In this document: positions 1-64,000 of the stretch, piece by piece
Layout: the number at the start of each line of letters is the position of its first letter
How positions within the stretch are numbered: the stretch's first letter is position 1
Assembly: GCA_046331385.1 (NCBI GenBank)
Contig: JAXLQW010000001.1
Span: 497,596-561,595 of the forward strand
From: Thermoanaerobaculia bacterium
Lineage (GTDB): Bacteria > Acidobacteriota > Thermoanaerobaculia > Multivoradales > JAGPDF01
Direction of reading: 5' to 3'
Length of the DNA stretch: 64,000 nt
Program-made: the position numbers and the translations under genes
Notes under the pieces: model-generated
Told to the model about the DNA's origin: nothing
The model's input: only the letters and a program-made list of their open reading frames with translations
Database searches by the model: none

Positions 1-417
1 CTCTCTCTGCCGGTGGGCATCGCCGATCCGCTGGCGCGGCTCGCCGAGCTGCAGCGCCGGGCGAGCGCGCTCAAGCGCTCGGCCGAGCCGCTGGTGGTCT
101 TCTCGCTGCTGCGCGCCATGGGCGTGCTGCCGCAGTTCGTGCACACCGCAATGGTCAAGATCTTCGCCTCCAAGGCGACGGCGGTGTTCACCAACGTCCC
201 CGGCCCGCGCGCGCCGCTCTACCTCGCCGGCAGGAAGATCCGCGAGCTCTATTTCTGGGTGCCGCAGGCCGGCCGGCTGGGGCTCGGGGTGTCGATCTTC
301 AGCTACGCCGGCCACGTGCGCATGGGCGTCGTCACCGACGCCGGCCTGGTCCCCGACCCCGAGCGGATCATCGACGGCTTCCGCGCCGAGCTCGACGCCC
401 TGGCCGACGCCGTCTGA
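1..417 (+). CDS. Wax ester synthase/diacylglycerol acyltransferase (WS/DGAT) family protein, C-terminal fragment; 5' end lies outside the window
   Basis: ORF 13..417 is in frame from nt 1. It carries the TNVPGP..LYLAG motif typical of the WS/DGAT C-terminal domain. Stop at 415-417. Confidence 0.6.
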   Translation, partial: LSLPVGIADPLARLAELQRRASALKRSAEPLVVFSLLRAMGVLPQFVHTAMVKIFASKATAVFTNVPGPRAPLYLAGRKIRELYFWVPQAGRLGLGVSIFSYAGHVRMGVVTDAGLVPDPERIIDGFRAELDALADAV

Positions 418-447
418 CCCCCGCCGCCGAAGCAAGAGGAAAGAGCG

Positions 448-600
448 ATCACCTGGAAGCGAAAATCGAAAAGCTTCTGGTTAGGAGCGTGGGCTTCTCC
501 CGCGCCCTCGTGAACTGGCGAGCGGCTCGACTGGGCGAGGCCGGGAGTGCTGGCGTCTTTTCCCTTAGCCGAGCCTCTTTCTTTCTTCTTCTTTTCTCTC
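448..600. repeat. One copy of a dispersed ~140-bp intergenic repeat family, here between convergent genes
   Basis: The segment ggttaggagcgtgggc...cgccctcgtgaactggcg...ctgggcgaggc...ttttcccttagccgagcc recurs, 70-85% identical, at 7100-7400, 29090-29470 and partially at 58616-58660. Confidence 0.6.
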
Positions 601-678
601 GGTTCTCGGATCTGCGTGTCGCGGCGCGGTTGCCGCGAGGCGTGCGGGTCGAGCGGTCGGGTTGCGCCTGCGGCGCCG

Positions 679-2370
679 TCAGGCGCCGCCGCCGCGGCGC
701 AGGGCGAGGACGATGCCGAGCAGGAAGAGCGGGCCCCAGAGATACCAGGGGCCGTGCGCGGCCGCGACGATCGCCCCGGCGACGATGCAGGAGGCCGCGA
801 AGACCGTGCCACGCAGGCCGGCGAGCGGGTTCTCGGCCGGCCGCTTGGTGGCCGCCTCGAGCACCCGCAGCCCCTCGGTGATCAGCATCGGCGCCTTGGC
901 GAGGGCGTCGACTAGATCCGGAGCTCCGCGCAGGCTCTCCTTGGCCAGGCGCAGAGGCGAGAACTGCTGCAGGAAGATCGAGTTGACGTGCTTCTGCGAC
1001 AGCCCGGCGACGTCGAAGCCGGGCTTCAACATCTGGCCGACGCCTTCGAAGGTCACCAGCGCCTTGACCATCAAGACGGTCTCGACCGGGAAGTACATGC
1101 GGAACTTCGCTCCCTGGCCGACCGAGCGCATGATCAGGGCGGCGAGCGAGAAGCCGCTGAAATTGGACGATCTCGACCAGCGCCGGCAAACCTCCTCGAC
1201 CTCGCGCCGGAAACCTTCCACGTTGCCGCCCCGCCCGGGGTGCGCCACCAGCGAGAGATATCGCGCCGCGTTCTCGGAGTCCCCCATCACCAGGCAGTAG
1301 TAGTAGTACATCAGCGTGCGCCGCAGCTCCTCGGTGAAGCGGCCGACCATGCCGAGGTCGATGAAGGCGATTCGCGAACCGGGCAGGATGAGCAGGTTGC
1401 CGGGATGGAGATCGGCGTGGAAGAACCCGTCGCGATAGAGCATGCGGATGATCGACGCCGCGCCGAGGTCGATCAGCTTGTCGCGCTCGGCGTCGGTGAG
1501 CGACTGCGCCTCGGGCGACGAGGGCTTCACGCCGGCGAGGAACTCCATCGTCAGGACGTCGCGCCCCGAGTACTCGCGATAGATCTTGGGGAAGACCACG
1601 TCGGGCATGTCGCGGAAATTGGCGGCGAAGGTCTCGGCGTTGTCGGCCTCGCGGCTCAAGTCGAGCTCGCGCAGGGTGTAGTCGGTGAACTCGCGCAGCA
1701 CCTTGCGCGGCTGAAAGCGCTCGAGAAAAGTCTCGAGGAAACGACCGAGCATGCCGAGCAGGATGGTGTCGCGGCGCAGGATCTCACGGTTGCCCGGCTT
1801 GACCACCTTGAGCACCACGTCCTCGCCCGCGATCGTCCGCGCGCGGTGGACCTGGCCGATCGAGGCCGAACCGAGCGGATTGGGGTCGATCCAGGAGAAC
1901 ATGCTGACCACCGGACGGCCGAGGTCCTTCTCGATGATTTGCTGCACGCGGGAGAGCGGTACCGCCGGCAGCTTGTCGAGCAGGTTCTTGAGCTCGTCGG
2001 TGATCTCGGTAGGCAGGATGTCCTCGCGTAGCGAGAGCACCTGGCCGAGCTTGATGTAGGTGGGCCCGAGGATCTCGAGCCGCCGGCGCAGCTGCACCGG
2101 GAACGGAAGCGCGACGATGCCCCGGTCGAGAAACGGCCGCGCGAGCCAGGCGGCGAGGCGCGCCCAACCGAAGCCGCGCGGCGTGGGCTTGGCGCGCCCG
2201 CGCACCCACGCGGTCAGCCCGCCGAAGATCAGTCCGAGGACGTGCTTCTGGGTGACGAAGTAGCGGCCGATGAGGCCCGGCGGCGGGCTCTCGACCAGCA
2301 GCGGGAAGTCGCCGACCCGCGGCTCGCCCGTCGAGCCTCCCGGATCCGCCGCCGCGATCGGCTCGGCCAT
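679..2370 (-). CDS. ubiB: UbiB/ABC1 atypical protein kinase family protein (ubiquinone biosynthesis-associated)
   Basis: The ABC1 domain is recognisable (ILLGMLGRFLETFLERFQPRKVLREFTDYTLRELDLSREADNAE..., KLGQVLSLREDILP, HADLHPGNLLI). Start moved to the internal ATG at 2368-2370 (MAEPIAAADPGG); the longer upstream extension of the ORF is low-complexity GC-rich sequence. A 5-nt gap separates it from the upstream HMGR stop. Confidence 0.8.
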   Translation of the reverse strand: MAEPIAAADPGGSTGEPRVGDFPLLVESPPPGLIGRYFVTQKHVLGLIFGGLTAWVRGRAKPTPRGFGWARLAAWLARPFLDRGIVALPFPVQLRRRLEILGPTYIKLGQVLSLREDILPTEITDELKNLLDKLPAVPLSRVQQIIEKDLGRPVVSMFSWIDPNPLGSASIGQVHRARTIAGEDVVLKVVKPGNREILRRDTILLGMLGRFLETFLERFQPRKVLREFTDYTLRELDLSREADNAETFAANFRDMPDVVFPKIYREYSGRDVLTMEFLAGVKPSSPEAQSLTDAERDKLIDLGAASIIRMLYRDGFFHADLHPGNLLILPGSRIAFIDLGMVGRFTEELRRTLMYYYYCLVMGDSENAARYLSLVAHPGRGGNVEGFRREVEEVCRRWSRSSNFSGFSLAALIMRSVGQGAKFRMYFPVETVLMVKALVTFEGVGQMLKPGFDVAGLSQKHVNSIFLQQFSPLRLAKESLRGAPDLVDALAKAPMLITEGLRVLEAATKRPAENPLAGLRGTVFAASCIVAGAIVAAAHGPWYLWGPLFLLGIVLALRRGGGA

Positions 2371-2375
2371 TCTGG

Positions 2376-3932
2376 TCAGCGATTGCGCCCGTACTTCTCG
2401 TGGCTCGAGACCCAATCGAGCGAGGAGATCGCCGAAGCGAGCGAGATCTCGCCGGCGAGCACCACGCCGGCGACGATTTCCGCGAGCTTGCGCACCTTGC
2501 CGCGCCCGACGCAGTCGAGCACCGCCAGGCAGTCGCGCTGCGTCGGCAACCCCGTACCGCCGCCGTGGGTGGCGACGATCAACGACGGGATGGTGATCGA
2601 GATGTAGAGGTCGCGCTCGGGGGTGATCTCGGTGTAGACGATGCCGGCCGAGGACTCCGAGACGTTGGCCACGTCCTGGCCGGTGGCGATGAACATCGCG
2701 GTGATGCCGTTGGGCGAATGCGCGCCGTTGTTGTTGGCCCCGGAGATGAAGGCGCCGACGTTGGCGACCTGGGCATGGTAATGCAGCTGCTCGGGCTCGA
2801 CCCGCATGTTGTTCATCAGCACTTCGCGCGGGATCGTCGCCTCGGCGACCACCCGCTTGCCGCGGGTGCGCATGACGTTGACCTGCGAGGCCTTCTTGTC
2901 GGTCGCCAGGTTCGACTCGAGGTAGAACTTGCGCGCGTGCTCCTTCGGCCAGGGCTGCTCGAGAATCCACGAGCAGGCGGCGAAAGTGGCGCGCCCGACC
3001 ATGTTCTGGCCGGCGGCGTCGCCGGTCGAGAAGTTGAACCGCAGGTAGGCGAACTTGGACGCCAGGTAGGTGTCGATGTAGAGCAGCTTGGCGACCGTCG
3101 AGGTGGCCTCGGCCGCCTCGCGAATGGCGGTCAGGTTGACCTCGATCCAGTCGGAGAACTCACGCGCCTGGCGGGCGCCGTCGAAGACGAAGACCGGCGC
3201 GCGCTGCATGGCGTCGCCGATCACCGTGCAGGCGACGCCGCCGGAGAGGTTCAGCACCTTGATCCCGCGGTTGTAGGAGGCGACGAGGGTGCCCTCGGTG
3301 GTCGCGAGCGGAATCAGGAACTCTCCCTGCGCGTGCTCGCCTTCGACCTTCAGCGGCCCGGCGAACCCGATCGGGATCTGCGCGACGCCGGTGAAGTTCT
3401 CGACGTTGCCGCGCGTGATCGCCGGATCGAAGGAGAACTTGTCGACGTGCTGCAGGCGGTGGCCCGAGTACTCCTCGACGAAGCGCTGCCGGCGCCGGGC
3501 CATCTCGAGCGTGTGGTCGTCCTGCTTGTCGTAGGGAATCTGCGGTCGCTTCGGCACGTCCTCGGCGATCGCGTCGTTGACCTTGAAGGCGAGCTCGCCG
3601 AAGGGCTTGGCCTGGAAGGCGATCTCGATCTCGTGGTTGCCCTTGGCGAGCGAGTCGCGGTGCAGCCGGACGGTCACCACGCGCTTGAGCGGGAAGTCGA
3701 GCGGGTTTGCCTCGCCGAGGGCGGTGGCGGCGTGGACCACGCCCTCGCCGAGGTCGAGCTCGACGTGATCGAGCGGCACGTGCTGGCCGTCGATCGCCAC
3801 CCGGTCGAGGGTCAGGAGGGTCGCGTCGGAGAGCCGGTTCTTGAGACTGAATTGCACGCAGTTCTCGCCGTTCGCCAGACTGCCGAACGTGTAGAGCTGT
3901 TTGAGAAGCAGAGCTGGGATCTTGAAGAACAT
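2376..3932 (-). CDS. hmgR: Class I hydroxymethylglutaryl-CoA reductase with a ~130-aa N-terminal extension of unknown function
   Basis: Class I HMGR motifs are present: ENFTGVAQIPIGFAGPL, TTEGTLVASYNRG, GDAAGQNMV, and the C-terminal ...ATHGGGTGL. The catalytic region starts near residue 130. No transmembrane segment is evident in the N-terminal extension. Confidence 0.85.
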   Translation of the reverse strand: MFFKIPALLLKQLYTFGSLANGENCVQFSLKNRLSDATLLTLDRVAIDGQHVPLDHVELDLGEGVVHAATALGEANPLDFPLKRVVTVRLHRDSLAKGNHEIEIAFQAKPFGELAFKVNDAIAEDVPKRPQIPYDKQDDHTLEMARRRQRFVEEYSGHRLQHVDKFSFDPAITRGNVENFTGVAQIPIGFAGPLKVEGEHAQGEFLIPLATTEGTLVASYNRGIKVLNLSGGVACTVIGDAMQRAPVFVFDGARQAREFSDWIEVNLTAIREAAEATSTVAKLLYIDTYLASKFAYLRFNFSTGDAAGQNMVGRATFAACSWILEQPWPKEHARKFYLESNLATDKKASQVNVMRTRGKRVVAEATIPREVLMNNMRVEPEQLHYHAQVANVGAFISGANNNGAHSPNGITAMFIATGQDVANVSESSAGIVYTEITPERDLYISITIPSLIVATHGGGTGLPTQRDCLAVLDCVGRGKVRKLAEIVAGVVLAGEISLASAISSLDWVSSHEKYGRNR

Positions 3933-4023
3933 TCGGGCTCCCCGGGGGTCGGCGAGGAGTCTAGCGCGGTCCCGTCTCCGAACGGGGTCGGAGCGATCCG
4001 CGAGCGCCCGGCGGAAGTCCGGG

Positions 4024-6945
4024 CTAGGGCTCGGTGGTCCACCAGCGCCGCAGGTCGCCGCTCTCGAAGTGGTCTCCGAAGAGCGGCACGGCGAGCGCCA
4101 CCGGCGAGCAGCCGGCGGATTCCGAGAAGGCGCCGTTCAAGGCCCGAAGCTCGTAGGAATGCGTCGCTCCGCCGATCGCGCCGCGGTCGACGAAAGAGAG
4201 ATGGCTGGGCGAGATCTCGGCGAGCATCGCGCCGTCGCGGTAGAGGTCGTAGCGCCAGATGCCGGATTCGGGATCGACGACCGCGCCCCAATCGAGCCGC
4301 GCGTCGTCCGGATCGAGCGTCGCCGTCGGACCGGGGCAGGGCGGGCGCGACGGATCGGCGAGGCAGGCCGACGTCTCGACGTAGAGCCGCTGCAGGTTGG
4401 AGGGCACCCAGGCGAGAGCGAGCGCGACGCCGTTCCAGGCGATCGCCGAGCGGCCGCCGCGGTTGGCGAGGAATCGTTCGCCCGGCAACAGCGTCCCGTT
4501 GGGCAGCAGAGCCACCTCGCGCAGTGCGCCGTGCAAGCCCTCGACGTGGACCAGGCGGAAGCGATCGGTGTCCCAGTAGAGCTGCGGCTGGCGATCGTCC
4601 CAGTCGGTGCTGACCGCGACGACCTCCGGGAAGGCCTTGCTGCCATCGAGGTGGAGGACGGTGAAGTAGATGTCCTGACCGGGCGGATCGAGCGGCCCCT
4701 TGATCTGCGACCAGGCGACCGCGAGCTCCTTGCCGTTCCAGGCGGCGGTGAAGCCGCCGATCGGCAGGATGTTCGGCAGCGGCGAGGCCGCGATCTGAAC
4801 CGCCGGCACCGCCACCGAGCCGTCGGGATTCAGGAGGCCGAAGTAGAGGTTGCCGTTCTGCGGCCAGAGGACGGCCCAGCCGCTCCCGACCCAGAGCAGG
4901 GCCGGTCCGGAACCGCCGCAGGAGCCGAGGACTGTCAGCTTGCCGCCCACGAGTGCGCCGCTCGGAGCCACGCGCTGGAAGGTGAGCGAGCCGTTCTCCT
5001 GCCAGAGGGCGCCGTAGACCTCGCCGTTCCACTCGAGCGCCACGGCGCGATTGGTACCCTGATCCGAGAGCTGGGTCTCGGGAAACAGGGCGCTACCCGT
5101 CGAATCGAAACGCTGGAAGAGGATGTCGTTCGTGCCGGTCTCCCGCCAGGCGAGAGCGAACGTTCCGCCGAGGCTCGCCAGGCCGGGAGTCCCGGACCCA
5201 GGTCGCGGCGGGAAGGGCAAGACGTCCGCGACCGTGGTGCCGCTGCCGTCGACGATGCGCGCGCCGAAGCGCGACGCCGCGGTCGACGCGTCGGTCCAGA
5301 CGAAGACGAAGCCGGCGCCGAGCGTCGCCGCGCGCGCGTTGCCGGGACCGTTGTTGAGGAATGCATTTCCGGGGCTGTGGCCCGCGGTGATGGTCGTGGG
5401 CGCGGAGGGCGGGTTCACTCCCGAGGCGTCGACCAGCAAGTCGGCGATCTCGTGGCTACCGCCGCCGTTGTCGTTATAGACGGCAAGAAAGCGAGTGCCG
5501 TCGGTCGCGATGCGCGGGCTCGTAGAGAACAGCGCGTCGCTCGGCGAGAGCTGGACGCGAGATCCGGTCGGATTCCCGTCCGCATCCGCCGTGAGGCGCC
5601 CGATCTCGTACGACCCTGGCGGAGTCGGATCGTCCGAGGTGGCGAAAACGGCGAAGCCCGACGGCGGTTTGGGGAAAATCTGCGGCCCGAAGTCCTCGAC
5701 AGTCGCCGGATCCGAGATCCGTTGCGGCGCGCCGATCGGCGTGCCGTCGGCGAGGAGCGTCTGGAGGTAGACCCCGCCGTCGGAGAAGGTGGGGTCGTAG
5801 GCCGTCCAGGCGACTGCCCAGTGGGTTCCGTCCCAGGCGACGTGCGTACCGTTCCAGCCGTAGGCATTCGACGAGGATGCCAGGAGAACCGGCGATTCGG
5901 CGACGCCGGTCGACTCCTCGACGCGCTGGAAGTAGACGTACCAATTCGCATGTCGGTAGGCGATCCAAGCGGCGCCGACCTTACCGAGGCTCGGGCTCCA
6001 GGCCGCGGCGACCTCGGTCTTCTTGGTCGAGGGCACGCTCGAGATGACGAGCGGGCCGAGCTCGAGGTCGCCGGTCTCGCTCCAGCGAGCGAAGGTCACC
6101 TCTTGATACGGCGCCGTATCGGTGATCCCGAGGTAGTCCCAGCGCGAGCCGTCCCAGACCAGCGCGGTCTCGAAGGAGGAGTTGATTCCGATCGGCGGAG
6201 CGGCGCCGAACGGGCGTGCCCGGGCGCGCAGCGGCGAGCCGTCGGCGCGCAAGAGCGAGAAGAAGAAATTAGCGGGATTGGCGGCTCCGGGCTCGCCGCG
6301 CATCCCTTCATAGGACACCAGGCCGAAGCGCGCGCCGTTCCAGCGCAGGGTGGGGAACTGCGACGGCGAGTCGCTCTGCGAGAGGTTGGCCGGCGACCCG
6401 ATCGGCGTGCCGTCGACTCCGGCGAGGCGCTGCAGAAAGATCTCGTTGTTGCCGGTGGCGTCGCGCTCCTGCCAGGCGGCGCCCCAGTCGACTCCGTTCC
6501 AGGCCGCAGCGGGAAAACGCGCCGACGTGAGCCCGACGTCGAGCGGGCCGACGCAGACCCTTGCCGCGACCGCGGGAAAGGTGGTGGCGGTGGCGATGTT
6601 GGAGGCGTCGCCGTCGCCCCCGGCGGTCAGGGTCACCAGCCGGTAGTAGTAGACCGTGCCGGCGGAGAGTGCCGCGTCGACGAACTCCGTGTCGTTGGCG
6701 CCGGCGGCTCCGACCGGCGCCCAAACCGTGCCGCTCGGCGAGCGCTCGACCCGAAAGCCGGTCTCGTCGGCGTTCGGATCGAGCCAGCTCAGGCGAGAAT
6801 GATCGGTGGCGGTCGGTAGCGCGTAGAGGCCGATGGCGGCGTTCGCCGCGAGCGCGGCGGGCGCCAGTCCGATCGACAGGAGGCAGCTGAGCAGGAGCGG
6901 AACGGCGACTGCACCGGCGACCGCCGAGACGGACCGAGGGGCCAT
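4024..6945 (-). CDS. Large secreted repeat protein with N- and C-terminal fibronectin-III-like domains, ~12 W-x-G-containing repeats of ~50 aa, and the shared C-terminal tag LFGDHFESGDLRRWWTTEP
   Basis: Start trimmed to the ATG at 6943-6945 (MAPRSVSAVAGAVAVPLLLSCLLSIGLAPAALAANA, a signal peptide). An aaggagg RBS lies just upstream. Repeats have the form xAWNGxxWGAAW...GNNEIFLQRL..DGTPIG. The C-terminal 18 aa match those of the proteins ending at 18085 and 44159. Confidence 0.75.
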   Translation of the reverse strand: MAPRSVSAVAGAVAVPLLLSCLLSIGLAPAALAANAAIGLYALPTATDHSRLSWLDPNADETGFRVERSPSGTVWAPVGAAGANDTEFVDAALSAGTVYYYRLVTLTAGGDGDASNIATATTFPAVAARVCVGPLDVGLTSARFPAAAWNGVDWGAAWQERDATGNNEIFLQRLAGVDGTPIGSPANLSQSDSPSQFPTLRWNGARFGLVSYEGMRGEPGAANPANFFFSLLRADGSPLRARARPFGAAPPIGINSSFETALVWDGSRWDYLGITDTAPYQEVTFARWSETGDLELGPLVISSVPSTKKTEVAAAWSPSLGKVGAAWIAYRHANWYVYFQRVEESTGVAESPVLLASSSNAYGWNGTHVAWDGTHWAVAWTAYDPTFSDGGVYLQTLLADGTPIGAPQRISDPATVEDFGPQIFPKPPSGFAVFATSDDPTPPGSYEIGRLTADADGNPTGSRVQLSPSDALFSTSPRIATDGTRFLAVYNDNGGGSHEIADLLVDASGVNPPSAPTTITAGHSPGNAFLNNGPGNARAATLGAGFVFVWTDASTAASRFGARIVDGSGTTVADVLPFPPRPGSGTPGLASLGGTFALAWRETGTNDILFQRFDSTGSALFPETQLSDQGTNRAVALEWNGEVYGALWQENGSLTFQRVAPSGALVGGKLTVLGSCGGSGPALLWVGSGWAVLWPQNGNLYFGLLNPDGSVAVPAVQIAASPLPNILPIGGFTAAWNGKELAVAWSQIKGPLDPPGQDIYFTVLHLDGSKAFPEVVAVSTDWDDRQPQLYWDTDRFRLVHVEGLHGALREVALLPNGTLLPGERFLANRGGRSAIAWNGVALALAWVPSNLQRLYVETSACLADPSRPPCPGPTATLDPDDARLDWGAVVDPESGIWRYDLYRDGAMLAEISPSHLSFVDRGAIGGATHSYELRALNGAFSESAGCSPVALAVPLFGDHFESGDLRRWWTTEP

Positions 6946-7099
6946 GCAGACCTCCTTCTCGAGTCCTACCAGGAGCCACGTACCGCTTGAATCTCGATTC
7001 GCCAACGAGGGTACGCCCCAAGCTCCGAACCGTCAAGGCGGCCACGGCAGGACGGCGCCACCTTGCCTGCCTCCTTCTTCCAGGAAGGCGCCAGGTCGC

Positions 7100-7400
7100 A
7101 AGACTCACCCAAAGGCGAAAAGCGTTCGGCTAGGAGCGTGGGCTGGGCAACGCCCTCGTGAACTGGCGGCTGGGTGGCCTGGGCGCCGGACTCACAGCCA
7201 GTGTCCTTTTCCCTAGCCGAGCCTTCCCTTGCAGAGCGGCTGCAGGTCGAACGACTCACCCAAAGGCGAACAGCGTTCGGTTAGGAGCGTGGGCTGGGCG
7301 GCGCCCTCGTGCACTGGCCGAGAGGTCGGCTGGGCGCCGCTCTCACAGCCAGCATCCATTTCCCTGGCCGAGCCTTTCTTCGCAGGATGTGGCGCAGCCT
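7100..7400. repeat. Two tandem copies of the ~140-bp intergenic repeat family
   Basis: caaaggcgaa[a/c]agcgttcgg[c/t]taggagcgtgggctgggc..cgccctcgtg[a/c]actgg...ttccct[a/g]gccgagcc occurs twice here. It is homologous to 448-600 and 29090-29470. Confidence 0.6.
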
Positions 7401-7416
7401 CCGGTGGTGCCGGCGG

Positions 7417-9096
7417 TCAGTGGGCGGGGGCAGCCGCGGCCTCGAAGACCACTCTGCCGCCGACGACGGTGCGCAGCGCGTGGATGCCGGCGATGTCGTC
7501 CGGGGCGACGGCGAGCAGGTCGGCGGAGAGCTCGACGAAGTCGGCGAGCTTGCCGGGGGCCAGGGTTCCCTTGTCGTTCTCCTGGAACGCGGCCCAGGCG
7601 GCGCCCGAAGTGTAGGCGGCGAGGGCTTCGGCGACCGAGATCTTCTGCTCCGGGATCCAGCCGCCCGGGTTCTTGCCGTCGAGCGTCCGGCGGGTGACCG
7701 CGGCGGAGATGCCCTGGAGCGGATCGAGGGTCGCGACCGGCCAGTCGGAGCCGAAGGCAAGCTTGGCGCCCGAGTCGAGCAGCGAGCGGAAAGCGTAGGT
7801 CGTGCGGCAGCGCTCGGAGCCGATTCGCTTCTCCGCCCAGCGACCGTCGTCGGCCTCGTGGTAGGGCTGCATCGAGGGGACGACGCCGAGCGCCGCGAAG
7901 CGCGCGATGTCCTCGGAGCGCAGATGCTGCGCGTGCTCGACGCGGAATCGGCGGTCGCGCGGTCCGTTCTCCTTCGCCACCTGGGCGAAGACGTCGAGCA
8001 GCATGGCGTTGGCGCGGTCGCCGATGGCGTGAACCGAGACCTGGAAGCCGGCTCGGTCGGCGGCGGCGATCCGGTCGTGCAAGATGCCCTCGGGATGCCA
8101 GTCCTCGGCGAGCAGGCCGAAGTTTCCCGGCGAATCGAGGTAGGGCTGGAAGAAATAGGCGGTCGAGGAGCCTAGCGAACCGTCCATGTAGGCCTTGAAG
8201 CCGCCGAGCCGGAGCCATGCGTCCCCGGCGCCCTGCGCGCCGACGAGATCGCGCTGCCTCTCCCACTGCGCGAGCGGCGTCCGGCTGTAGAAGCGCACCG
8301 TCAGCTCGCCGCGCTTCTTCGCCGCCGCGAGCGCCTCCCACTCCGGCCACATCGTGATGTCGTGCACCGAGGTCACGCCGAGCTCGCCGGCGCGCTTCTC
8401 GGCGGCGAGCAGCGCCTGGCGGTACTGCTCGGGCGTCGGCGGCGGGACGACGTTGAAGACCAGGCCCATCGCCGCGTCCTTGAGCACCCCGGTCGGCTCG
8501 CCGCGCTCGTCGCGCACGATCGTGCCGCCCGCCGGGTCCTTCGTGTCGCGCGTGATGCCGGCGAGCTTCAGGGCGATCGAATTGGCGAGGCCCATGTGCC
8601 CGTCGAGCCGCTGCACGAAGACCGGGTGGTCGCCGACCGCGGCGTCGATCCACTCGCGGCGGGGGAGCGGCGCACCCGGCCAGCGCTCGTGGTCCCATTC
8701 GCCGCCGAGCACCCATTCGCCCTTCGACAGCTTGGCCGCGAACTCGCCGAGGCGCCGCGCGAACTCCTCGCGGCTCGCCGCGTAGCGCAAGTCGATCGTC
8801 AGCAGGGTGAAGCCACCGTCGAAGAAGTGGGTGTGGCTGTCGGTCAGTCCGGGGACGACCCGCCGCCCGCCGGCGTCCAAGAGCCGGGTCTTCGGCCCCA
8901 CCCAGGCGGCGATCTCGGCGTCGGTGCCGAGCGCTACGATCCGTTCGCCCACCACCGCGAGCGCCTGCGCTTCGGGGCGCGCCGCGTCGCCGGTCCAGAT
9001 GCGGGCGTGGCGCAGGACGAGATCGGCGGCATCGGCCGCCAGAGCGGGGGCGGCGACCCCAGCGAGGACGAGGCAGAGGAGCGGGACGCTGCGCAT
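7417..9096 (-). CDS. Secreted amidohydrolase family protein (Amidohydro_3, N-substituted formamide deformylase-like)
   Basis: Signal peptide MRSVPLLCLVLAGVAAPALA. Metal-binding motifs include TDSHTHFFDGG, HAIGD and the C-terminal GSDWPV. Start taken at the ATG at 9094-9096 with a gaggagg RBS. The ORF's longer 5' extension has no recognisable amidohydrolase motifs and is probably not coding. Confidence 0.8.
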   Translation of the reverse strand: MRSVPLLCLVLAGVAAPALAADAADLVLRHARIWTGDAARPEAQALAVVGERIVALGTDAEIAAWVGPKTRLLDAGGRRVVPGLTDSHTHFFDGGFTLLTIDLRYAASREEFARRLGEFAAKLSKGEWVLGGEWDHERWPGAPLPRREWIDAAVGDHPVFVQRLDGHMGLANSIALKLAGITRDTKDPAGGTIVRDERGEPTGVLKDAAMGLVFNVVPPPTPEQYRQALLAAEKRAGELGVTSVHDITMWPEWEALAAAKKRGELTVRFYSRTPLAQWERQRDLVGAQGAGDAWLRLGGFKAYMDGSLGSSTAYFFQPYLDSPGNFGLLAEDWHPEGILHDRIAAADRAGFQVSVHAIGDRANAMLLDVFAQVAKENGPRDRRFRVEHAQHLRSEDIARFAALGVVPSMQPYHEADDGRWAEKRIGSERCRTTYAFRSLLDSGAKLAFGSDWPVATLDPLQGISAAVTRRTLDGKNPGGWIPEQKISVAEALAAYTSGAAWAAFQENDKGTLAPGKLADFVELSADLLAVAPDDIAGIHALRTVVGGRVVFEAAAAPAH

Positions 9097-9207
9097 CGGT
9101 GAGCCTCCTCGACCGCCGGCGGCGGCCGTCCGGAATCGGGTTCGTGGACCGTCGCCGCATGCTAACATTCGACGGCTGTTCGAGATACGGAAAGCGACGG
9201 GATCCAG

Positions 9208-10557
9208 ATGGTGAACCTGATCGTGGTCGGGATGCAATGGGGAGACGAAGGCAAGGGGAAGATCGTCGATCTCCTCTCCCCGGCCTTCGATGGCGTCGTC
9301 CGCTACCAGGGCGGCCACAACGCCGGGCACACGGTGAAATTCGCCGATCGCCATTTCTCCCTGCAGCTGATTCCCTCGGGCATCCTCCATCCCGGAATGG
9401 ACTGCGTGCTCGGCAACGGCATGGTGATCGCGCCCGACGCCTTCTTCACCGAAGTCGAGCGGCTGGAAAAGGAGGGGGTGCGGGTCGAGAAGCGCCTCTT
9501 CGTGTCGAATCGCGCGCACGCGCTGCTGCCGCCGCACGCCCTTCTCGATCGCGCCCGCGAGAGCGCGATGGGCGCCGGCGCCATCGGCACCACGGCGCGC
9601 GGCATCGGTCCGGCCTACGAGAGCAAGGTCTCGCGCTACGGCCTGCGGCTCGGCGAGCTCGCCGAGCCGGATCTCGAGACGCGCCTGCGCGCCGTGCTCG
9701 AGCGCATGCAGCGCGAGCTCGGCGAGCGCTCGGCGGAGCCCTTGCCGCACCCGGCGAGGCTCGCCGATCAGTGCCGCTCGTGGTCGGCGCGTCTGGCGCC
9801 TTATCTGCGCGACACCGAGGAGCTGTTGCACGAGTGGCTGGGCAACGGCCGCAGCCTGCTCTTCGAGGGCGCCCAGGGCACGCTGCTCGACGTCGACCAC
9901 GGCACCTACCCCTACGTCACTTCGAGCAACTCGACCGCCGGCGGCGCCTGCACCGGCAGCGGCGTGCCGCCGACCGCGATCGACGGCGTGCTCGGCATCG
10001 TCAAGGCCTACACCACCCGGGTCGGCGGCGGGCCCTTCCCCGGCGAGCTCACCGACGAGCGCGGCGAGTACCTGCGCCAGCGCGGCAACGAGTTCGGCAC
10101 GGTCACCGGCCGCCCGCGGCGCTGCGGTTGGTTCGATGCGGTAGCGGTGCGCTACGCCCGCCAGTTGAACGGCACGGAGATCCTGGCGTTGACCAAGCTC
10201 GACGTACTCGACACGCTGCCCGAGATCCCGGTCTGCATCGCTTACCGCATCGACGGCCGGGAGGTGCGGCATCTGCCCTCGAGTCAGCGCGCGCTCGAGC
10301 GCGCCGAGCCGGTGTTCAAGGTCCTCAAGGGTTGGGAGAAGCCGACCAACGGGATCCTCGACTACGAGGCGCTGCCGCGCGCGGCGCGCGAGTACGTCGA
10401 TTTCCTGGAGCAGCAGGTCGATGCGCGCATCGCCATCCTGTCCACCGGACCGCGGCGCGAGGAGACGATCGTGCGCGAGAGCCCGACGATGTCGCGCTGG
10501 TTGGCGAGCAAGATGGTGCGCGTGCTCGCCGAGCGCAGCGGCAGCTATCCGCTATAA
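9208..10557 (+). CDS. purA: Adenylosuccinate synthetase
   Basis: N-terminus MVNLIVVGMQWGDEGKGKIVDLL..YQGGHNAGHTV matches the PurA P-loop and GHNAGHT signature. Full length, 449 aa. Confidence 0.95.
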   Translation: MVNLIVVGMQWGDEGKGKIVDLLSPAFDGVVRYQGGHNAGHTVKFADRHFSLQLIPSGILHPGMDCVLGNGMVIAPDAFFTEVERLEKEGVRVEKRLFVSNRAHALLPPHALLDRARESAMGAGAIGTTARGIGPAYESKVSRYGLRLGELAEPDLETRLRAVLERMQRELGERSAEPLPHPARLADQCRSWSARLAPYLRDTEELLHEWLGNGRSLLFEGAQGTLLDVDHGTYPYVTSSNSTAGGACTGSGVPPTAIDGVLGIVKAYTTRVGGGPFPGELTDERGEYLRQRGNEFGTVTGRPRRCGWFDAVAVRYARQLNGTEILALTKLDVLDTLPEIPVCIAYRIDGREVRHLPSSQRALERAEPVFKVLKGWEKPTNGILDYEALPRAAREYVDFLEQQVDARIAILSTGPRREETIVRESPTMSRWLASKMVRVLAERSGSYPL

Positions 10558-10570
10558 TGCGCCGCGCGCG

Positions 10571-10646
<76 letters not shown>

Positions 10647-10678
10647 ACCCGAGCTCTCCCCGCCGCACGCCGCACGAC

Positions 10679-10756
10679 CGGCCCCATCGTCTAGCCCGGT
10701 CCAGGACATCGCCCTTTCAAGGCGCAAACACGGGTTCGAATCCCGTTGGGGCTACC
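10679..10756 (+). tRNA. tRNA-Glu (anticodon TTC)
   Basis: The tcgtctag D-arm and the anticodon loop ctttcaa flanked by tcgcc/ggcgc give anticodon TTC. T-arm acggg-ttcgaat-cccgt. Acceptor ggcccca/tggggct. CCA is encoded. Boundaries are ±2 nt. Confidence 0.8.
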
Positions 10757-11085
10757 AATCCTCGCTTCGCTCGCTCGACACCTCGGCCGGGATCCGGTCC
10801 TGCCTGGGCCTGAACGGCCCGGCAGGTGGCGAATCCCGTTGGGGCTACCAATCCTCGCTTCGCTCGCTCGACACCTCGGCCGGGATCCGGTCCTGCCCGG
10901 GCCTGAACGTCCCGGCAGGAGGCGAATCCCGTTGGGGCTACCAAACCTCGCTTCGCTCGCTCGACACCTCGGCCGGGATCCGGTCCTGCCTGGGCCTGAA
11001 CGGCCCGGCAGGCGGCGAATCCCGTTGGGGCTACCAAACCTCGCTGCGCTCGGGACCAACTCGGCGGGATAAGGCGTCGCTGGGA
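10757..11085 (+). repeat. Tandem array of ~93-bp units, each reiterating the last ~22 nt of tRNA-Glu (gcgaatcccgttggggctacca) plus a ~72-nt spacer with a 12-bp hairpin; three pseudo-copies follow the genuine tRNA 3' end
   Basis: gcgaatcccgttggggctacca recurs at about 10829, 10922 and 11015. The spacer is atcctcgcttcgctcgctcgacacctcggccgggatccggtcctgcctgggcctgaacggcccggcagg. The last unit has a divergent tail, ...ctcgctgcgctcgggaccaactcggcggg. Confidence 0.8.
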
Positions 11086-11472
11086 TGAACGGGGCCTCTG
11101 CACACGCACAGGCCGCGTCGGCAGTGGCGATGCGAGCGCCGCGAGGATCGTCGTTTCGACGCTCCCGAGTGGCGCGCTGCGTCGCCCGCAACCTAACCGT
11201 TGCCGGCGCGTATCAGCCGCCTAAGCTCACCTCATGCGGCACCTCCGAGTACTCAAGCCAGGCAAACTTCGTAACGAGGCGCGCAAGCCCTCTCGCGGAT
11301 TCGTCGAAGCGTCGATGCGGACGGTTCGACCCTTGGACGCGAAACTCCATCCGGCGCTCGATCGGGCCCAGCAGCGTTCGGTCGAAGGACAAGTGGCTTG
11401 CCTGGACGAAAACCGACGGACCGCCCCGAGCCGCGCCAAGCGTGTCGACCGCAGCCCGCACGGAGGGAGACG

Positions 11473-13539
11473 ATGACGATCAGCCGACGAGCCTTTCTCA
11501 AAGCTGCAGCAGCCATCGGTGCTTCGCTCGCATGGGTCGGACCGGCGCGAGGTTCGCGGGTCCACTGGCACGAGCGGCGCGATCTCTATCCTCAAGGGGT
11601 CGCCTCGGGCGATCCCGATCCGAGGAGCGTCATCCTGTGGACGAGGCGTCCGTTTGCCCAGGGCACGCGCGAGCTGCTCACCGTCGAGGTCGCCGAGGAC
11701 GAGGGCTTCCACCGGGTCGTTGCGCACGCCAAGGCCCCGGTCTCCCTCGCCGCGGACTGGACCGCGCGCGTGCTCATCGGCGGACTCGAGCCGGCACGCA
11801 CTTACTGGTATCGCTTCACCGACAGCGACGGCAACGGCAGCCGGGTCGGCCGCACGATCACCGCGCCGTTGCCCGAAGATCCCCGCGCGGTGAACTTCGC
11901 CTTCGTCAGCTGCCAGGACGTCAACGAAGGCAAGCTCAACGGCTATCGCCGGATGATCTACGAAGACGAGCGGGCGCCTGTCGCCGAGCAGCTCGGCTTT
12001 GTGTTGCACCTGGGCGATTTCATCTACGAGGTCGTCGAGTATCCCGACGAGGTCAAGACACGCTACGACCGCACGATCTACGAGGTCGCACGCCTTCCGG
12101 ACAGCCACAAGGTCGGCAACTTCCACATCCCGCTGACCGTCGAGGGCTACCGCGCGATCTACAAAGGCTATCTCGTCGATCCCGACCTCCAGGACGCGCG
12201 CGCCCGCTGGCCGTTCGTCTGCATCTGGGACAACCACGAGTTCTCCTGGCAGGGTTGGCAGAGCACCGTCAAGGCAGGGAAGTTCGAGCAACCCGCCCCG
12301 AGCATCAAGATCGCGGCGAATCAGGCCTGGTTCGAATACCTCCCCGCGCGCGTCGCGCCGCCGAGCGGGTCGCTCGACCAGTTCGGTCCGCCCGCCGTGA
12401 AGGACGGAGTTCCCATCCAGGAGCTCGACGACAGCGGTCTGGGGCTGGAGCCGAACAACCTGACGGCGATCCACAGCCTCAAGGCCTACCGGACGCTGCG
12501 CTATGGCCGGAACCTGGATCTGATCGTCACCGACCAGCACAGCTACCGCAGCGCGGATTGCTTCAGCGATCCGTCGCTGGGGAATCTCGGCGGCGACGAG
12601 TTCATCTCCATGTTTCCCGAGTCTCTGATGAAGGTCCTCGATGGCGGGCGCGCCGCGAACGGGGGCCATCCTCCGGCGGAGATCCGCTTCAACGACGCGC
12701 ACGTCCCCAATCCGCAACGCAACGCGCCGCCGCAGACGATCCTCGGGGCGGAGCAGAAGGCGTGGTTCAAGGAGAGGCTCCGGAGCTCGACGGCTTCGTG
12801 GAAGATCTGGGCCAACTCCCAGGGCACGCTCGACCAGCGCGCCGACCCGCAGAACCTGCCCGCGGGTCTCACCAAGGAACCCTGGCCCGCAGACGGCGGG
12901 TACGCAGCCATGAGCGGCGGCGACTACGGCAGCGCATACATGGAGCGCGCCGAGATCTACCAGCTCGTGCGCGATTCGCAGGTGTCGGGCTTCGCCATCG
13001 TCTCGGGCGACCTCCACAGCTTCTGGGCCGGCTATGCGGCCGCCGAGCTTCCACCCGGCAAGTTCGACCCCGTCGGCCTGAGCTTCGTCGGCGCCTCGCT
13101 GACCAGCCCGGGCGCCATGGAAGCGCAGGAGCACAATCTGCCGAAGGACATTCCGCTCCGGTCGCTGTTTCTCGCCGACAAGCCGTCGGGGCCACCGGAC
13201 TGGACCCACAACATGCTGCTCCGGCACGGCGTTCGCTCCTGTCTCGAGTACGCCAAGAGCTTCGATCTCGCGCGCGCCCGAGCGCTCTCCAACCCGGATC
13301 TCGCGCCGCACCTCGAGTTCGTGGATCTCGGAGGGCACGGGTACGCGAAGGTCCGGCTGTCGGCCGACGAGATGCGCACCGAGTTCGTCTGCATTCCGCG
13401 CCCGATTGCGCGCAGCGAACGACCGGACGGCGGGCCCATTCGGTATCGGGTCGAGCTCACTGCCGCACTCTGGAAGAGCGGAGAGCGCCCCCGGCTCAAG
13501 ACCTCGGTCCTCGAAGGCGACGTCGGGCTGTCGATCTGA
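11473..13539 (+). CDS. phoD: Tat-secreted PhoD-like phosphatase/phosphodiesterase (alkaline phosphatase D family)
   Basis: Twin-arginine signal MTISRRAFLKAAAAIGASLA. PhoD motifs are present: FVSCQD, HLGDFIYE, WDNHEF. Start trimmed to the ATG at 11473, preceded by a ggaggga RBS. Confidence 0.8.
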   Translation: MTISRRAFLKAAAAIGASLAWVGPARGSRVHWHERRDLYPQGVASGDPDPRSVILWTRRPFAQGTRELLTVEVAEDEGFHRVVAHAKAPVSLAADWTARVLIGGLEPARTYWYRFTDSDGNGSRVGRTITAPLPEDPRAVNFAFVSCQDVNEGKLNGYRRMIYEDERAPVAEQLGFVLHLGDFIYEVVEYPDEVKTRYDRTIYEVARLPDSHKVGNFHIPLTVEGYRAIYKGYLVDPDLQDARARWPFVCIWDNHEFSWQGWQSTVKAGKFEQPAPSIKIAANQAWFEYLPARVAPPSGSLDQFGPPAVKDGVPIQELDDSGLGLEPNNLTAIHSLKAYRTLRYGRNLDLIVTDQHSYRSADCFSDPSLGNLGGDEFISMFPESLMKVLDGGRAANGGHPPAEIRFNDAHVPNPQRNAPPQTILGAEQKAWFKERLRSSTASWKIWANSQGTLDQRADPQNLPAGLTKEPWPADGGYAAMSGGDYGSAYMERAEIYQLVRDSQVSGFAIVSGDLHSFWAGYAAAELPPGKFDPVGLSFVGASLTSPGAMEAQEHNLPKDIPLRSLFLADKPSGPPDWTHNMLLRHGVRSCLEYAKSFDLARARALSNPDLAPHLEFVDLGGHGYAKVRLSADEMRTEFVCIPRPIARSERPDGGPIRYRVELTAALWKSGERPRLKTSVLEGDVGLSI

Positions 13540-13547
13540 CCGGCCCG

Positions 13548-13645
13548 CGATCTGGGCCTGAACGGCCCGGCCGGCGGCGAATCGCGTTGGGGTTACCGCC
13601 GCTTTCTGCGCTCGATTCCAACTCGACGGGTTTCGGGATCATTCT
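13548..13645 (+). repeat. Degenerate copy of the tRNA-Glu 3'-end repeat unit, forming the right-hand direct repeat around the phoD segment
   Basis: ctgggcctgaacggcccggccggcggcgaatcgcgttggggttaccgccgctttctgcgctcgattccaactcgacggg is ~85% identical to the last unit of the 10757-11085 array. Confidence 0.65.
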
Positions 13646-13766
13646 CCCGGAGTGCCCGCGGATGGCGCATGGCTCCAGGGCCGCCTGCGCCCCGAGGGCG
13701 GTGGCCACGTCATCCCTTCCGCGCGCCGGGTAGGATTCGCCGTCGAATTGGAAAGGACGCTGAACC

Positions 13767-14600
13767 ATGAACAGGATCTGCCTCGTTTTCGGCCTCGGCC
13801 TGCTGACCGCCGCCACCGCCCGGGCGGGAAGCGGGCCGTTTTTCGACACTTACAGCCACGGCATGGAGGTCGGAGAGCTCGAGCTCGAGCTCGGAGTCGA
13901 CGCGGTGCGCTCGCCGCGAGGCGAGTGGACCTACGGACAGGTGGCCGAGTTGGAGCGCGGCTTCGATCCGCACTTCGCCTCGGCGCTCTACCTCCTGGGT
14001 ACCTGGGCGCCCGGAGAGTCGCCGCGGATCGACGGCTTCAAACTTCAGGGGCGCTTCCGCCCTTGGCTGGCGAACAACTTCTTCCTCCCGGTCTTCTACT
14101 TGGAGTACGAACAGTTCCATCATCCCGAGACCTATCGCGAGCTGGTCGTGGGCACGCTCGAAGAAGAAGAGGCGGGAGAGTTCGCGACCGAACACGAACT
14201 CGAGGGGCGCTTGATCTTCTCGCAGGACTTCGACTGGGGGAATCTGTCGCTCGACTTGGCCGCCGAGAAGAATCTCGACGGCGGCGAGATCGCCGTCGGC
14301 TATACCGTCGGTTTCTTCCTCCTGGGCCCGAATCGGATCTACTCGGGTGCGGCGGCGTTCGATCCGGACGGCGACGGCGACTCGCACCTCCTCTATGGAG
14401 TCGAGCTCTTCGGCGGGCTCGGCGAGCGGGGCGACCTGGGCCTCCACGCCGCGCGTCAGGAGCACTACCTCCAACCCTTCCTTGCGGTCCCGCTCTCCGA
14501 CCGGCTGGCGCTCAAGGCGGCGCTGGCGATCGGTTTGACTTCGGGCTCCGGCGATCTCGTGCGCGCGCTGCTCGTGGTGCGGCTGGGTCGCGCGCTCTAG
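13767..14600 (+). CDS. Hypothetical secreted protein, possibly an outer-membrane beta-barrel
   Basis: Signal peptide MNRICLVFGLGLLTAATARA. Alternating-hydrophobic, Gly/Tyr-rich beta-strand-like segments. No recognisable catalytic motif. Confidence 0.5.
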   Translation: MNRICLVFGLGLLTAATARAGSGPFFDTYSHGMEVGELELELGVDAVRSPRGEWTYGQVAELERGFDPHFASALYLLGTWAPGESPRIDGFKLQGRFRPWLANNFFLPVFYLEYEQFHHPETYRELVVGTLEEEEAGEFATEHELEGRLIFSQDFDWGNLSLDLAAEKNLDGGEIAVGYTVGFFLLGPNRIYSGAAAFDPDGDGDSHLLYGVELFGGLGERGDLGLHAARQEHYLQPFLAVPLSDRLALKAALAIGLTSGSGDLVRALLVVRLGRAL

Positions 14601-14669
14601 GCGCGAGGGAGCTCTTCGCTCGGCAACCGCGCCGAGGTTCGCTGTCGATGAGGGAGCGGGCGCAGGAGC

Positions 14670-15083
14670 TCAGTCGGCGACGCCCGGCACCGCGCCCTCG
14701 CCCTGCGGCTCCAGACCCGCGCTCGCCGGCCGCTTGGCGTAGACCGTGGCGGGCTTTTGCAGCAGCCCGTTGTGCACGATGACGTCGTCCTCGCCGCCGA
14801 GCTCGCCGTCGGCGCCGAGGGAGACCAGGTCGTAGTGCCCGTCGTCGATCCTGCGGTATTGGAGCGGGTGCCCCCACGGATCCTCGAATGGCAGAGCGAC
14901 GCGCAGCAACGGGTCGATCTCCGCCAGCGCGTGGGGGTAGGTGTAGTTGCCCTCGGACGACGTCGCCAGGTGGTGGTTGAGGGCGTCGGCCCAGGTGATC
15001 AAGAGGTGCTCGGCGTCGCTTCGCTTGCCGCCGCAGGCGGCGAGCAGGGCGGCGATCGCCAGCGCCAACGCGATCCTTTTCAT
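14670..15083 (-). CDS. Small lipoprotein, unknown function
   Basis: Start trimmed to the ATG at 15081-15083 (MKRIALALAIAALLAACGG), which gives a lipobox LAAC. The upstream part of the ORF is GC-rich junk. Confidence 0.55.
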   Translation of the reverse strand: MKRIALALAIAALLAACGGKRSDAEHLLITWADALNHHLATSSEGNYTYPHALAEIDPLLRVALPFEDPWGHPLQYRRIDDGHYDLVSLGADGELGGEDDVIVHNGLLQKPATVYAKRPASAGLEPQGEGAVPGVAD

Positions 15084-15254
15084 GCGCGACCCTCCTCCGG
15101 AGTCCTGGTGCGCGAGTCTACCGCCGCCGCGGGTCCCGCCGCGCGCGGCTCCGGACGAGCCAGCGAAGCGCGAGCCGAGCGCCATCGAGGGTCGGTCTCG
15201 AGCCTCATGCGCGTTCGGACCGCGCGCCAGGGGACCGGATTGCGTCGCCCGCCC

Positions 15255-16271
15255 TCACCCGGGGCGACGCCGCGAGGCGGCTCGCAGCGCGGAGCCCTCG
15301 ATTTCCACCAGTAGGTCGCGGCGGCACACATCCGCTTCGAGATAGATCGCGCGCGAACCGGGAGCGAGCGCTGGGCCGAGCTTGGAACGGACCGCTTCGA
15401 AGTGGTCCGCGTCGCGCAGGTAGACCTTGACCAGGTCGAGGTCGGCGAGCCGGAGTCGCGGCTCGCCCGGGGCGCGAGGAATCTGCTCGAGAATGGCGTC
15501 GATGTTGCGCAGCGTCTCGCCGAGCTGCCGGTCGATCGAGCCCGCGTGCACCGTCGCGTGGCCGACGATGCTCGCGGTGCCCGAGAGGAAGAACGCGGCA
15601 CCCGGCCGAGGGGCGGCGAGCGTCGCGCGGCTGAACGAGGGCGGCCTCGGGCCATAGGTCTCGGGGTACCGGAAAGCGCTCACTTGGCGCGGATTCTCCA
15701 GGTGCGTCGCCGGCCTCGCCGAGGCCAGGAACACCGTCAGCGAGTGCGAGCCCGGAGATCCGACCGCGGAGGAGGCCGGATACTCGAGCTCCGGGGCCGG
15801 ATCGGCGCTCGCCGCGAACGCCGCGGCGCGGCCGACGTTGAACCGCCGATAGCGCTCGTCGTCGCCGTCTCCCCGGTTGATGGCGGGCAGGTAGTTCCAG
15901 ACGCGGAGCAAGTGCGGGTAGCCGCGCCGCGCGATCAGATCCAGCAGGCCGGCGAAGTGGAGGCGCGTCGCTTCCGTCAGGTCGCCGTGCTCGGCGCGAC
16001 GGCTGCACCCGAGGAGCACCTGCCCGTTCTCGCTCCAGCGAAACGGATCGGCGTCGAAGCTGCGCGCCGCGCGCCGCGAATGCCAGATCTCGCTGAGCGG
16101 ACCGGCTCCGAGCACGCGATTGGGTATCGCGACGCGAACCCCCTCGGGAGAGCGCGGCTCCACCTTGCCACCGTAGTCGACGCGGAGCAGCAGGCGCTCG
16201 CCGAGCTCCGCCGCCCGGTGCGCCGCTCGGTCAGCGCCGAGCAGATCGAGGCATAGCTCTGCCGAGGGCAC
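15255..16271 (-). CDS. RidA/YjgF-fold protein, possibly FkbO/Hyg5-type chorismatase family
   Basis: The C-terminal half has a RidA-like pattern (FFLSGTAS...GSIDRQLGETLRNIDAILEQ...VKVYLRDADHFEAV...LVEIEGSA). At 338 aa it may carry two tandem YjgF-like domains. The family call is tentative. Confidence 0.4.
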   Translation of the reverse strand: MPSAELCLDLLGADRAAHRAAELGERLLLRVDYGGKVEPRSPEGVRVAIPNRVLGAGPLSEIWHSRRAARSFDADPFRWSENGQVLLGCSRRAEHGDLTEATRLHFAGLLDLIARRGYPHLLRVWNYLPAINRGDGDDERYRRFNVGRAAAFAASADPAPELEYPASSAVGSPGSHSLTVFLASARPATHLENPRQVSAFRYPETYGPRPPSFSRATLAAPRPGAAFFLSGTASIVGHATVHAGSIDRQLGETLRNIDAILEQIPRAPGEPRLRLADLDLVKVYLRDADHFEAVRSKLGPALAPGSRAIYLEADVCRRDLLVEIEGSALRAASRRRPG

Positions 16272-16357
16272 GCCCGCGCATCGTAAGGGCGGGGGCTCGG
16301 ATCGGGGATGACGGCCGTCATAGGTGCCCGGCCTGGCGGGCGCTAGCTTGCCGCCGA

Positions 16358-18085
16358 ATGATCGGCTCGAGGTTCCCTTGGCGCCCTCCTCGCCGGGGCG
16401 TGGCGCTCGCTCTCGCCGCCCTCGCCGGCTCGGCGATGGCGGCGCTGATCCCGATGACCGCCGCCGACTTCTGGGTCGCGGGCACGCAGACCGGCGACGT
16501 CGAAGAGGGGACCCTCCTGCCGGCGACCAACTGCCGCGCCTGCCACGGCAACTTCGATCCGGGGCGCGATCCCTGGTCGACCTGGGCCGGAAGCCTGATG
16601 GGTCTGGCGGGCCGCGATCCGCTGTTCTACGCCCAGCTGACGGCGGCCAATCAGGACGTCGGAGAGGTCGGAACCTTCTGTCTTCGCTGCCACGTACCCC
16701 TGGCCGTGATCAGCGGCCACGCCGCGGATCCCACGGGAGCGGCGCTGACCGACGACGACCGGGGCGGCGTCGATTGCCACTTCTGCCACAGCCTCGTCGA
16801 CCCGATGTACGTGGCCGGGACGAGCCCGCCCGAGGACGAAGCGGTGCTCGCCGGCCTCGCGAATCCGCCCGCCCACGTCGGCAACGCGATGTTCGTGGTC
16901 GACCCCGAGGGGCGGCGGCGGGGACCGTATTCCGACGCTAACCCGCCTCACCTCGCCTTGTCCTCGCCCTTCCACCGCCGAGCCCAGCTTTGCGGTACCT
17001 GCCACGACGTCGGCAATCTCGCGGTGTCCCGCCAGCCGGACGGGACCTACCGGTACAACGCGATCGGAGCCCCAAGTCCCGACCCCGACCCGCACGGCCA
17101 GTTCCCGCTCGAGCGCACCTTCACCGAGTGGCTGCTCAGCAGTTTCGCCAACGGCGGAGTCGACCTGGGAGGTCGATTCGGCGGCTCGCGCGGCCCTCGC
17201 GTCTCGACCTGCCAGGACTGTCATATGCCGACCCATACGGGGCGCGGCTGCTTCGCCGGACCGGAGCGGACCGACCTGGCGAGTCACGAGTTCGCCGGCG
17301 CGGCGGTTCCGGTCCTCGACCTGATCGCGGCGCAGCTCGAGTCGGACCCGAATCCGCCGGTCGATCCCAAGCAGTTGATGCTCGCGCGCGAGCGGGCGCT
17401 CTCGATGCTCCAGCGCGCCGCGAGCCTGGCGCTCTTCGAGCGCGACGGGTTGGTCGTCGCGCGGCTGGTCAATCAGACCGGGCACAAGCTGCCGACCGGG
17501 CACATCGAGGGCCGGAGGATGTGGCTGCACGTCCGCTTCCTCGACCCCGACGGCGAGGTCCTCGCCGAGTACGGTCACTACGACGCCGAGCAGGCCGAGC
17601 TCGACGAGGAGACGACGACGGTTTTCGAGATGCGGGTCGGCCTGAGCGAGGAGGCGGCCGCGGCCACGGGATTGCCGGCGGGAGTCACCGGTCACATGGC
17701 GCTTGCCGACTCGATCGTCGAAGACAATCGGATCCCCCCCCGCGGGTTCGATCCGGCGGCCTTCGCGGCGGCGGGCGCCCCGGCCGTCGGCGCCGCCTAC
17801 GCCGAGGGCCAGTTCTGGCACGACTCCATCTTCACGCCGCCGCCGGGTGCCGTCCGGGCGGAGTGCGAGGTCTACTACCAGAGCCTCCCGCGCCGATACG
17901 TCGAGGCGCTGCGCGATGGCAACGTGACCGACGACCGCGGCAAGGAGCTGGAAGAGCTGTGGGAGCGGACGGGACGGGGCGCGCCGCTGCTCATGACGGC
18001 GGCCAGCGCATTCATGACCGGGTCCTTGTTTTCCGACGGATTCGAGTCCGGCACGACCTACGCTTGGGGCGATCCGCAACCGTGA
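16358..18085 (+). CDS. Secreted pentaheme c-type cytochrome carrying the shared C-terminal tag LFSDGFESGTTYAWGDPQP
   Basis: Signal peptide MIGSRFPWRPPRRGVALALAALAGSAMAA. Five CxxCH motifs are present: CRACH, CLRCH, CHFCH, CGTCH, CQDCH. The C-terminal 18 aa match the tag at 4024 and 44159. Confidence 0.8.
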   Translation: MIGSRFPWRPPRRGVALALAALAGSAMAALIPMTAADFWVAGTQTGDVEEGTLLPATNCRACHGNFDPGRDPWSTWAGSLMGLAGRDPLFYAQLTAANQDVGEVGTFCLRCHVPLAVISGHAADPTGAALTDDDRGGVDCHFCHSLVDPMYVAGTSPPEDEAVLAGLANPPAHVGNAMFVVDPEGRRRGPYSDANPPHLALSSPFHRRAQLCGTCHDVGNLAVSRQPDGTYRYNAIGAPSPDPDPHGQFPLERTFTEWLLSSFANGGVDLGGRFGGSRGPRVSTCQDCHMPTHTGRGCFAGPERTDLASHEFAGAAVPVLDLIAAQLESDPNPPVDPKQLMLARERALSMLQRAASLALFERDGLVVARLVNQTGHKLPTGHIEGRRMWLHVRFLDPDGEVLAEYGHYDAEQAELDEETTTVFEMRVGLSEEAAAATGLPAGVTGHMALADSIVEDNRIPPRGFDPAAFAAAGAPAVGAAYAEGQFWHDSIFTPPPGAVRAECEVYYQSLPRRYVEALRDGNVTDDRGKELEELWERTGRGAPLLMTAASAFMTGSLFSDGFESGTTYAWGDPQP

Positions 18086-18140
18086 GCGGCTCGCCAGGGC
18101 GCGCGGCCCGGGTCGCGGTCGGTTCGGAGAGCCGTCCGCG

Positions 18141-19601
18141 ATGAACCACGATCAACTCGGCGCGTCAGTCGGGAGGCGGCCTTCTGGCGGCCTGCCGGAG
18201 TTGATCCAGGGCGGCATGGGAGTCGGCGTTTCGAACTGGCGGCTCGCGGCGGCGGTCGCCGATTGCGGTCAGCTCGGGGTGGTCTCGGGAACGGCGCTCG
18301 ACGTCCTGCTCGCGCGCCGGTTGCAGGACGGAGACGCCGACGGGAGCCTGCGGCAGGCGATGGAGAGCTTCCCGCTGCCGGAGGTGGCGGCGGCCGTCTG
18401 GAAGCGCTTCTACCGGCCCGGCGGCCGCCGTCCGGGAGAGCCGTATCGGGCCCTCGCGATGTGGAGTCGGACGGTGTCGAAACTGCGCCAGCAGACGACC
18501 GTCCTCGCCAACTTCGTCGAGGTGTTTCTGGCTCGTCGCGGTCGCTCCGGACCGGTGGGGATCAACCTGCTGACCAAGATCCAGCTCCCGAACCTCGCCT
18601 CGCTCTACGGCGCCATGCTCGCCGGCGTCGACTACGTCTTGATGGGCGCGGGAATCCCGCGCGAGATTCCGCGCGTGCTCGACGACTTGGCGGCCCGTCG
18701 CCCGACCGCTCTGCGCCTCGACGTCGAAGGCGAGGCGGCCGAGGCTCCGGACCAGGTGACGCTCGATCCGGCGGCTCTCGGGCCCGCGTCGTCGAGTTCG
18801 CTCAAGCGACCGCGATTCCTCGCGATCGTGGGTTCGAACTCGCTCGCCAGCCTGATCACTCGGAAGTCCCAGCACCCGGCCGACGGGCTGGTGATCGAAG
18901 GGGCGGTCGCGGGCGGACACAATGCGCCGCCGCGGGGCGCGCCGCTGCGCAACCCGCGCGGCGAGCCGGTCTACGGCGAGCGCGACGCGGTCGATCTCGC
19001 CCGGATCGCCGAGTTGGGTCTGCCGTTCTGGCTGGCAGGCGGCTACGGCTCTCCCGAGGCGGTTGCCGAGGCGCGCCGGGTGGGCGCCGCGGGCGTGCAA
19101 GTCGGGACGCTGTTCGCCTACTGCCGCGAATCCGGCTTCGCGCCGGCGCTCAAGCAGCGGGTGCTCGCCGCGGCCGCCTCGGGGGAGCTCGACGTCTTGA
19201 CCGACGCGGACGCCTCGCCGACGGGCTTTCCGTTCAAGGTCGTGCAGCTCGAGGGCACGCTGGCCGAGGAGCGACGCTACCGCGAGCGGCGCCGAATCTG
19301 CGACCTCGGCTACCTGCGCGCGATCTACCGCAAGGCCGACGGGGTGGGATATCGCTGTCCGGCCGAGCCGCTCGAGGATTTCGTCGCCAAGGGCGGAGAC
19401 GCGACGCGCACCGCGGGACGCAAGTGCTTGTGCAACGCCCTGCTGGCGGCGGTCGGGCACGCGCAACTCCGGCCCGGCGGCGAGGCCGAGCTGCCGCTGT
19501 TGACGAGCGGCGACGATCTGCGCCACATCCATCGATTCGCCGCCGGACGGTTGGAGTACACGGCGGCCGAGGTCGTGACCTACCTTCTCGGCCCGCCGTA
19601 G
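18141..19601 (+). CDS. Nitronate monooxygenase (2-nitropropane dioxygenase, NMO) family FMN enzyme
   Basis: N-terminal IQGGMGVGVSNWRLAAAV matches the NMO signature. TIM-barrel-like layout with a later GGHNAPP segment. Confidence 0.7.
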   Translation: MNHDQLGASVGRRPSGGLPELIQGGMGVGVSNWRLAAAVADCGQLGVVSGTALDVLLARRLQDGDADGSLRQAMESFPLPEVAAAVWKRFYRPGGRRPGEPYRALAMWSRTVSKLRQQTTVLANFVEVFLARRGRSGPVGINLLTKIQLPNLASLYGAMLAGVDYVLMGAGIPREIPRVLDDLAARRPTALRLDVEGEAAEAPDQVTLDPAALGPASSSSLKRPRFLAIVGSNSLASLITRKSQHPADGLVIEGAVAGGHNAPPRGAPLRNPRGEPVYGERDAVDLARIAELGLPFWLAGGYGSPEAVAEARRVGAAGVQVGTLFAYCRESGFAPALKQRVLAAAASGELDVLTDADASPTGFPFKVVQLEGTLAEERRYRERRRICDLGYLRAIYRKADGVGYRCPAEPLEDFVAKGGDATRTAGRKCLCNALLAAVGHAQLRPGGEAELPLLTSGDDLRHIHRFAAGRLEYTAAEVVTYLLGPP

Positions 19602-19612
19602 ACTCGCGGGCG

Positions 19613-20107
19613 ATGCGCGTCCTCTATCTCCTCTCGGTCTGGATCCACCTGCTATCGGTCGTCACCTGGCTGGGCTCGACGATCTCGGTCGCGCTCATCC
19701 TGGTGCCGGCGTTGCGCCGGCGCGGAGATCGGCGGCTCACCGCCGAGCTGATGGACGCCGCCGGCCGCCGCTTGCGGACGATGGGCTGGATCGCTTTCGC
19801 GCTGCTCGCGCTCACCGGCACGACGCAGCTCTATGTGCGTGGCTTTCGGTTCGCGGACCTCACGGGTACGCTCTGGCAGGGCGAGTTCGGCCGGGCGCTG
19901 GCGGTGAAGCTCGTGCTCTTCGCGCTCGTGGTGGCGCTCTCGGCGATCCACGACTTCAGCCTCGGTCCGCGCGCCGGGCGCGCCGCGCCGGGGTCGGCCG
20001 AGGCCGAGTCCCTGCGCCGCAGGGCCTCCTGGCTCGGCCGGCTGAACCTAGTCTTCGGACTGCTGATCGTCTTCTTCGCCAGCGGCCTGGTGCGCGGCGG
20101 GCCCTGA
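19613..20107 (+). CDS. Small integral membrane protein (4 predicted TM helices; CopD/DUF4149-like)
   Basis: ATG at 19613. Four hydrophobic helices: LLSVVTWLGSTISVALILV, MGWIAFALLALTGTT, LAVKLVLFALVVALSAI, LNLVFGLLIVFFASGL. Confidence 0.5.
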   Translation: MRVLYLLSVWIHLLSVVTWLGSTISVALILVPALRRRGDRRLTAELMDAAGRRLRTMGWIAFALLALTGTTQLYVRGFRFADLTGTLWQGEFGRALAVKLVLFALVVALSAIHDFSLGPRAGRAAPGSAEAESLRRRASWLGRLNLVFGLLIVFFASGLVRGGP

Positions 20108-20647
20108 AGCGGGAGGCAGGGGGCGCAGGTCGAACACCCCTCCCGGTCCGAGCACCAGAATCCGCACTCGACCGCGGGGAAATTCGACGACGCCCGTGAA
20201 ACGCGGGCTGCCGAGCTCGGCCGTCGCCTCGGCGGGGGCGCCGGCCGGGGGCACCGGCCGGAACTCGACCTCGACGTCGTGCCGGCCGGGCGGGATCTCG
20301 AGCTGCTCTTCGACCGCCAGCGGACGGGTACGGCGGACGCCCTTGTGGCGGACCTCGCGCTCGAGCCGCGACGTGCCGTCGATCGTCACCCGCAGCCGGT
20401 AGTCGATCGCGGTTTCCTGGCACTGCCGCCTCTGGCGCATGTGCGCCGGCAGCTGGGCGAGCTCGCTCTCCGTGAGGTCGCGGCAGATCTCGATCTTGGC
20501 GTGCTCGGCGCGCAGCGCCAGGCGCAGCGCGGCCGCGGTCGCCGGCGCGCCGAGCGGCATGTGCGCCAGCGCGCCGACCGCCGCCACCAGCGCCGCCGCG
20601 AGTGCCAGGCCGGCGAGGGAACGCACGATGCGGCGGATTTCAGGCAT
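20048..20647 (-). CDS. Hypothetical protein with an N-terminal signal-anchor; last gene of the heme-copper oxidase operon
   Basis: ATG lies 2 nt after the stop of the upstream cytochrome b fusion gene. N-terminus MPEIRRIVRSLAGLALAAALVAAVGALA. No recognisable domain. Confidence 0.45.
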   Translation of the reverse strand: MPEIRRIVRSLAGLALAAALVAAVGALAHMPLGAPATAAALRLALRAEHAKIEICRDLTESELAQLPAHMRQRRQCQETAIDYRLRVTIDGTSRLEREVRHKGVRRTRPLAVEEQLEIPPGRHDVEVEFRPVPPAGAPAEATAELGSPRFTGVVEFPRGRVRILVLGPGGVFDLRPLPPASGPAAHQAAGEEDDQQSED

Positions 20648-22247
20648 GCGCCACCTCGACGCCAGCCTCGCTCTCGGCGGGGGTCTCGCACACCAGCTCC
20701 GGCTCCCAAGCTTCGACCGTGCCGCCGCCGAGCCGGTCGACCCGCGCTTCGAGATCGCCGAGCGCCGCGACGATGCGCGGCCACTCGCCGGGCGAGAAGC
20801 TCGCGACTTCGACGCGCAGGCGATCGACCCGCTCCGGCAGCTCGGCCTCGCGGCCGTCGAAGACGCGCGCCGCCAGCCACTTCGGGCCTTCGCGGAAATA
20901 GCAGTCGCGCGGCGAGCAGGTGAGCAGGAAAACTCCGCCGGCGCCGCGGCGCAGGAGCAGCTCGAGCACCGAGGTGTGCACCGATCCGCCGCAGCCGGTG
21001 GGCAGGATGGAGCGCTGCGGGCCGGCGAGCCGGGCGAGCGTCGCGGCGTGCCCGTTGGCGCAGCCGAGGATCACGATCTGGCGCGGTCCGGGGCGCTCGC
21101 GTTCGAGAAAAGCGCGCGCCGCCGCGAGCTGATCGCGGCCGGTGCGCTCGGCGGGGCCGACGCCCATCGGCGCGCAGGAGCCGGCGCAGATGCCGCAGCC
21201 GACGCAGCGCGTCGGATCGACGCGCGCCACCAGCGGCGAGTGCTGGCGCTCGGCGAGCGTGCGCGGCACCATGGCGATCGCCTCGTAGGGGCAGTCCTGA
21301 TAGCAGTTGGTGCAGCCCGTGCAGTGGTCCTCGTCGACGAAGGAGGGCGCGATCTCGCGCCGCGGCCGCCAGAGCCAGGGCAGCGCGACGAGCAGCGAGA
21401 AGAGCGCCAGCCAGAAGCCGAGGTGGGCGAGCGGCTCGACGCGCTGGGCGAGCGGCAGCCAGAAGGCGAAGAAGAGATCGGTCGCCAGGCGGTCCGGCAG
21501 CTGCGTCAGATCGGCGGCGGGTGGCAGGCGGACCGGCGCCACCGCAGCGTAGACCACCAAGAGCGCCAGGACGTAGCGGCGAACGGCGCGCGGCGGCAGG
21601 AGCGCGGGGCGGGCGAGGCGCGAGACGTGCAGCCAGAGGACAGCGGCGATGCCGAGCGGCAGGGCGACGTGCAGGAACAGGTTCATGAAGAAGAACGACG
21701 ACGGGATCGGCGTCTCGCCGCTGAAGTTGCGCGCGATGGGTTCGGAGAAGATGGGCAGCAGGTCGGCGAGCCGCGCCCCCTCGACCGCGATCTGCTGGCC
21801 CTGGCGGTCCCAGACCATCACCAGGCCGGTCCAGCCGGAGAGCAGCACCACCCCGAGCAGCACGATGCCGGAGATCCAGGCGACCGCCCGCGGACCCCAA
21901 GTTTGGCCGTGCGCCAGCTTGCGCAGCAGGTGCAGGATGACGGCGACGATCGCCAGGTCGGCGCTGTAGCGGTGCATCGAGCGCGCCCAGGCGCCGAGGA
22001 AGACCCGCTGCTGGATCTCCACCACCGAGCCGTGGGCATCGGCGATGCGGTAGAAGAGGAAGAGGTAGAGACCGGTCGCCAGGGTAACCAGGAAGAAGAG
22101 GATCGCCAGGTTGCCGCTTTGGTAGATCGGATTGAAGCGTGAGCCGTAGAGACGGTCGAAGAGCCGGTCGAGGAGCGCCAGCAGGCGGCCGAGGCTGCGG
22201 CCGATGGCCGGCGGACCCGCGGCGCCGGCGGCCGGCTTGGAGCTCAC
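20640..22247 (-). CDS. Fusion protein: cytochrome b N-terminal-like membrane domain + 4Fe-4S dicluster ferredoxin + MvhD/FlpD-like domain
   Basis: Membrane part (FNPIYQSGNLAILFFLVTLATGLYL, MHRYSADLAIVAVILHLLRKLAHG) resembles the cytochrome b/b6 N-terminal domain. Two Fe-S motifs follow: CTGCTNCYQDCP and CVGCGICAGSCAP. A C-terminal Cys-rich segment (GCANGHA...CGGS...CSPRDC) matches the FlpD/MvhD pattern. Proposed GTG start at 22245-22247 overlaps the SCO1 stop (GTGA); this start is uncertain. The ORF's longer N-terminal extension is Arg/Pro-rich junk. Confidence 0.6.
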   Translation of the reverse strand: MSSKPAAGAAGPPAIGRSLGRLLALLDRLFDRLYGSRFNPIYQSGNLAILFFLVTLATGLYLFLFYRIADAHGSVVEIQQRVFLGAWARSMHRYSADLAIVAVILHLLRKLAHGQTWGPRAVAWISGIVLLGVVLLSGWTGLVMVWDRQGQQIAVEGARLADLLPIFSEPIARNFSGETPIPSSFFFMNLFLHVALPLGIAAVLWLHVSRLARPALLPPRAVRRYVLALLVVYAAVAPVRLPPAADLTQLPDRLATDLFFAFWLPLAQRVEPLAHLGFWLALFSLLVALPWLWRPRREIAPSFVDEDHCTGCTNCYQDCPYEAIAMVPRTLAERQHSPLVARVDPTRCVGCGICAGSCAPMGVGPAERTGRDQLAAARAFLERERPGPRQIVILGCANGHAATLARLAGPQRSILPTGCGGSVHTSVLELLLRRGAGGVFLLTCSPRDCYFREGPKWLAARVFDGREAELPERVDRLRVEVASFSPGEWPRIVAALGDLEARVDRLGGGTVEAWEPELVCETPAESEAGVEVAHA

Positions 22248-23188
22248 CGCGCCGGCTCCGCCGAGCGCCGCAGAGCCTCGACGAGCCAGGCCGGTGAGGG
22301 ATTGAGGAAGCGGTAGGCGAGACGGCCCTCGGGATCGACCACGAAGGCGAGCCCCGGGTGGACGATGTCGCCGGTCGCCAGGTCCCGGCTGGCGCCGATT
22401 CCCCAGGCGTCGTGGGTCGCGGTCACGGCGGAGATCTCTCCCGAGAGGACGCGTGCGTCGGGATCGTCCGCGAGCTGCCACTGCGCGGCGATCGAGGACA
22501 GCGATCCTACCGTGTCGCGCCACGGGTCGAGCGTCACCACCACGATCGCCGGACGCAGCGCCGGCGGCGAGAGATCGCGTGCCCGGCGCAGAGTGGCGAC
22601 CAGCACCGGACAGACGGTCCGGCAGTGGGCGAAAGCGAAAGTGACCAGCGCCGGCCGTCCGCGCAGGGAGGCGAGGTCGAAGCTCGCACCTCCGGCCGCG
22701 GTGAGCCGGAGCGGCGGCGCGGGATCGCCGCCGCGCGGATAGAACTCGGGCAGGGGCTCGGGCGCCGCCTCGGCGCCGATCGCCCGCCCGGCGCGGGCCG
22801 CGGAGGCGACGCGGTCGCCGAGCCAGATGGCGCCGACGGCGAGCGCCAGAGCGAGCGTGCCGAGGAGCGTCGCGCCGGCGAGCCGGCCCGAGAGCCAGGC
22901 GAGGCCGGCGCGCAGCTCCCGTCCCCAGACGACGAGCAAGAAGCCGAGCATCGAGGCGGGGCCGAGGACGAGGAGCATCCAGCCGTAGTCGTCGGGCAGG
23001 CCGCTCGGCAGGGTGCCGAAGCAGATCGCCCGCGTCCGGGTCAGCCAGTCCGGTGGGAGAGAAAGCGGAGCGAACGCCAGGGCCCACCAGAGCCCGGTCA
23101 CCGCCAGCCAGCCGAAGAACGCGGCGAGCGGGAACGGGGCCGGGCGAGGCTCGGCGCCGGTGGGCGCCATGGCGTCCGCGTGCGACAC
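22244..23188 (-). CDS. SCO1/SenC family copper chaperone with an N-terminal membrane domain
   Basis: Thioredoxin-like domain with a CxxxC motif (FAFAHCRTVCP) and a downstream His (ATHDAWG). Two or three hydrophobic helices at the N-terminus. Confidence 0.7.
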   Translation of the reverse strand: MSHADAMAPTGAEPRPAPFPLAAFFGWLAVTGLWWALAFAPLSLPPDWLTRTRAICFGTLPSGLPDDYGWMLLVLGPASMLGFLLVVWGRELRAGLAWLSGRLAGATLLGTLALALAVGAIWLGDRVASAARAGRAIGAEAAPEPLPEFYPRGGDPAPPLRLTAAGGASFDLASLRGRPALVTFAFAHCRTVCPVLVATLRRARDLSPPALRPAIVVVTLDPWRDTVGSLSSIAAQWQLADDPDARVLSGEISAVTATHDAWGIGASRDLATGDIVHPGLAFVVDPEGRLAYRFLNPSPAWLVEALRRSAEPAR

Positions 23189-23192
23189 GGTG

Positions 23193-24965
23193 TCAGCCGA
23201 CCTTCCAGATCATCGACAGGATCTTCCAGTTGGTGAAGTAGTAGAGGATGAAGACCGCCAGGAAGACGAAGACCAGCACGATGGTGCCGGGCGCGCCGAC
23301 CTTGTGCGCCGCCTCGGAGGTGGCGAGGTCGTGCGACTGCGCGGGAAGGCGGAGAACGCCCTGCGGGATCCCCCGGGCGTTGGCCTCGAGGGCCGCCGGA
23401 TCGAACTTCTTGCCGAAGAAGATCGACACCACCGCAATGGCGATGAAGGACAGCACGGCGATGACCGCGATCACTCCGCCGATGCCGATGCCGGCCATGA
23501 AGAGATCGACCGCCGGCGGGAACTCGAGGTGGAAAGGCGCGCCCGGGAAAGTGATGTCGGCGTGCCGGCGCGGCACCCCGAAGGTGCCGGCGAAGGTCAT
23601 GCTCATCGACAGGATGACGATGCCGAGCGCGAACAGGTAGGGCTGCCAGCGGGCGAGACCCCAGAACGCGACGCGCTTCCGGAACACGAGCGGGATCACG
23701 TAGTAGGTGAGCGCCATGAAGGCGAGAGCCGTCCCGCCGACCACGGTGACGTGGAAGTGGCCGGGGACGCGCAGGGTGTTGTGGGCGATGATGTTGATCT
23801 GCTCGGTGCCCTGGGTCACGCCGGTGACCCCGCCCATGAAGCCGAAGATGACGATCGACAGGAAGGTGCCGGAGAAGCCAGGGTCCGACCACGGGGCCTT
23901 GCGCAGCCACTCGAAGCGCCCCTTGTTGAAGCCGCGCAGGCGCATGCCCATCTCCATGCCGGCGGGCACGGTGAAGCCGTGGATCATCGAGGCGAGCACC
24001 GCGAGGTACATGGCGTAACTGGTGTTCCAGACTTTCCACGCCGGGCCCATGCCGGGGTCGACCAGCAGGTGGTGCGCCGAGGCCATGGAGATGAAGAGGA
24101 CGTAGAGCACGAAGGCCCAGCGGCTGACTTTCTGGTTGACCACCACCGCGCCGATGGTGAGCGCTCCCATCAGATACCAGACCGAGACCATCGCCGCGAC
24201 GTTGATCTGTTGCGAGGAGTGGCCGAGGGCCCAGAACACCATGCGGTAGACCTCGGGGTCGACGTTCATCTTGTCGATCGACCAGAGGAAGGTCGGGATG
24301 TAGATCGCGGCGCCGTGCACCAGGGTGATCACCGCGATGATCGCCGCGGTCAGGGCGCCGAAGGTGACGAGCGACATCGAGCCCGAGTAGGACTTCTCGC
24401 GCTTGGCCACCACCAGGGCGGCGAAGAAGAGTAGGGTGGCGATGAGCGCCCCGACCGCGAAGAGGATGATTCCCAGGTAGTAGGCCGGGTGGGCGCGCAG
24501 CGGGATGTAGGAGGTGAAGAGCACGTCCGCCTTGCCGGCGAAGACCATCACGTCGACGAGCAGCGCTCCGGCGAGCATCAGGCTGAATCCCGCCCAGGCG
24601 AGCTTCGGTGCCGGCTGCCGGCAGCCGAGCAGCACCGGCCCGGCGAAGTAGAGGATCGCCATCTCGAAGAAGATGATGAAGAAGATCAGCATGTTGAGCC
24701 CGTGCGCGGTCAACATGCGGTAGTACCAGACCGGGTTGAGCAGGTGGACCGCCTGCCAGCGGGTGAGCGCCAGCAGCAGGGCGGCGATCACCCCGACCAG
24801 GAAGAAGACCACGCCGGCGACCGCGTTCCATTTCACCAGGCGCTCGGAATCGCGATTGACGGTCAGGCCGGTGACCGGACAGACGCGGGCGGCGAGGCGC
24901 CAGATGGCGCTCGGCTCGCGGGCGCCGACGGGCGCGCCTCCCGAGGTAACGTCAGCGACGCTCAT
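23193..24965 (-). CDS. Heme-copper oxidase superfamily subunit I (divergent; no Tyr follows the CuB His; possibly NOR-related)
   Basis: Twelve-plus TM helices. Conserved His pattern: FWALGHSSQQ, MASAHHLLV, HFHVTVV. The A/B-family GHPEVY cross-link Tyr is replaced by GHSSQQ. The start overlaps the subunit II gene by 14 nt. Confidence 0.75.
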   Translation of the reverse strand: MSVADVTSGGAPVGAREPSAIWRLAARVCPVTGLTVNRDSERLVKWNAVAGVVFFLVGVIAALLLALTRWQAVHLLNPVWYYRMLTAHGLNMLIFFIIFFEMAILYFAGPVLLGCRQPAPKLAWAGFSLMLAGALLVDVMVFAGKADVLFTSYIPLRAHPAYYLGIILFAVGALIATLLFFAALVVAKREKSYSGSMSLVTFGALTAAIIAVITLVHGAAIYIPTFLWSIDKMNVDPEVYRMVFWALGHSSQQINVAAMVSVWYLMGALTIGAVVVNQKVSRWAFVLYVLFISMASAHHLLVDPGMGPAWKVWNTSYAMYLAVLASMIHGFTVPAGMEMGMRLRGFNKGRFEWLRKAPWSDPGFSGTFLSIVIFGFMGGVTGVTQGTEQINIIAHNTLRVPGHFHVTVVGGTALAFMALTYYVIPLVFRKRVAFWGLARWQPYLFALGIVILSMSMTFAGTFGVPRRHADITFPGAPFHLEFPPAVDLFMAGIGIGGVIAVIAVLSFIAIAVVSIFFGKKFDPAALEANARGIPQGVLRLPAQSHDLATSEAAHKVGAPGTIVLVFVFLAVFILYYFTNWKILSMIWKVG

Positions 24966-25539
24966 GCTCGACCTCCTTGGCGAGCGCGGAGACCCGCGCC
25001 GCCGGCTCGACCACGATGCGGCCGAGCATGGTGTGGTGATTGATGCCGCAGAACTCGTTGCAGACGATGCGGTAGTCGCCGGGCTTGTTGGGCTGGATGG
25101 TGAGCCCGTAGTCGTAGCCCGGGACGATCTGGATATTGAGGTTCGCCGGATAGAGGCTGAAGCCGTGATTGACGTCGATCGACGAGAGGTGGATGGTGTA
25201 GCTCGCCCCTTCTTGCAGCTTCAGCGCCGGATACCAGCGCCACATCTGGGCCATCAGGTAGACGTCGCTGCCGGGCGGCGGTGCGACCAGCGGAATGCCG
25301 TTCTCCTCGCCGATCTTGTACTCCTCGACGAAGCGGAAGACGCGCGCCACGTAGTCCTCGGGCTTGACCCGCGAGCGGATGCCCGAAGGGTTCTGGCCGC
25401 CGCGCAGATGCCAGAAGGGCATCATCGCGAACAGCACCATGCACCAGCAGAAAGCGATCGCCACCCACAGGCGCTCCTGCTTGCCCGCGGGTCGCCACCA
25501 CACGCCCTGCGGAGTCACGATTCCGGAATGGAGCTCCAT
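24952..25539 (-). CDS. Heme-copper oxidase subunit II with a complete CuA centre
   Basis: Single N-terminal TM helix and a cupredoxin domain. CuA ligands H..CNEFCGINHHTM are present. ATG at 25537-25539 lies 9 nt from the IS end. Confidence 0.8.
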   Translation of the reverse strand: MELHSGIVTPQGVWWRPAGKQERLWVAIAFCWCMVLFAMMPFWHLRGGQNPSGIRSRVKPEDYVARVFRFVEEYKIGEENGIPLVAPPPGSDVYLMAQMWRWYPALKLQEGASYTIHLSSIDVNHGFSLYPANLNIQIVPGYDYGLTIQPNKPGDYRIVCNEFCGINHHTMLGRIVVEPAARVSALAKEVEHERR

Positions 25540-25548
25540 CGCATCTCC

Positions 25549-27153
25549 TTAGCCCGGATCCACGGATAAGGCGGGGATGTTGAAGTAGCGGAAGCGCCCC
25601 AAGCCTGATAAGACGGCGCTGTTCAAGGTCGTCGTCTTCAGGAGAGGAGCACTTCCGAGGTGAAGATCCCAAAGCGAGTCCGTGGCGTCAAGTTCCGATC
25701 GTCGGGCGCGGCGACGACCTCCTTCGCGGGCCTGCGTTTCGTGGTCGAGCTGGCGTCGAAGCTGCGAGTGATCGAGCGGCTCCGCGTCGTTTCGGTGAAG
25801 AAACGCCGTCGAGGAATTCCAGTCGAGGACTTCGTGATGAGCCTGGCGTCGAGCTTTCTGGTCGGCGGCGACAGCCTGAGCGATCTGTCTGTGCTGCGAG
25901 AAGAGACCGTGACGCGCGAGTTGTGCTTCGATCTCGAGGTGCCGGCGCCGACGACGGCGGGCGAGCGTCTGCGCAGCTTCTCGTTGGGTCACCTGCGACA
26001 GCTCGATGGAGCCCAGCGTGAGACCTGCCGCGAAATTCTCGAGCGGACGAGTGGGAGCGAAGCGCTGACGCTGGACGTGGACAGCTCGATCATCGAGGTC
26101 TACGGCGACCAGAAGCAGGGTGCGCGTTTCGGCTACAGCGGCGTGCGTGGGCTGCATCCGCTGCTGGCCTTCGCTCACGAGGAGCGGCTTCTGTTGGGGG
26201 CGCGGCTACGCGCGGGCAACCGAGCCTCGTCGGACGGCGTCGTCCCGTTTCTCGAAGACGTCCTCACGGCGATCCCGGCTCGCCGTCGGGTGCGCCTGCG
26301 GATGGACGCCGGTTTCTACGGCAAGTCGGTGGAAGGATTCGCGACCGAGCGTGCCCTGGGCTTCAGCATTTCGGCGAGGCTGACGAAGCGGCTGCGCGCC
26401 GAGATCGAAGCGCTTCCCGAAGGGGCGTGGCGCAGCTATCCGTGGGAAGAAGAGGCCGAGTACGCCGAGCTGCGTTACCGGCCCACGGGCTGGTCGAGCG
26501 ACTACCGCCTCCTCGTCAAGCGGACGCCCTGGTTCGACCAGGAGCAGCGCCTGCTCGACGAGCACTTCTTCACGCCGGTCATCACCAACCTGCCGGGCGC
26601 CGCGAGCAGCCTGATTCGCTATCACCTGGCACGCGGTGGGGCCGAGAACTACATCGAGGAGTTCAAGTCCGGCATCGGCGCCTCGCATCTGCCCTCACGC
26701 TGCTTTCACGCCAACTGGGCCTGGCTGTTGATCGCCGCTCTCGCTTACAACCTCGCGCAAGCCTTCAAGCTCCTGCTGCTCCCCGCCGCCGAGCAGGCGC
26801 AGCAGATCAAGAAGCTGCGCCTGCACTGGCTGTGCGTCGCCGCCCGCTTCATCCGCACCGGCAGACGCTTCGTCCTGGCGCTCGCTCGCGGACCGGACAC
26901 GGCCAACGCCTTCGAGCGCCTGCAACAACAGCTCACCACGCTCTGATTCCGCAACCAAGGGAAGCGGCATCCCGGCTGCGCGCCAGGAGTGTCTCCCGCG
27001 GACCCCTCCATCCTCCAACTCACGCTCGACCACCGCCTTCGACCGCGAACACCAGCCCTACCTGAGCCAGAAATCCGCCGCGCGGGTGGCCGCTGCAGCA
27101 ATCTGAGCCCGTCCGCTCCACTTCAGCCGCCTTACCCGTGGATCCGGGCTTAG
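25549..27153 (+). mobile_element. IS1380-family insertion sequence (~1.6 kb) with 24-27-bp imperfect terminal inverted repeats
   Basis: IRL ttagcccggatccacggataaggcgg at 25549-25574. IRR ccgccttacccgtggatccgggcttagg at 27127-27153, whose reverse complement matches IRL at 24 of 26 positions. One transposase ORF lies between them. No clean target-site duplication could be identified. Confidence 0.75.
25660..26946 (+). CDS. IS1380-family DDE transposase
   Basis: 428 aa. GTG start preceded by ggagaggag. Features characteristic of IS4/IS1380-type transposases: ...VDSSIIEVYGDQKQGARFGYSGVRGLHPL... and C-terminal YHLARGGAENYIEEFKSGIGASHLPSRCFHANWAWLLIAALAYNL. Confidence 0.7.
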   Translation: MKIPKRVRGVKFRSSGAATTSFAGLRFVVELASKLRVIERLRVVSVKKRRRGIPVEDFVMSLASSFLVGGDSLSDLSVLREETVTRELCFDLEVPAPTTAGERLRSFSLGHLRQLDGAQRETCREILERTSGSEALTLDVDSSIIEVYGDQKQGARFGYSGVRGLHPLLAFAHEERLLLGARLRAGNRASSDGVVPFLEDVLTAIPARRRVRLRMDAGFYGKSVEGFATERALGFSISARLTKRLRAEIEALPEGAWRSYPWEEEAEYAELRYRPTGWSSDYRLLVKRTPWFDQEQRLLDEHFFTPVITNLPGAASSLIRYHLARGGAENYIEEFKSGIGASHLPSRCFHANWAWLLIAALAYNLAQAFKLLLLPAAEQAQQIKKLRLHWLCVAARFIRTGRRFVLALARGPDTANAFERLQQQLTTL

Positions 27154-27305
27154 GGGAGCTTTCCCTGGGGTAGGGAGAGGATCTCGAAGAGGCCCCATCC
27201 CGTGTAAAAGAGGACCATCACGAAGAGGCCGGCGGCGAGCAGCAGGAACGGCCGCTCGAAGAGCCGCTGCCCGAGGGGTACGGGGTCTTTCACGGATTCG
27301 GCCAT
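27150..27305 (-). CDS. Small single-TM membrane protein (51 aa), possibly an oxidase subunit IIa-like accessory subunit; its stop codon lies inside the IS terminal repeat
   Basis: Not in the ORF track because it is under the length cutoff. ATG at 27303-27305 with an aaggaggg RBS. Sequence MAESVKDPVPLGQRLFERPFLLLAAGLFVMVLFYTGWGLFEILSLPQGKLP. The stop TAA is the 'tta' of the IRR outer end (cctaagcccgg). Confidence 0.45.
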   Translation of the reverse strand: MAESVKDPVPLGQRLFERPFLLLAAGLFVMVLFYTGWGLFEILSLPQGKLP

Positions 27306-27565
27306 GCGTTCCCTCCTTGCGGATGTCGGGACCCGGATCGGGTCGAGAGGACGTTAGGCGCAAAGCGTTCGCGTGCTCATGACGATGGTCATACGGACAG
27401 CGCAGGCGTGACGCGCGCCCGAGAAACGGGCCGGCGACGGGGCTCGGCGGCCTTCCGCCGGTCGGCGTCGACCTCACGATTCCATCTTGATTCTTAGCTT
27501 TCGTCGTGCTCTAGTAATAACAAACAGGGCACGCATTACACTAAATCTTCAAGGGAGAAACATAA

Positions 27566-29002
27566 ATGGCGACGGAGCTCAGAGACTTTCTGGAGATCCC
27601 CTACGACCAGCTCGAGGCGATGAACCTCGCGGCGAAGGAGGAACGGTCGGCGCGCAGGGATCCGGGAAAGGTCCAAGAAGCGCGCATCAAGTACCTGACC
27701 GACGAGAAGCGCATCAAGGCGGTGACCGTCTGCTTCACCGACCTCGAGGGGCGCTTCCACATGCTCGACTACGACAAGAAGTTCCTCCTCAAGTCGACCG
27801 ACAACCTGACCTTCGACGGCTCCTCGATCCGCGGCTTCTCGCAGCAGGCCGAGTCGGACCTGCGCCTGGCGATCGACTGGCCGGCCTTCTACTGGCTGCC
27901 GGCCGACATCTTCGGCCCCGGCAAGGTCCTGGTTTTCGGCGAAGTGCGCGAGCGCGACGGCTCGCCCTATCGCGCCGACATGCGGGCGCGGCTCAAGGCC
28001 TATGCCGACAAGCTCTGGGCCAAAGACCAGACGGTCGCCTACGCGGCCAACGAGATCGAGGGTTTCCTCTTCCGCGGCCGCGACGCCGAGCGGCGCTACC
28101 ACGAGGCGGAGAAGTTCGAGTTCATCTCGACCGGCGGCTACTACCACTCGCTGCCCGGCGACGCGCTGCGCCTGTTCATCGACACCGCGGCCGAGGTGCA
28201 GCGCGCCATGGGATTCGCCAACGAGAAGGACCACCCCGAGGTGGCGCCGTCGCAGTTCGAGATGAACTACGGCTACACCGAGGCGACGATCGCCGCCGAT
28301 CAGGTGCAGCTCTACAAGCTCCTGTCGCGCCAGGTGGCCGCGCGCCTCGACATGACCGCCTGCTTCCTGCCCAAGCCGGTCACCGGGGTCAACGGCAACG
28401 GCATGCACACCAACTTGTCGCTCGCCAAGCGGGGCAAGAACCTCTTCTACGACAAGAAGGGCCAGGACGGTCTGTCGGCGGCCGGCTGGGACTTCATCCA
28501 TCGCATCCTCGCCAGCGCCAACGACATCTGCCTGATCCTGAACTCGAGCGTCAACTCCTATCGTCGCCTCGACCCGCACTTCGAGGCGCCGAACCAGATC
28601 AAGGCCTCGGCGATCGATCGCGGTTCGATGGTGCGCATCCCGCTAGGCAACGAAAAGTCGGCGCGGGTCGAGGTGCGCTCGATCGCCCCGGACGCCAATC
28701 CGTACCTCGCCATCTACTCGCTGCTGCGCACCGGCCTCGACGGACCGCTCGAGAACGAGGAGAGTGACGGCAAGCGCTCGCGCACCCGGTTCCTCCCCGA
28801 CAACATCTACGACGGCATCCGCCTGTTCAAGGCGAGCAAGTTCGCCCAGGAGATCCTGGGCGAGGAGGTGCACGCCAAGCTCGCCGACCTGAAGCTCGCC
28901 TCGGCGGAACGCTGTCCCAAGGCCCTCGGCGCGCTGGTGAAGGCGGCCGAGATCCAGTTCCACCACGAAGTCACCAACCAGTACCTCTGGTCGCAGTTCT
29001 GA
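27566..29002 (+). CDS. glnA: Glutamine synthetase
   Basis: 478 aa. Catalytic-domain motifs are present: KPVTGVNGNGMHTNLS, NSYRRL, RIP. RBS aagggag 6 nt upstream. Confidence 0.9.
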   Translation: MATELRDFLEIPYDQLEAMNLAAKEERSARRDPGKVQEARIKYLTDEKRIKAVTVCFTDLEGRFHMLDYDKKFLLKSTDNLTFDGSSIRGFSQQAESDLRLAIDWPAFYWLPADIFGPGKVLVFGEVRERDGSPYRADMRARLKAYADKLWAKDQTVAYAANEIEGFLFRGRDAERRYHEAEKFEFISTGGYYHSLPGDALRLFIDTAAEVQRAMGFANEKDHPEVAPSQFEMNYGYTEATIAADQVQLYKLLSRQVAARLDMTACFLPKPVTGVNGNGMHTNLSLAKRGKNLFYDKKGQDGLSAAGWDFIHRILASANDICLILNSSVNSYRRLDPHFEAPNQIKASAIDRGSMVRIPLGNEKSARVEVRSIAPDANPYLAIYSLLRTGLDGPLENEESDGKRSRTRFLPDNIYDGIRLFKASKFAQEILGEEVHAKLADLKLASAERCPKALGALVKAAEIQFHHEVTNQYLWSQF

Positions 29003-29089
29003 CCCGCACGCGGATCGGCGGGAACGCGAGGGGATGGGTCGCCACCGACCCATCCCCTTTTCCATCCTGAACTAGCCGCCCGCCCAGCT

Positions 29090-29470
29090 CGGCGAAGCTG
29101 TCGCTGCCGGAGTCGTTTTCCTCGACCGAGCTTTTCTTCGCAGGATGGCGATGGGTCGAACTCCGAAGGCAAAGGCTCTCGCCTGGGAGTGTGGGCCTTT
29201 TCACCGCCCTCGTGAACCGGCGCCGGGCTCGACTGGGCGAGGCTGTCGAAGCGGCGTCTTTCTTCCTTAACCGGGCTTTTCTTCGCAAGATGGCGTGGGA
29301 TCGAACTGCGTGGGCAAAGGCTCTCGCCTAGGAGCATGGGCCTCTTGACCGCCCTCGTGAACACGCGGCGGGCGCGGCTGGGCGAGGCTGTCGAAGCGGC
29401 GTCCTTCGTCCTTAACCGAGCGTTTCTTCGCAGGATGTTGGCGAGTCGAGCGCGTTGGCCTTCGCCTCGA
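29090..29470. repeat. Three tandem copies of the ~140-bp intergenic repeat family, between convergent glnA and the DinB-like gene
   Basis: Unit: ...ctgggcgaggctgtcgaagcggcgtctttcttccttaaccgggcttttcttcgcaagatggcg...gggcaaaggctctcgcctaggagcatgggcc..cgccctcgtgaac.. Homologous to 448-600 and 7100-7400. Confidence 0.65.
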
Positions 29471-29507
29471 GCTGGGTGGCGCGCGGCGCGCGTGGGGTCA
29501 CCAGCCC

Positions 29508-30025
29508 ATGCGCTCGCGCAGGGCGGTGACGTGGGCGGTGTGGTGCCGGCCGTGCCAGGCGTACATCCCCACGCTCCAGTCGAGTCGGATCTCTTTCCCC
29601 ATCTCCGGGTGGACGAAGACGCGCGCGAAAGCGGCGGGATCGAGCGCGCGCAGGAACGCGAGCCAGCGCACGTGCACCAGCTCGAGCAGCCGGAGCGAGA
29701 CGTCGACCTCCACCTGCGCCACGTCGCCGAGCTTCGACCAGAGGTTCTCGTCGTAGGGCAGGATCGTCGGCTTGTCCTCGGTGACCGTCAGCTTGTGGCG
29801 GACATAGGCGTTCATGTGGCTGTCGGGCAGGTGGTGCGCCACCTGGCGCAGCGTCCACCCACCGTCGCGATAAGGAGTCTCGAGCTGGGCGGGCGTGAGG
29901 CCGGCGAAGGCCGCCGCGAACCGGCGCGGCGCCAAGGCGAGCTCGTCGAGGTAGGTGGCGAGGAGATCGGTCGAGATCTCCGCCGGCGGTGCGTACTTTC
30001 CGATCGGATAGCGCGGGTCGTCCAT
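29508..30025 (-). CDS. DinB/YfiT-like (DinB_2 superfamily) putative metal-dependent hydrolase or thiol transferase
   Basis: 175 aa. The His triad context (HHLPDSHMNAY ... WHGRHHTAHV) is typical of the DinB_2/YfiT four-helix-bundle family. Confidence 0.65.
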
Positions 30026-30034
30026 GCGCGCCTA

Positions 30035-31123
30035 CTATCTCAGGATCTCGAGCTTCTTCCACCCCGCGCCCTCGGTGAATTCCCTCATCGAGAAGACCCA
30101 GACCACGACCCGCTTCGAGGCCAGGCCGTCCCCACGGCGCAGCAGGTTGATGCGTGCCGGGGTCGAGCCGCCGTTACGCACCGCTTCGTAGTCGACCGGA
30201 AAGCCGAGCTCCTTGGCGAGGTGGTCGGGCAGTCCCGCTCCCTTGGCTTGCAGGTCGCCGCCGGTGTGGAACGACAAGACGTAGCTGTCGCCGAGCAGGA
30301 GCACCGGGCTCTTGCGCCAGGTCTTGAGGAGACCTCCGCCGGGCTGCTCGACGACTTCGATGTCGGCCTCCTCGCGTTGCGGCCGGGGCTCGGGCAGGTC
30401 GGTCCACAGATCGCCGGTGAGGACGCGGCGCTCGACACTGACGAGATACGGGGTCGCGGGGCTGGGGGGGCGCCACTCGCGCTCGCCGATCGCCGTCGCG
30501 ATCGCGTGCGCCGCGATCGCGATCCCGCGGCCGACCCAGTGCGCGTCTTGGCGGCAGAAGAGCGGCGAGCCGTCGTCGCGCGCTGCCAGGAACGGCTCGG
30601 TCAGGTCGAGCACCTTCACTCCGCGCTCGCCGAGCAGGCGGTAGAAGCGCTGGTGGTAAGGGTCGAGCCGCGTGCCGGCAGCCAGGCGCGGAATCTCCTC
30701 GGGGAGCTTGTCGGCGTAGATCGCGGCCCGCGCCGGCACCGGAACCACGAGGAGATCGATGCCGTGGCGCGCAAGCTGCGCCTGGAAGTCGAGGATGGCC
30801 GGGAGCGGGTCGGCGTCGGCGGGGTTCTCGGCGCGACTGGCGCGCGCCGCCGCCTCGCCCCAGAACTCCCCTGCCGCGAGGGCGCGCAACTCCGGGGCGT
30901 AGAAGAGCCAGCCGTCGCGCCCGGTGACGACCGGTTGGCCGGTCGCCTCGGCCCGCGCCGCGAGCGCGGCGAGCTGGCCGAGCGGCAGCTGGTCGGGCGG
31001 TGGCGTGGCCACGGTCGTGCGATGGCAGGCGGTCGCCGCGAGCGCTGCGACGGTCGCGAGCGTCGCGAACGCGGCGATCGCGGCGAATCGAGCCGCGCGC
31101 GCGCGGTGGATCCTCGTCGTCAT
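30035..31123 (-). CDS. AlgJ/AlgX-like SGNH-fold protein (polysaccharide O-acetylation accessory)
   Basis: Start trimmed to the ATG at 31121-31123 (MTTRIHRARAARFAAIAAFATLATVAALAATA, a signal or TM segment). It overlaps the upstream stop as ATGA. AlgJ/AlgX signature DAHW (CRQDAHWVGRGIAIA) and LLLGDSYVLSFH are present. Confidence 0.65.
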   Translation of the reverse strand: MTTRIHRARAARFAAIAAFATLATVAALAATACHRTTVATPPPDQLPLGQLAALAARAEATGQPVVTGRDGWLFYAPELRALAAGEFWGEAAARASRAENPADADPLPAILDFQAQLARHGIDLLVVPVPARAAIYADKLPEEIPRLAAGTRLDPYHQRFYRLLGERGVKVLDLTEPFLAARDDGSPLFCRQDAHWVGRGIAIAAHAIATAIGEREWRPPSPATPYLVSVERRVLTGDLWTDLPEPRPQREEADIEVVEQPGGGLLKTWRKSPVLLLGDSYVLSFHTGGDLQAKGAGLPDHLAKELGFPVDYEAVRNGGSTPARINLLRRGDGLASKRVVVWVFSMREFTEGAGWKKLEILR

Positions 31124-32766
31124 CGCGTCTCGTCCTGCGGTTCTCCCCAGTAGACGGGGAGCGAGCGCCACTCGGCGCCCTCGAGCTCGAGGCGTTGCGT
31201 CGCGCCGAGGTCGCCCTCGACTTCGCCCCACGGGCGCAGTCTCCAGAGCTGCGTCGCTCCGGCCCGGGTCGCGGCGGCCGGGGCGAGGCGTCGATCGCGG
31301 TAGGCCCAGCCGTAGAGCAGGGCCCTGCCGCCTCCGGCGGCCGGCGGCAGCTCGACCTCGAGCGCCAAGAGGGCGTCGGCGTAGGGCGAGCGTGCGGGAT
31401 CGGGAATCGCGGCGACGCGCACGACGCGGACCGTGACCGGGCGGGGACCGGTGGCCACCGCCGATCGCGGCGCCGCCGCCACCGCCGGCAGCTCGACCGG
31501 CGGCCAGTCGCCGATCGCGAGCAGGCGCTCGGCGAGCTCGTAGATCACCACCCGTGCGCTCGCCAGGCGGGAAGCGGCGAGCGAAGGGACCAATTGGAGG
31601 CCGACGGCGCCTTCCTGCGCGTGGCTCGCGACCGGGAGCCCGAGATGGTAACTGAGCTGATCGGCGAAGCCGGCCCCGCCCTCGACCCCGGGCGTGCGCG
31701 CGAAAACGGTCGAGAAGCTGTCGCCCAGAAGGAGCACCGGCGCCTCCGGCGTCCGATCGGCCGCGAAGGGCGCCCCGGAAGGGTCGCGCACCGCCGCGAG
31801 CTCGATCGTCTCGGGGAGCAGGCCGGATCCGGAGAGGCCGAGCAGACGGGCGAGATCGCCCGCGCGCTGCGCCGCCGCGGCGCGGCGGCTGAACGTCCCA
31901 AGCGGCTCGTCGGCGAGCCCGAAGCGCGGGCGGAGAAATCGCGCCAGATCCCGCGCCACGCGGTCCATGCCGGCCGGCGACCAGTGGGTGTCGGCGCGCA
32001 GGAAGGGGTCGGTTCCCGCGATCGCCAGCTCGACCAGGCCCGGCGTCGGATCGAACACCGCGATGCCCTCGCTCTCGAGCCGGCGCCGGAAGCGCTCGAT
32101 CGACGGGTTGCGCAGCCGACCGCGGCGGTCGGCGAGCCGCGGACGCAGATGGTCGGCCTCGATCGACACCTTGGGCGGGATGGGAACCACGACCAGCGCG
32201 ATCCCGCGCCGCGCGAGCTGAGCGGCGAAGTCGGCCAGCGCGGGCAGAGGATCGGGAGCCCCTCCCGGATGGGGACCACGGCCAGCGCGCCGCGCGGCGA
32301 GGTAGCGCGGCTCGAGGAAGCCCGGTCCGACCACGGCCTCGAGCTCGTCCTGGTAGAAGAGCCAGCCGTCGCGCCCGACCAGGACCTGCGTGTTGCCGTA
32401 GCGCAGGGCGCGTGTGAGCCAGGCCTGCGCCGCCGGGCGCAGAGCGTCGGCGAGCGCCGACTCCTGCCCGATCCGCGTCTCGAGCGCCGCGAGCGCGCTC
32501 GCCACGCGCCGGTTCGCCGCGCTGGCACCGCGCTCGCGCACGAGCTCTCGAAGCTCGGAGAATCCGGGCATTCCGGCCGCGCCCTCCCCGAGAAGGCGGC
32601 TGGCGCCCCCGCGCGCGACCCGGGCGACCTCCGCCGTCGCGCCCGCCAGGCAGGCGAGCAGGAAGAGCCCGACGAGGGCGAAGCGCGCGCCGGCGCCGAT
32701 GCGGGTGGCGTCCATCTCGGCCATGGCTTCGGCCTCACGGGCCCCGGGGTGGATGGCGCGGCTCAT
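31120..32766 (-). CDS. AlgJ/AlgX-like SGNH-fold protein with an N-terminal membrane anchor; paralog of the downstream gene
   Basis: DTHW signature (FLRADTHWSPAGMDRVARDL) and LLLGDSFSTVFAR are present. Start chosen at the ATG at 32764-32766, 30 nt after the algI stop. Alternative ATGs at 32724 and 32715 are in frame, so the start is uncertain. Confidence 0.6.
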   Translation of the reverse strand: MSRAIHPGAREAEAMAEMDATRIGAGARFALVGLFLLACLAGATAEVARVARGGASRLLGEGAAGMPGFSELRELVRERGASAANRRVASALAALETRIGQESALADALRPAAQAWLTRALRYGNTQVLVGRDGWLFYQDELEAVVGPGFLEPRYLAARRAGRGPHPGGAPDPLPALADFAAQLARRGIALVVVPIPPKVSIEADHLRPRLADRRGRLRNPSIERFRRRLESEGIAVFDPTPGLVELAIAGTDPFLRADTHWSPAGMDRVARDLARFLRPRFGLADEPLGTFSRRAAAAQRAGDLARLLGLSGSGLLPETIELAAVRDPSGAPFAADRTPEAPVLLLGDSFSTVFARTPGVEGGAGFADQLSYHLGLPVASHAQEGAVGLQLVPSLAASRLASARVVIYELAERLLAIGDWPPVELPAVAAAPRSAVATGPRPVTVRVVRVAAIPDPARSPYADALLALEVELPPAAGGGRALLYGWAYRDRRLAPAAATRAGATQLWRLRPWGEVEGDLGATQRLELEGAEWRSLPVYWGEPQDETR

Positions 32767-32795
32767 CGCGCGCCTTGGGGGGAGCTCGACCACGG

Positions 32796-34250
32796 TCAGA
32801 AGATGAAGTAGATGAAGGGATTGAAGTCCTGCGTCGAGAGCGCGACCAGAGCCAGAGCCAGCACCGCGAGGGCGGCCGTGGCGCGCAGCGCCCCGATCTG
32901 GCGCGTCCAGGTCCAGCTCTGCGGCGCGGCCCAGACGACGAGGGCGGCGAGCCCGAAGCTCACGGCGAGGTAGGGGCCATACAGGAATCCCGGCAGGAGC
33001 GCCGCGCCGGGCGCGGTCGCGCCGGCGCCGAAGAGCGCGCCGAGCATGGAGAGCGCGCCGGCGAAATCGGCGGCACGGAAGAAGACCCAGCCGAGGAGCA
33101 CCAGGGCGAAGACCACGCCGATCCGCAGCGGGCGCGGCATCCAGCCGTAGAGGCGCTCCACGCCGATCGCGCGCTCGGTCGCCAGCAGGCCGCCGTGCAG
33201 CCCGCCCCAGACGACGAAGTTCCACGACGCGCCGTGCCACAGGCCGCCGAGCAGCATGGTGGCCATCAGGTTCAAGTAGGTGCGCGCCGCGCCCTTGCGA
33301 TTGCCGCCGAGCGGGATGTAGAGGTAGTCGCGCAGCCAGGTCGAGAGCGAGATGTGCCAGCGCTGCCAGAACTCGGTGATCGAGCCCGCGCGATACGGCG
33401 AGTCGAAGTTCTTCGGGAAGACGAAGCCGAGCATCAGGGCGAGGCCGATCGCCATGTCGGAATAGCCCGAGAAGTCGAAGTAGATCTGGAAGCCGTAGGC
33501 GCCGAGACCGTACCAGGCGTCGACCGTACGCACGCCCGCGGCGGCGAAGACCGTGTCCGCGATCCGCCCGCAGGGATTCGCCAGCAGCACCTTCTTCGCC
33601 ATGCCGAGGGCGAAGAAGGCGACGCCGCGCGCGAAACGGGCGAGAGACGGCGTCCGCGTCCGCAGCTGGTCCTCGAGCTCGGAGAAGCGGACGATCGGCC
33701 CGGCGACGAGCTGCGGGAACATCGACACGAAGCAGGCGAAGTCGACGAAGTTGCGCAACGCTCGGGCATGACCGCGGTAGACGTCGATGGCGTAACTCAT
33801 CGAATGGAAGGAATAAAAGCTCAGGCCCGCCGGCAGAGCGATGCGCAGCGTCTGTTCGATCGCCGCCTGCGGCAGCCCGAGCGCCGCGACGACGCCGTTG
33901 AAGCTGCCGACCGCGAAGTTGAAGTACTTGAAGAAGCCGAGGATCGCGAGGTTCGACGACAGCGAGACCACGAGCGCCAAGCGCTGGCGGGCGTCGCGTG
34001 CTCCTCCCGGCGGGAGCAGCGGCACCGCGGAGCGCGCCCAGGGCGTTGTTCCCGCGAGAACCAGGCCGGCGACGTAGTCGATCGCCGTCGCGCCGAGCAG
34101 CAGCAGGGTGAAGGCGGGATTGGTCCAGCCGTAGAAGAGGTAGGACAGGGCCGTCAGGACGAGGTTGCGCGCCCGCCGTGGCGCCGCGAAATAGGTCGCC
34201 AGCGCGAACGGCAGGAAGTAATAGAGGAAGACGTTGGAGCTAAAGACCAC
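32796..34250 (-). CDS. algI: MBOAT family membrane O-acyltransferase (AlgI-like)
   Basis: 484 aa, multi-TM. N-terminus [21 protein letters not shown] and the conserved His-containing segment ([24 protein letters not shown]) are typical of AlgI/DltB MBOAT proteins. Confidence 0.85.
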   Translation of the reverse strand: [484 protein letters not shown]

Positions 34251-34360
34251 GGCGGCGCGCGAGCGTAGCAGAGTGTCGCCGGAGCGCCCCGTCGGTGCCC
34301 GAGGCCAGCCGCGAAGAGTAGGTCACGCAGGCCGTCGAGTCGCGGTGCGCGCGGATCCGG

Positions 34361-35542
34361 TCAACCGGTCTTCCGCGCCACCGCCTCGCCCAGGCGCTCG
34401 AAATCGGCGAGCTCGTTGTAGACCTGGGCCGAGATGCGGATCCAGGTCCGCCCCTGGAAAGTCTTCACCAGGACCTCGATTCCGTCCTCGTGCAGCAGCC
34501 GGTCGCGCAATCGTTCGGCGGCTTCCTGTCCCGCCTCGACCGAGGCCGGCAGCGGCACCGCCGCCATGCCGGCGATCATCGACTCGGGGGCCTCGAAACG
34601 CGTCCCCCAACGCTCGGCCAGCAGGTGGGCGGCCTGCCAGGCGAGGCGGTGGTTCCAATTTCGCACTTCGGCGACGCCCCATTCGCGGAGCATGGCGATC
34701 CCCTCGGGCGCCGCCAGATGCGGCGTGGGGTCTCGCGTTCCGGGCAGGTCGAACTCCATCGCCAGGCCCCGGTCGAGCCCCCAGGAGACCACCGCGGGAT
34801 GGAGGTCCGCCTGGCGCTCGGGCGCCGCCCAGAGGATGCCGCTCGAGATCGGCGCCCAGGCCCACTTGTGGAGGTTGCCGACGTACCAGTCGGCGCCGAT
34901 CTCCGGCAGGCGCAGGTCGAGCGAGGCCGGGGCGTGCGCGCCGTCGACCAGGACCGCGACCCCGCGCCGGCGGCAGAGGGCGACGATCTCGGCGATCGGC
35001 AGGACGAGCGCCGTGCCGGAGGTCAGGTGATCGACGACCAGGATCCGGGTCGCGGCGCCGATCTCGGTCTCGAGGCGCTCGAGGATCCGCTCCGGTCCCC
35101 GCCAAGGTTCGGGGACGGCGACCTCGCGGAAGCTCGCGCCGCGATCGCGCGCCGCGTGCCGGGCGGCGTTCGAGACCCCACCGTAGCCGAGCTCGGTGAC
35201 CAGCACTTCGTCTCCGGGGCCGAGCGGGAACGAGCGCAGGACGGCGTTGGCGCCGGTGGTCGAGTTGTCGACGAATGCGAGGTCGTCGGCGCGCGCGCCG
35301 AGGAAAGTGGCGACGGCCGCCGCGGCGACCCGCATGCGCGGTGGATCGGGGCGCGGTCCGCCGACGCGGACGCCGGTCAGCTCGCGCAGCAGAAAGGTCG
35401 CCGGCTGGCGCTCCAACTCCTCGAGCAGGGCGCGCCGCGCCGCCTGGACGCGCCGCGGGGTCGCACCGACCGTGCCGTGGTTCAGGTAGAGGACGTCGGG
35501 ATCGAGGGCCCAGTCCGCACGGCGAGGATGTCCGAAGTTCAC
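34361..35542 (-). CDS. Class V aminotransferase-fold PLP-dependent enzyme (isopenicillin-N epimerase/cysteine desulfurase-like)
   Basis: 393 aa. PLP-fold features are present, including the Lys-containing segment VGNLHKWAWAP and the LNHGTVGATP N-terminus. Confidence 0.65.
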   Translation of the reverse strand: MNFGHPRRADWALDPDVLYLNHGTVGATPRRVQAARRALLEELERQPATFLLRELTGVRVGGPRPDPPRMRVAAAAVATFLGARADDLAFVDNSTTGANAVLRSFPLGPGDEVLVTELGYGGVSNAARHAARDRGASFREVAVPEPWRGPERILERLETEIGAATRILVVDHLTSGTALVLPIAEIVALCRRRGVAVLVDGAHAPASLDLRLPEIGADWYVGNLHKWAWAPISSGILWAAPERQADLHPAVVSWGLDRGLAMEFDLPGTRDPTPHLAAPEGIAMLREWGVAEVRNWNHRLAWQAAHLLAERWGTRFEAPESMIAGMAAVPLPASVEAGQEAAERLRDRLLHEDGIEVLVKTFQGRTWIRISAQVYNELADFERLGEAVARKTG

Positions 35543-35645
35543 CGGCGGATACTAAGACGTAGGTCGCGCAGTCGCGGAGCCCGGAAAGCAAAACGGCCTC
35601 CCGAGGATCCCCCGGAAGGCCGCCTCCTCGACGCCCGCTTCGATC

Positions 35646-36206
35646 TCAGGCGCGGCGGCGGCGGAGCAGCAGGACGGAAGCCGCGGCGAGAGCGAGCGCC
35701 AGCGCCGCCAGTCCGGCGAAGTTCAGCGTCGGCACCTCGAACGGGCTGTCGATGATGCGGACTTCGAGGGTGTAGGGACCGATCGCCGAGCCGAAGCCAT
35801 CGGCGCGCAGGACGTAGTCGCCGTCGAACGGGACCACGAAGCTGATGATCGAGCTGTCGAAGGCATTGCAGTCGACGCCGTTGGGATAGTCGTCGGAGCC
35901 GAATCCGTCGTCGTTGTAGACGTCGGCGTTGGCCGTGTCGCTCGAGTCGCTGCCCGGGAAGTAGGCGGAGAGGACCGGATCGAGCGGCCGGTTGCCGTTG
36001 CCGGGCACGGTCTCGTCGCACACCAAGGTCGCCTGCACCTTCTGGTAACCCTTGAGGCCATTCAGGTTGTAGAGATCGTACTGGGCGCCGCTGAGGATGT
36101 TGCCGGTGTAGGTGAGGACCTGATTCGCGGCGGCGGGAGAGGCGAGCCAGAGGCTCGCGATGCCGAGGAGCAGGACCAGGGTTCCGATCGTGACGCGCTT
36201 GGACAT
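35646..36206 (-). CDS. Secreted protein with a pre-peptidase-C-terminal-like domain and an IPTL-CTERM-type sorting signal
   Basis: Signal peptide MSKRVTIGTLVLLLGIASLWLASPAAA. C-terminus ...EVPTLNFAGLAALALALAAASVLLLRRRRA, i.e. [IV]PTL followed by a TM helix and an Arg cluster. The GDYVLRADGFGSAIGPYTLEV segment resembles the PPC domain. Confidence 0.7.
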   Translation of the reverse strand: MSKRVTIGTLVLLLGIASLWLASPAAANQVLTYTGNILSGAQYDLYNLNGLKGYQKVQATLVCDETVPGNGNRPLDPVLSAYFPGSDSSDTANADVYNDDGFGSDDYPNGVDCNAFDSSIISFVVPFDGDYVLRADGFGSAIGPYTLEVRIIDSPFEVPTLNFAGLAALALALAAASVLLLRRRRA

Positions 36207-36283
36207 GCCTTCCCTCCGAAAGGAATTGCTTATTTCACTGAAGCATATCGCGAAAAAGCCCGGATCTCAAGCTGTTCGATCGT

Positions 36284-38047
36284 TCACAGGCCGGTGACTC
36301 GAATCACCTCTTCGTAGGTGGTGATGCCCTCGGCGAGCTTGCGCAGCGCCGACTGGCGCAGGGTCTTCATGCCGTTTTTGACCGCTTCGCGCTTGATCTC
36401 CGGCGCATCCGATCCCGACACGATGAGGGCCTTGACCCCGTCGTCGATCGCCAGGATCTCGAAGATGCCGGCGCGCCCGCGATAACCGGTCCCCCGGCAT
36501 TCGTGGCAGCCCTGGCCCTCCTTGACTTTGATCTTCTTGCCCGGCGGTACGGCGAGGCGCAGGGTGTTGGCCTCGTCCGAGCCGAGCGCCCGCTCGACGA
36601 CGCAGTGCGGGCAGATGCGGCGCACCAGGCGCTGCGCCATCGAGCCGATCAGGGTCGAGCTGATCAGGAAGCGCTCGACGCCGAGGTCCACCAGGCGGCT
36701 GATCGAGGTGGCGGCGTCGTTGGTGTGCAGGGTGGAGAAGACCAGGTGGCCGGTGAGCGCCGCCTGGATGGCGTACTGCGCCGTCTCGCCGTCGCGGATC
36801 TCGCCCACCATGATGACGTCCGGGTCTTGGCGCAGGATGTGGCGCAAGGCGCCGGCGAAGTCGATCCCCACCTTCGGCTGCACGGCAGTTTGGTTGAAGT
36901 CCTCGATCACCATCTCGATCGGATCCTCGATGGTGGTGATGTTCTGCTCGCGGTTGGCGATCGCCTTGAGCGCCGAATAGAGGGTGGTCGTCTTGCCGGA
37001 GCCCGTCGGTCCGGTGATCAGGATGATGCCGTGCGGGCGGCTGATGAACTCGTTGAAGACCATCTGCTCCTCGGGGTAGAAGCCGAGGGTCGCGAGATCC
37101 TGGGTGAGCACGTCGGGGTCGAAGATGCGCAGCACCGCCTTCTCGCCGAAAGCGACCGGCAAGGTCGAGACGCGCAGCTCGACCTCCTTGCCGGCGCGCA
37201 TCGTCTTGACGCGGCCGTCCTGCGGGCGGCGCTTCTCGGCGATGTCGAGACGGGACATCGTCTTGACGCGCGAGATCACCGCGTTGTGGACGATCTTCGG
37301 CATCGTCTGGATGTCGTGCAGCACGCCGTCGATGCGGAAGCGGATCAGGCTGAACTCGCGCTTGGGCTCGACGTGGATGTCCGAAGCGCGCGAATCGAAG
37401 GCGTGCTGGAGCATGAACTCGACCGCGTTGACGATGTGCTGATCGCTCGCCTCGATCTCGGCCTCGTTCTTCATCCGCACCAGCTGCTCGAGGTTGCCGA
37501 GGTCGACGCCGGCCGTGAGGTCGCGCTCGGCGCGCTTGACCGAATGGCGCAGACCGTAGAACTCGGTGATCGCGCGCAAGATCTCGGGCTCGGAGGCGAC
37601 CACCAACTGTAGGTCGCGTCCGGCGATGCGGCGGAACGAGTCGATGCCCTCGATGTCGAACGGATTGGCGCAGGCGACGCGCAGCTTGCCGTTGGCCATC
37701 GCGATCGGGATCATCCGGTGGCGGCGGGCGAAGGGACGGGAGATCTTCGACTCGATCAGATCGGCGTCGAGGGTCAGGGAATCGATGCGCACCACCTCGA
37801 GGCCGGCGTCGACGGCGAGGGCGCGCGCGATCGTCGTCTCTTCGATGATCGTCCCCGGTTCGCGCAGATTCGGCAGGCGCAGGCTGGCGATCAGGTCGTA
37901 GGCGACGGCCTTCTGTTCGTAGGTCGTGGCCGAGCGGACGCGGTTGGGGAGGTTGCGCTCCTCGCGCTTGATGTCGGCCGCCTGGGCGTCCGTGATCATG
38001 CGCTGGCGGACGAGGACGTCGGCGACGAATCCTGCGGCGAGCACCAT
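36284..38047 (-). CDS. GspE/PilB family secretion ATPase (type II secretion or type IV pilus assembly)
   Basis: 587 aa. Walker A motif GPTGSGKTTTLYSAL. N-terminal T2SS-E_N-like domain. Tetracysteine motif CPHC...CHEC. Aspartate box and His box are present. Confidence 0.85.
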   Translation of the reverse strand: MVLAAGFVADVLVRQRMITDAQAADIKREERNLPNRVRSATTYEQKAVAYDLIASLRLPNLREPGTIIEETTIARALAVDAGLEVVRIDSLTLDADLIESKISRPFARRHRMIPIAMANGKLRVACANPFDIEGIDSFRRIAGRDLQLVVASEPEILRAITEFYGLRHSVKRAERDLTAGVDLGNLEQLVRMKNEAEIEASDQHIVNAVEFMLQHAFDSRASDIHVEPKREFSLIRFRIDGVLHDIQTMPKIVHNAVISRVKTMSRLDIAEKRRPQDGRVKTMRAGKEVELRVSTLPVAFGEKAVLRIFDPDVLTQDLATLGFYPEEQMVFNEFISRPHGIILITGPTGSGKTTTLYSALKAIANREQNITTIEDPIEMVIEDFNQTAVQPKVGIDFAGALRHILRQDPDVIMVGEIRDGETAQYAIQAALTGHLVFSTLHTNDAATSISRLVDLGVERFLISSTLIGSMAQRLVRRICPHCVVERALGSDEANTLRLAVPPGKKIKVKEGQGCHECRGTGYRGRAGIFEILAIDDGVKALIVSGSDAPEIKREAVKNGMKTLRQSALRKLAEGITTYEEVIRVTGL

Positions 38048-38091
38048 GCGCGCAGTTTACCGGAGGCGCGACGCCGCGGCAGCGGCTGATA

Positions 38092-38964
38092 GTGTCCGCC
38101 GACCGTATCGCCGCGATGCCCGCGCTCTCCGCTCTCTCGCTCGCCGTGGCCTCGGCCTTCGCTTGGGCCGGCTTCGACCTCGCGCGGCGTTACCTCGCGG
38201 CCCGCGTCTCGGCCTGGACGCTGGTTCTCGGCGTGACCGCCGGGGCGATGCCGCCGCTCGTCGCCTGGGGGGTCGTCGCCGGCGAGTGGCGGATCGGACC
38301 CGGCTATGCGCTTCCCGCGGCGGGCTCGGTGGTGCTCAACCTGGGCGCGAACTTCGCGTACTCGCGCGCCTTTCAGCTCTCGCCGCTCTCGGTCACCCTG
38401 CCGATGCTGTCGCTGACGCCGGTGTTCACGGCGCTCTTCGGCGCAGCCTTTCTGCGGGAGTCGATTCCCGCCGTCGGCTGGGCGGCGATCTTCTTGGTGG
38501 TCGTGGGCGCGGCGTTGCTCGGTCTGTCGCGCGACTTCCGCTTCGAGCCGGGGAGCGCCCTGATGTTGCTGGTGGCGCTCCTCTGGTCGGCGGCGCTGCT
38601 GCTCGACAAGCTGGCGCTGCGCGCCGGCAGCGCCGACGTCCACGCCTTGGTGCTCAACGGCGGAGTGGCGATCGGCGCCCTGGCGGCGCTGGCGGCGACG
38701 CGCAGGCTGGCCGACGCCCGCGCTCTCGGCCGCCATCTGCCGCTGCTCGCCGGCGCGGTGCTCTGCGGTGCGATCGCCCTGACCTTGCAACTGCTGGCGC
38801 TCGCCGCGGTGCCCGTCGGGCTGCTGGAGACCCTGAAGCGCGGGGTCGGCGGGACGCTGGCGGTGGTCTGGGGAAGGGCCTTCTTCCGCGAGCCGGTGAC
38901 CGCGCGCAAAGTGCTGGCGGTGGTTGCCCTGGTGGCCGGCGTGGCGGTGTTGCTCAACCGTTGA
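38092..38964 (+). CDS. EamA/DMT superfamily transporter
   Basis: 290 aa with ~10 TM helices in the two-repeat EamA architecture. It is divergent from gspE with only a 44-bp gap. Confidence 0.65.
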   Translation: MSADRIAAMPALSALSLAVASAFAWAGFDLARRYLAARVSAWTLVLGVTAGAMPPLVAWGVVAGEWRIGPGYALPAAGSVVLNLGANFAYSRAFQLSPLSVTLPMLSLTPVFTALFGAAFLRESIPAVGWAAIFLVVVGAALLGLSRDFRFEPGSALMLLVALLWSAALLLDKLALRAGSADVHALVLNGGVAIGALAALAATRRLADARALGRHLPLLAGAVLCGAIALTLQLLALAAVPVGLLETLKRGVGGTLAVVWGRAFFREPVTARKVLAVVALVAGVAVLLNR

Positions 38965-39007
38965 ACCGATCGCCCGCGCGGCAGATACTCCCCGTCACAA
39001 CTTCGCC

Positions 39008-39035
39008 TTGCGCTGCGCCGCCCGGGCCCTATAAT
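39008..39035 (+). promoter_or_regulatory. Consensus-like sigma70 promoter (TTGCGC-N16-TATAAT) upstream of the giant DUF11 protein gene
   Basis: TTGCGC at 39008-39013, a 16-nt spacer, then a perfect TATAAT at 39030-39035. This is striking in ~70% GC sequence. It lies ~125 nt upstream of the ATG at 39162. Confidence 0.45.
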
Positions 39036-39161
39036 GGCCCCTGGTTGCGTTTCGGACATGTGTCCCAGTGCTGGCGCCCGGCGCGACGGAGCGCCGCGAT
39101 CGGCGATTTCCTGCGACAGCCCGGCCGGATGCAGGGTGGCGAGCTCGGAGAGGTGAATCTG

Positions 39162-42100
39162 ATGACCAGGCGGACGGGGAACCGGTTGACCGCGCTCGAT
39201 TTGGCCTTGCGCAGCCTCGCCTGGACCGCGTTCTCCGTCCTGATCGCCTCGCCCCTGCTCGGTTCGGGCGAATCGGTCCCGTTCAACGCAGTCCACGTCC
39301 CTCCCGGCGCGACGGTCACCATCACCTTCGACGTCGACGTCGACGATCCGCTCGGCGTCTGCGCCACCGCGATCTCGAATCAGGGCAGCGTCACTTCGAC
39401 CAACCACGCGAGCGTCCTCACCGACGACACGGCCGTGGGCGGCGGCGCCGACCCGACGGTCACGGGGCTCGACGCGGTCGACCTCGCGATCACCAAGACC
39501 GACGGCGTCGCGAGCGAGACCCCCGGCACCGCGATCACGTACACCATCACCGCCTCGAACGCCGGACCCTCGGGCGCGACCGGAGCTCTCGTCGCCGACA
39601 CCTTTCCGGCGACGGTCACCGGCGTGACCTGGACCTGCGTCGGCGCCGGCGGCGGCACCTGCGCGGCGAGCGGCTCGGGGAACCTCAACCAGTCGGTCAA
39701 CCTGCCGGCCGGCGGCTCGGTCACCTTCACCGTTTCGGGATCGATCTCGCCGAGCGCCACCGGCAGCCTGACCAACACCGCCACGGTGACCAAGCCGGCC
39801 GCGGTGCTCGAGTGCAACCTGGCGAACAACTCGGCGACCGACACCGACACCCTGAGCCCGCAGGCCGACGTCTCGATCACCAAGACCGACGGCGTCGCGA
39901 GCGTCGACGCCGGGAGCAACACGACTTATACGATCACCGCTTCGAACGCCGGCCCGAGCGACGCGCCGAACGCCGGGGTGGCCGACACGTTCCCGGCGGA
40001 GATCACCGGCGTCGCTTGGACCTGTGTCGGCGCGGGTGGCGGTACCTGCGCCGCGAGCGGCAGCGGCAACCTCAGCCAGAGCGTGAGCCTCCCGGCCGGC
40101 GGCTCGGTCACCTTCACCGCCGTCGCCTCGGTGTCGGGCTCCGCGACCGGATCGCTGGTCAACACCGCGACGGTCTCCTCGGGCGCCGGCGTGACCGACC
40201 CGGCCCCCGGCAACAACAGCGCCACCGACACCGACACGATCAACCCGGTGGCGGATCTCGCGATCTCGAAGAGCGACGGCACGACGACGGTGGTCCCCGG
40301 GCTCGCGACCGCGTACACGATCGTGGCCTCGAACGCCGGCCCGGCGACGGCGACCGGCGCGACGGTGGCGGACACCTTCCCGGCGGCCTGCGCGTCGGTG
40401 ACCTGGACCTGCGTCGGCGCGGGTGGCGGTACCTGCACGGCGAGCGGGTCGGGCAACATTTCCGACAGCGTCAATCTCCCCTCGGGCGGCAGCGCGACCT
40501 ACACCGCGGTCTGCACCACGGCCGCCAACGCGAGCGGCAGCCTCTCGAACACCGCCACCATCTCCGGCGGCGGCGTCAGCGACACGAACGCCGGCAACAA
40601 CTCGGCGACCGACACCGACACCTTCCTGCCGCTCGACTTCGGCGACGCCCCGGACGCCTCGATCGGCGCGCCCTGGGCCTATCCGACGAAGCTGGCGAAC
40701 GATGGCGCGCGCCACGGCGTCAACGGCCCGATCGCGCTGCGCTTCGGCGCCCAGATCGACACCGAGACCGACGGCCAGCCGACGGCGAACGCCGACGGCG
40801 ACGACGCGAACCCGGCGCTCGCGCCTGACGACGAGGACGGCATCACGCTGCCGACCTTCCTCGTCGCCTGCGAGAGCGCGAGCGTCACCGTCAACGCCTC
40901 GGCGATCGCCAAGCTCGATGCTTTCGTCGACTTCAACCGCGACGGCGACTTCGCCGACGCGGGCGAGAAGATCTTCAGCAGCCAGGCGCTGGTCGCGGGC
41001 GCGAACCCGCTCAACTTCACCGTTCCCTGCGGCGCCACCCCGACCGCGCTGACCTTCGCCCGCTTCCGCATCTCGACCGCCGGCGGCCTGTCGTACGACG
41101 GCGTCGCCGCCGACGGCGAGGTCGAGGACTACCCGGCCGCCGTTCGCGGTCTCGACTTCGGCGATGCCCCCGTCGTCTACGCGACGCTCTTCGCCGACAA
41201 CGGCGCCCGCCACGTCGTCACCGGTAGCGGCCCGGTGCTCGGCGCGGTCGCTCCGGACACCGAGGCGGACGGGCAGCCGACCGCCGGCGCCACCGGCGAC
41301 GACGCCAACGGGGTCGACGACGAGGACGGCGTCAGCTTCACCTCGCCGCTGCTGCGCGGGCAGAACGCCACGGTCACCGTTACCGCCTCGGCGGCCGGAG
41401 TGCTCAACGCCTGGCTCGACTTCAACGGCGACGGCAACTGGACCACCGCCGGCGATCAGATCTTCACCAACCAGGCGCTCGCCGCCGGGGCCAACCTACT
41501 CACCTTCGCGGTGCCGGCGACCGCGACGACCAACCTATCGACGGTGTCGCGTTTCCGGATCGCCACCGCGCCCGGCCTGTCGTTCAACGGCTTGGCGCAG
41601 AACGGCGAGGTCGAGGACCATGCGGTGGCGACGGCGGCCGAGGCCGACCTCTCGATCGCCAAGAGCGACGGTTCCGCGACCGAGGTTCCGGGCACGACGG
41701 TGACCTACACGATCGTCGCTGCGAACGCCGGGCCGGACGCCGCCACCGGCGTCACCGTCGCCGACACGTTCCCGGGGATCCTCTCCGGCTGCACCTGGAC
41801 GAGCATCGCCGCGGGCGGCGCCACCGGCAACGCCGCTGCGGGGAGCGGAAATATCTCCAACGGCGGCATCAACCTGCCGAGCGGCGCCTCGGTCACCTAC
41901 ACCGTGACCTGCACGATCGCCGCGAGCGCCACCGGGACTCTGACGAACACCGCCACGAGCTCGGTACCAGTCGGTCTCAACGACCCGGTCCCGGGCAACA
42001 ACAGCGCCACCGACGCCGACACGCTGACCCCGCAGACCGATCTCGCGGTCACCAAGACCGACGGCTCGGCGACGGAGGTTCCGGGCACCTCGGTGAGCTA

Positions 42101-44159
42101 CACCATCGTCGCTTCGAATGCCGGCCCGTCCGACGCCGTCGCGGCTTCGGTCGCCGATTCCTTCCCGGCGACGATCACCGGCGTCGCCTGGACCTGCGTC
42201 GGCGCCGGGGGCGGGACCTGCCCGGCGAGCGGCAGCGGCAACATCTTCGCCAGCGTGAACTTGCCGGTGGGCGGTTCGGCGACCTTCACCGCCACCGGCA
42301 CGATCTCGGCCGCGGCGACCGGGAGCCTCGCGAACACCGCCACCGTCGCCGCGGGCGCCGGGGCGACCGATCCGACGCCCGGCAACAACAGCGCCACCGA
42401 CACCGACACCCTGACGCCGCAGGTCGACCTCGCGATCAGCAAGAGCGACGGCTCGGCGACGGAGGTTCCGGGGACGCCGGTCACCTACTCGATCGCGGTC
42501 GGCAATGCCGGCCCCTCGAACGCCGTTGCCGCGGTGGTCGCCGACACCTTCCCGGCGGCGATCTCCGGGGTCGCCTGGACCTGCGCCGGCGCCGGCGGTG
42601 GCACTTGCCCGGCCGCGGGCTCCGGCAACCTCAACACCGCGGTCAACGTACCGGTCGGCGGCACGGTGACCTTCACCGCCACCGGCACGATCGCCTCCTC
42701 GGCCACGGGAACCCTGTCGAACACCGCGACGGTCACCGCCGCCGGCGGCACGACCGACACCAACGCGGGCAACAACAGCGCGACCGACACCGACACGCTG
42801 ACGCCGCAGGCGGACCTGCAGATCACCAAGGACGACAGCGCCGACCCGCCGCCGGCGGGGGAGAATCTGGTCTACACCCTCACGGTGCACAACTTCGGTC
42901 CGTCCGACGCCGCCGGCGTCGCGGTGAGCGATCCGCTGCCCGCCGCCGTGACCTACGTCTCCGATACCTGCGGCGGCACCAACACGCCGCCGTGGAGCTG
43001 GACGATCGGCGCCCTGGCGAGCGGCGCGACGGTGTCGTGCGACATCACGGTGTCGATCAACCCGGCGCCGCCGATCTCGATCTCCAACACCGCCTCGGTC
43101 ACCGCGACGACGCCGGACCTGGTCGCGGGGAACAACTCGGATACCGAGACCACGCAGCTCGACGCCATCCCGCCGACGGTCGACAACGTCGATTCGCAGG
43201 CCGGCACCGGCGACGGCACCCTCGCCGACTGCGAGACCGCCACCGCGCCGATCCACCACCTGCTCCTCGCCTTCAGCGAGGCGATGGCGAATCCGCCGGG
43301 CGACGGGGGAGCGAACGACGTCACCAACCCGGCCAACTACCTGCTGGTCAGCGCGGGGGCCGACTTCGACTTCTCGACCACGGCCTGCGGCGGCGCAGCG
43401 GGCGACGACCTCGCCATCCCGGTCGTCGGGGTGGCGTACAACGGCGGGACGGACACCGCGAGCCTCGACCTCGGCGGGGCGCTCGCCCCGGCGCAGTACC
43501 GACTCTTCGCTTGCGACACGCTGACCGATCTCGCGGGCAACCCGCTCGACGGCGACCTCGACACCACGGCGGGGGGAGATTTCCTCCGCCGCTTCCGCGC
43601 CGACTCCGACGACCTGTTCGCCAACGCGCACTTCGACTGCAGCCTGGCGGGTTGGACGGCGAGCGCGCCGGCCCCGGGCGAGGTCACCTGGACGGGAGCC
43701 GAGGACGCCGACGGCGCCGACGACTCGGGCGCCGTGCGCGTCACCAACCTCGCCCCCGGCGTCGACACGAGCTTCGCGCTCGCCCAGTGCTACGACCTGC
43801 CGGCGGCGGTGCCCTACCAGGTGCGGGCACGGCTGCGGCTCGACGCCGCGCCAGGGGTGCTGGTCGGCCTGACGCGCGCCTGCACCTTCTACAATGGCCC
43901 GGCCTGCGCCGGCGGATCGACGACCCAGTCGGACACCGTTCTGCTCGGCAGCACCGGCGGGAGCTGGATTCCGCTGGTCAAGACGGTCACGCCACCGGTC
44001 TCGGCGCTCTCGGCACTGTGCACCTTCCGTTGGGACACGCCGGTCGCAGCGGGTTTCGATTCCTTCCTCGACGCCGCCTTCTTCGGCGCGACGGGGCAGC
44101 TGTTCTCGGACGGCTTCGAGACCGGCGACACTTCACGTTGGTCGGCGACCGTGCCTTGA
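39162..44159 (+). CDS. Giant secreted adhesin-like protein with ~7 DUF11 repeats and GEVED-type motifs, ending in the shared C-terminal tag LFSDGFETGDTSRWSATVP
   Basis: The true start is probably the ATG at 39162 (MTRRTGNRLTALDLALRSLAWTAFSVLIASPLLGSG), which has a ggagagg RBS. Upstream, the ORF is antisense to gspE and EamA. Repeats follow the pattern L[AS]I[TS]K[TS]DG...TYTI.ASNAGPS.A....ADTFPA..TGV.WTC. Interspersed DFGDAPD...NDGARH...GEVED[YH] segments are present. Confidence 0.8.
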   Translation: MTRRTGNRLTALDLALRSLAWTAFSVLIASPLLGSGESVPFNAVHVPPGATVTITFDVDVDDPLGVCATAISNQGSVTSTNHASVLTDDTAVGGGADPTVTGLDAVDLAITKTDGVASETPGTAITYTITASNAGPSGATGALVADTFPATVTGVTWTCVGAGGGTCAASGSGNLNQSVNLPAGGSVTFTVSGSISPSATGSLTNTATVTKPAAVLECNLANNSATDTDTLSPQADVSITKTDGVASVDAGSNTTYTITASNAGPSDAPNAGVADTFPAEITGVAWTCVGAGGGTCAASGSGNLSQSVSLPAGGSVTFTAVASVSGSATGSLVNTATVSSGAGVTDPAPGNNSATDTDTINPVADLAISKSDGTTTVVPGLATAYTIVASNAGPATATGATVADTFPAACASVTWTCVGAGGGTCTASGSGNISDSVNLPSGGSATYTAVCTTAANASGSLSNTATISGGGVSDTNAGNNSATDTDTFLPLDFGDAPDASIGAPWAYPTKLANDGARHGVNGPIALRFGAQIDTETDGQPTANADGDDANPALAPDDEDGITLPTFLVACESASVTVNASAIAKLDAFVDFNRDGDFADAGEKIFSSQALVAGANPLNFTVPCGATPTALTFARFRISTAGGLSYDGVAADGEVEDYPAAVRGLDFGDAPVVYATLFADNGARHVVTGSGPVLGAVAPDTEADGQPTAGATGDDANGVDDEDGVSFTSPLLRGQNATVTVTASAAGVLNAWLDFNGDGNWTTAGDQIFTNQALAAGANLLTFAVPATATTNLSTVSRFRIATAPGLSFNGLAQNGEVEDHAVATAAEADLSIAKSDGSATEVPGTTVTYTIVAANAGPDAATGVTVADTFPGILSGCTWTSIAAGGATGNAAAGSGNISNGGINLPSGASVTYTVTCTIAASATGTLTNTATSSVPVGLNDPVPGNNSATDADTLTPQTDLAVTKTDGSATEVPGTSVSYTIVASNAGPSDAVAASVADSFPATITGVAWTCVGAGGGTCPASGSGNIFASVNLPVGGSATFTATGTISAAATGSLANTATVAAGAGATDPTPGNNSATDTDTLTPQVDLAISKSDGSATEVPGTPVTYSIAVGNAGPSNAVAAVVADTFPAAISGVAWTCAGAGGGTCPAAGSGNLNTAVNVPVGGTVTFTATGTIASSATGTLSNTATVTAAGGTTDTNAGNNSATDTDTLTPQADLQITKDDSADPPPAGENLVYTLTVHNFGPSDAAGVAVSDPLPAAVTYVSDTCGGTNTPPWSWTIGALASGATVSCDITVSINPAPPISISNTASVTATTPDLVAGNNSDTETTQLDAIPPTVDNVDSQAGTGDGTLADCETATAPIHHLLLAFSEAMANPPGDGGANDVTNPANYLLVSAGADFDFSTTACGGAAGDDLAIPVVGVAYNGGTDTASLDLGGALAPAQYRLFACDTLTDLAGNPLDGDLDTTAGGDFLRRFRADSDDLFANAHFDCSLAGWTASAPAPGEVTWTGAEDADGADDSGAVRVTNLAPGVDTSFALAQCYDLPAAVPYQVRARLRLDAAPGVLVGLTRACTFYNGPACAGGSTTQSDTVLLGSTGGSWIPLVKTVTPPVSALSALCTFRWDTPVAAGFDSFLDAAFFGATGQLFSDGFETGDTSRWSATVP

Positions 44160-44208
44160 GGCCCCGGACATGTCGACGACGCTTGCAGGCAAGCACGAGG
44201 GACGCGGT

Positions 44209-45102
44209 ATGCGGGGAGGCGAGTTGAACGAATCGACCGGTCGGGAGGCGAGGTGGGTGACGGCGAGGCGGCACCGCCGAATGCTGGGTGTTTCGGCCCT
44301 GGCGGCGCTGTGGGCGACCGGCGCCGTAGCGCAGGCCGACTCGGCGCCGGTGGTGCGCTTCCGCGCCGAGCAGCGCGCCGTGGCGACGGTTCCGCCGCTG
44401 CCGCCGACCTCGACGTTCCCGGTGCAACTGGTCCTCGACGACGACAGCTTCGAGGGCACACTCGGCGTGGCGAGCGGCCAGAACGCCAAGCAGTTCCTCT
44501 TCTTCGAGCGCTTCGGGCCGGTGCCCGGCTTCACCCTGCAGGAAGTCTGGATTCTCTTCCCGGGCGACGCCCCGGTCGGCGGCGCGATCGAGATCGTGGT
44601 CTTCGAGGACAGCGACGGCGATCCGTCGAACGGCGCAACGTTGCGCGCGGCTTTCGCGACCACGGTGTCGGCCAACGACGGCAACACCTTTTCGGTCTAT
44701 CCGTTGCCGGCGCCGCTCGCCTTCGATTCCGGTCGCGAGGTGCTGATCGGCGCCGTGCCGCGCTTCATCCAGAGCGGCGTGACGCCGTTCCTCTTCCCGG
44801 CGGCGATCGACGGCACCGCGAGCCAGGGGCGCTCCTGGCTCGCGGTCTGGCTCGGCGACCCGCCCGATCCGCCGCTGCTGCCGGCGGACCAGATCACCGC
44901 GCCGCTCGACGACTTCCAACCCGGCAACTGGATGATTCGCGGCTTCGGCACCGGCGTGAGCCCGCTCGAAGTTCCGGCGCTCGGACCGGCCGGGCTCGCC
45001 GCGCTCGCGGCGCTGCTCGCGGCCGGCGGACTCGCTCTGCTACGACGTCGGGACGGCGCGCGGATCGCGATGGGGAAGCACGACGGAGGAGGTCTCGAGT
45101 GA
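44209..45102 (+). CDS. Secreted hypothetical protein with an IPTL-CTERM-like C-terminus (VPALGPAGLAALAALLAAGGLALLRRRDGA...)
   Basis: The start is ambiguous: ATG 44170, 44209 or 44281 are all in frame, and 44209 has a gaggga RBS. Signal-like segment MLGVSALAALWATGAVAQA. A C-terminal TM helix plus RRR is followed by an unusual 15-aa tail. The stop overlaps the downstream GTG (GTGA). Confidence 0.5.
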   Translation: MRGGELNESTGREARWVTARRHRRMLGVSALAALWATGAVAQADSAPVVRFRAEQRAVATVPPLPPTSTFPVQLVLDDDSFEGTLGVASGQNAKQFLFFERFGPVPGFTLQEVWILFPGDAPVGGAIEIVVFEDSDGDPSNGATLRAAFATTVSANDGNTFSVYPLPAPLAFDSGREVLIGAVPRFIQSGVTPFLFPAAIDGTASQGRSWLAVWLGDPPDPPLLPADQITAPLDDFQPGNWMIRGFGTGVSPLEVPALGPAGLAALAALLAAGGLALLRRRDGARIAMGKHDGGGLE

Positions 45103-48100
45103 TCAGCCCGCGTTTGCCGAAGCGGTTCCGGAGGTGGTTCTCGCGCGCGGCGGTCGGGCTCCTCGCCACGCTCGTCTGGGGCCAGGCGCCGGCTCGGGCC
45201 CAGGTGATCGTCGACAGCTTCACCACCGTCCAGTCGACTCTCAGCGCACCGCCCGACGCGAGCTCGACCGCCACCGGCGGCGCCGACATCGTCGGCACCA
45301 AGCGCGGCATCGTGCAGCACGAAGTCGCGGGCGCCGGGCCGTCGACGGTCGCGGTCGCCGCCGGCCTGTTGACCCTGACGGTACCCAACACGACCCCCGA
45401 TTCGCGCGCCGAAGCGCGGCTCTCCTGGGACGGCGACAACAGCCCGGCGGTGCTCAATCCGACCGGCCTCGGAGCCGTCAACCTGACCGCCGGCAACTCC
45501 GGCGGATTTCGCATCCGCGTCGCTTCGGCGGGCGCCGGAGCCGAGCTCGAATTCGCCGTCTACTCGACCGCCGCCAACTTCTCGCGCGCCGCCCGCCTGC
45601 TGCCGGCGATCGCCTCGTCGACCGACGTCTTCCTGTCGTTTTCGGAGTTCCGCACGGCCGGCGGCACGGGGGCCAACTTCGCCAGCGTCGGCGCCATCGA
45701 GCTCACCGTGCGCGGCAAGGAGATCGCCGTCGTCCTCGACGAGATCGTCACCAGCGCGCCGATCCTGGCGGCGACCAAGGTGGACGCGCAGACGGTCGAC
45801 GTCGACGGCGACACGCGGGTCGATCCCGGCGACCGGGTGCGCTACACGGTAACCATCACCAACACCGGAAACGACGCGCTGGCGGTCGACCTGACGGACG
45901 CGGTCGACGCCAACACCACGCTGGTCGCGGGCTCGGTGCACTCGACGCCGGTGGCGCGCAACGACCAGTACGGCTGGTTTGGGAACGTGACCTTCGCCGC
46001 CGACGGGAGCGCCGGCCGGCCCGGCCTGCTCGCCAACGACGAGGACGGCGACGGCGACACGCTCACCGTGACCTCGGTCTCGCCGACCAGCTCCCAGGGC
46101 GGCACGGTCACCCTCGACGATGCCGCGACCGGCAAGTTCACCTACGCTCCGCCGGCGGGCTTCGCCGGCGTCGATTCGTTCGGCTACACGCTGCAGGACG
46201 ACGACGGCAACAGCAAGTCGGCGACCGCCTACGTCCAGCTCAAGGGAATCGTCTGGTTCGTCGACAATGCCTGCTCGGTCGGCTGCGGTCAGGGGACCTT
46301 CTCCTCGCCGTTCACCACCCTGCCGCAGGCCGAGACCGCCTCGGGCGCCAACGACATCGTTTACGTCCGTACGGGCTCGGGGGCCTACGACACCGGTGCG
46401 GCGAACGGCTTTTCCATGGACGCCGATGAGCAGCTGCTGGGCGAAGGCGTCGCCCTGGTGCTCGACGGCACGACGATCGTGCCGGTCGGCGCGCCGCCGC
46501 TGCTCACCAACGAGGTGGCGACGGTGGGTCGGGGCGTCACCCTGGCCGCCAGCGGCACCGACACCCTCCGCGGCCTGACGATCGGCAACACCGCCGGCGC
46601 GAAGATCTTCGGCAACACCTTCGGCACCCTGGCGACCGACACCCTCACCCTGAACGGCACGGGCCAGGCGCTCGACCTGACCAACGGGGTGCTGGCGACG
46701 ACGCTCGTCGGTCTCGCGTCGTCGACCAGCGCCACGACCGGGATCTCGCTCGCGACAGTCTCGGGTTCACTGACGGTGACCGGCTCGACGGGAATCACCA
46801 ATCCCGCCGGTACCGGTATCAGCATCGCGACTTCGACCGCCGCGCTGAGCTTCGCGTCGACGAGCATCGACAAGAGCGCGAGCGCCGGAACCGGGTTGTC
46901 GATCACCGGCAGCAGCGGCACGACCGGCTTCTCGAACCTGGCGGTCACGACCAGCGCCGGTACCGGCGTTCTCGTCTCCGGCAGCCCGCTCTCCGTGGGC
47001 GGCTCGGCGAGCACGATCGCCGCCACCGGCGGCCCGGCCCTCGACCTCACCACCGTGAACCTCGGCGCCGGCGCGACCTTCGCCACTGCGAGCTCGACCG
47101 GCAGCGCCGGCAAGGGCATGAACCTCGACACCCTGACCGGCGCCCTGACCATGAACGGCGGCTCGATCAGCACGCCAACCGGCACCGCGTTCGACCTCAA
47201 CGCCGGCTCCGCCAACGTGACCTACGCCGGCTCGGTCAGCAACACGGCGAACGCGCTCCTGGTCGAGATCACCGGCCGCAGCGGCGGCACGGTGGCGCTC
47301 TCGGGCGCGCTCTCGAGCACCGGCTCGGGCAACGGCATCAGCGTGGCCAACAACACCGGCGGCACGATCAACTTCAGCAACGCCTCGAAGACGCTGACCA
47401 CCGGCGCGGATCCGGCGGTGACGCTCGCCAGCAACACCGGCGCGACGATCAACTTCAGCGGCGGCGGGCTGGCGATCACCACCACCTCGGGCGCCGGCTT
47501 CACCGCCACCGGCGGAGCGACGGCGATCACGGTCCAGGGCACCGCCAACACGATCAGCTCGACGACCGGCACGGCGCTCAACGTCGCGAATTCGACGATC
47601 GGCGCGAGCGGCTTGACCTTCCAGAGCGTCTCGGCGAACGGCGCTTCGCGCGGCATCGTGCTGAACACGACCGGTGCCTCCGGCGGGCTGACCGTGACGG
47701 GCAACGGCGGCACGTGCACCAGCGCGGATACTTCCGGCTGTTCCGGCGGGACGATTCAGGCGTCGACGGGCGCGGATGACTCGAGCCTCACGCCGGCCGG
47801 GACCGGGATCGTGCTCAACAGCACGGCGAGCGTCTCGCTCACGCGTATGTTCATCCACGACCACAGCAACTACGGAATTCGCGGCACCTCGGTGGCCGGG
47901 TTCACGCTCGATCAGAGCGTACTCGGTGGCACCAACGGCGGCCCGCTCCCGGCCAGCGCCGGTTCGCCTTTCCACGACGGCTCCATCAAGTTCGACAACC
48001 TGACCGGCTCGGCGACCATCTCGAATTCGGCGATCAGCGGCGGTTTCTCGAACAACGTGCGCGTCGACAACACCACGGGCACCCTCAACCGCATCACCTT

Positions 48101-49064
48101 TTCGGGGGATACGATCGGCGCCAATAGCACCAGCGACGGTGAAGACGGTATCCTGTTGGAGACAGAGGGCAGCGGCGGCGTGATCTTGGCAACGGTACAG
48201 AACTGCGCGTTCACATCGGCGAGAGGCGACCTGTTCAATTTCGTCAGCAACTCAACCAGCGCCACCGCAGATGATCTCGTGTTCACCGGCAACACACTCA
48301 CCAACAATCATCCGGCGATCGCCACGGGCGGCGGCGGCACGACGATCAGCAGCAACGGAGGCAAGACGTTCACCTTCAGCATGTCGGGCAACTCCTTCCG
48401 AGATGCGGTGGGCATCGGCGTGCTGGTGGTGAAATCGACCGGCTCCAGCACGCTCTCCGGAACGTTCGCCAACAATTCCATCGGCGTCGCCGCGGTCGCC
48501 AATTCCGGATCTCTCGAGGGCTCCGCGATCAAAGTGCAAAACGCCGGACTGGGCGCGGTGACGATGGCGATCACGAACAATCAGATCCGGCAGTACAACA
48601 ACTTCGGAATCGAGCTCCTGACCGGGGGCGGCGCCTCACCCCTGAGCGGCGCCCTCAACGCCACGATTACCGGGAACTCGATCACCAATCCGGGCACCAA
48701 CCCCGCCACCGCATCGATCGCGAAGAACGGGCTCCACCTGAACGGCGGCACCGTCCCAGGGGACACCTATCAGATTTGTCTCGACGCCGGCGGCGCGGGC
48801 GCGCTCCAGAACTCGCTGTCGACATCGGGGGCGCCGAGTGACGTCCCGGCGGGCGGCGAGGACATTCGGCTGCGGCAACGCCAAGCGACCACGGTTCAGC
48901 TGCGTGGCTACGGCGGGGCGAACAACGACAACACGGCGGTGCAGAACTATCTGATCGCGCGCAACTCCGGCGACGGCGCGCCGTCGGCGATCGCCTCGAA
49001 CACCGTTCCCACCGGGGGCGGATACGTGAATACCCCAGGAGGAGCCGCATGTCCCCTGCCGTAG
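45099..49064 (+). CDS. Giant secreted parallel beta-helix repeat protein with an N-terminal DUF11-like domain and a VCBS/cadherin-like domain
   Basis: GTG start at 45099 with a strong ggaggagg RBS. Signal peptide (M)ISPRLPKRFRRWFSRAAVGLLATLVWGQAPARAQ. VCBS-like segment NDEDGDGDTLTVTSVSPTSSQGGTVTLDDAATGKFTYAPPAGFAGVDSFGYTLQDDDGNS. Dozens of Gly/Thr/Ser-rich beta-helix rungs (NNQIRQYNNFGIELL, NSAISGGFSNNVRVDN). The ORF's N-terminal extension before 45099 is an artefact. Confidence 0.75.
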   Translation: MISPRLPKRFRRWFSRAAVGLLATLVWGQAPARAQVIVDSFTTVQSTLSAPPDASSTATGGADIVGTKRGIVQHEVAGAGPSTVAVAAGLLTLTVPNTTPDSRAEARLSWDGDNSPAVLNPTGLGAVNLTAGNSGGFRIRVASAGAGAELEFAVYSTAANFSRAARLLPAIASSTDVFLSFSEFRTAGGTGANFASVGAIELTVRGKEIAVVLDEIVTSAPILAATKVDAQTVDVDGDTRVDPGDRVRYTVTITNTGNDALAVDLTDAVDANTTLVAGSVHSTPVARNDQYGWFGNVTFAADGSAGRPGLLANDEDGDGDTLTVTSVSPTSSQGGTVTLDDAATGKFTYAPPAGFAGVDSFGYTLQDDDGNSKSATAYVQLKGIVWFVDNACSVGCGQGTFSSPFTTLPQAETASGANDIVYVRTGSGAYDTGAANGFSMDADEQLLGEGVALVLDGTTIVPVGAPPLLTNEVATVGRGVTLAASGTDTLRGLTIGNTAGAKIFGNTFGTLATDTLTLNGTGQALDLTNGVLATTLVGLASSTSATTGISLATVSGSLTVTGSTGITNPAGTGISIATSTAALSFASTSIDKSASAGTGLSITGSSGTTGFSNLAVTTSAGTGVLVSGSPLSVGGSASTIAATGGPALDLTTVNLGAGATFATASSTGSAGKGMNLDTLTGALTMNGGSISTPTGTAFDLNAGSANVTYAGSVSNTANALLVEITGRSGGTVALSGALSSTGSGNGISVANNTGGTINFSNASKTLTTGADPAVTLASNTGATINFSGGGLAITTTSGAGFTATGGATAITVQGTANTISSTTGTALNVANSTIGASGLTFQSVSANGASRGIVLNTTGASGGLTVTGNGGTCTSADTSGCSGGTIQASTGADDSSLTPAGTGIVLNSTASVSLTRMFIHDHSNYGIRGTSVAGFTLDQSVLGGTNGGPLPASAGSPFHDGSIKFDNLTGSATISNSAISGGFSNNVRVDNTTGTLNRITFSGDTIGANSTSDGEDGILLETEGSGGVILATVQNCAFTSARGDLFNFVSNSTSATADDLVFTGNTLTNNHPAIATGGGGTTISSNGGKTFTFSMSGNSFRDAVGIGVLVVKSTGSSTLSGTFANNSIGVAAVANSGSLEGSAIKVQNAGLGAVTMAITNNQIRQYNNFGIELLTGGGASPLSGALNATITGNSITNPGTNPATASIAKNGLHLNGGTVPGDTYQICLDAGGAGALQNSLSTSGAPSDVPAGGEDIRLRQRQATTVQLRGYGGANNDNTAVQNYLIARNSGDGAPSAIASNTVPTGGGYVNTPGGAACPLP

Positions 49065-49097
49065 TGCGGCGTAGACTAGCAGCGGAAGGGAGAGCCG

Positions 49098-49598
49098 ATG
49101 GCCGAACCATTCCTGAGTGAGATTCGACTCATGAGCTTCGGCTTCGCGCCGAAGGGCTGGGCGTTGTGCAATGGCCAGCTCCTGCCGATCAATCAGAACC
49201 AGGGCCTTTTCTCTCTCCTCGGGACGACTTTCGGAGGGGACGGAAGAGTCAACTTCGCGCTGCCCAACCTCCAGGGTCGAGTGCCGATTCACGTCGGGTC
49301 CGGGCACACTCTCGGGGAGCGCGGCGGGGAGCAAGCTCATACGCTGTCGATTTCCGAGCTGCCTACCCATACCCATGCGGTCGCCGTCTCCTCGACGGCG
49401 ACCGGCGGTAACGTGAATCCGAGCGGGCGGTTCCTGGGCGGCGGGAACAACGCCTATCACGCGCCAGCGAGCCTGACGACCATGAATCCGGCGAGCGTGG
49501 CGAATGTCGGCGGGAGCCAGGCACATCTCAACATGCAGCCGTTCCTGGCGCTCAATTTCTCCATTGCCCTCCAGGGGATCTTCCCTTCTCCCAATTAG
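49098..49598 (+). CDS. Phage tail collar domain protein (T4 gp36-like; MdpB-type), paralog 1 of 3
   Basis: N-terminus MAEPFLSEIRLMSFGFAPKGWALCNGQLLPINQNQGLFSLLGTTFGGDG..NFALPNLQGR matches the tail-collar domain signature. Confidence 0.8.
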   Translation: MAEPFLSEIRLMSFGFAPKGWALCNGQLLPINQNQGLFSLLGTTFGGDGRVNFALPNLQGRVPIHVGSGHTLGERGGEQAHTLSISELPTHTHAVAVSSTATGGNVNPSGRFLGGGNNAYHAPASLTTMNPASVANVGGSQAHLNMQPFLALNFSIALQGIFPSPN

Positions 49599-49607
49599 GA
49601 GAGAACG

Positions 49608-50111
49608 ATGGCCCAGCCCTACGTCGGGGAAATCCGCATGTTCGCCGGGAACTTCGCTCCCGCCGGATGGATGTTCTGCGAAGGCCAGCTGCTACCGATT
49701 TCCGAGAACGAGACGCTCTTTCAGCTGATCGGAACGACCTATGGCGGCGATGGAGAGAGCACTTTCGCGCTGCCTGACCTGCGCGGCCGGGTACCGATTC
49801 ACTTCGGGAACGGATTCATCCTGGCCGAAACCGGCGGAGTCGAACAGATCACTCTCACGGTGCAGCAGATTGCGGCGCATTCGCACTCGCTCCTGGCCGC
49901 GGGCACGACCGGAGATCAGGTGAGTCCGGCCAACAACCTGCCTGCGAACTCGTTCAATGTCACGCCTTACATCAATGACGTACCGAACGGCAACATGAAC
50001 GCTGCTGCGATCACGGCGGTCGGGGGCAGCCAGCCACACGACAATTTCCAGCCGTACCTCTGCGTCGACTTCATCATCTCGTTGTTCGGCATCTTTCCTT
50101 CGCCGACCTGA
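49608..50111 (+). CDS. Phage tail collar domain protein, paralog 2 of 3
   Basis: N-terminus MAQPYVGEIRMFAGNFAPAGWMFCEGQLLPISENETLFQLIGTTYGGDGESTFALPDLRGR. It begins 10 nt after paralog 1. Confidence 0.8.
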   Translation: MAQPYVGEIRMFAGNFAPAGWMFCEGQLLPISENETLFQLIGTTYGGDGESTFALPDLRGRVPIHFGNGFILAETGGVEQITLTVQQIAAHSHSLLAAGTTGDQVSPANNLPANSFNVTPYINDVPNGNMNAAAITAVGGSQPHDNFQPYLCVDFIISLFGIFPSPT

Positions 50112-50120
50112 GAGGGCGCC

Positions 50121-50642
50121 ATGGCCGATCCCTTCGTCGCCGAGATCCGCATCTTCCCGTTCAACTTCGCGCCCCGAGGCTGGGCGTGGTGCGACGGCCA
50201 GTTGATGCCGCTCTCCCAGAACACCGCTCTGTTCTCCCTGCTTGGAACGACCTACGGTGGGGACGGAAAGAGCACCTTCGGATTGCCCGATCTCCAGGGG
50301 CGGGCGCCGATGCACCCCGGTCAGGGCCCCGGCCTGTCGTTGCACGATCTCGGCGAGATTTCCGGCAGCGAGACGATCACCCTGCTCGAGAGCGAGATTC
50401 CAACCCACTCCCACCAGATGCGAGCCGACGTGGTGGATCTCGCCGACACGAACGTCGCGAGCCCCAACGCGAGCTTCGCTCTGTCGGCGGGTGGAACGTT
50501 GTACCAGGCGGCGTCGAACGCCACGGCTTCCGACCAGGCCCTCGCCCCCGCCGGCGGCGACCAGCCGCACAACAACATGCAGCCGTACCTGACGTTCTAC
50601 TTCAACATCGCGCTGCAGGGAGTCTTCCCGCCGCGGACCTGA
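50121..50642 (+). CDS. Phage tail collar domain protein, paralog 3 of 3
   Basis: N-terminus MADPFVAEIRIFPFNFAPRGWAWCDGQLMPLSQNTALFSLLGTTYGGDGKSTFGLPDLQGR. Confidence 0.8.
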   Translation: MADPFVAEIRIFPFNFAPRGWAWCDGQLMPLSQNTALFSLLGTTYGGDGKSTFGLPDLQGRAPMHPGQGPGLSLHDLGEISGSETITLLESEIPTHSHQMRADVVDLADTNVASPNASFALSAGGTLYQAASNATASDQALAPAGGDQPHNNMQPYLTFYFNIALQGVFPPRT

Positions 50643-50657
50643 GGAGGGCAACCGGTC

Positions 50658-51395
50658 ATGACGAAATCCGACTCCGGACCAACCGCGGCGCTCTCCGGGC
50701 TCGCCGGCTTCGAGCTCGACCGCCGTTCGCTGATTCTGGCGACCGGAGCGGGCGCGGCGTTGCTCTCTCTCGAGCGCACCGCCGAGGCCGCGCTGCCGGT
50801 GATCTATCCGATGTCCCTCGGCTTCGTCGAGCCGCTCGACGGCGACTCGTTGAAGACCATGCCGTGGAACACCAATCCCGAGGGCACCGCCGTCGAGCCG
50901 GCGACCAAGCTCATCTCGGGCGACCAGAACCTGGCGCTCTCGCCGGTCACGGTGCGTATCGTCGGCCTCTACCCGAGCCTGCCGTGGCCGCAGAAGAACC
51001 GGCTCAACTCGATCGACCTCGACGCCTGCTTCGAACCCGAGGACCCGCAACTGCCGAACCAGATCCCCTTCGCCGCCTGGGGATACCGCCGCCTGCCGGC
51101 GCGCAACTTGTCGCCGCCGATCCACTTCCGCATGGAGATGGGGGTCACCGACGGCTTGGCATTGAAGCTGCGGGTGCAGGACAAGTCGCTGCGCTGGCGC
51201 CAGTACGAGACCCGCTTCACCGTCGATTGGACCGCGGGCATGCCGCGGCTGATGCGCGGCATCTACCTGCTCGGTCTCGACCCCGGCACCTGGGACGACG
51301 GCGGCATGCTGCCGCCGGCGGGCTCGCCGCCGGACTACTCCCGGCGGTCGGTGATCCTCACCGTGGATCCGGTGCCGCTGATGCCGCCGGCGTGA
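50658..51395 (+). CDS. Hypothetical protein with a Tat-like signal, co-operonic with the tail-collar triplet
   Basis: N-terminus ...FELDRRSLILATGAGAALLSLERTAEAA has a twin-arginine-like n-region and an h-region. No recognisable domain. The stop overlaps the next GTG (GTGA). Confidence 0.5.
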   Translation: MTKSDSGPTAALSGLAGFELDRRSLILATGAGAALLSLERTAEAALPVIYPMSLGFVEPLDGDSLKTMPWNTNPEGTAVEPATKLISGDQNLALSPVTVRIVGLYPSLPWPQKNRLNSIDLDACFEPEDPQLPNQIPFAAWGYRRLPARNLSPPIHFRMEMGVTDGLALKLRVQDKSLRWRQYETRFTVDWTAGMPRLMRGIYLLGLDPGTWDDGGMLPPAGSPPDYSRRSVILTVDPVPLMPPA

Positions 51396-51889
51396 ACTCC
51401 GGCCCCCCGCGACCGACGCTGCGCCGCGAGGAGCCGGCCGATCGGCCGTTCGTGGCGCGGGTCTATGCCGCGACCCGCGACGAGGAGCTCTCGCAGGTCG
51501 ACTGGCCGCCGGGAGAGCGCGATCGCTTCGTCAGCCAGCAGTTCGAGGCGCAGCGGGCCTACTACCTCGAGCACTATCCGGACGCGGAGTTCTCGATCGT
51601 CGAGCTCGGCGACGAACCGGTGGGGCGCCTCTACGTCGAGCGCCGGCCGACCGAGATCCGCCTGATGGACATCTCGATTCTCCCCGCGGCGCGCGGCCGT
51701 GGCACCGGCGGAACCCTCGTGGCGCAGCTGCTCGAGGAGTCCCGACGCAGCGGCAAGCCGCTCACCATCCACGTCGAGCGCTTCAACCGCGCGCTGTCGC
51801 TCTACCAGCGCTTGGGGTTCGCCGTGAAGGAGGATCGCGGCGTCTACCTGTTCCTCGAATGGGACCCGGCGCGGGAGGCGCGTGGATGA
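51392..51889 (+). CDS. GNAT family N-acetyltransferase
   Basis: GTG start at 51392 overlaps the upstream stop. The GNAT acetyl-CoA motif is present (ILPAARGRGTGGTLVAQLLEESRR...YQRLGF). Confidence 0.65.
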   Translation: MNSGPPRPTLRREEPADRPFVARVYAATRDEELSQVDWPPGERDRFVSQQFEAQRAYYLEHYPDAEFSIVELGDEPVGRLYVERRPTEIRLMDISILPAARGRGTGGTLVAQLLEESRRSGKPLTIHVERFNRALSLYQRLGFAVKEDRGVYLFLEWDPAREARG

Positions 51890-52188
51890 GTCTCGACGTC
51901 CTGACGGTCGACGATTTCGCGCCGCACGTCGGGGAGGCGATCGATCTCGTGGTCGACGAGCGCCGGGTCGCGGCGGTCCTCGCCTCGGCGCTCCCGGTGG
52001 GCGAGGCGCCGCCGCCCGGATCGGCCCGCCGCTGGACCTTCTCGGTGGTCTTCCGCACCGCCGCCGACGTCCGCCTGCCGCAACGGATCTACGGCGTCGA
52101 GCACCCGCGCCTCGGGCGCCTCGACCTCTTCTTGGTTCCGATCCAGCCCGACGCCGCGGGCAACCTCTACGAAGCGGTCTTCAATTGA
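51886..52188 (+). CDS. Small hypothetical protein (100 aa), translationally coupled to the GNAT gene
   Basis: ATG at 51886 overlaps the GNAT stop (ATGA). Sequence MSLDVLTVDDFAPHVGEAIDLVVDERRVAAV... Confidence 0.45.
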   Translation: MSLDVLTVDDFAPHVGEAIDLVVDERRVAAVLASALPVGEAPPPGSARRWTFSVVFRTAADVRLPQRIYGVEHPRLGRLDLFLVPIQPDAAGNLYEAVFN

Positions 52189-52215
52189 CGAGAAGCGCCG
52201 CTCGCCGACTTCGCG

Positions 52216-52803
52216 CTAGGCAGAGCGACGGCGACGGAGGATGAGCAGGCTCGCGCCGAGCAGGACGAGCAGGAAGAGCGCCAGGCCGATCTGCGACAGA
52301 GTCGGGATCGCTTGGATGACGCGATGGGCGCGGATCGCACCGCCGCCACCGTTGAAAGGATCGTCGACCACTTCGATCTGCACGGTGTGCTGGCCGGAAG
52401 CGAGCTGGAACGTCGCGTGCGAGAAGGTCGGATCGGCGAAGCACCGGTCGAGGTCGTCCTGGAATCGATCGCAGCCCGCCTCGGGCGGAACCGGTGGCGT
52501 GGTGCCAATGACCTGACCGTCGACCCGCACCCGGAAGGAATCGCCGGAGCAGAAGCAGTCGGTAACGTCGATCCGATTCGGTCCGGTGGCGAAGACCGGA
52601 TCGGCGAAGATCACCGCGCCGCTCGGATTCGAGCCCCAAGCGAAGCAATACCACTGGCCGTCGGCGGCCAAATTCGGCGACTCGACGCATCCGCTCTCGC
52701 CGCGTTCGCCGCCACGGTTGACGGGGCTCTGCGCGAGGGCCGCGGCCGCGACGCTCAGCGCCACGCCACAGATCCGCAAGGTGTCGCGAAACCGGGCTTT
52801 CAT
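52216..52803 (-). CDS. Cys-rich secreted protein with an IPTL-CTERM sorting signal
   Basis: Signal peptide MKARFRDTLRICGVALSVAAAALAQ. C-terminus ...AIPTLSQIGLALFLLVLLGASLLILRRRRSA. Confidence 0.7.
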   Translation of the reverse strand: MKARFRDTLRICGVALSVAAAALAQSPVNRGGERGESGCVESPNLAADGQWYCFAWGSNPSGAVIFADPVFATGPNRIDVTDCFCSGDSFRVRVDGQVIGTTPPVPPEAGCDRFQDDLDRCFADPTFSHATFQLASGQHTVQIEVVDDPFNGGGGAIRAHRVIQAIPTLSQIGLALFLLVLLGASLLILRRRRSA

Positions 52804-52868
52804 CTCCTATCCCTCCAAGGAAGTGAGCTGTGATCCTAACCCGCCGCGGCCTGCCGTCCGGCCGGGCC

Positions 52869-54029
52869 TCAGCTGTAGTTGCCCGGATGCCCGGTCTGGA
52901 AGACCACCACCCGGTGGCCGGGCAGGATCCGGCCGGCGGCGGCGAGATCCTCGACCGCCGCGAGGGCCGCCGCGCCTTCCGGGCCGACCAGGAGCCCCTC
53001 TTGCTTCGCGACGCGCTCGATGGTCGGCTCCAGGCGCTCCTCCTCGATCGCCACCGCGGCGCCGCCGGTCGCGCGCAGCGCGGCGAGGATCAGGAAGTCG
53101 GCGATGGCGCGCGGAACGCGCAGGCCCCAGACGCGGGTGCGCGGCGCTTCCCAGGGCGCCGCGGTCTGCTCCCCGGCCGCGAAGGCGCGCACGATCGGCG
53201 CGCAGCCGGCCATCTGCACCACGGCGAAGCGCGGGCGGTCCGGGCCGATGAGTCCCAGGGCCTCGAGCTCGGCGAAAGCCTTGTGCATGCCGACGATTCC
53301 GGTGCCGCCGCCGGTCGGGTAGACGATCCAGTCCGGCAGCCGCCAGCCGAGCTGCTCGGCGAGCTCGAATCCCATCGTCTTCTTGCCCTCGACCCGGTAG
53401 GGCTCGCGTAGGGTGGAGAGGTCCCAATAGCCGAGCGGCGCCTCGGCGAGCCGCGCCCGCGATTCGACCAGGGTCGCTCCCGCGACGATCACCTCGGCGC
53501 CGTGCAGTCGGCAGCGCTCGACGATCGTCTCCGGCGTTTCGAGCGGCAGGGCGACGCGTGCCGCCAGTCGGGCCGCGGCGGCGTAAGCGCAAAGCGCCAG
53601 GGCGGCGTTGCCGGCGCTCGCGAGCTCGACGCCCGGCGCGCCGAGCTCGCGCGCGCGGTTCACCGCCAGGCTGAGCCCGCGCGCTTTGAAAGAGCCGGTG
53701 GGGTTGCCACCCTCCTCTTTGACCAGAACCTCGACTCCGTCGGGCGCCAAGCGTCGGAGCCGGACGAGGGGCGTGCCGCCCTCGCCGAGATCCACCCGGC
53801 TCGCGAAGTCGGCGATCGGCAGCAGCTCGCGGTATCTCCACAGCGTCCAGGGCCGGTTCTGGAGCGCGGCCCGGAGCGCGGCGCCGCGCTCGGCGTCGAG
53901 CTGGTAGGCGACGAGCCAGGGCGCGCCGGCGGGGGAGAGGAAGGCCGGCCGGTCGAGCGGCACGCCCACCCCGGTGCGCGAGCAGCGAAGTCCCGTGGCC
54001 CAGTGTCCGGGGCTCGCGGCGGGGGTCAT
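52869..54029 (-). CDS. thrC: Threonine synthase (PLP-dependent, fold type II)
   Basis: WRYRELLPI and the GGTPLV...NPTGSFKARG motif with its PLP-binding Lys are present. 386 aa. Confidence 0.75.
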   Translation of the reverse strand: MTPAASPGHWATGLRCSRTGVGVPLDRPAFLSPAGAPWLVAYQLDAERGAALRAALQNRPWTLWRYRELLPIADFASRVDLGEGGTPLVRLRRLAPDGVEVLVKEEGGNPTGSFKARGLSLAVNRARELGAPGVELASAGNAALALCAYAAAARLAARVALPLETPETIVERCRLHGAEVIVAGATLVESRARLAEAPLGYWDLSTLREPYRVEGKKTMGFELAEQLGWRLPDWIVYPTGGGTGIVGMHKAFAELEALGLIGPDRPRFAVVQMAGCAPIVRAFAAGEQTAAPWEAPRTRVWGLRVPRAIADFLILAALRATGGAAVAIEEERLEPTIERVAKQEGLLVGPEGAAALAAVEDLAAAGRILPGHRVVVFQTGHPGNYS

Positions 54030-54090
54030 CGGTCGCTTCTCGAGAGCATCGCTCGACCTGGATCGGAGCTGGAGGAGAGGTGGCGGTCGG

Positions 54091-55275
54091 TCAGCGCCGC
54101 GGCCAGGAGCGCTCGAGCTCTCGGGTCGTCGCGAGGTGGGCCTGGAGCTCGGCCATCGAGTCGCCGCCGAGCTTCTCGAGCAGCGCGTCGGCGAGCACCA
54201 GGGCGAGCATCGCCTCGCCGATGACGGCCGCGGCCGGCAGGGCGGTCACGTCGCTGCGCTCGTATTGCGCGGCGTGCGGCTCGAGGGTGTCGAGATCGAC
54301 CGACGGCAGTCCATCGCGCAGGGTAGCGATCGGCTTCTTGTAGACGGTGACCACCACGTCCTCGCCGTTGGTGATTCCGGCCTCGAGGCCGCCGGCGCGG
54401 TTCGTGTCGCGGTGGAAGCCGCGCCCGGGCGAATGCAGGATGGCGTCGTGCGCCGCGCTGCCGAAACCGCGGCTGGCGTCGATCGCGTCGCCGATCTCCA
54501 CCGCCTTGACCGCCGGGATCGAGAGCATCGCCTGCGCGATCCGGCCGTCGAGCTTCTCGTCCCAGTGCACGTGCGAGCCGAGCCCCGGCGGCACGCCGTG
54601 GGCGATCACCGTCGCCGCGCCGCCGAGCGTGTCGCCCTTTGCCTTCGCCTGGTCGACGAGCGCCACCATCTCCGGCTCGCGCTGGCGGTCGATGGCGCGC
54701 AGCGGCGAGGCGTCGTCGACCCGCGCTACCTCCTCCCAGGTGGGCGCCTTACGGTCGGCACCGATCGGACCGAGCGCGCGCACTCCCGAGGCGATTTCGA
54801 TGCCGCATTCGGCGAGCAGCATCTTGGCGAAAGCGCCGGCGGCGACGCGCGCCGCGCTCTCGCGCGCCGAGGCGCGCTCGAGCAGGTCGCGCAGGTCGTC
54901 GCGCAGGTATTTCTGCCCGCCGGCGAGATCGACGTGTCCGGGGCGCGGCGAACGCAGGCGGCGGCGCGCCGCAGATTCCGGATCGACCGCCGCCGCGTCC
55001 ATCACTTTCTGCCAGTTCGGCCAGTCGCGGTTCTCGATCCAGAGAGCTACGGGCGAGCCCAGGGTCTCGCCGTCGCGCACCCCGCCGCGGATCTCGGCGC
55101 GATCCTGCTCGATCTGCATCCGCCGTCCCCGACCGTGGCCGTGCTGGCGGCGGGCCAAATCGCGCTCGAGGCGCCCGAAGTCGATCCGCAGGCCGGCCGG
55201 CAGACCCCGGAGGACGGCGGTGAGACCCGGACCATGGCTCTCCCCGGCGGTGGTCAGGACCAGGCGTCGCATCAC
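54091..55275 (-). CDS. aroC: Chorismate synthase
   Basis: N-terminus MMRRLVLTTAGESHGPGLTAVL carries the GESHG signature. 394 aa. Confidence 0.9.
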   Translation of the reverse strand: MMRRLVLTTAGESHGPGLTAVLRGLPAGLRIDFGRLERDLARRQHGHGRGRRMQIEQDRAEIRGGVRDGETLGSPVALWIENRDWPNWQKVMDAAAVDPESAARRRLRSPRPGHVDLAGGQKYLRDDLRDLLERASARESAARVAAGAFAKMLLAECGIEIASGVRALGPIGADRKAPTWEEVARVDDASPLRAIDRQREPEMVALVDQAKAKGDTLGGAATVIAHGVPPGLGSHVHWDEKLDGRIAQAMLSIPAVKAVEIGDAIDASRGFGSAAHDAILHSPGRGFHRDTNRAGGLEAGITNGEDVVVTVYKKPIATLRDGLPSVDLDTLEPHAAQYERSDVTALPAAAVIGEAMLALVLADALLEKLGGDSMAELQAHLATTRELERSWPRR

Positions 55276-55377
55276 GAGCAGCCTATCGCGAGGCGCAGGT
55301 CGACCGCGGTCCGGCCGGGCCCCGCGGATGACGGCGCTCCTCCGCGGAACGCCATCGCGACCGCGCCGCGGGCGCGC

Positions 55378-55797
55378 TCAGGGCAGGAAGCGGGAGAAGG
55401 GCTCTTTCAGGTCCTCCGGGAAGCGCGTCGGGCGGCGGGCCGCGGCGTCGACCCAAATGTGCTCGGTCGAGCCGGTGGCGAGCAGCGCACCGCCGCGCGA
55501 GACGAGATAAGCGAAGGTCACGCCGCGACTGCCCACCCGATCGACCCAGCAGGCGACGTCCACCAGATCGCCGTAGCGCGACGGACCGCGGTAGGAGAGG
55601 CTCGCGCCGGTGACCAGGAGCAGGAAGCCGCGGCGCTCGATGTCGGCATAGTGGAAACCGGCCTCGAGGCAGAGGCGGGTGCGCGCCTGTTCGAACCAGA
55701 CGAGGTAGTTGGCGTGATGGACGATCCCCATCTGGTCCGTCTCGGCGTAGCGCACCTCGATCGAGGCGTGAACGGCGTGCGGCGGCGCTTGGTGCAT
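55378..55797 (-). CDS. Acyl-CoA thioesterase, hotdog fold (YbgC/4HBT family)
   Basis: 139 aa. VRYAETDQMGIVHHANYLVWFEQAR is typical of 4HBT thioesterases. Confidence 0.75.
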   Translation of the reverse strand: MHQAPPHAVHASIEVRYAETDQMGIVHHANYLVWFEQARTRLCLEAGFHYADIERRGFLLLVTGASLSYRGPSRYGDLVDVACWVDRVGSRGVTFAYLVSRGGALLATGSTEHIWVDAAARRPTRFPEDLKEPFSRFLP

Positions 55798-55830
55798 GCC
55801 GCGGAGCTTAGCCGAGCGCGGGCGGGTCGT

Positions 55831-56694
55831 TCAGCGCGGCGGGAAAGCGGCGAGGTAGAAGTAGACCGCCTGCAGCTCCTCGTCGCGCAGGTAGGTCGCC
55901 TCCGGGCCGCGACCCGAGAGGCCGGCGCCCCGGTGGCGCGCGGCGCGGACGAAATCGGCGACCGCGATCGTCTGAGTCATGGTGGCGAGCGGGTGGATCG
56001 ACGGATCGCTGCCGAGGCGCGCGTAGTCGGCGCGCGCGTCGTGGCAGATCTGGCAGTTGCCCTTGACGATCTGCTCGCCGACCCGGTCGACCGGCAGCCG
56101 CAGCGGGCGATCGACATGGCGCGGATCCGGGATGGCGGCGAGCTTCTCGAGATACCCGAGGAGGACCTCGGCCTCGTCGTCGGCCAGGTAGTCGAATGCC
56201 GGCATCGACGTGCCGCCGGCTGCCAGACGGTGGCGAATCAGCCGATCGGCCGCCGCCGCGATCCGCGCGGCTTCCTGGGTCGCGCCGCCGGCGCGCCCGG
56301 CCTGGAGCTCGGCCGACGTGCGGCGGATGGCCGCCACCAGCGACAGGATCTCCGGCGGCTGGCCGATCCCCTGCGCGCCGTGGCAGGCGCGACAGGAGTA
56401 GCGGAACAGATCGGCGCCGTGCGCCTCGAGCCCATCGCGCAGCCAGACCCCCGGCGCCGGGGCCGGGGCCTGCAGCTCCGGGTCCTGCTGTCGCGGCCCC
56501 AGGCCGCCGATCCGTCCGAGCGCCGACTTGTCGAACGAGCGGCCGAGGTGCGAGAGCCAGCTTGGGCCCGTGGCGGGGCTGCTCACGGGGGCGACGTAGT
56601 GGTCCCCGGCGAAGCTCGCGACCGCGAGGACCGCGGCGGCTAGACCGAGGCGAACCGAGAGCCTGCGAACGGACCCCTGCGTGGTCGGGTTCAT
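55831..56694 (-). CDS. Secreted diheme c-type cytochrome
   Basis: Signal peptide MNPTTQGSVRRLSVRLGLAAAVLAVASFA. Two CxxCH motifs: CRACH and CQICH. Confidence 0.7.
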   Translation of the reverse strand: MNPTTQGSVRRLSVRLGLAAAVLAVASFAGDHYVAPVSSPATGPSWLSHLGRSFDKSALGRIGGLGPRQQDPELQAPAPAPGVWLRDGLEAHGADLFRYSCRACHGAQGIGQPPEILSLVAAIRRTSAELQAGRAGGATQEAARIAAAADRLIRHRLAAGGTSMPAFDYLADDEAEVLLGYLEKLAAIPDPRHVDRPLRLPVDRVGEQIVKGNCQICHDARADYARLGSDPSIHPLATMTQTIAVADFVRAARHRGAGLSGRGPEATYLRDEELQAVYFYLAAFPPR

Positions 56695-56772
56695 GCGCGG
56701 AGGCTACTGGAAAGCGACTCCCGATGCTCCGCCCGATCGGGTGGCCCGGCTGCGATATTCTCCCGCGTTCCG

Positions 56773-57333
56773 GTGGCTCCTGTGAGCGCCGGCCGGAGCG
56801 CACCCGTGCCGATCCATCCCTATCGAGACCAGGTTCCTCGCCTCGGCGCCGGCGTTTTTCTGGCGCCCTCGGCCGAGTTGGCGGGCGAGATCGAGGTCGG
56901 CGGAGATTGTTCCTTCTGGTTCCACACCGCCGCCCGGGGAGACGTGAACTGGATCCGGATCGGAGCGCGGACCAACGTTCAGGACGGAGCCATTCTGCAC
57001 GTCACCCACGAGCGCTTTCCGCTCTCGATCGGCGACGACGTGGTGATCGCCCACGGCGCGATCGTCCACGGCTGCACGCTCGAGAACGCCTGCCTGATCG
57101 GCATCGGCGCGCGGGTGCTCGACGGGGCGGTGGTCGAGAGCGGTGCTCAGGTCGGCGCCGGCGCGGTCGTGCCGCCCGGGATGCGGGTGCCCTCGGGCTC
57201 GCTAGTGCTGGGGATCCCCGCGAAAGTGGCGCGGACCTTGTCGGAGGACGAACGCGAGGAGATCGGCCGCATCGCCCGGCGCTATGTCGAGGTCAAGAAC
57301 GAGTACCTCGCGGCGATCGGCCGGGGCTACTGA
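56773..57333 (+). CDS. Gamma-class carbonic anhydrase family protein (left-handed beta-helix, hexapeptide repeats)
   Basis: The conserved metal-ligand His residues sit in a hexapeptide-repeat context (HTAARGDVNWIRIGARTNVQDGAILH; IAHGAIVHGC). Confidence 0.75.
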   Translation: MAPVSAGRSAPVPIHPYRDQVPRLGAGVFLAPSAELAGEIEVGGDCSFWFHTAARGDVNWIRIGARTNVQDGAILHVTHERFPLSIGDDVVIAHGAIVHGCTLENACLIGIGARVLDGAVVESGAQVGAGAVVPPGMRVPSGSLVLGIPAKVARTLSEDEREEIGRIARRYVEVKNEYLAAIGRGY

Positions 57334-57334
57334 G

Positions 57335-58615
57335 ATGGCCAACCCCAGGATCCAAGCGCCCAAGGGGACACGCGACCTGCTGCCGCCCGAGACGGCGGTC
57401 TGGGCGGCGGTCGAGAGCGCGGCGCGCGAGGTCTTCGCGCTCTACGGCTACCGCGAGATCCGCACTCCGATCTTCGAGGAGACCGAGCTGTTCGTGCGCG
57501 GCGTCGGCGAATCGACCGACATCGTGGGCAAGGAGATGTACACCTTCGAGGACAAAGGCGGACGCTCGCTGACGCTACGGCCGGAGAACACCGCTCCCGT
57601 CTGCCGCGCCTACCTCGAGCACGGCATGCAGAGCCTGCCGCAGCCGGTGCGCCTCTTCTACGTCGGGCCTCAGTTCCGGGCCGAGAAGCCGCAGAAGGGT
57701 CGCTATCGCCAGTTCTCGCAGATCGGCGCCGAGCTGCTGGGCGGGCGGGGAGCCGAGTCCGACGCCGAGATCCTGCTGCTGCTGGTCGCGTTCCTGCGCC
57801 GGCTCGGCTTCGCGGATCTCAAAGTCCTGCTGAATACGGTCGGTGACGAGGCTTCGCGGGCCGCCTATCGGCGGGCGCTGGTCGAGTACTTCGAGATGCG
57901 AAAAGCTCACCTGGGGGAAGACAGCTTGCGCAGGTTGGCGACGAATCCGCTGCGGATCCTGGACAGCAAGGACCCGCGCGAGCAGGAGGTGCTCGCGGGC
58001 GCTCCGCGGCTCGAGGCTTCGCTGACGGCGGAGAGCCGCGAGCAGTTCGCGGCGGTGCGCGCGGCGCTGGAGGCCTTCCGGGTGGCCTACGAAGTCTCGC
58101 CGCGCCTGGTGCGCGGTCTCGACTACTACACCCACACGGTGTTCGAGATCGTCTCGGAGGGCCTGGGGGCGCAGAACGCGATCTGCGGCGGCGGTGCCTA
58201 CGAGAAACTGGTCGAGGAGCTGGGCGGCCCGGCGACTTACGGCGTCGGTTTCGCGATCGGCGAGGATCGTCTGATCGACGTCCTGCCGGCGGCGACGCGC
58301 ACCCGGCTGGCGGGCGTCGGGCCGGCGGTCGTCGCGCCCATGGGCAAGCTACCGGACGACGCGGCCGGCGTCTCGCCGCTGCTCGAGCTGCTGCAGGAGC
58401 TGCGCGCAGAGGGGATTCCGGCGATCCAGGGGCCGGCGAAAAAGGAGCGCCTCTTTGCTTTCGCCGAGTCGATCCAGGCCCCGGTGATCGTCTTCCTCGG
58501 CGAGACCGAGCTGCAACAGAAGACGCTCGCGCTGCGCGACCTGCGCACCCGGAACCAGGAGTCGATCCCGCGCGCCCAAGCCGCCGACAGACTGAGATCT
58601 TTCTTCCCCAAGTGA
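57335..58615 (+). CDS. hisS: Histidine--tRNA ligase
   Basis: Start at the ATG at 57335, overlapping the upstream stop (TGAGATG). N-terminus MANPRIQAPKGTRDLLP...YREIRTPIFEETELF. Class II motifs are present. Confidence 0.9.
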   Translation: MANPRIQAPKGTRDLLPPETAVWAAVESAAREVFALYGYREIRTPIFEETELFVRGVGESTDIVGKEMYTFEDKGGRSLTLRPENTAPVCRAYLEHGMQSLPQPVRLFYVGPQFRAEKPQKGRYRQFSQIGAELLGGRGAESDAEILLLLVAFLRRLGFADLKVLLNTVGDEASRAAYRRALVEYFEMRKAHLGEDSLRRLATNPLRILDSKDPREQEVLAGAPRLEASLTAESREQFAAVRAALEAFRVAYEVSPRLVRGLDYYTHTVFEIVSEGLGAQNAICGGGAYEKLVEELGGPATYGVGFAIGEDRLIDVLPAATRTRLAGVGPAVVAPMGKLPDDAAGVSPLLELLQELRAEGIPAIQGPAKKERLFAFAESIQAPVIVFLGETELQQKTLALRDLRTRNQESIPRAQAADRLRSFFPK

Positions 58616-58681
58616 GCTTTTGCTTTTTCCTAACCGAGCTTTTCTTTTTCTTCTTCTGATTTGAGAGACGTGGGAGCGCAG

Positions 58682-60436
58682 ATGAAACGCCGCGGCGCAG
58701 GGACCTTGACGATCGCCGACGTGGGGAGCCGGGTGTTGTTGCAGGCCTGGGTGCAGCGCCGCCGGGACCACGGCGGGGTGCTGTTCCTCGACCTGCGCGA
58801 CCGCAGCGGCGTTGCCCAGGTGGTGGTCAAACCGGAGATCTCGCCCGACGCGCTCGCGACCCTCGACCCGGCGCGCTCGGAGTGGGTGATCGAGATCGAG
58901 GGCACGGTCGACGCGCGCGCCCCGGAGGCGGTCAATCCGAAGATGGCGACCGGCGAGGTCGAGGTGCGGGTCGAGCGCGCGGCGGTGCTCGCCAAGAGCG
59001 ATCCGCTGCCGTTCGCGATCGACGCCCGGGTCGACGTGGCGGAGGAGACGCGGCTGCGCTACCGCTTCCTCGACCTGCGCCGCCCGGAGCTGCAGAAGAA
59101 CCTGATCCTGCGCCACCAGATCACCTTCGAGGTGCGGCGCTACTTCGACGAGCGCGGCTTCCTCGACATCGAGACGCCGATCCTCACCAAGTCGACTCCC
59201 GAGGGGGCGCGCGACTACCTGGTGCCCTCGCGCGTGCATCGCGGCGAGTTCTACGCCCTGCCGCAGTCGCCGCAGCTCTTCAAGCAGCTGCTGATGATCT
59301 CGGGCTACGAGCGCTACATGCAGATCGCGCGCTGCTTTCGCGACGAGGATTTGCGCGCCGACCGCCAGCCCGAGTTCACCCAGATCGACCTCGAGATGGC
59401 GTTCCCCCACGAGGAGGACGTCTTCGAGCTCGTCGAAGGGCTCTTCGCCCGCGTCTTCCCGATCGTCGGCATCGAGATCCACCGCCCCTTCCGCCGCTTC
59501 ACCTACGCCGAGGCGATGGCGCGCTACGGCATCGATCGGCCCGACCTGCGCTTCGGGATGGAGATCGCGGAGCTCGGTCCGCTTTTCCTCGACTCCGCCT
59601 TCCGCGCCTTCCGCGACGCCGCGGCGTCGGGCGGCGTGGTGCGCGGCTTCGTCCTCGCCGGCGGCGCGAGCGTGACCCGCAGCCAGACCGACCTGTGGGT
59701 CGAGAGCGCCAAGAAGATGGGCCTTCCGGGCCTGCTCTTCCTGCGCCGCCAGAACGGCGAGCTCCTGTTCACGGTCAAGAACGCCCTGTCGACCGACGAG
59801 CTCGAGCGCGCGGCGACGGCGCTCGGGCTCGGCGAGGGGGACCTCGCCGTCCTCGCCGCCGGCGACCCGAAGCGGGTCGCTCCCGCCCTCGGGGCGCAGC
59901 GCCTCGAGCTCGCGCGCCAGTACGGCAGGATCCCCGAAGGGCGCTTCGAGTTCCTCTGGGTCACCGACTTCCCGCTCTTCGACTGGAGCCCCGAGGAGCA
60001 GCGCTGGACGGCGATCCACCACCCCTTCACCAGCCCCGATCCGCGCGACCTCGAGCGCCTCGAGAGCGACCCGGGCTCGGTCCGCGCGCGCGCCTACGAC
60101 GTCATCCTGAACGGGACCGAGCTCGGCGGCGGCTCGATCCGCATCCACGACCGCGACCTGCAGGAGCGCGTCTTCCGCCGGCTCGGCATCAGCGCCGAGG
60201 AGGCGCGCGAGCGCTTCGGCTTCCTGCTCGACGCGCTGCGCCTCGGAGCGCCGCCGCACGGCGGCCTGGCGCTCGGCCTCGACCGGATGGTCATGCTGAT
60301 GACCGGCGCCGCCTCGCTGCGCGACGTGATCGCCTTCCCGAAGACCGCTTCGGCCACCGACCTGATGACCGAGGCTCCTTCCGCGGTCGACGCTCGCCAG
60401 CTGCGCGAGTTGGGAATCGGGATCGTGCGGTCTTGA
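58682..60436 (+). CDS. aspS: Aspartate--tRNA ligase
   Basis: ATG at 58682 (MKRRGAGTLTIADVGSRVLLQAWVQRRRDHGGVLFLDLRDRSG). The OB-fold N-domain, FRDEDLRADRQPEFTQID and the GGSIRIH C-terminal motifs are present. Confidence 0.9.
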   Translation: MKRRGAGTLTIADVGSRVLLQAWVQRRRDHGGVLFLDLRDRSGVAQVVVKPEISPDALATLDPARSEWVIEIEGTVDARAPEAVNPKMATGEVEVRVERAAVLAKSDPLPFAIDARVDVAEETRLRYRFLDLRRPELQKNLILRHQITFEVRRYFDERGFLDIETPILTKSTPEGARDYLVPSRVHRGEFYALPQSPQLFKQLLMISGYERYMQIARCFRDEDLRADRQPEFTQIDLEMAFPHEEDVFELVEGLFARVFPIVGIEIHRPFRRFTYAEAMARYGIDRPDLRFGMEIAELGPLFLDSAFRAFRDAAASGGVVRGFVLAGGASVTRSQTDLWVESAKKMGLPGLLFLRRQNGELLFTVKNALSTDELERAATALGLGEGDLAVLAAGDPKRVAPALGAQRLELARQYGRIPEGRFEFLWVTDFPLFDWSPEEQRWTAIHHPFTSPDPRDLERLESDPGSVRARAYDVILNGTELGGGSIRIHDRDLQERVFRRLGISAEEARERFGFLLDALRLGAPPHGGLALGLDRMVMLMTGAASLRDVIAFPKTASATDLMTEAPSAVDARQLRELGIGIVRS

Positions 60437-60490
60437 CTGATTTCGCGGCCCGTCCATGAGCCCTTCCCCGGCCGAGGCGCGAGACCGACC

Positions 60491-61579
60491 GTGACCGCGC
60501 CGGCGCGCTTCGCGCTGCGCCATCCGGGCGGCAGCACGCCGATCGTGGTGGGCGAGGGGGCGCTTGCCGCCGTTTCGGACGAGCTCGCCGGGCTCGTCCG
60601 CGACCGGCGGGTGTTCGTCGTCTCGACCGAGCGCGTGCTCGCGCTGCATCGCGGTCTGCTCGCCCCGGAGCTGGCGGAGGCGACGGCGGTGACCTGGCTC
60701 GAGGTACCGGAGGGCGAGGCCGCCAAGACGCTCGCCGAGGCCGGCCGGCTCTGGGACGCCCTGCTCGAGCTCGGCGGCAAGCGCGACAGCCGGGTGATCG
60801 CCTTCGGTGGCGGCAGCGTCGGCGACCTCGCCGGTTTCGTCGCCGGCGCCTTCCTGCGCGGCATCGGCGTCGTCCAGGTGCCGACCACGCTGCTGGCGCA
60901 GCTCGACGCGGCGATCGGCGGCAAGACGGCGATCGATCTTCCGGGCGGCAAGAACGTGGTGGGGCTCTTCCATCACCCGCTCGCGGTCGTGGCCGACACC
61001 CGCCTGCTCGCCACCCTGCCGCGCGCCGAGCTGCGGTCGGGACTGGTCGAAGGGGTCAAGATGGGGGTCGTCGCCCGCCCGGAGCTGCTCGACCTCGCCG
61101 AGCGCGACTTCGACCGTTTGCTCGCCGGCGACCCGGCCGCGGCGGCGCCGTTCGTGGCGATCGCCGGCGCGGCCAAGGCGGCGATCGTCGAGCGGGACCC
61201 CGACGAGAGCGGCGATCGCCAGCTGCTCAACCTCGGGCACACCCTCGGGCACGCGCTCGAGACCGCCCTTGGTCACGGGACGATCCTTCACGGCGATGCG
61301 GTGGCCCACGGCCTGCGATTCGCGTTCCTTCTCGCCGAGCGGCGCGGAGCCGACCCGGCGCTCGGCGGACGGGTGGAGAGGCTCCTGCTCCGGCTGGGAG
61401 TCCCGCCCCTGCCGCCGGTCTCGCCGCAGATCGTGCTCGAGATCCTGGGGCGGGACAAGAAGGCGCGCGAAGCGGGGCTCACCTGGATCCTGCCGATGGC
61501 AGCGGGCCGCTGCGCACGCGAGCCCTTGAGCGCCGCGGACCGGCTCGAGGAGCGGCTGCGCAGATTCCTCGCCGCCTGA
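60491..61579 (+). CDS. aroB: 3-dehydroquinate synthase
   Basis: GGGSVGDLAGFVAGAFLRGIGVVQVPTTLLAQLDAAIGGKTAID and the HTLGHALE metal site are present. Confidence 0.85.
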   Translation: MTAPARFALRHPGGSTPIVVGEGALAAVSDELAGLVRDRRVFVVSTERVLALHRGLLAPELAEATAVTWLEVPEGEAAKTLAEAGRLWDALLELGGKRDSRVIAFGGGSVGDLAGFVAGAFLRGIGVVQVPTTLLAQLDAAIGGKTAIDLPGGKNVVGLFHHPLAVVADTRLLATLPRAELRSGLVEGVKMGVVARPELLDLAERDFDRLLAGDPAAAAPFVAIAGAAKAAIVERDPDESGDRQLLNLGHTLGHALETALGHGTILHGDAVAHGLRFAFLLAERRGADPALGGRVERLLLRLGVPPLPPVSPQIVLEILGRDKKAREAGLTWILPMAAGRCAREPLSAADRLEERLRRFLAA

Positions 61580-61603
61580 CGCGGTTCGGGGCCCGGCCGC
61601 GCC

Positions 61604-61609
61604 TATAAT
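61604..61609 (+). promoter_or_regulatory. Perfect TATAAT -10 box 14 nt upstream of the HD-GYP gene ATG (no clear -35; possible short-leader transcript)
   Basis: gcgcctataatcccggtcgtcgcgATG. The nearest TGACGC is 21 nt upstream, which is a poor spacing. Confidence 0.3.
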
Positions 61610-61622
61610 CCCGGTCGTCGCG

Positions 61623-63392
61623 ATGTCCGCCGCGTTCTTCACCCGTCGCCTGCGCATTCGGCAGCTGGTGTTCATCCTCCTGCTGCTGTCGGGAGCGATT
61701 CCGCTCGCCATCAGCACGAGCCTGCTGATCCTCGAGAATCGCGACCTGCTGGAGACCCAGGAGAAGAGCTTTCTCACCCGCTCGGCGCTCGCGCTGTCGA
61801 ACGAGGTCAGCGACTCGCTCGCCTCGGTCCGCCTTCAGCTCGATCAGCTGGGCGGCGCGCTGCTCGCGGCGCCCGGGCCGCCGCAGGTCGAGGACCGGCT
61901 GCGCGAGGCCTGGGTCTCGCCCTATCTCGAGCGCTTCTTGCGCGCCAATCCCTCGATCCTCGCCTTGCGCGTGCTCGATCGGGAGGGGGCCGGACCTCGC
62001 TTCTCGCCCCCCGACCTGCCGGACCGCCAGCTGGCGGCCCTCGACGACGGCTTCACGGCGGCGCGCAACCGCAAGCAGCCGACCTTCCGTTTCACCGCCC
62101 TGCCGCGCACCGAGGAACCGGCGGCCGTGCTGGCGGTCCCGGTCGGCGACGCCGACGGGGCGCCGGTCCTGATCGTCGAGGCGTTGCTGCGGATGGGGCT
62201 GCTCGAAGCGGTCTTCCAGCGCGAGGCGCAGGGCGACCTCGACGTCTTCCTGATCGACCGCGACGGCACCCTGCTGTGGACCACCGCCGGCGACGCCGCC
62301 ATGCGCCAGTCGCTCGCCGCTTCGGCGCTGGTGCGCGATTTCGTCCGCAAGCCGCTCCACCTGACCGCCGAGTACTCGGTCGAGTCCGCCCGCGGCCGGT
62401 TGCGGATGATCGGCCAAGTCTCGCCGGTGGAAGAAGCCGGTTGGGGCGTGGTGGTCCACAAGCCCACCGCCAACGCCTTCGAGGCGGCGCGCAAGATGGT
62501 CGCCTCGGCGGTCTTCGCCGCCCTCCTCCTGCTGCTGATCGCGGCCCTCTTCGCGCTGGTGATCTCGCGCTGGCTGGGGCAGCCGCTGCTGCGCCTGATC
62601 GAGACCACCCACGAGATGGCGGGCGGGAACTTCGACAAGCGGCTGCCGGAGCAGCGGGTGGTGGCCGAGCTCGCCGATCTGGCGACCGACTTCAACCGGA
62701 TGAGCGGCACGATCCAGCGCTACATCGACCAGCTGCAGGACGCCGCGCGCCAAAATCGCGACCTGTTCATCGGCTCGATTCGCGCCTTCGCGGCGGCGAT
62801 CGACGCCCGCGACCCCTATACCCGCGGCCATTCGGAGCGGGTGGCCGAATTCTCGCGCGCCATCGCCCGCCACCTGGGCCAGAACGAGGACTTCCAGCAG
62901 AAGTTGTGGATCGCCGCCCTGCTGCACGATGTCGGCAAGATCGGCATCGAGGACCGGATTCTCAAGAAGGGCGGCGTGCTGACCGCCGAGGAGTTCGAGC
63001 TGATGAAGGCGCACCCGACGATCGGCGCCGACATCCTGGCGCCGATCGACTCGCTGCGCGAGATGCTCCCCGCGGTCCGCTGGCACCACGAGAACTGGAA
63101 CGGCCGCGGCTACCCGCACGGCCTGCGCGGCGAGGACATCCCGCTCACGGCGCGCATCGTGGCGGTCGCCGACTGCTTCGACGCCATCACCACCAGCCGC
63201 CCGTACCAGAAGGCCTATGCGCCGCGCTACGCGGTCGATACGATCACCGGGCTCGCCGGCTCGCGCTTCGACGCCAAGGTGGTGACCGCGTTCCTGCGCG
63301 CTTTCGAGGCCGGGGACATCGCCGCGCGGCTCGAAGACGTGACGCTGGTGACCCAAGCCGACACCGAGCTGCCGGCGGTGGCGAATACCTGA
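61623..63392 (+). CDS. Membrane sensor protein with HAMP and HD-GYP domains (probable c-di-GMP phosphodiesterase)
   Basis: Two TM helices flank a periplasmic sensor region, followed by a HAMP-like segment. The HD-GYP domain carries HSERVAEF...LLHDVGKIGI...WHHENWNGRGYPHGL...AVADCFDAITTSRPYQKA. Confidence 0.75.
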   Translation: MSAAFFTRRLRIRQLVFILLLLSGAIPLAISTSLLILENRDLLETQEKSFLTRSALALSNEVSDSLASVRLQLDQLGGALLAAPGPPQVEDRLREAWVSPYLERFLRANPSILALRVLDREGAGPRFSPPDLPDRQLAALDDGFTAARNRKQPTFRFTALPRTEEPAAVLAVPVGDADGAPVLIVEALLRMGLLEAVFQREAQGDLDVFLIDRDGTLLWTTAGDAAMRQSLAASALVRDFVRKPLHLTAEYSVESARGRLRMIGQVSPVEEAGWGVVVHKPTANAFEAARKMVASAVFAALLLLLIAALFALVISRWLGQPLLRLIETTHEMAGGNFDKRLPEQRVVAELADLATDFNRMSGTIQRYIDQLQDAARQNRDLFIGSIRAFAAAIDARDPYTRGHSERVAEFSRAIARHLGQNEDFQQKLWIAALLHDVGKIGIEDRILKKGGVLTAEEFELMKAHPTIGADILAPIDSLREMLPAVRWHHENWNGRGYPHGLRGEDIPLTARIVAVADCFDAITTSRPYQKAYAPRYAVDTITGLAGSRFDAKVVTAFLRAFEAGDIAARLEDVTLVTQADTELPAVANT

Positions 63393-63405
63393 GGAGAACG
63401 GCGCG

Positions 63406-63777
63406 ATGCCGCATCAGTACATCCTGGCCAACCTGCTGGCGCGCAACGAAGGCGCGGTGGGAGCCCTGTTCCTCGACGACAGCGGCGAGACGGTCGACTT
63501 CGCCTGCTCGGAGTTCAGCCCCTACCAGATGCGGGTGGTGGGCGCCTACCTGGGGATCTACCTGCGCCAGGTGGAGCGCTTTCTGGCGGCGCAGGGCCTC
63601 GGTCGACCGGGGTGGCTGCATATCGAGAAGGACAACCTGAATCTCTACGCCATGCCGCTGCCCGACGGCTACTACATGGTGCTCGTCCAGCGTCATCCGG
63701 CGGTGGTGGCGTTGGCGCACCGCCAGCTCGCCGAGGCCTGCCGCGACCTGTCGCGCGAGCTGTTCGCGACCTCCTGA
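63406..63777 (+). CDS. Roadblock/LC7 (MglB-like) domain protein
   Basis: 123 aa. ...ALFLDDSGETVDF...YLGIYLRQVERF... and the overall size fit the Roadblock/LC7 fold. The family call is tentative. Confidence 0.45.
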   Translation: MPHQYILANLLARNEGAVGALFLDDSGETVDFACSEFSPYQMRVVGAYLGIYLRQVERFLAAQGLGRPGWLHIEKDNLNLYAMPLPDGYYMVLVQRHPAVVALAHRQLAEACRDLSRELFATS

Positions 63778-63788
63778 CCGGTTCCGCC

Positions 63789-64000
63789 ATGACGCAGGAG
63801 AGACGGGGGCTCTGGCAGAAGCTCCGCGCCGGGCTCGCGCGCACCCACGAACGCCTGGTCGAACGCTTGGGGCCGGCGCGCGAGAGCGCGGCGCGGCTCG
63901 ACGAGACGACGCTCGTGGATCTCGAGGAGGCGCTGATCGGCGCCGACCTCGGCGTCGCGACGACCGGCGAGCTGCTCGATCGCCTGCGCGAGCGGGTGCG
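63789..64000 (+). CDS. ftsY: Signal recognition particle receptor FtsY, N-terminal fragment; continues beyond the window
   Basis: MTQERRGLWQKLRAGLARTHERLVERLG...DLEEALIGADLGVATTGELLDRLRERV matches the FtsY N/helical-bundle region. Confidence 0.6.
   Translation, partial: MTQERRGLWQKLRAGLARTHERLVERLGPARESAARLDETTLVDLEEALIGADLGVATTGELLDRLRERV

Follow-up and report, generated by a model that had tools for sequence, protein, structure and literature searches.

The window, a stretch of 64,000 nucleotides from a Thermoanaerobaculia bacterium, carries a haem-copper oxidase operon on its minus strand. An insertion sequence (IS) that encodes its transposase on the plus strand lies between the first gene of the operon and the gene for subunit II. 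The features at the locus are as follows.

20640..22247, minus strand: cytochrome b / 4Fe-4S / FlpD fusion, ~535 aa (535-539 aa in relatives), with a GTG start that overlaps the sco stop
22244..23188, minus strand: SCO1/SenC copper chaperone (sco), 314 aa, whose position is kept in relatives
23193..24965, minus strand: B-family oxidase subunit I (coxI), 590 aa, matching PF00115, with the ba3 structures 1EHK and 1XME (chain A) as best PDB matches
24952..25539, minus strand: cytochrome c oxidase subunit II (coxII), 195 aa, one transmembrane helix, CuA motif CNEFCGINHHTM, with Thermus thermophilus ba3 subunit II as best PDB matches
25548..25552, no strand: left copy of the target-site duplication, CTTAG (CTAAG on the operon strand), which gives the AAG of the subunit II Shine-Dalgarno sequence AAGGAG
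25553..27148, plus strand: complete IS1380-family insertion sequence, 1596 bp, with ends set by its inverted repeats, by four empty sites in related contigs (L009-L012) and by unitig L008
25553..25574, plus strand: left inverted repeat (IRL), CCCGGATCCACGGATAAGGCGG, 22 nt, starting CC(C)
25660..26946, plus strand: transposase gene (tnpA), 428 aa, GTG start, matching NCBIfam NF033539 (IS1380) and Pfam PF13701
27127..27148, minus strand: right inverted repeat (IRR), CCCGGATCCACGGGTAAGGCGG, 22 nt, with one mismatch to IRL
27149..27153, no strand: right copy of the target-site duplication, CTTAG, which holds the TAA stop of the small open reading frame
27150..27305, minus strand: 51-aa protein with a single transmembrane segment, putative B-family oxidase subunit IIa and first gene of the operon, known from 170 homologues, synteny and its one hydrophobic segment (NCBI MFN7940386.1)
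27379..27392, no strand: conserved palindrome ATGAC-N4-GTCAT, ~86 nt ahead of the small open reading frame, which may serve the native promoter as a Crp/Fnr-type operator

Members of the IS1380 family, as defined in ISfinder, carry a single ORF, measure roughly 1.55-2.0 kb and end in inverted repeats that begin with CC. They generate direct target repeats of 4-5 bp (PMC12116815). The window element has a single ORF of 428 aa, a length of 1596 bp, repeats starting with CC and a 5-bp direct repeat. Its transposase scores 305.7 bits against NF033539 (cut-off 180), in an alignment to profile positions 3-417 of 419, and 195.5 bits against PF13701 (cut-off 34.7; 1.3e-57); the models DDE_Tnp_1 and DDE_Tnp_1_4 are matched over their full length. 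The family assignment made by the first-pass annotation, and its placement of the element between the 51-aa ORF and the subunit II gene with the transposase on the opposite strand, are thus confirmed by the family models and the ORF coordinates.

The inverted repeats match at 21 of 22 positions and both start with CCCGG. Across the 64 kb there are just two occurrences of the 22-nt end motif, inverted relative to each other, against none in 100 shuffles; the repeats are far beyond chance. They had been drawn at 25549-25574 and 27127-27153. The repeats themselves are real, but those outer ends take in the target-site duplication, and the element really runs from 25553 to 27148. Caution is warranted here generally, as target-site duplications with a palindromic consensus can pass for extensions of inverted repeats. 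Window positions 25553-27150 are reproduced without a difference by L008, an independent Logan unitig that begins at the inferred left end. The element does lie upstream of subunit II, at a distance of 13 nt from its ATG; the 9 nt given earlier is the native spacer between the TAA and the ATG. A longer IS end or an extended target was considered when the left flank of another copy (L013, GCATCTCTTAG) was seen to resemble that of the window (GCATCTCCTTAG), but this was rejected: the empty sites contain that sequence, and 103 flanks have no preference beyond position -5.

Uninterrupted versions of the locus were located through a small protein with 96% identity (P0121). Four contigs from close relatives, with 92-96% nucleotide identity, read CTCCCCTAAGGAGATGCGATGGAG, which is what the window would read with the IS and one CTTAG removed. 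At the junction they read CCCTAAGGAGATGCGATG, identical to the reconstructed junction of the window, each with a single CTAAG and a spacer of 9 nt; the reconstructed empty site is CTCCCCTAAGGAGATGCGATGG. The native junction of stop codon and Shine-Dalgarno sequence thus has the form CCC-TAA-GGAGATGCG-ATG. In L002, a more distant relative, this point reads CCGTAAGGAGCGCCAGCCATG, and the junction is uninterrupted by a transposase in all 80 other genomes examined. The empty-site pattern CCCCTAAGGAGATGCGATGGAG gave no matches in the JGI metagenome_contigs collection.

Judged against these sites, the TAA of the small ORF and the AAGGAG of subunit II are evidently native sequence copied by duplication and not IS DNA. 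This overturns the earlier proposals that the end of the IS supplies the stop codon and that the Shine-Dalgarno sequence spans IS DNA: the TAA (27150-27152) falls within the copied target and is found in relatives whose sites are uninterrupted, and the Shine-Dalgarno sequence consists of target duplication plus flank. Nor has the native C-terminus been replaced, as had been suspected. All 24 aligned homologues end in LP, within a shared ending LPxxxLP (SLPQGKLP in the closest), and the relatives' sites carry the reconstructed junction.

The oxidase itself belongs, by its sequence matches, to the ba3 type (B-family) of haem-copper oxidases. Subunit I matches T. thermophilus ba3 chain A at ~1e-42 and then 7deg_A at 6e-41, whereas A-family enzymes match at 1e-6 or worse. 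In subunit II, the CuA motif C-N-E-F-C-G-I-N-H-H-T-M aligns to that of ba3 subunit II, and a single hydrophobic segment spans residues 22-45. The PDB and Pfam matches of both subunits uphold the earlier view that the IS sits inside a haem-copper oxidase operon. The coxII, coxI and sco products match those of relatives in length (195, 590 and 314 aa), and these genes and the cytochrome b gene are intact. A Pfam search of 20 further ORFs found no other oxidase in the window. Two 1-nt deletions in the coxI of contig L001 might be taken for decay after insertion, but both fall in homopolymer runs (GGG; CCCCC/GGG) and are more likely read or assembly errors.

The small protein is presumably the oxidase's subunit IIa. 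The Pfam family for this subunit is CoxIIa; a Pfam search with the small protein and 24 family members returned no match. Neither did a profile search of the PDB at E <= 10, which includes the solved ba3 IIa chains, and an exact look-up of the ORF gave no record. Genomic criteria for subunit IIa have been described by Prunetti et al. 2011 (PMC3128077): a gene directly upstream of that for a one-helix subunit II, encoding 34-71 aa with one transmembrane helix, a P-X1-3-G motif and a conserved Trp. The window protein has 51 aa and one hydrophobic segment; P10, G12 and W37 do not vary among 24 homologues; and the gene lies directly upstream of coxII in 80 of 80 GTDB loci. The residue after the Gly is Q, rather than T or A. 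The earlier suggestion of a IIa-like protein thus holds on these genomic criteria, and the label "putative subunit IIa" can be given to MFN7940386.1, as well as to 193 loci confirmed by tblastn among GTDB species representatives, which are labelled Thermoanaerobaculia, Gemmatimonadota, Methylomirabilota, Myxococcota and others. At one locus (L039) the frame of the small ORF stays open into coxII; this apparent IIa-II fusion is likely a sequence error, given a mid-translation garbled by compensating frameshifts.

The IS is present in multiple copies. Copy number was taken from NCBI transposase accessions: the transposase is identical to MFN7940385.1 and to at least three further accessions from the same metagenome-assembled genome (MAG), making at least four identical copies. 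The IS-only unitig, identical to the window copy, implies that the element probably has several flanks in its sample. An exact search of GTDB genome_contigs with the 33-nt left end of the IS gave no matches. From the identical accessions, the unitig and the empty sites, we infer that the element has been active recently.

Related copies are flanked by 5-bp duplications of CTAAG, TTTAG and CTAAG; duplications of this length are found in L023, L024 and L026-29, and in L118, L136 and L144. A logo of 103 unique flanks gives the palindromic target YTWAR, and this preference of the lineage accounts for the position of the IS exactly on the junction of stop codon and Shine-Dalgarno sequence. In the window, which is 70% GC, CTWAG occurs 8 times and is rarer than expected from shuffles (24 +/- 5.5), and none of the 8 occurrences is in a region with coding-like composition.

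A broader proposal can be built on this motif, and we regard it as distinctly doubtful. In genomes of 70% GC, a palindromic YTWAR target, with CTAAG/CTTAG favoured, could be nearly confined to junctions of stop codon and Shine-Dalgarno sequence and to other non-coding spots. The element would then split operons systematically without damage to cistrons, since copying 5 bp of target restores the stop as well as the ribosome-binding site, and its insertions might be tolerated, or reversed, via read-through or excision. The 51-aa protein would represent a large unannotated family of subunit IIa that crosses phyla. If true, such insertions would modulate expression in a way that the host tolerates or can reverse, in this case for a ba3 oxidase of microaerobic type.

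The account that we favour for the locus itself is more limited and, taken as a whole, very probable. The multi-copy, recently active element, with its 22-nt repeats, transposed into a CTAAG pentamer at the IIa/II junction of a ba3-type operon, where staggered cleavage and repair duplicated the pentamer. One copy retains the TAA of the small gene and the other retains the AAGGAG of subunit II; therefore, both reading frames and their translation signals are untouched. What has changed is transcription. The coxII, coxI, sco and cytochrome b genes now follow the small gene at a distance of 1.6 kb, behind an opposite-strand transposase, and are severed from the native promoter region that precedes the small gene. 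The coordinates of the IS bear out the earlier statement that 1.6 kb separates the structural genes from their native upstream sequence. The ATGAC/GTCAT half-sites of the candidate operator recur, with varying spacers, in 10 related loci.

The most likely outcome is thus a polar loss, or at least a reduction, of coxII-coxI expression, as predicted from the gene arrangement. The downstream genes are still intact, presumably because the insertion is young. We infer both the polarity and the recency of the insertion.

It is also conceivable, if rather unlikely, that the insertion is near-neutral, such that transcription from the native promoter passes through the IS antisense to tnpA and the preserved Shine-Dalgarno sequence allows subunit II, and hence the oxidase, to be made. 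Because no minus-strand intrinsic terminator is predicted within 24900-27700, read-through could still deliver a coxII-coxI mRNA, whose Shine-Dalgarno sequence and ATG are fully kept by the duplication. The intact state of the downstream genes is consistent with this possibility, but it is equally expected after a very recent insertion. However, antisense RNA that goes largely untranslated over 1.6 kb is the kind of transcript on which Rho-dependent polarity typically acts. A scan of C/G ratio for Rho-utilisation sites in the antisense IS transcript gave one weak window, too little to weigh either way. In addition, the tight spacing or overlap of the two genes in relatives has been lost. A general feature of IS1380 elements that agrees with read-through is their reported over-representation between co-oriented genes (PMC9208149).

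We consider it very improbable that an outward promoter within the IRL-proximal 107 bp of the IS now drives coxII-coxI. Such promoters are documented for the IS1380 members ISEcp1 and ISPme1 (PMC9330008), and there is a weak candidate, TTGACG-17-GATCTT, on the minus strand near 25692-25664. However, the -10 element of this candidate matches at 3 of 6 positions, and a sigma-70 scan found no outward IS promoter at its threshold, which is weak evidence given that the Acidobacteriota promoter consensus is poorly known. Moreover, the promoter activity and mobilisation described for ISEcp1 and ISPme1 reside at the 3' end, and this model is inapplicable here because it is the 5' (IRL) end that borders the oxidase genes, which are divergent from tnpA.

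That a repeat was merely misplaced in the MAG is scarcely credible: the IS is a multi-copy repeat of the sort that breaks short-read assemblies, and its right junction (IRR/small ORF) is seen in the MAG alone, but a perfect 5-bp duplication matching the family target motif flanks it, removal of the IS and one duplication restores the exact junction of the four related contigs, and the left junction recurs in the independent Logan assembly of SRR26348416 (L001). The insertion is, on these sequences, real.

Annotation should flag the ba3-type operon as IS-interrupted, with possibly impaired expression and an undamaged small protein. The practical value lies in annotation and in reading the physiology of this MAG; current understanding of IS biology and of oxidases is unchanged.

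The operon has the same order as cbaD-cbaB-cbaA (IIa, II, I) of T. thermophilus and Aquifex aeolicus, with a small one-helix protein, a one-helix CuA subunit II and subunit I. Its subunits I and II match ba3 structures best, and the small protein has the IIa features listed by Prunetti et al. In sequence, however, no similarity between it and the solved IIa chains can be detected. The window operon also differs in continuing into SCO1 and the cytochrome b/Fe-S/FlpD fusion, and in having its IIa and II genes parted by an IS. As in the classical polar insertions of IS1, IS2 and IS5 in gal and lac, the IS lies between cistrons, with distal genes cut from their promoter and coding sequences intact. 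Unlike in those cases, the duplicated target regenerates the stop on its upstream side and the ribosome-binding site on its downstream side, and polarity would here be a prediction.

The element shares with ISEcp1/ISEc9, ISPme1 and IS1380 a single DDE transposase, a length of ~1.6 kb, repeats that start with CC and 5-bp duplications, and it lies between co-oriented genes, as reported for the family (PMC9208149). Unlike these named members, it is an unnamed Thermoanaerobaculia IS, and it bears no sign of capture of adjacent DNA. A limited literature check found no description of the YTWAR preference for the IS1380 family. The element is a further member of a known IS family, and the insertion is an ordinary and cleanly resolved one.

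An IS1380-family insertion sequence (IS) of 1596 bp, at 25553-27148, interrupts the minus-strand oxidase operon. The features concerned are the following.

20640-23188, minus strand: SCO1/SenC, then a cytochrome b/4Fe-4S/FlpD fusion (about 535 aa), the downstream continuation of the operon
23193-24965, minus strand: COX1 protein, 590 aa (subunit I, coxI)
24952-25539, minus strand: cupredoxin/CuA protein, 195 aa (subunit II, coxII)
25660-26946, plus strand: IS transposase ORF, 428 aa (tnpA), between the 51-aa ORF and the subunit II gene
27150-27305, minus strand: 51-aa ORF, one of the genes bordering the IS (the small gene)
27379-27392: perfect palindrome ATGAC-N4-GTCAT, about 86 nt upstream of the small gene

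The 428-aa ORF matches the NCBIfam model NF033539, "IS1380 family transposase," with 305.7 bits (cut-off 180) and Pfam PF13701 at 1.3e-57. The end motif CCCGGATCCACGGRTAAGGCGG has exactly two copies in the 64-kb window, at 25553-25574 (plus) and 27127-27148 (minus), and none in 100 shuffles. The family match and the inverted end motif therefore establish the IS as real, as the first-pass annotation had proposed.

The pentamer CTTAG lies in the same orientation directly outside both 22-nt inverted repeats (25548-25552 and 27149-27153). Because CTTAG is almost palindromic, a repeat finder runs the inverted repeat on through it (31 nt, 90%), and the first-pass annotation did likewise. The inverted repeats stand, but the outer pentamer is excluded from the IS. 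Three independent sequence comparisons identify it as duplicated target DNA rather than IS DNA: the empty sites described below; a Logan unitig (L008, from SRR26348421; 1598 bp) that is identical to 25553-27150 and begins exactly at the inferred left IS end; and the target-site duplications (TSDs) of related IS copies, which include the non-palindromic direct repeats TTTAG/TTTAG and CTTAT/CTTAT.

Excising 25553-27148 together with one pentamer leaves AAGCTCCCCTAAGGAGATGCGATGGAGCTCC on the operon strand. An identical junction occurs in L009-L012, four contigs of close relatives (JGI 3300045389, 3300045289 and 3300045383 and Logan SRR23702480). Over as much as 8.2 kb, these contigs share 92-96% identity with the window; their neighboring genes (glnA, DinB) match, as do the gene lengths (51, 195, 590, and 314 aa). 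A more distant relative without the IS (L002) reads CCGTAAGGAGCGCCAGCCATGGAATTCCATTCC. The TAA of the small ORF (27150-27152) falls in the right TSD copy, and the AAG of the subunit II AAGGAG falls in the left copy. Judged from these junctions, both signals are native. Thus, the IS end does not supply the stop codon, and the Shine-Dalgarno sequence of subunit II contains no IS DNA, contrary to the earlier proposals. The distance from the IS end to the ATG of subunit II is 13 nt; the 9 nt previously reported is the native TAA-to-ATG spacer. The suggestion that the C-terminus of the small protein was replaced also fails, given that the uninterrupted junction is recovered from relatives and that, among 170 homologs, LP forms the C-terminus of every one of the 24 that were aligned. 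The closest homologs have an identical C-terminus, ...SLPQGKLP.

The position of the IS reflects its choice of target. IS copies with transposases at least 90% identical have 5-bp TSDs of CTAAG, TTTAG, and CTAAG. Searching JGI metagenomes with the inverted-repeat core yielded 108 stretches with 103 unique outside flanks. Positions -5 to -1 of these flanks are C or T (82 of 103), T (82), T or A (79), A (78), and G or A (86), with no base preference beyond -5. The target is therefore YTWAR, a preference that accounts for placement on the TAA-GGAG junction, where a 5-bp duplication automatically leaves the stop codon and the ribosome-binding site intact. CTWAG is strongly depleted in the window (70% GC), with eight occurrences, two of them this TSD, versus 24 +/- 5.5 in dinucleotide shuffles. 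The other six (564, 10577, 11221, 27493, 35552, and 55807) are all outside coding-like sequence: one is within tRNA-Lys, and five fall where the composition is not coding-like, and at least two of these (35552 and 55807) are short gaps between co-oriented genes. ARAGORN and Rfam both support tRNA-Lys (10572-10647) and tRNA-Glu (10680-10757). A 97-nt tRNA-Thr called by ARAGORN at 47135-47231 (minus), within a 1603-aa ORF (44253-49064), is a probable false positive, because it scores below the gathering score of the Rfam tRNA model.

Related copies show other settings. At one locus (L023, 2392-3990), the same-strand flanking ORFs (389 and 324 aa) resemble halves of one split gene; thus, this IS lineage can also insert within coding sequence. 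A related IS (87% nucleotide identity, transposase P0140) is found at a single fixed position in at least a dozen samples (L013-L022; for example, L013 1611-3200), 7 nt upstream of a divergent 520-aa gene. Its left inverted repeat is normal and its right one is not recognizable, and its sequence is probably that of an old, decayed copy. Upstream of tnpA in the window, an inverted repeat (25589-25608/25638-25657; 75% paired) places its right arm over the Shine-Dalgarno region; the counterpart in L013 (1648-1667/1698-1717) is 90% paired. Such a structure could protect tnpA translation against read-in transcripts.

The exact transposase sequence has at least four NCBI accessions in one Thermoanaerobaculia MAG (MFN7940385.1, 0782.1, 1450.1, 1602.1), of which 385 has subunit II (384) and the small protein (386) as its neighbors. 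L008 has no flank, and L001, an independent Logan contig that carries this insertion too, stops 28 nt into the IS, a pattern that multi-copy repeats should produce in de Bruijn assemblies. L001 differs from the window solely by two 1-nt deletions in coxI (L001 positions 1076 and 2205; window 24504 and 23374). Both are within homopolymer runs, so errors are more likely than pseudogenization. Every cistron and its translation signals are intact. Because the genes are intact and the IS copies identical, the insertion is probably recent.

The half-sites of the upstream palindrome are kept, with varying spacers, at 10 related loci (L002, L009-11, L031, L033, L035, L038, L042, and L049), and a Crp/Fnr-family regulator gene is directly upstream at two others (L006 and L007). 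The palindrome is thus likely a Crp/Fnr-type operator, and the most likely place for the native regulated promoter is upstream of the small gene. The catalytic genes are now split from this region and from the small gene by the 1596-bp IS and 5 bp of TSD, and tnpA occupies the opposite strand. Transcription from the native promoter would have to run antisense through 1.6 kb of IS, giving RNA that is mostly untranslated, a situation that favors polarity. Expression of coxII, coxI, sco, and the cytochrome b gene is therefore most likely reduced or lost. Read-through across the IS is possible, as no minus-strand intrinsic terminator is predicted. An outward promoter within the IS is the least supported explanation: a promoter scan found none, the best hand-picked candidate matches the -10 element at 3/6 positions, and the oxidase genes adjoin the left end of the IS, divergent from tnpA.

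Subunits I and II best match the Thermus thermophilus ba3 oxidase (about 1e-42 and 1e-16 to 1e-17), far above A-family enzymes, and subunit II has a CuA motif and one hydrophobic segment. The small protein, with a single hydrophobic segment, has no match in Pfam or PDB. Under a published genomic definition of subunit IIa (Prunetti et al. 2011, PMC3128077), the gene immediately precedes that of a subunit II with one helix, and its product is 34-71 aa long, has a single helix, and carries a conserved Trp and a P-X1-3-G motif. The small protein falls within this definition, with P10, G12, and W37 invariant among 24 aligned homologs. Of 193 tblastn-confirmed loci in GTDB species representatives, 80 were fetched (L030-L109). 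In all 80, a subunit II homolog comes next on the same strand, with a gap of at most 34 nt in 74 and an intervening transposase in none. Some relatives have gene calls that overlap by 4 nt (ATGA or GTGA junction). In one MAG (L039, 2971-3759), a IIa-like ORF continues into subunit II in the same frame, with no stop between them; this is probably a sequence error rather than a natural fusion, because compensating frameshifts garble the middle of the subunit II translation. Record labels of the genomes include Thermoanaerobaculia, Gemmatimonadota, Methylomirabilota/Rokubacteria, Eisenbacteria, Myxococcota, Binatia, and others. The small protein belongs to a large, unannotated IIa-like family whose records carry the labels of many phyla. 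Downstream, the arrangement of SCO1 and the cytochrome b/4Fe-4S/FlpD fusion is conserved in relatives (L004, L006, and L009); it is an unusual electron-input module beside a ba3-type oxidase.

Two modest extensions appear to be new: the YTWAR target preference of this IS lineage, as now defined, and recognition of the IIa-like family. The IS is a standard IS1380-family member by every criterion tested, and NCBI already annotates its transposase accordingly. Likewise, B-family oxidase operons with a IIa-type small subunit were surveyed in 2011 (PMC3128077), and the operon in the window is a standard case.

Follow-up and report, generated by a model that had tools for sequence, protein, structure and literature searches.

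Several families of intergenic repeats have been described in bacteria, and they differ in size, structure and presumed origin. Of 613 prokaryotic species, 97% contained species-specific repeats longer than 85 bp, of which only one in four was tied to mobile elements (PMC3372372). The MIRU-VNTR loci consist of short, lineage-restricted tandem direct repeats in variable numbers at many intergenic loci in a high-GC genome, and the MIRU units themselves are 40 to 100 bp long, contain internal inverted repeats rich in GC, have ends that imperfectly resemble TIRs, and are located in sense within operons, where their small ORFs overlap the flanking genes (PMC3184786). In the pneumococcal repeat SPRITE, a terminator-like motif is combined with a bias to convergent 3' ends (PMC3184786). 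REPs are palindromes of 20 to 40 bp, often GTAG- or CGTC-tagged, which alternate in orientation in BIMEs (PMC3733652, PMC2817692). MITEs, such as Correia/NEMIS, RUP and ERIC, are defined by TIRs and target-site duplications, and the BOX elements of S. pneumoniae are composed of boxA, boxB and boxC modules and are thought to be mobilised by an IS. The Sib/Ibs and Ldr/Rdl type I toxin-antitoxin repeats of E. coli occur as single, double and triple tandem intergenic copies, and comprise a conserved ORF for a hydrophobic toxin together with an antisense RNA, promoters and terminators.

Here, we have studied a repeat of about 150 bp that is present at four intergenic sites in a stretch of 64,000 nucleotides (the window) from an uncultured Thermoanaerobaculia bacterium. 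The homologs of its GlnA protein likewise assign the window to the Thermoanaerobaculia in the Acidobacteriota. We estimate the probability at roughly 0.5 that it is a non-coding, lineage-restricted interspersed tandem repeat of the minisatellite type, and neither a gene nor a classical transposon. The repeat is previously uncatalogued and is best grouped with those intergenic repeats that are termed "species-specific" (PMC3372372). It does not show the defining features of MITEs, REPs, MIRUs, type I toxin-antitoxin repeats or any Rfam family.

By analogy, the MIRU-type minisatellites and SPRITE may be considered its nearest functional counterparts. The likeness to MIRUs is one of description, in that tandem direct repeats restricted to a lineage are found at several intergenic loci of a high-GC genome with a copy number that depends on the locus (1, 2 or about 2.5), and that GC-rich inverted repeats within the unit and imperfectly TIR-like ends are common to both, but the units are 145 to 152 bp long, are mostly located at convergent 3' ends, are antisense to the neighboring genes at one locus and have no conserved reading frame. 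As in BOX, we observed a modular, non-coding intergenic sequence with tandem iteration and possible transcription, although in BOX it is an internal module that is iterated, whereas here whole units follow each other head to tail, and no IS that could mobilize the repeat was found in the window. Similarly, the repeat resembles REPs and BIMEs in being a GC-rich extragenic repeat between gene ends, but it is not a palindrome, has five times the length of a REP and is repeated directly. The tandem intergenic multiplicity is also reminiscent of Sib/Ibs and Ldr/Rdl, but the conserved toxin ORF, promoters and other components of these systems were not found here.

Repeat units and their flanking genes

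A search of both strands of the window with an nhmmer profile of the copies identified five full units of 145 to 152 nt, with E-values of 1e-41 to 1e-37, and one half unit (Table 1), with no further match below an E-value of 0.4. TRF reported two arrays, one at 7092-7376 with a period of 151, 1.9 copies and 85% matches, and the other at 29091-29437 with a period of 145, 2.4 copies and 84% matches, and a repeat search paired positions 469-541 both with 29171-29243 and with 29316-29388. The intergenic repeat family is real, and is located at the four loci where a first-pass annotation of the sequence had placed it. The copy numbers given in that annotation were confirmed for the single unit at locus A, the 2 units at locus B and the partial copy at locus D, whereas the array downstream of glnA (locus C) was found to contain 2 full units and a half unit, about 2.5 copies, rather than 3. 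The arrays at 7084-7388 and 29065-29436 were found without a single base change in the Logan assemblies of the sequencing runs SRR26348421 and SRR26348416, and since these independent assemblies of two runs reproduce both arrays exactly, the arrays are not assembly artefacts.

Table 1. Repeat units, fragments and the adjacent glnA terminator in the window
Feature	Position	Strand	Evidence
Locus A, single unit	431..607	+	nhmmer 441-585, E 1.1e-37
Locus B, unit B1	7068..7234	+	nhmmer 7084-7234, E 1.4e-37; TRF 7092-7376
Locus B, unit B2	7235..7395	+	nhmmer 7238-7388, E 5.2e-37; 82% identical to B1
glnA intrinsic terminator (not repeat)	29029..29063	+	13-bp perfect stem, 4-nt loop, TTTTCC tail
Locus C, partial unit C1 (3' ~55%)	29065..29143	+	nhmmer 29065-29146, E 8.5e-12
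Locus C, full unit C2 (145 nt)	29144..29288	+	nhmmer 29144-29291, E 7.5e-41; TRF period 145
Locus C, full unit C3	29289..29436	+	nhmmer E 2.9e-38; 86% identical to C2
Locus C, trailing ~25 nt	29437..29460	+	weakly like the 5' start of a further unit, read from alignments
Locus D, isolated 3' motif and T/C-rich tail	58626..58662	+	22-nt pattern match

The Pfam assignments of the flanking genes (WS/DGAT, ABC1/UbiB, GlnA, DinB_2, HisS and AspS) agreed with the identities proposed earlier. Two of the loci are located between convergent gene ends and one between tandem genes, while the fragment is located in an intercistronic spacer. The unit at locus A begins 14 nt past the stop codon of the WS/DGAT gene (417) and ends about 72 nt short of the stop codon of the convergent ABC1/UbiB gene (679), with an expanded T/C-rich tail at 572-607 as its 3' end. 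At locus B, the first unit is preceded by the remnant of a unit junction (CCTCCTTCTTCCAGGAAGG) and is located upstream of a minus-strand gene for an FN3 protein (start at about 6945), and the second unit ends about 22 nt from the stop codon of a minus-strand amidohydrolase gene (7417). The element is therefore antisense to both of these genes. The sequence of locus B was identical in the Logan contig L041. The description in the first-pass annotation is to be corrected for locus B, which separates two minus-strand genes.

The locus C array is located directly after the intrinsic terminator of glnA, which is also conserved in the relative L037 described below, and because glnA has this terminator of its own the array is not simply the glnA terminator. 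The partial unit C1 corresponds to profile positions 69-150 and scored 39.7 bits with a sequence-only model. In C3, the core blocks were located at 29329-29341 (TAGGAGCATGGGC), 29350-29362 (CGCCCTCGTGAAC) and 29378-29384 (CTGGGCG), followed by the 3' motif at 29408-29429. The trailing segment (GTTGGCGAGTCGAGCG) is weakly similar to the 5' start of a unit (GGCGATGGGTCGAAC), and the array ends 38 to 61 nt before the stop codon of the convergent DinB_2 gene (29498).

Locus D was missed by the profile (E 0.6) because the fragment is too short, and was recognized by the 22-nt 3' motif TTCCYTARCCGAGCYTTTCTTC at 58626-58647, which was present with 2 mismatches and for which shuffled sequences gave 0.00 matches. 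The fragment has a pyrimidine tract at 58637-58662 and is located within the 68-nt spacer between the hisS stop codon (58615) and the aspS ATG codon (58684), in sense to both genes. All seven copies at the four loci are on the + strand. The GC skew over the window is weak, and the orientation of the copies relative to the replication strand was not readable from it.

Lineage distribution and divergence of the units

The core pattern GGAGYRTGGGC-N7-10-CGCCCTCGTG was scanned for in 185,579 GTDB species genomes, in JGI metagenome contigs and in IMG/VR, collections which evidently do not include the source genome. No true copy was found in them, the matches being single, restricted to the searched pattern and of no further likeness to the unit. 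Furthermore, blastn searches of plasmid and phage collections gave nothing similar, and exact-protein look-ups for genes of the window led to nothing but re-assemblies of this DNA.

The repeat was present in a sister genome represented by the JGI contig L037, in which the GlnA protein is 97% identical to that of the window. This contig contains glnA, the terminator, a half unit, two full units and the DinB_2 gene in this order, which is the same 2.5 copies as in the window, and the array was identical in the two sequencing runs. There was thus no copy-number polymorphism in the comparisons made, which were between the window and L037 and between the two runs. We also searched a total of about 110 kb from four Thermoanaerobaculia genomes that are less closely related, in which the GlnA protein is about 87% identical or a homolog of the FN3 protein is present, and neither the profile nor the CM searches identified any copy in them; nor was there a comparable tandem repeat. 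Since the array is present in the sister genome and copies were missing from the four more distant relatives, the family appears to be restricted to a narrow lineage.

To describe how the units have diverged, we compared their sequences within arrays, between loci and between the two genomes. The two units in L037 were 100% identical to each other, and C2 and C3 showed 86% and B1 and B2 82% identity. The orthologous pairs were 78% (C2 and the first L037 unit) and 74% (C3 and the second L037 unit) identical, and units from different loci 55% to 61%. As a benchmark for the window and its relative, four-fold sites were 88% identical in glnA and 80% identical in DinB_2, and identity was 70% in the spacer located upstream of glnA. 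The units have been homogenized within arrays while the orthologous units have diverged, which is concerted evolution by unequal exchange or conversion. As judged from these alignments, the array changes at about the neutral rate or faster.

The invariant columns were clustered along the unit (longest run 10, P = 0.003; clustering statistic, P = 0.0001), and the conserved blocks were GGAG..TGGGC, CGCCCTCGTG and CTGGGCG. Such a distribution is not expected of pure junk, and part of the unit is therefore constrained or recognized by something. With the conserved blocks, the weak hairpin and the pyrimidine tail, a terminator-like role or a role as RNA is possible.

A minisatellite-type repeat of this kind could have arisen as follows. 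New tandem copies would be formed by slippage or by unequal recombination between units, and the spread to different spacers would have taken place in the ancestor of the species group, perhaps by mobilization in trans or by illegitimate recombination. The copies are located in spacers that tolerate extra DNA, and the family may persist as near-neutral or mildly selfish DNA. An effect on the host, if any, would most likely be on + strand transcripts, to which the unit may add a weak extra terminator or a 3'-end element, similar to SPRITE.

There is almost no experimental genetics for the Thermoanaerobaculia, and a catalogued repeat is mainly of practical use, as a marker for strain typing and as a clean case of concerted evolution in a bacterial minisatellite. 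If the units make discrete RNAs or terminate transcription, they would represent a regulatory module that is specific to this lineage and has reached many genes.

RNA structure and the small-RNA reading

Observations that go against a repeat pure and simple are the single orientation at four loci, the clustered conservation, the G-U pairs on the + strand and the pairing at the glnA locus.

The first of the alternatives to a minisatellite-type repeat is that the units are genes of a small regulatory RNA family, or act in cis as a structured RNA, on the + strand, which we consider unlikely, although more probable than the other alternatives. Each unit would then encode an RNA of about 110 nt that ends at the T/C-rich tail and contains two internal hairpins, with a Shine-Dalgarno-like UAGGAG held by the downstream CCUUAACCGAG. 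The tandem multiplicity of the Qrr, PrrF and Sib families would in that case parallel the unit arrays. The arrangement of conserved blocks with variable, loop-like stretches between them is in line with such an RNA, as are the presence of a hairpin with a U-rich tail and the one orientation shared by all copies. The RNAalifold consensus of the + strand consisted of an outer helix of 10 bp, formed by TTCGGTTAGG and CCTTAACCGAG, and of two hairpins, the first of which was GYRTGGGC/GCCCTCGTG. In the GYRUGGGC/GCCCUCGUG hairpin the arms were invariant and the loop of 8 to 9 nt was variable, and about 25% of the pairs in the first helix were G-U pairs, an abundance that favors the + strand since these pairs work only in + strand RNA.

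The single-sequence folds of both strands were no more stable than dinucleotide shuffles (z from -2.0 to +0.8), and the RNAalifold covariation term of +0.42 on the + strand and +2.58 on the minus strand gave no support for the structure. Column shuffles paired nearly as well as the real alignment (89.9% compared to 91.3% of the cells), and the duplex energies were the same within units as between units. When locus A was held out from the building of the covariance model, it scored 76.2 bits with that model and 75.2 bits with a sequence-only model, so that the structure added only about 1 bit. The structure tests rest on six independent sequences and their power is therefore low. Folding and covariation analysis, which had been proposed along with the small-RNA suggestion in the first-pass annotation, thus gave no support for a conserved fold, with z-values near 0 and nil covariation among the six sequences.

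At the gathering threshold of Rfam 15, only two tRNAs passed in the whole window and there was no match to the repeat, permissive Rfam scans of three loci gave only unrelated families with E-values above 0.1, and no relation of the units to tRNA or tmRNA was found. A search for promoters of the sigma-70 type identified none in or before the units at three loci. Furthermore, the divergence of the orthologous units at a neutral rate speaks against an RNA gene. Readings of the unit by eye as a sigma-54 (TGGCAC-N5-TTGC) or ECF (GAAC...CGTT) promoter, as a CsrB-like density of CAGGAUG, as a G-quadruplex or as a parS-like site were dropped because the spacing or the conservation failed across copies.

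Within the lineage of the glnA locus, pairing between the 5' part of a unit and the CTGGGCGAGGC block is much better than in shuffled sequences (P from 0.003 to 0.06), giving a strong long-range duplex in C2, C3 and L037, and the partner segments used in the window and in L037 are different, which speaks for the small-RNA reading. This pairing may reflect either selection for the hairpin or templated mutation in a quasi-palindrome. A more specific proposal would be that the units are independently expressed + strand riboregulators of a new class restricted to one Thermoanaerobaculia lineage, in which the SD-mimic (UAGGAG) is alternately sequestered by two partners that compete for it and the hairpin is selected through "partner switching" between the window and its sister at the glnA locus, but we regard it as improbable and put it forward as a speculation.

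Terminator-like, transposon-like and coding features

A functional terminator-like repeat, analogous to SPRITE, would spread into 3' spacers and be kept because the hairpin and pyrimidine tail stop + strand transcription, or insulate it, where genes converge. In most units, the 3' half of the + strand can form an imperfect hairpin with GGCTCG/CGAGCC at its base and TTTCTTC after it, and matches to a short hairpin with a T-rich tail were located at 540-554 and 29242-29256. The 3' halves fold at -17 to -25 kcal/mol, and that of locus A, at -25.5 kcal/mol, is followed by UCUUUCUUUCUU. At 3 of the 4 loci (A, C and D) the repeat is located just downstream of a + strand gene and in sense orientation, the tails of the stand-alone copies A and D are the only long intergenic T-rich pyrimidine tracts in the 64 kb, and with no other hairpin between the WS/DGAT stop codon and locus A this unit is the sole candidate terminator for WS/DGAT. 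Unit A, which starts 14 nt past that stop codon, resembles SPRITE in this respect.

However, in contrast to SPRITE, the present unit has a terminator motif that is weak and statistically unremarkable, is longer and tandemly arrayed, and is in an unsuitable orientation at one of the loci. Its hairpins are of considerable length and interrupted, their stability does not exceed that of shuffled sequences (z from -1.5 to +0.5), and the U-tracts are broken by C. At locus B there is no + strand gene upstream of the array, at glnA another terminator would be redundant given the strong one before the array, and a two-and-a-half-fold repetition is needless for termination. A function in termination as the main explanation for the family therefore seems rather unlikely.

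Slightly less probable still, in our judgment, is that the unit is a non-autonomous MITE-like element mobilized in trans by a transposase elsewhere in the genome, with the tandem arrays as a secondary development. It resembles MITEs in its size range (100 to 200 bp), in its dispersal as several intergenic copies and in a possible long-range stem, and insertion by transposition has been argued for in the case of MIRUs, which occur in tandem as well (PMC3184786). All units contain an imperfect inverted repeat, AAAAGC.TCGGTTRGG ... CCTTAACCGAGCTTTT, with the arms about 78 nt apart, and the genome has at least one active-looking IS. The latter, at 25553-27148, encodes a DDE_Tnp_1_4 transposase and has 22-bp TIRs and a 5-bp CTTAG duplication, and L037 represents its empty site.

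The structure of the unit is nevertheless not that of a MITE. The sole recurrent inverted repeat (TTCGGTTAGG/CCTTAACCGAG) is 10 bp long, imperfect, about 25% G-T and internal rather than terminal, and on the 5' side the homology between loci continues for about 35 nt beyond it. We found neither TIRs nor target-site duplications at loci A, B and C, where the flanks showed no consistent direct repeat, the starts and ends of the arrays fall at differing unit phases, and the units are arranged head to tail in one orientation. The REP or MITE-like nature first suggested for the repeat was thus not borne out, the unit being 145 to 152 nt long and having no dominating palindrome. Parentage by the IS in the window was rejected, since its ends showed no similarity to the unit beyond chance, and the 22-bp TIR occurs in the window only at the IS itself.

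Finally, the view of the first-pass annotation that the repeat is a nucleotide element and not a gene was upheld, in that each of the six frames is interrupted or shifted in one copy or more. The units do have a conserved AGGAG followed by GTG or ATG, from which a peptide starting with MGLFTALVNRRRARLGEA could be read, and the first approximately 19 codons are alike in A, C2, C3 and L037. That the units are decayed copies of a gene for a small protein, such as a precursor peptide or the toxin of a type I system, is nevertheless very improbable given that the AGGAG and the start codon are only 1 nt apart, that B1 and B2 are frameshifted after 4 codons (the B1 ORF has 7 codons), that the ORFs range from 7 to 605 codons across copies and that a 1-nt indel between the units of the window and those of L037 shifts the frame and alters the C-terminus. 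The longest + strand peptide, encoded by a 46-aa ORF in C2, had 0 matches in a search of 1.84 billion representative proteins. When the six frames were concatenated into one query and compared with 5.8 billion proteins, nothing was returned either, which is a weak result in that a long query may crowd out short ORFs.

In DNA with a GC content of 70%, as in the window, the repeat gives rise to long spurious ORFs and is therefore a source of assembly and annotation errors. The gene callers placed no ORF on the arrays in L041 or L042, and in L037 a single minus-strand gene of 29 aa was called, which overlaps only the last approximately 25 nt of the array.

Pairing partners of the conserved block

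The conserved CTGGGCGAGGC block of the repeat, the non-coding intergenic unit of about 150 bp, has a complementary partner both in the window and in L037, the contig of the sister genome that carries the same glnA-DinB array, but the partners are located at differing positions in the unit. The partner arm in L037 is 17 nt long and lies close to the 5' end of the unit, and that in the window is 9 nt long and stems from five substitutions in the SD-like segment (the UAGGAG/AGGAG motif in the 5' part of the unit). The other partner of the block in the window was lost by a 6-nt deletion, before the five substitutions.

The left edge of the repeat array at locus C is formed by the textbook intrinsic terminator of glnA, which is kept in the sister genome.

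Coordinates of the features, in the window unless L037 is named
Feature	Position	Remarks
Paired arms, L037	11591-11607 / 11676-11692	
Paired arms, window	29323-29331 / 29378-29386	
glnA intrinsic terminator	29029-29063	13-bp perfect stem, 4-nt loop, TTTTCC
tRNA-Glu	10680-10757	
93-nt tandem unit	10737-11052	3.4 copies, directly after tRNA-Glu
PhoD-like phosphatase gene	11398-13539	
Diverged copy of 93-nt unit	13552-13630	other side of PhoD-like phosphatase gene
Insertion sequence, intact	25553-27148	1596 bp
DDE_Tnp_1_4 transposase of the insertion sequence	25660-26946	
387-nt tandem repeats	39479-40447 and 41637-42830	two blocks
92-nt block	49508-49599, 50021-50112, 50552-50643	three occurrences, ORF 3' end; region about 49100-50642

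The hisS terminus near locus D

Immediately upstream of the repeat fragment in the hisS-aspS spacer, the final hisS codons and the stop codon (tctttcttccccaagtgagcttttgc, 58596-58624) were similar by eye to the 3' motif of the repeat at approximately 19 of 26 positions. The segment thus has the look of another copy of that motif, less well preserved than the first, and the C-terminus of hisS may overlap an old fragment of the repeat element.

Mobile and tRNA-associated elements

The insertion sequence is bounded by terminal inverted repeats of 22 bp (CCCGGATCCACGGRTAAGGCGG) and a 5-bp target duplication, CTTAG. It is missing from the sister genome, in which the empty site corresponds to L037 9596-9600. 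It is probably present in multiple copies, since it was recovered as a separate contig of 1598 bp in the Logan assembly.

Every 93-nt unit of the tandem array starts with the last 21 nt of tRNA-Glu (cgaatcccgttggggctacca). The array, together with the diverged copy beyond the phosphatase gene, looks like serial att-type duplications of the 3' end of the tRNA, which possibly mark an integrated segment. A 97-nt "tRNA-Thr" was also predicted by ARAGORN within a coding region (47135-47231, minus strand); it was not confirmed by Rfam and is probably a false positive.

Repeats within apparent coding regions

The 387-nt tandem repeats were 70% to 78% identical, and both blocks are apparently located inside the gene for a very large repetitive surface protein. 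The occurrences of the 92-nt block were spaced by 513 to 531 nt. This region may consist of three tandem paralogous ORFs, given that the last ORF (50121-50642) contains a phage Tail Collar domain.

Follow-up and report, generated by a model that had tools for sequence, protein, structure and literature searches.

A 19-residue C-terminal tail common to unrelated exported proteins of Thermoanaerobaculia: a probable address or attachment tag without a transmembrane helix

Why should exported proteins that are otherwise unrelated end in the same few residues? This question is raised by a 64,000-nucleotide stretch of DNA from a Thermoanaerobaculia bacterium (hereafter, the window), in which a 19-residue acidic tail is common to the C-termini of three unrelated exported proteins. 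Translation of the window ORFs revealed the shared pattern ΦF.D.FE.G....W....P-stop in QLFSDGFETGDTSRWSATVP (stop codon at 44157-44159), SLFSDGFESGTTYAWGDPQP (stop codon at 18083-18085) and, on the minus strand, PLFGDHFESGDLRRWWTTEP (stop codon at 4024-4026). The tag closes a giant DUF11/GEVED protein (tag 1, LFSDGFETGDTSRWSATVP plus TGA, 44100..44159, plus strand), a pentahaem cytochrome (tag 2, LFSDGFESGTTYAWGDPQP plus TGA, 18026..18085, plus strand) and an FN3/repeat protein (tag 3, LFGDHFESGDLRRWWTTEP plus TAG, 4024..4083, minus strand), the corresponding DNA-pattern matches being located at 44103-44159, 18029-18085 and 4024-4080 (minus strand). In a six-frame regex scan of the window, F.D.FE.G was found three times, always 18 codons ahead of a stop, and no fourth occurrence was detected beyond the three tails. 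Likewise, the DNA pattern for the motif plus Pro-stop was observed three times against 0.00 expected in 100 shuffles of the window, so that translations, regex scan and shuffles together bear out the original prediction of one C-terminal tag on three proteins. A tag HMM built on 81 sequences, the three window tails among them, assigned 43.5, 32.5 and 32.3 bits to tags 1, 2 and 3, respectively, and 9.4 bits to the next-best window ORF. The window tails are free of hydrophobic runs, with GRAVY values from -0.39 to -1.02, in agreement with the earlier reading that the tag lacks a hydrophobic helix.

The three carriers differ in size and domain content. Carrier 1 is an exported protein of about 1676 aa (39129..44159, plus strand; GC3-based gene call and Pfam) with seven DUF11 and two GEVED domains identified by Pfam and a signal-peptide-like N-terminus (MTRRTGNRLTALDLALRSLAWTAFSVLIASPLLG); its C-terminal region consists of a CBM-like jelly roll (NAHFDCSLAGW...FDSFLDAAFF), a 5-residue linker and the tag. 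A homologue that also contains DUF11 and GEVED domains, P0102, is likewise tag-terminated. Carrier 2 (16358..18085, plus strand; translation and Pfam) is a 575-aa multihaem c-type cytochrome with five CxxCH motifs and a signal peptide; its sequence matches P0153 of a Thermoanaerobaculia MAG with 100% identity. The NCBI call of this gene (U0X73_02165) starts at 16400 and gives 561 aa; the signal peptide requires the ATG at 16358 instead, and the homologue consensus, with an N-terminal RR and a hydrophobic segment, favours this longer start. Carrier 3 (4024..6945, minus strand; translation, Pfam and GC3-based gene call) is a 973-aa exported protein comprising the signal peptide MAPRSVSAVAGAVAVPLLLSCLLSIGLAPAALA, an N-terminal FN3 domain (Pfam), a long repeat region, a C-terminal FN3-like segment (read from the sequence by eye and without a Pfam match) and the tag. 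The Pfam assignments (DUF11/GEVED, multihaem cytochrome and FN3) uphold the claim that the carriers are otherwise unrelated, and signal-peptide-like N-termini are present on all three, in the cytochrome only when ATG 16358 is used. Two IPTL-CTERM-like proteins and an alginate-type O-acetylation cluster are encoded in the same window.

Well above one hundred distinct exported proteins of related bacteria carry the tag as well. When GTDB genomes were scanned with the DNA pattern, at least 119 loci with at least 130 stop-terminated tags were recovered. Among the matches listed, 104 of the 119 loci (87%) bear Acidobacteriota labels, mostly Thermoanaerobaculia; a hand count of record titles divides them into 48 with Thermoanaerobaculia-class names, 22 labelled 'Holophagae' and 34 unclassified. 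Several tagged loci often share one genome, as in MAG MFD00032.bin.2.196, with at least five loci and at least seven tags. A Thermoanaerobaculum sp. MAG encodes the tag too, and a few outlying MAGs carry it (P_S1_bin.14, Polyangiaceae 10C-St20 and STL-UNK1). Carrier types include S8/MAM peptidases, multihaem cytochromes, and beta-helix, LVIVD, FG-GAP and DUF11 proteins. A word-indexed protein search with a profile of the three tails gave six candidates, and other fragments share the ending. In 866 kb of tag-bearing genomes, a relaxed motif occurred 140 times: 134 occurrences were exactly 5 residues from the stop, 5 were at 6-11 residues and 1 was at 44, which confirms C-terminal placement in related genomes (within 11 residues of the stop in 139 of 140). 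Among the pattern matches listed, the non-stop codon that the pattern allowed, TGG, was used in 1 of 131. Spacing is less strict: the rule 'Trp, five residues, Pro-stop' applies to all three window tails, but it is not absolute, since tags located independently of the pattern have five residues after the Trp in 78% of cases and a terminal Pro in 87%. Signal peptides were detected in 70 of 86 carriers (81%) vs 135 of 325 background ORFs (42%; p = 2e-11), using a home-made heuristic that permits upstream starts and was applied equally to the background, whose rate is high. The expected association with exported proteins is therefore found as an enrichment, but not on every carrier.

Could such an ending be an artefact, arising from chance similarity, from the terminus of a mobile element or of a repeat at the DNA level, or from a frameshift or leaky stop beyond which the protein runs on? 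This is extremely improbable. No occurrence is expected in shuffled sequence, and synonymous codons vary freely across the tags. Downstream of the tag stop, all three frames close equally quickly (median 26-40 codons), and the downstream genes in the window have their own starts and functions (an HMG-CoA reductase, an NMO-family enzyme and an IPTL-like protein). Origins in a DNA repeat or in readthrough or frameshifting were rejected on the codon variation and on the frame closure after the stop. Judged from the sequences, the tail recurs as a genuine module at the very end of its carriers and is under selection at the protein level, since synonymous codons vary and codon identity is 0.70 at positions 1 and 2 vs 0.52 at position 3. 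Its consensus is Φ-F-x-D-G-F-E-S-G-D-T-S-A-W-S-x-T-V-P-COOH, and among the matches listed even positions left free by the pattern are conserved: Gly-14 (84%), Ser/Thr-11 (88%), Thr-8 (69%) and Ser/Thr-4 (91%). Averaged over 129 tags, GRAVY is -0.12, and no hydrophobic run exceeds 6 residues; with 3.1 D+E vs 0.22 K+R per tag, the tail is net acidic. Tandem C-terminal copies (2-3) are present in 13 of 152 proteins examined, indicating that the tag unit is autonomous.

The tag matches none of the described sorting domains, as the original prediction had supposed, given that neither a Pfam or NCBIfam model nor a published paper was found to cover it. At E <= 10, neither the window tails nor canonical tails matched any Pfam or NCBIfam model, and none of the models matched by the full carriers extends over the tag. 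A PDB sequence search with an 81-tag profile returned chance-level matches only (SWD1, MpaA and the start of a T9SS-CTD-containing protein), and no description of the tag was found in a literature search.

A relationship was nevertheless detected with a known fold. The tag sequence corresponds to the first beta-strand of CBM_4_9, Polysacc_lyase (PF14099) and MAM-type jelly-roll domains, whose Pfam profiles align to the tag motif from positions 1-3; domains and tag share the consensus ΦF.DGFE.G.(L/T).(A/G)W(S/T). Of 152 proteins examined (the best 150 database matches plus P0003 and P0004), 89 contain the motif internally and in several copies. Concern that it might be a common internal linker is thus half justified worldwide, and clearly unjustified in this lineage, where placement near the stop prevails. 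Internal copies typically lead into a domain of ~170-190 residues, whereas the tag has only the first ~17 residues, followed by x-T-V-P-stop; no complete beta-sandwich (~130-200 residues) comes after its FE.G....W strand, the stop lying 5 residues past the Trp with no frame open downstream. Given the internal domain-start copies found globally, the tag might in theory be what is left of a domain. Under such an explanation, it would be the first strand of a lost downstream jelly roll, or a strand folded onto the carrier's own last domain as a cap in cis, and would have no role in targeting. In line with this, the consensus is identical to the N-terminal strand of CBM_4_9, PF14099 and MAM-type domains, internal copies are common elsewhere, and the tail comes directly after the last strand of a jelly roll in the commonest carriers and in the giant window protein. 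However, unlike the CBM/MAM-type strand, the tag also comes after non-jelly-roll folds (cytochrome, FN3, beta-helix/choice-of-anchor Q and LVIVD). AlphaFold predicts no secondary structure for the cytochrome tail, with pLDDT dropping to 46 and then 34, and gives pLDDT values of 60, 51 and 38 along the tail of an S8/MAM peptidase, as opposed to 88-97 in the cores of the two models. Packing of the tail in cis was predicted in neither, even where it lies 3 residues past a jelly roll. Moreover, independent truncations would not yield the same Trp+5 Pro-stop on more than 130 unrelated proteins, nor conserve non-essential positions, and the tag occurs in tandem copies and is lineage-restricted. A remnant or cis cap is accordingly an improbable account of the tail.

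Comparison with homologues revealed what takes the place of the tag in other lineages. By sequence comparison, in three independent families the tag occupies the slot of recognised anchors. Among the cytochrome homologues, 20 carry the full tag and 32 a short ΦF.DGFE-stop form; dockerin-like tails are apparently the largest remaining class, 3 homologues have IPTL-CTERM-like tails by inspection, and others have extra domains. Orthologous cytochromes, such as those of Phycisphaerae, have dockerin-like EF-hand pairs where the tag would be. Among the S8/MAM peptidase homologues, 58 are tagged, 15 end in TM+basic (TM+Arg) anchors and 12 in the short form. In the third family, represented by L033, L098 and L103, a choice-of-anchor Q domain (NF041518) lies directly ahead of the tag, with scores of 25.3, 38.8 and 42.5 bits, respectively, against a curated cut-off of 25; in L103, CSLREA_Nterm and rhombotarget A also score below threshold, at 22.8 bits (cut-off 25) and 33.6 bits (cut-off 295), respectively. 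The arrangement is that of choice-of-anchor proteins, in which one core bears differing C-terminal anchors by lineage. Across families, IPTL-CTERM, TM+Arg anchors, GlyGly-CTERM-type anchors and dockerins are the equivalents in this slot, and their equivalence provides the strongest computational argument for what would be a sorting or attachment role. The shorter relative ending at ΦF.DGFE-stop is present in other lineages, including Lysobacterales; because it ends at a different place, recognition of the free Pro carboxylate becomes less plausible.

These homologues also bear on whether the tail is a pro-peptide or quality-control handle, trimmed for maturation by a periplasmic PDZ-type Ctp/Prc-like protease or marking proteins for turnover, with no addressing involved. 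Its strictly terminal position and preferred last residue would suit a protease substrate, as would the flexibility predicted by AlphaFold, and the short form stopping just after GFE in other lineages could be a 'pre-processed' end. Such a handle leaves the surface anchors and dockerins in the same slot unexplained, though, the last residue of a PDZ ligand is as a rule hydrophobic and not Pro, and a single pro-peptide for more than 100 unrelated proteins is hard to justify, all of which makes this explanation quite unlikely.

The tag was also compared with the known C-terminal systems. Tripartite C-terminal sorting domains have three defining parts, including a hydrophobic transmembrane segment and an Arg cluster (bioRxiv 10.1101/2023.06.07.544157). 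With LPXTG/sortase, PEP-CTERM/exosortase, IPTL-CTERM, GlyGly-CTERM/rhombosortase and MYXO-CTERM/myxosortase, the tag shares the extreme C-terminal position, the signal-peptide carriers and the short signature, as well as many unrelated carriers per genome (three in this 64-kb window) in a restricted lineage. Unlike them, it has neither a transmembrane helix after the signature (hydrophobic run of at most 6 residues in 129 tags) nor a terminal basic cluster (K+R 0.22, Pro at the end in 87%), and curated models such as TIGR02595, TIGR04174 and TIGR03501 did not match the tails at E <= 10. The tail is therefore no sortase- or exosortase-type tripartite signal, as originally stated, and without a membrane-spanning segment it cannot be the substrate of an intramembrane sorting peptidase. 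The closest functional analogy is the T9SS CTD of Bacteroidota, also a C-terminal signal without a transmembrane segment that is read after export on Sec-exported proteins of diderms. The T9SS CTD folds into a beta-sandwich some 70-100 residues long; the tag, by contrast, has 19 residues, is predicted to be unstructured (stretches with pLDDT <50 and no strands) and belongs to Acidobacteriota. No T9SS CTD model was among the Pfam/NCBIfam results for carriers or tails, consistent with the earlier remark that the tag is far shorter than such a domain. Dockerins resemble the tag in their docking-type C-terminal position without a membrane segment. They are some 60-70 residues long, contain a pair of Ca2+-binding loop-helix repeats and dock in a Ca2+-dependent manner; they have no sequence similarity to the tag, and PF00404 did not match the tails. 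The outer-membrane-protein beta-signal requires a C-terminal aromatic residue (usually Phe), an alternating hydrophobic pattern and a beta-barrel protein, whereas the tag mostly ends in Pro (87%) and its carriers are soluble multidomain proteins by Pfam. Finally, type I secretion signals belong to Sec-independent substrates without an N-terminal signal peptide, unlike the tag carriers.

Taken together, the tail is probably a portable C-terminal address or attachment tag, free of a transmembrane segment, of Thermoanaerobaculia and related Acidobacteriota, and a sorting or attachment function is what we infer for it. Carriers would be exported over the inner membrane by Sec, as their signal peptides suggest. 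In the AlphaFold prediction, the tail is then no part of the fold but a flexible, acidic extension joined to it by a short linker rich in Gly, Pro and Ser; there, a dedicated periplasmic or outer-membrane component may read it and send the protein to the cell surface or hold it there. Its role would equal that of IPTL-CTERM, TM+Arg anchors, GlyGly-CTERM and dockerins on homologues in other lineages. With no membrane-spanning segment and no presentation to sortase, exosortase, rhombosortase or myxosortase, recognition would take place in the soluble phase or at the outer membrane. Since the tail has the sequence of the strand with which CBM/MAM-type jelly rolls begin, it would most likely augment or complement a receptor domain as a beta-strand, and the near-fixed spacing between Trp and the terminal Pro would serve as a ruler. 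In chaperone-usher pili (donor-strand complementation) and SpyTag-like split-domain tags, an orphan strand completes an incomplete beta-sandwich in trans. The likeness is a mechanistic analogy, purely hypothetical for the tag, and no incomplete-domain receptor was found. A more far-reaching version, offered tentatively and rather unlikely as a whole, would make the tag the signal of an undescribed system for surface sorting or attachment in diderm Acidobacteriota that needs no TM segment, in which the orphan strand completes an incomplete periplasmic or outer-membrane receptor domain and ΦF.DGFE-stop is the minimal form.

A search for the partner machinery in the window, the 119 loci listed and the multi-tag islands found no pathway, receptor, protease or translocon. 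All-against-all clustering of 593 ORFs from the 119 listed loci plus the window identified as recurrent untagged neighbours a Ser/Thr kinase-TPR protein (11 loci), a sulfatase-TPR protein (6) and ABC-F (5), which were judged generically abundant and not specific; nothing suggestive or recurrent was found at the multi-tag loci. The T2SS-like genes of the window, a GspE-like gene (36284-38047) and a pseudopilin-like gene (14670-15083), were discarded as they are not recurrent near tags. This agrees with the earlier statement that no cognate processing gene is evident in the window. The description of the motif as the hallmark of a dedicated sorting, secretion or attachment pathway holds as regards a recurrent C-terminal module on exported proteins in the slot of anchors; no such pathway was found in the loci searched. 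The failure to find a partner gene in these loci would suit attachment without any protein machinery, in which the acidic tail, with its Phe/Phe/Trp triad, would itself act as a minimal adhesive peptide and bind directly to a surface polymer or to LPS/EPS bridged by Ca2+. The net acidic charge (D+E 3.1 vs K+R 0.2 per tag) fits such binding, as do the tandem copies, which suit avidity, the Ca2+-dependent dockerins that substitute for the tag in homologues, the alginate-type O-acetylation cluster of the window, and the equivalent FE.G strand of CBM-type jelly rolls, which we take to be located at a structural Ca2+ site. However, the near-fixed end (Trp+5, Pro) and the very high positional conservation suggest instead a ligand for a shaped protein pocket, and tandem copies are a minority (13 of 152), so that direct polymer binding is considered unlikely.

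Returning to the address tag, its interest lies in the fact that new envelope machinery has repeatedly been found via small C-terminal sorting signals, among them those of sortase, exosortase, rhombosortase, myxosortase and the T9SS. To our knowledge, the known short signals all rely on a basic cluster together with a membrane-spanning helix. Both are missing here, even though the tag is found in the same slot on more than 100 different exported proteins, including proteases and multihaem cytochromes. It also suggests a route by which the edge strand of a domain evolves into a portable signal. The HMM and the 19-residue peptide provide a clean bait for the machinery, and the HMM would improve the annotation of thousands of 'hypothetical' metagenomic proteins. 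If strand complementation proved true, bacterial C-terminal sorting signals would gain a new mechanistic class, one served by machinery of its own. Thermoanaerobaculia is a widespread, almost uncultured class of soils and sediments, and if the tail is an address tag, its surface-exposed or secreted proteome would become definable from sequence alone.

The 19-residue tails of three exported proteins of the window were translated from their ORFs and matched exactly the sequences given in the original prediction: ...QLFSDGFETGDTSRWSATVP in the giant protein (39129-44159, + strand), ...SLFSDGFESGTTYAWGDPQP in the pentahaem cytochrome (16358-18085, +) and ...PLFGDHFESGDLRRWWTTEP in the FN3 protein (4024-6945, -), each followed by the stop codon. 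A six-frame regex scan for F.D.FE.G returned three matches in the 64 kb, all 18 codons 5' of a stop, and a degenerate DNA pattern for F-x-D-x-F-E-x-G-x4-W-x4-P-stop also matched three times, against 0.00 expected from 100 dinucleotide-preserving shuffles. When scored with a tag HMM of 81 sequences, which included the three window tails, these reached 43.5, 32.5 and 32.3 bits; no other ORF of the window exceeded 9.4. As predicted, the carriers are unrelated to each other, comprising seven DUF11 repeats and two GEVED domains (Pfam) in the giant protein, five CxxCH motifs in the cytochrome, and FN3 plus a long repeat region in the third, and all three N-termini are signal-peptide-like. The shared C-terminal tag is thereby confirmed. 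That it is an artefact is hardly credible. NCBI protein U0X73_02165, encoded in a Thermoanaerobaculia MAG, matches the cytochrome at 100% identity, and the cytochrome's neighbourhood recurs in a Logan assembly. The window has a G+C content of 70% and otherwise contains ordinary chromosomal genes.

These other genes include an HMG-CoA reductase with its N-terminal domain (2376-3932, -; E = 9e-124), a mevalonate-pathway enzyme in a bacterium, located immediately 3' of the tagged FN3 gene; a DDE transposase (25741-26946, +; DDE_Tnp_1_4, E = 1e-53) between cytochrome oxidase genes and glutamine synthetase; and a small cluster (50121-52188, +) encoding a phage-tail-collar-domain protein (Collar and Gp10_C), an unknown 211-aa protein, a GNAT acetyltransferase and a DUF6916 protein. 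Alginate-type O-acetylation genes (30035-34250, -), encoding two AlgX/AlgJ-like SGNH proteins and an AlgI-like MBOAT, suggest an acetylated exopolysaccharide. For the giant protein, the mechanical ORF reaches about 1.2 kb 5' of the likely start at 39129 (37926-39128, +), overlapping an EamA transporter gene (38092-38964) in a different frame; this extension is Arg/Ala-rich, out-of-frame, noncoding sequence.

Beyond the window, at least 119 loci with the tag pattern were found when one genome per GTDB species was scanned. The 119 listed contain 131 matches, 130 with a true stop and one with TGG, which the DNA pattern also admitted in the stop position. According to a hand count of record titles, 48 of these loci bear Thermoanaerobaculia-class names (including Multivoradales and Sulfomarinibacteraceae), 34 are unclassified Acidobacteriota and 22 'Holophagae', the others being labelled 'bacterium' (8), 'Deltaproteobacteria' (5, from two MAGs), Polyangiaceae (1) and Crocinitomicaceae (1). 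Many genomes contributed several loci each, and one MAG accounted for five loci and seven tags among the matches listed. The logo of 129 tags gave the consensus Φ-F-x-D-G-F-E-S-G-D-T-S-A-W-S-x-T-V-P, Φ being hydrophobic, preceded by Gly/Pro/Ala/Ser-rich, linker-like residues. Positions left free in the pattern were also conserved: -18 is aliphatic in 118/129 tags, -14 Gly in 84%, -11 Ser/Thr in 88%, -8 Thr in 69% and -4 Ser/Thr in 91%. In one of the scanned loci (L007:1460-2653, -), a variant, ...STVLGDGFESGDTSAWSATLP, has Leu instead of the first Phe and escaped the DNA pattern; the real number of tags is therefore higher than the pattern count.

Placement at the C-terminus was examined with a relaxed motif, F.[DN].FE.G....W, demanding neither Pro nor stop, in six frames of the 866 kb of listed loci. 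Of its 140 occurrences, 134 lay exactly five residues from the stop, five at 6-11 residues and one, the TGG case, at 44; among the ten outside the pattern selection, nine were at most 11 residues from the stop. An unbiased estimate was obtained from 78 long tags reached through homology of the core proteins, 78% of which have exactly five residues after the Trp and 87% of which end in Pro. The rule originally proposed, Trp followed by five residues and Pro-stop, is thus strong but not absolute.

Codon usage shows that the tag is conserved by selection at the protein level. Indeed, codon positions 1 and 2 share a mean pairwise identity of 0.70 vs 0.52 for position 3, and a DNA repeat as its source was ruled out, all synonymous codons being used at the invariant Gly (GGC 77, GGG 21, GGA 19, GGT 13) and Pro (CCG 56, CCC 54, CCT 12, CCA 8). 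Nor was there any sign of a leaky stop or frameshift into a downstream domain, since 3' of the stop the median length to closure is similar in all three frames (26-40 codons); the genes downstream of the window tags have their own starts and functions. TAG stops terminate 57/130 tags (44%) vs 99/332 other genes (30%) in these loci, and are thus commoner after the tag (Fisher p = 0.006).

Under a permissive signal-peptide rule applied alike to all ORFs, 70/86 judgeable tagged ORFs were positive vs 135/325 untagged ones (Fisher p = 2e-11), and several rule-negative tagged ORFs visibly possess signal peptides. Carriers comprise S8 peptidases with a MAM-like domain, multihaem cytochromes, beta-helix/choice-of-anchor-Q proteins, and LVIVD, FG-GAP and DUF11 proteins, all of them extracytoplasmic kinds of protein. 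The tag is a real, selected, terminal and lineage-restricted module on multiple exported carriers.

Homologues of the carriers show what else can occupy its position. In the 120 inspected out of 3,729 cytochrome matches, the common core ends in LW..TGRGAPI.M, followed by the full tag in 20 and by a short form, ΦF.DGFE plus 0-4 residues, in 32, with Dokdonella, Chiayiivirga, Lysobacterales and Vicinamibacteria among the named sources. Dockerin-like, Asp-rich EF-hand pairs make up, on an inexact count, the largest remaining class (Phycisphaerae among the named sources), three homologues have IPTL-CTERM-like tails on sequence inspection, and others have an extra domain of ~130 residues or nothing after the core. 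The core of the S8/MAM peptidases ends in GW.[IV]DDV.VQSC and is followed by the tag in 58 homologues, by transmembrane-plus-basic anchors in 15, by the short form in 12 and, in many, by a different short tail, [YF]LP[LV]ΦΦ[RK]. In the third family, the NCBIfam choice-of-anchor Q domain, defined by the varied anchors that follow it, runs right up to the tag in three proteins, where it scored 25.3, 38.8 and 42.5 bits (cut-off 25). One of the three, L103, also resembles CSLREA_Nterm (22.8 bits, cut-off 25) and rhombotarget A (33.6 bits, cut-off 295), in both cases below threshold; canonical members of the rhombotarget A family end in GlyGly-CTERM. Given these alternative tails, the tag takes the place that recognised surface anchors or docking modules have in other members of three independent families, and is positionally interchangeable with known anchors.

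Some of the alternative tails deserve mention in their own right. The 15 transmembrane-plus-Arg anchors (database proteins P0319-P0356) are preceded by ...PTAV(T/E)LSS(V/F)E... and look tripartite. The tail [YF]-[LMF]-P-[LVI]-Φ-Φ-[RKNQ]-stop (P0315-P0385, some labelled Chloroflexi/Chloroflexota; ...LVFLPLVLRP, ...LLYLPLILNN, ...VYMPLIIRQ) is apparently conserved and may represent another C-terminal motif that is as yet undescribed. Relaxed to ΦΦ.[DN]GF[ED] plus 0-4 residues, the short form was found in 44 homologues of two unrelated families (P0164-P0255, P0351-P0392), retrieved with 16358-18085 of the window and L014:3846-7016 as queries, with endings such as ...LLRDGFE, ...IFSDGFE and ...IFVDGFDLP; it may represent either a minimal variant of the tag signal or a separate signal.

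The tag is undescribed in the libraries searched. Window and canonical tails were unmatched at E <= 10 in Pfam and NCBIfam (release of June 2026), the PDB gave chance-level matches only, and the full-text literature held nothing relevant on the motif strings or on Thermoanaerobaculia sorting or secretion. Known small C-terminal sorting domains consist of a signature motif, a transmembrane segment and an Arg cluster (bioRxiv 10.1101/2023.06.07.544157), whereas the tag lacks the last two parts, with a mean GRAVY of -0.12, hydrophobic runs of at most 6 residues, and 0.2 basic and 3.1 acidic residues. As had been predicted, it is therefore not of the sortase or exosortase type. The tag belongs to no described family and is probably a new variety of small C-terminal sorting/anchoring signal.

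Similar sequences were sought by HMMER with a seven-tail profile, which, run exhaustively against 1.84 billion representatives, gave 3,328 matches at E <= 1e-3. Among 152 proteins inspected (the best 150 matches plus P0003 and P0004), the distance from the Trp to the end is exactly five residues in 40 and at most 14 in 22, 13 have two or three C-terminal tandem copies ~21 residues apart (P0022, P0034, P0064, P0114 and nine others, the last copy sometimes incomplete) and 89 have internal copies only, usually two to six at a spacing of 170-300 residues, the last lying 160-200 residues from the end in 39. In Pfam, the internal copies fall at positions 1-3 of the Polysacc_lyase (PF14099) and CBM_4_9 profiles, which identifies the motif as the strand that opens a jelly roll of the CBM/MAM type. 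Worldwide it is frequent and internal, in this lineage terminal, something that the original prediction, made from sequence alone, could not foresee. The tag, a co-opted common domain strand, is not wholly unprecedented; it differs from the jelly roll in consisting of the first strand only, to which x-T-V-P-stop is appended. Direct Ca2+ or polymer binding by this single acidic strand, which shares its slot with EF-hand pairs, is rather unlikely.

In S8/MAM carriers, the orphan copy follows the last strand of a complete jelly roll that has its own F.DDFE.G..GW start, an arrangement also expected of a structural remnant or cis cap. Nevertheless, in the S8/MAM model the jelly roll (pLDDT 88-97) ends its last strand at residue 1084, and the tag (1086-1104; pLDDT 60, 51, 38) is strandless, though only three residues past the domain. 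In the cytochrome model (pTM 0.78; residues 320-550 at pLDDT 77-96, mostly >80), pLDDT drops to 46 and then 34 over the last 15 residues, without secondary structure. The tail, unstructured in both models, is thus predicted to be a free peptide and not a cis cap, and a remnant or cap is improbable.

When all ORFs from the loci were clustered, no gene near the tags stood out as a plausible processing enzyme or receptor, and nothing recurrent emerged from the multi-tag loci and the T2SS-like genes of the window; for other sorting signals, cognate enzymes rarely adjoin most of their substrates. A pro-peptide at the C-terminus, recognised by a PDZ-type protease, would suit a free terminal peptide, but we consider it doubtful. 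The dedicated sorting or attachment pathway originally proposed is partly supported, in that the module is real, terminal and equivalent to anchors in its slot, whereas its machinery was not found near the tags and its function is one that we infer.

Two small exported proteins of the window have IPTL-CTERM-like ends (35646-36206, -, beside a GspE-like ATPase; 44281-45102, +, directly 3' of the giant tagged gene), with VPTL/VPAL, a hydrophobic helix and an RRRR/RRR cluster; they score just under the cut-offs, with 18.5 and 20.3 bits for TIGR04174 (cut-off 20.5) and 20.5 bits for PF18203 (cut-off 20.8). Their presence alongside the tag indicates that C-terminal signals of at least two kinds are in use in this organism. 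Without a transmembrane helix, the tag cannot be presented to an intramembrane sortase-like enzyme. Its recognition would take place in the periplasm or at the outer membrane, possibly through beta-augmentation or complementation exploiting its identity with a jelly-roll edge strand, and the tag would thereby address or attach proteins to the cell surface.
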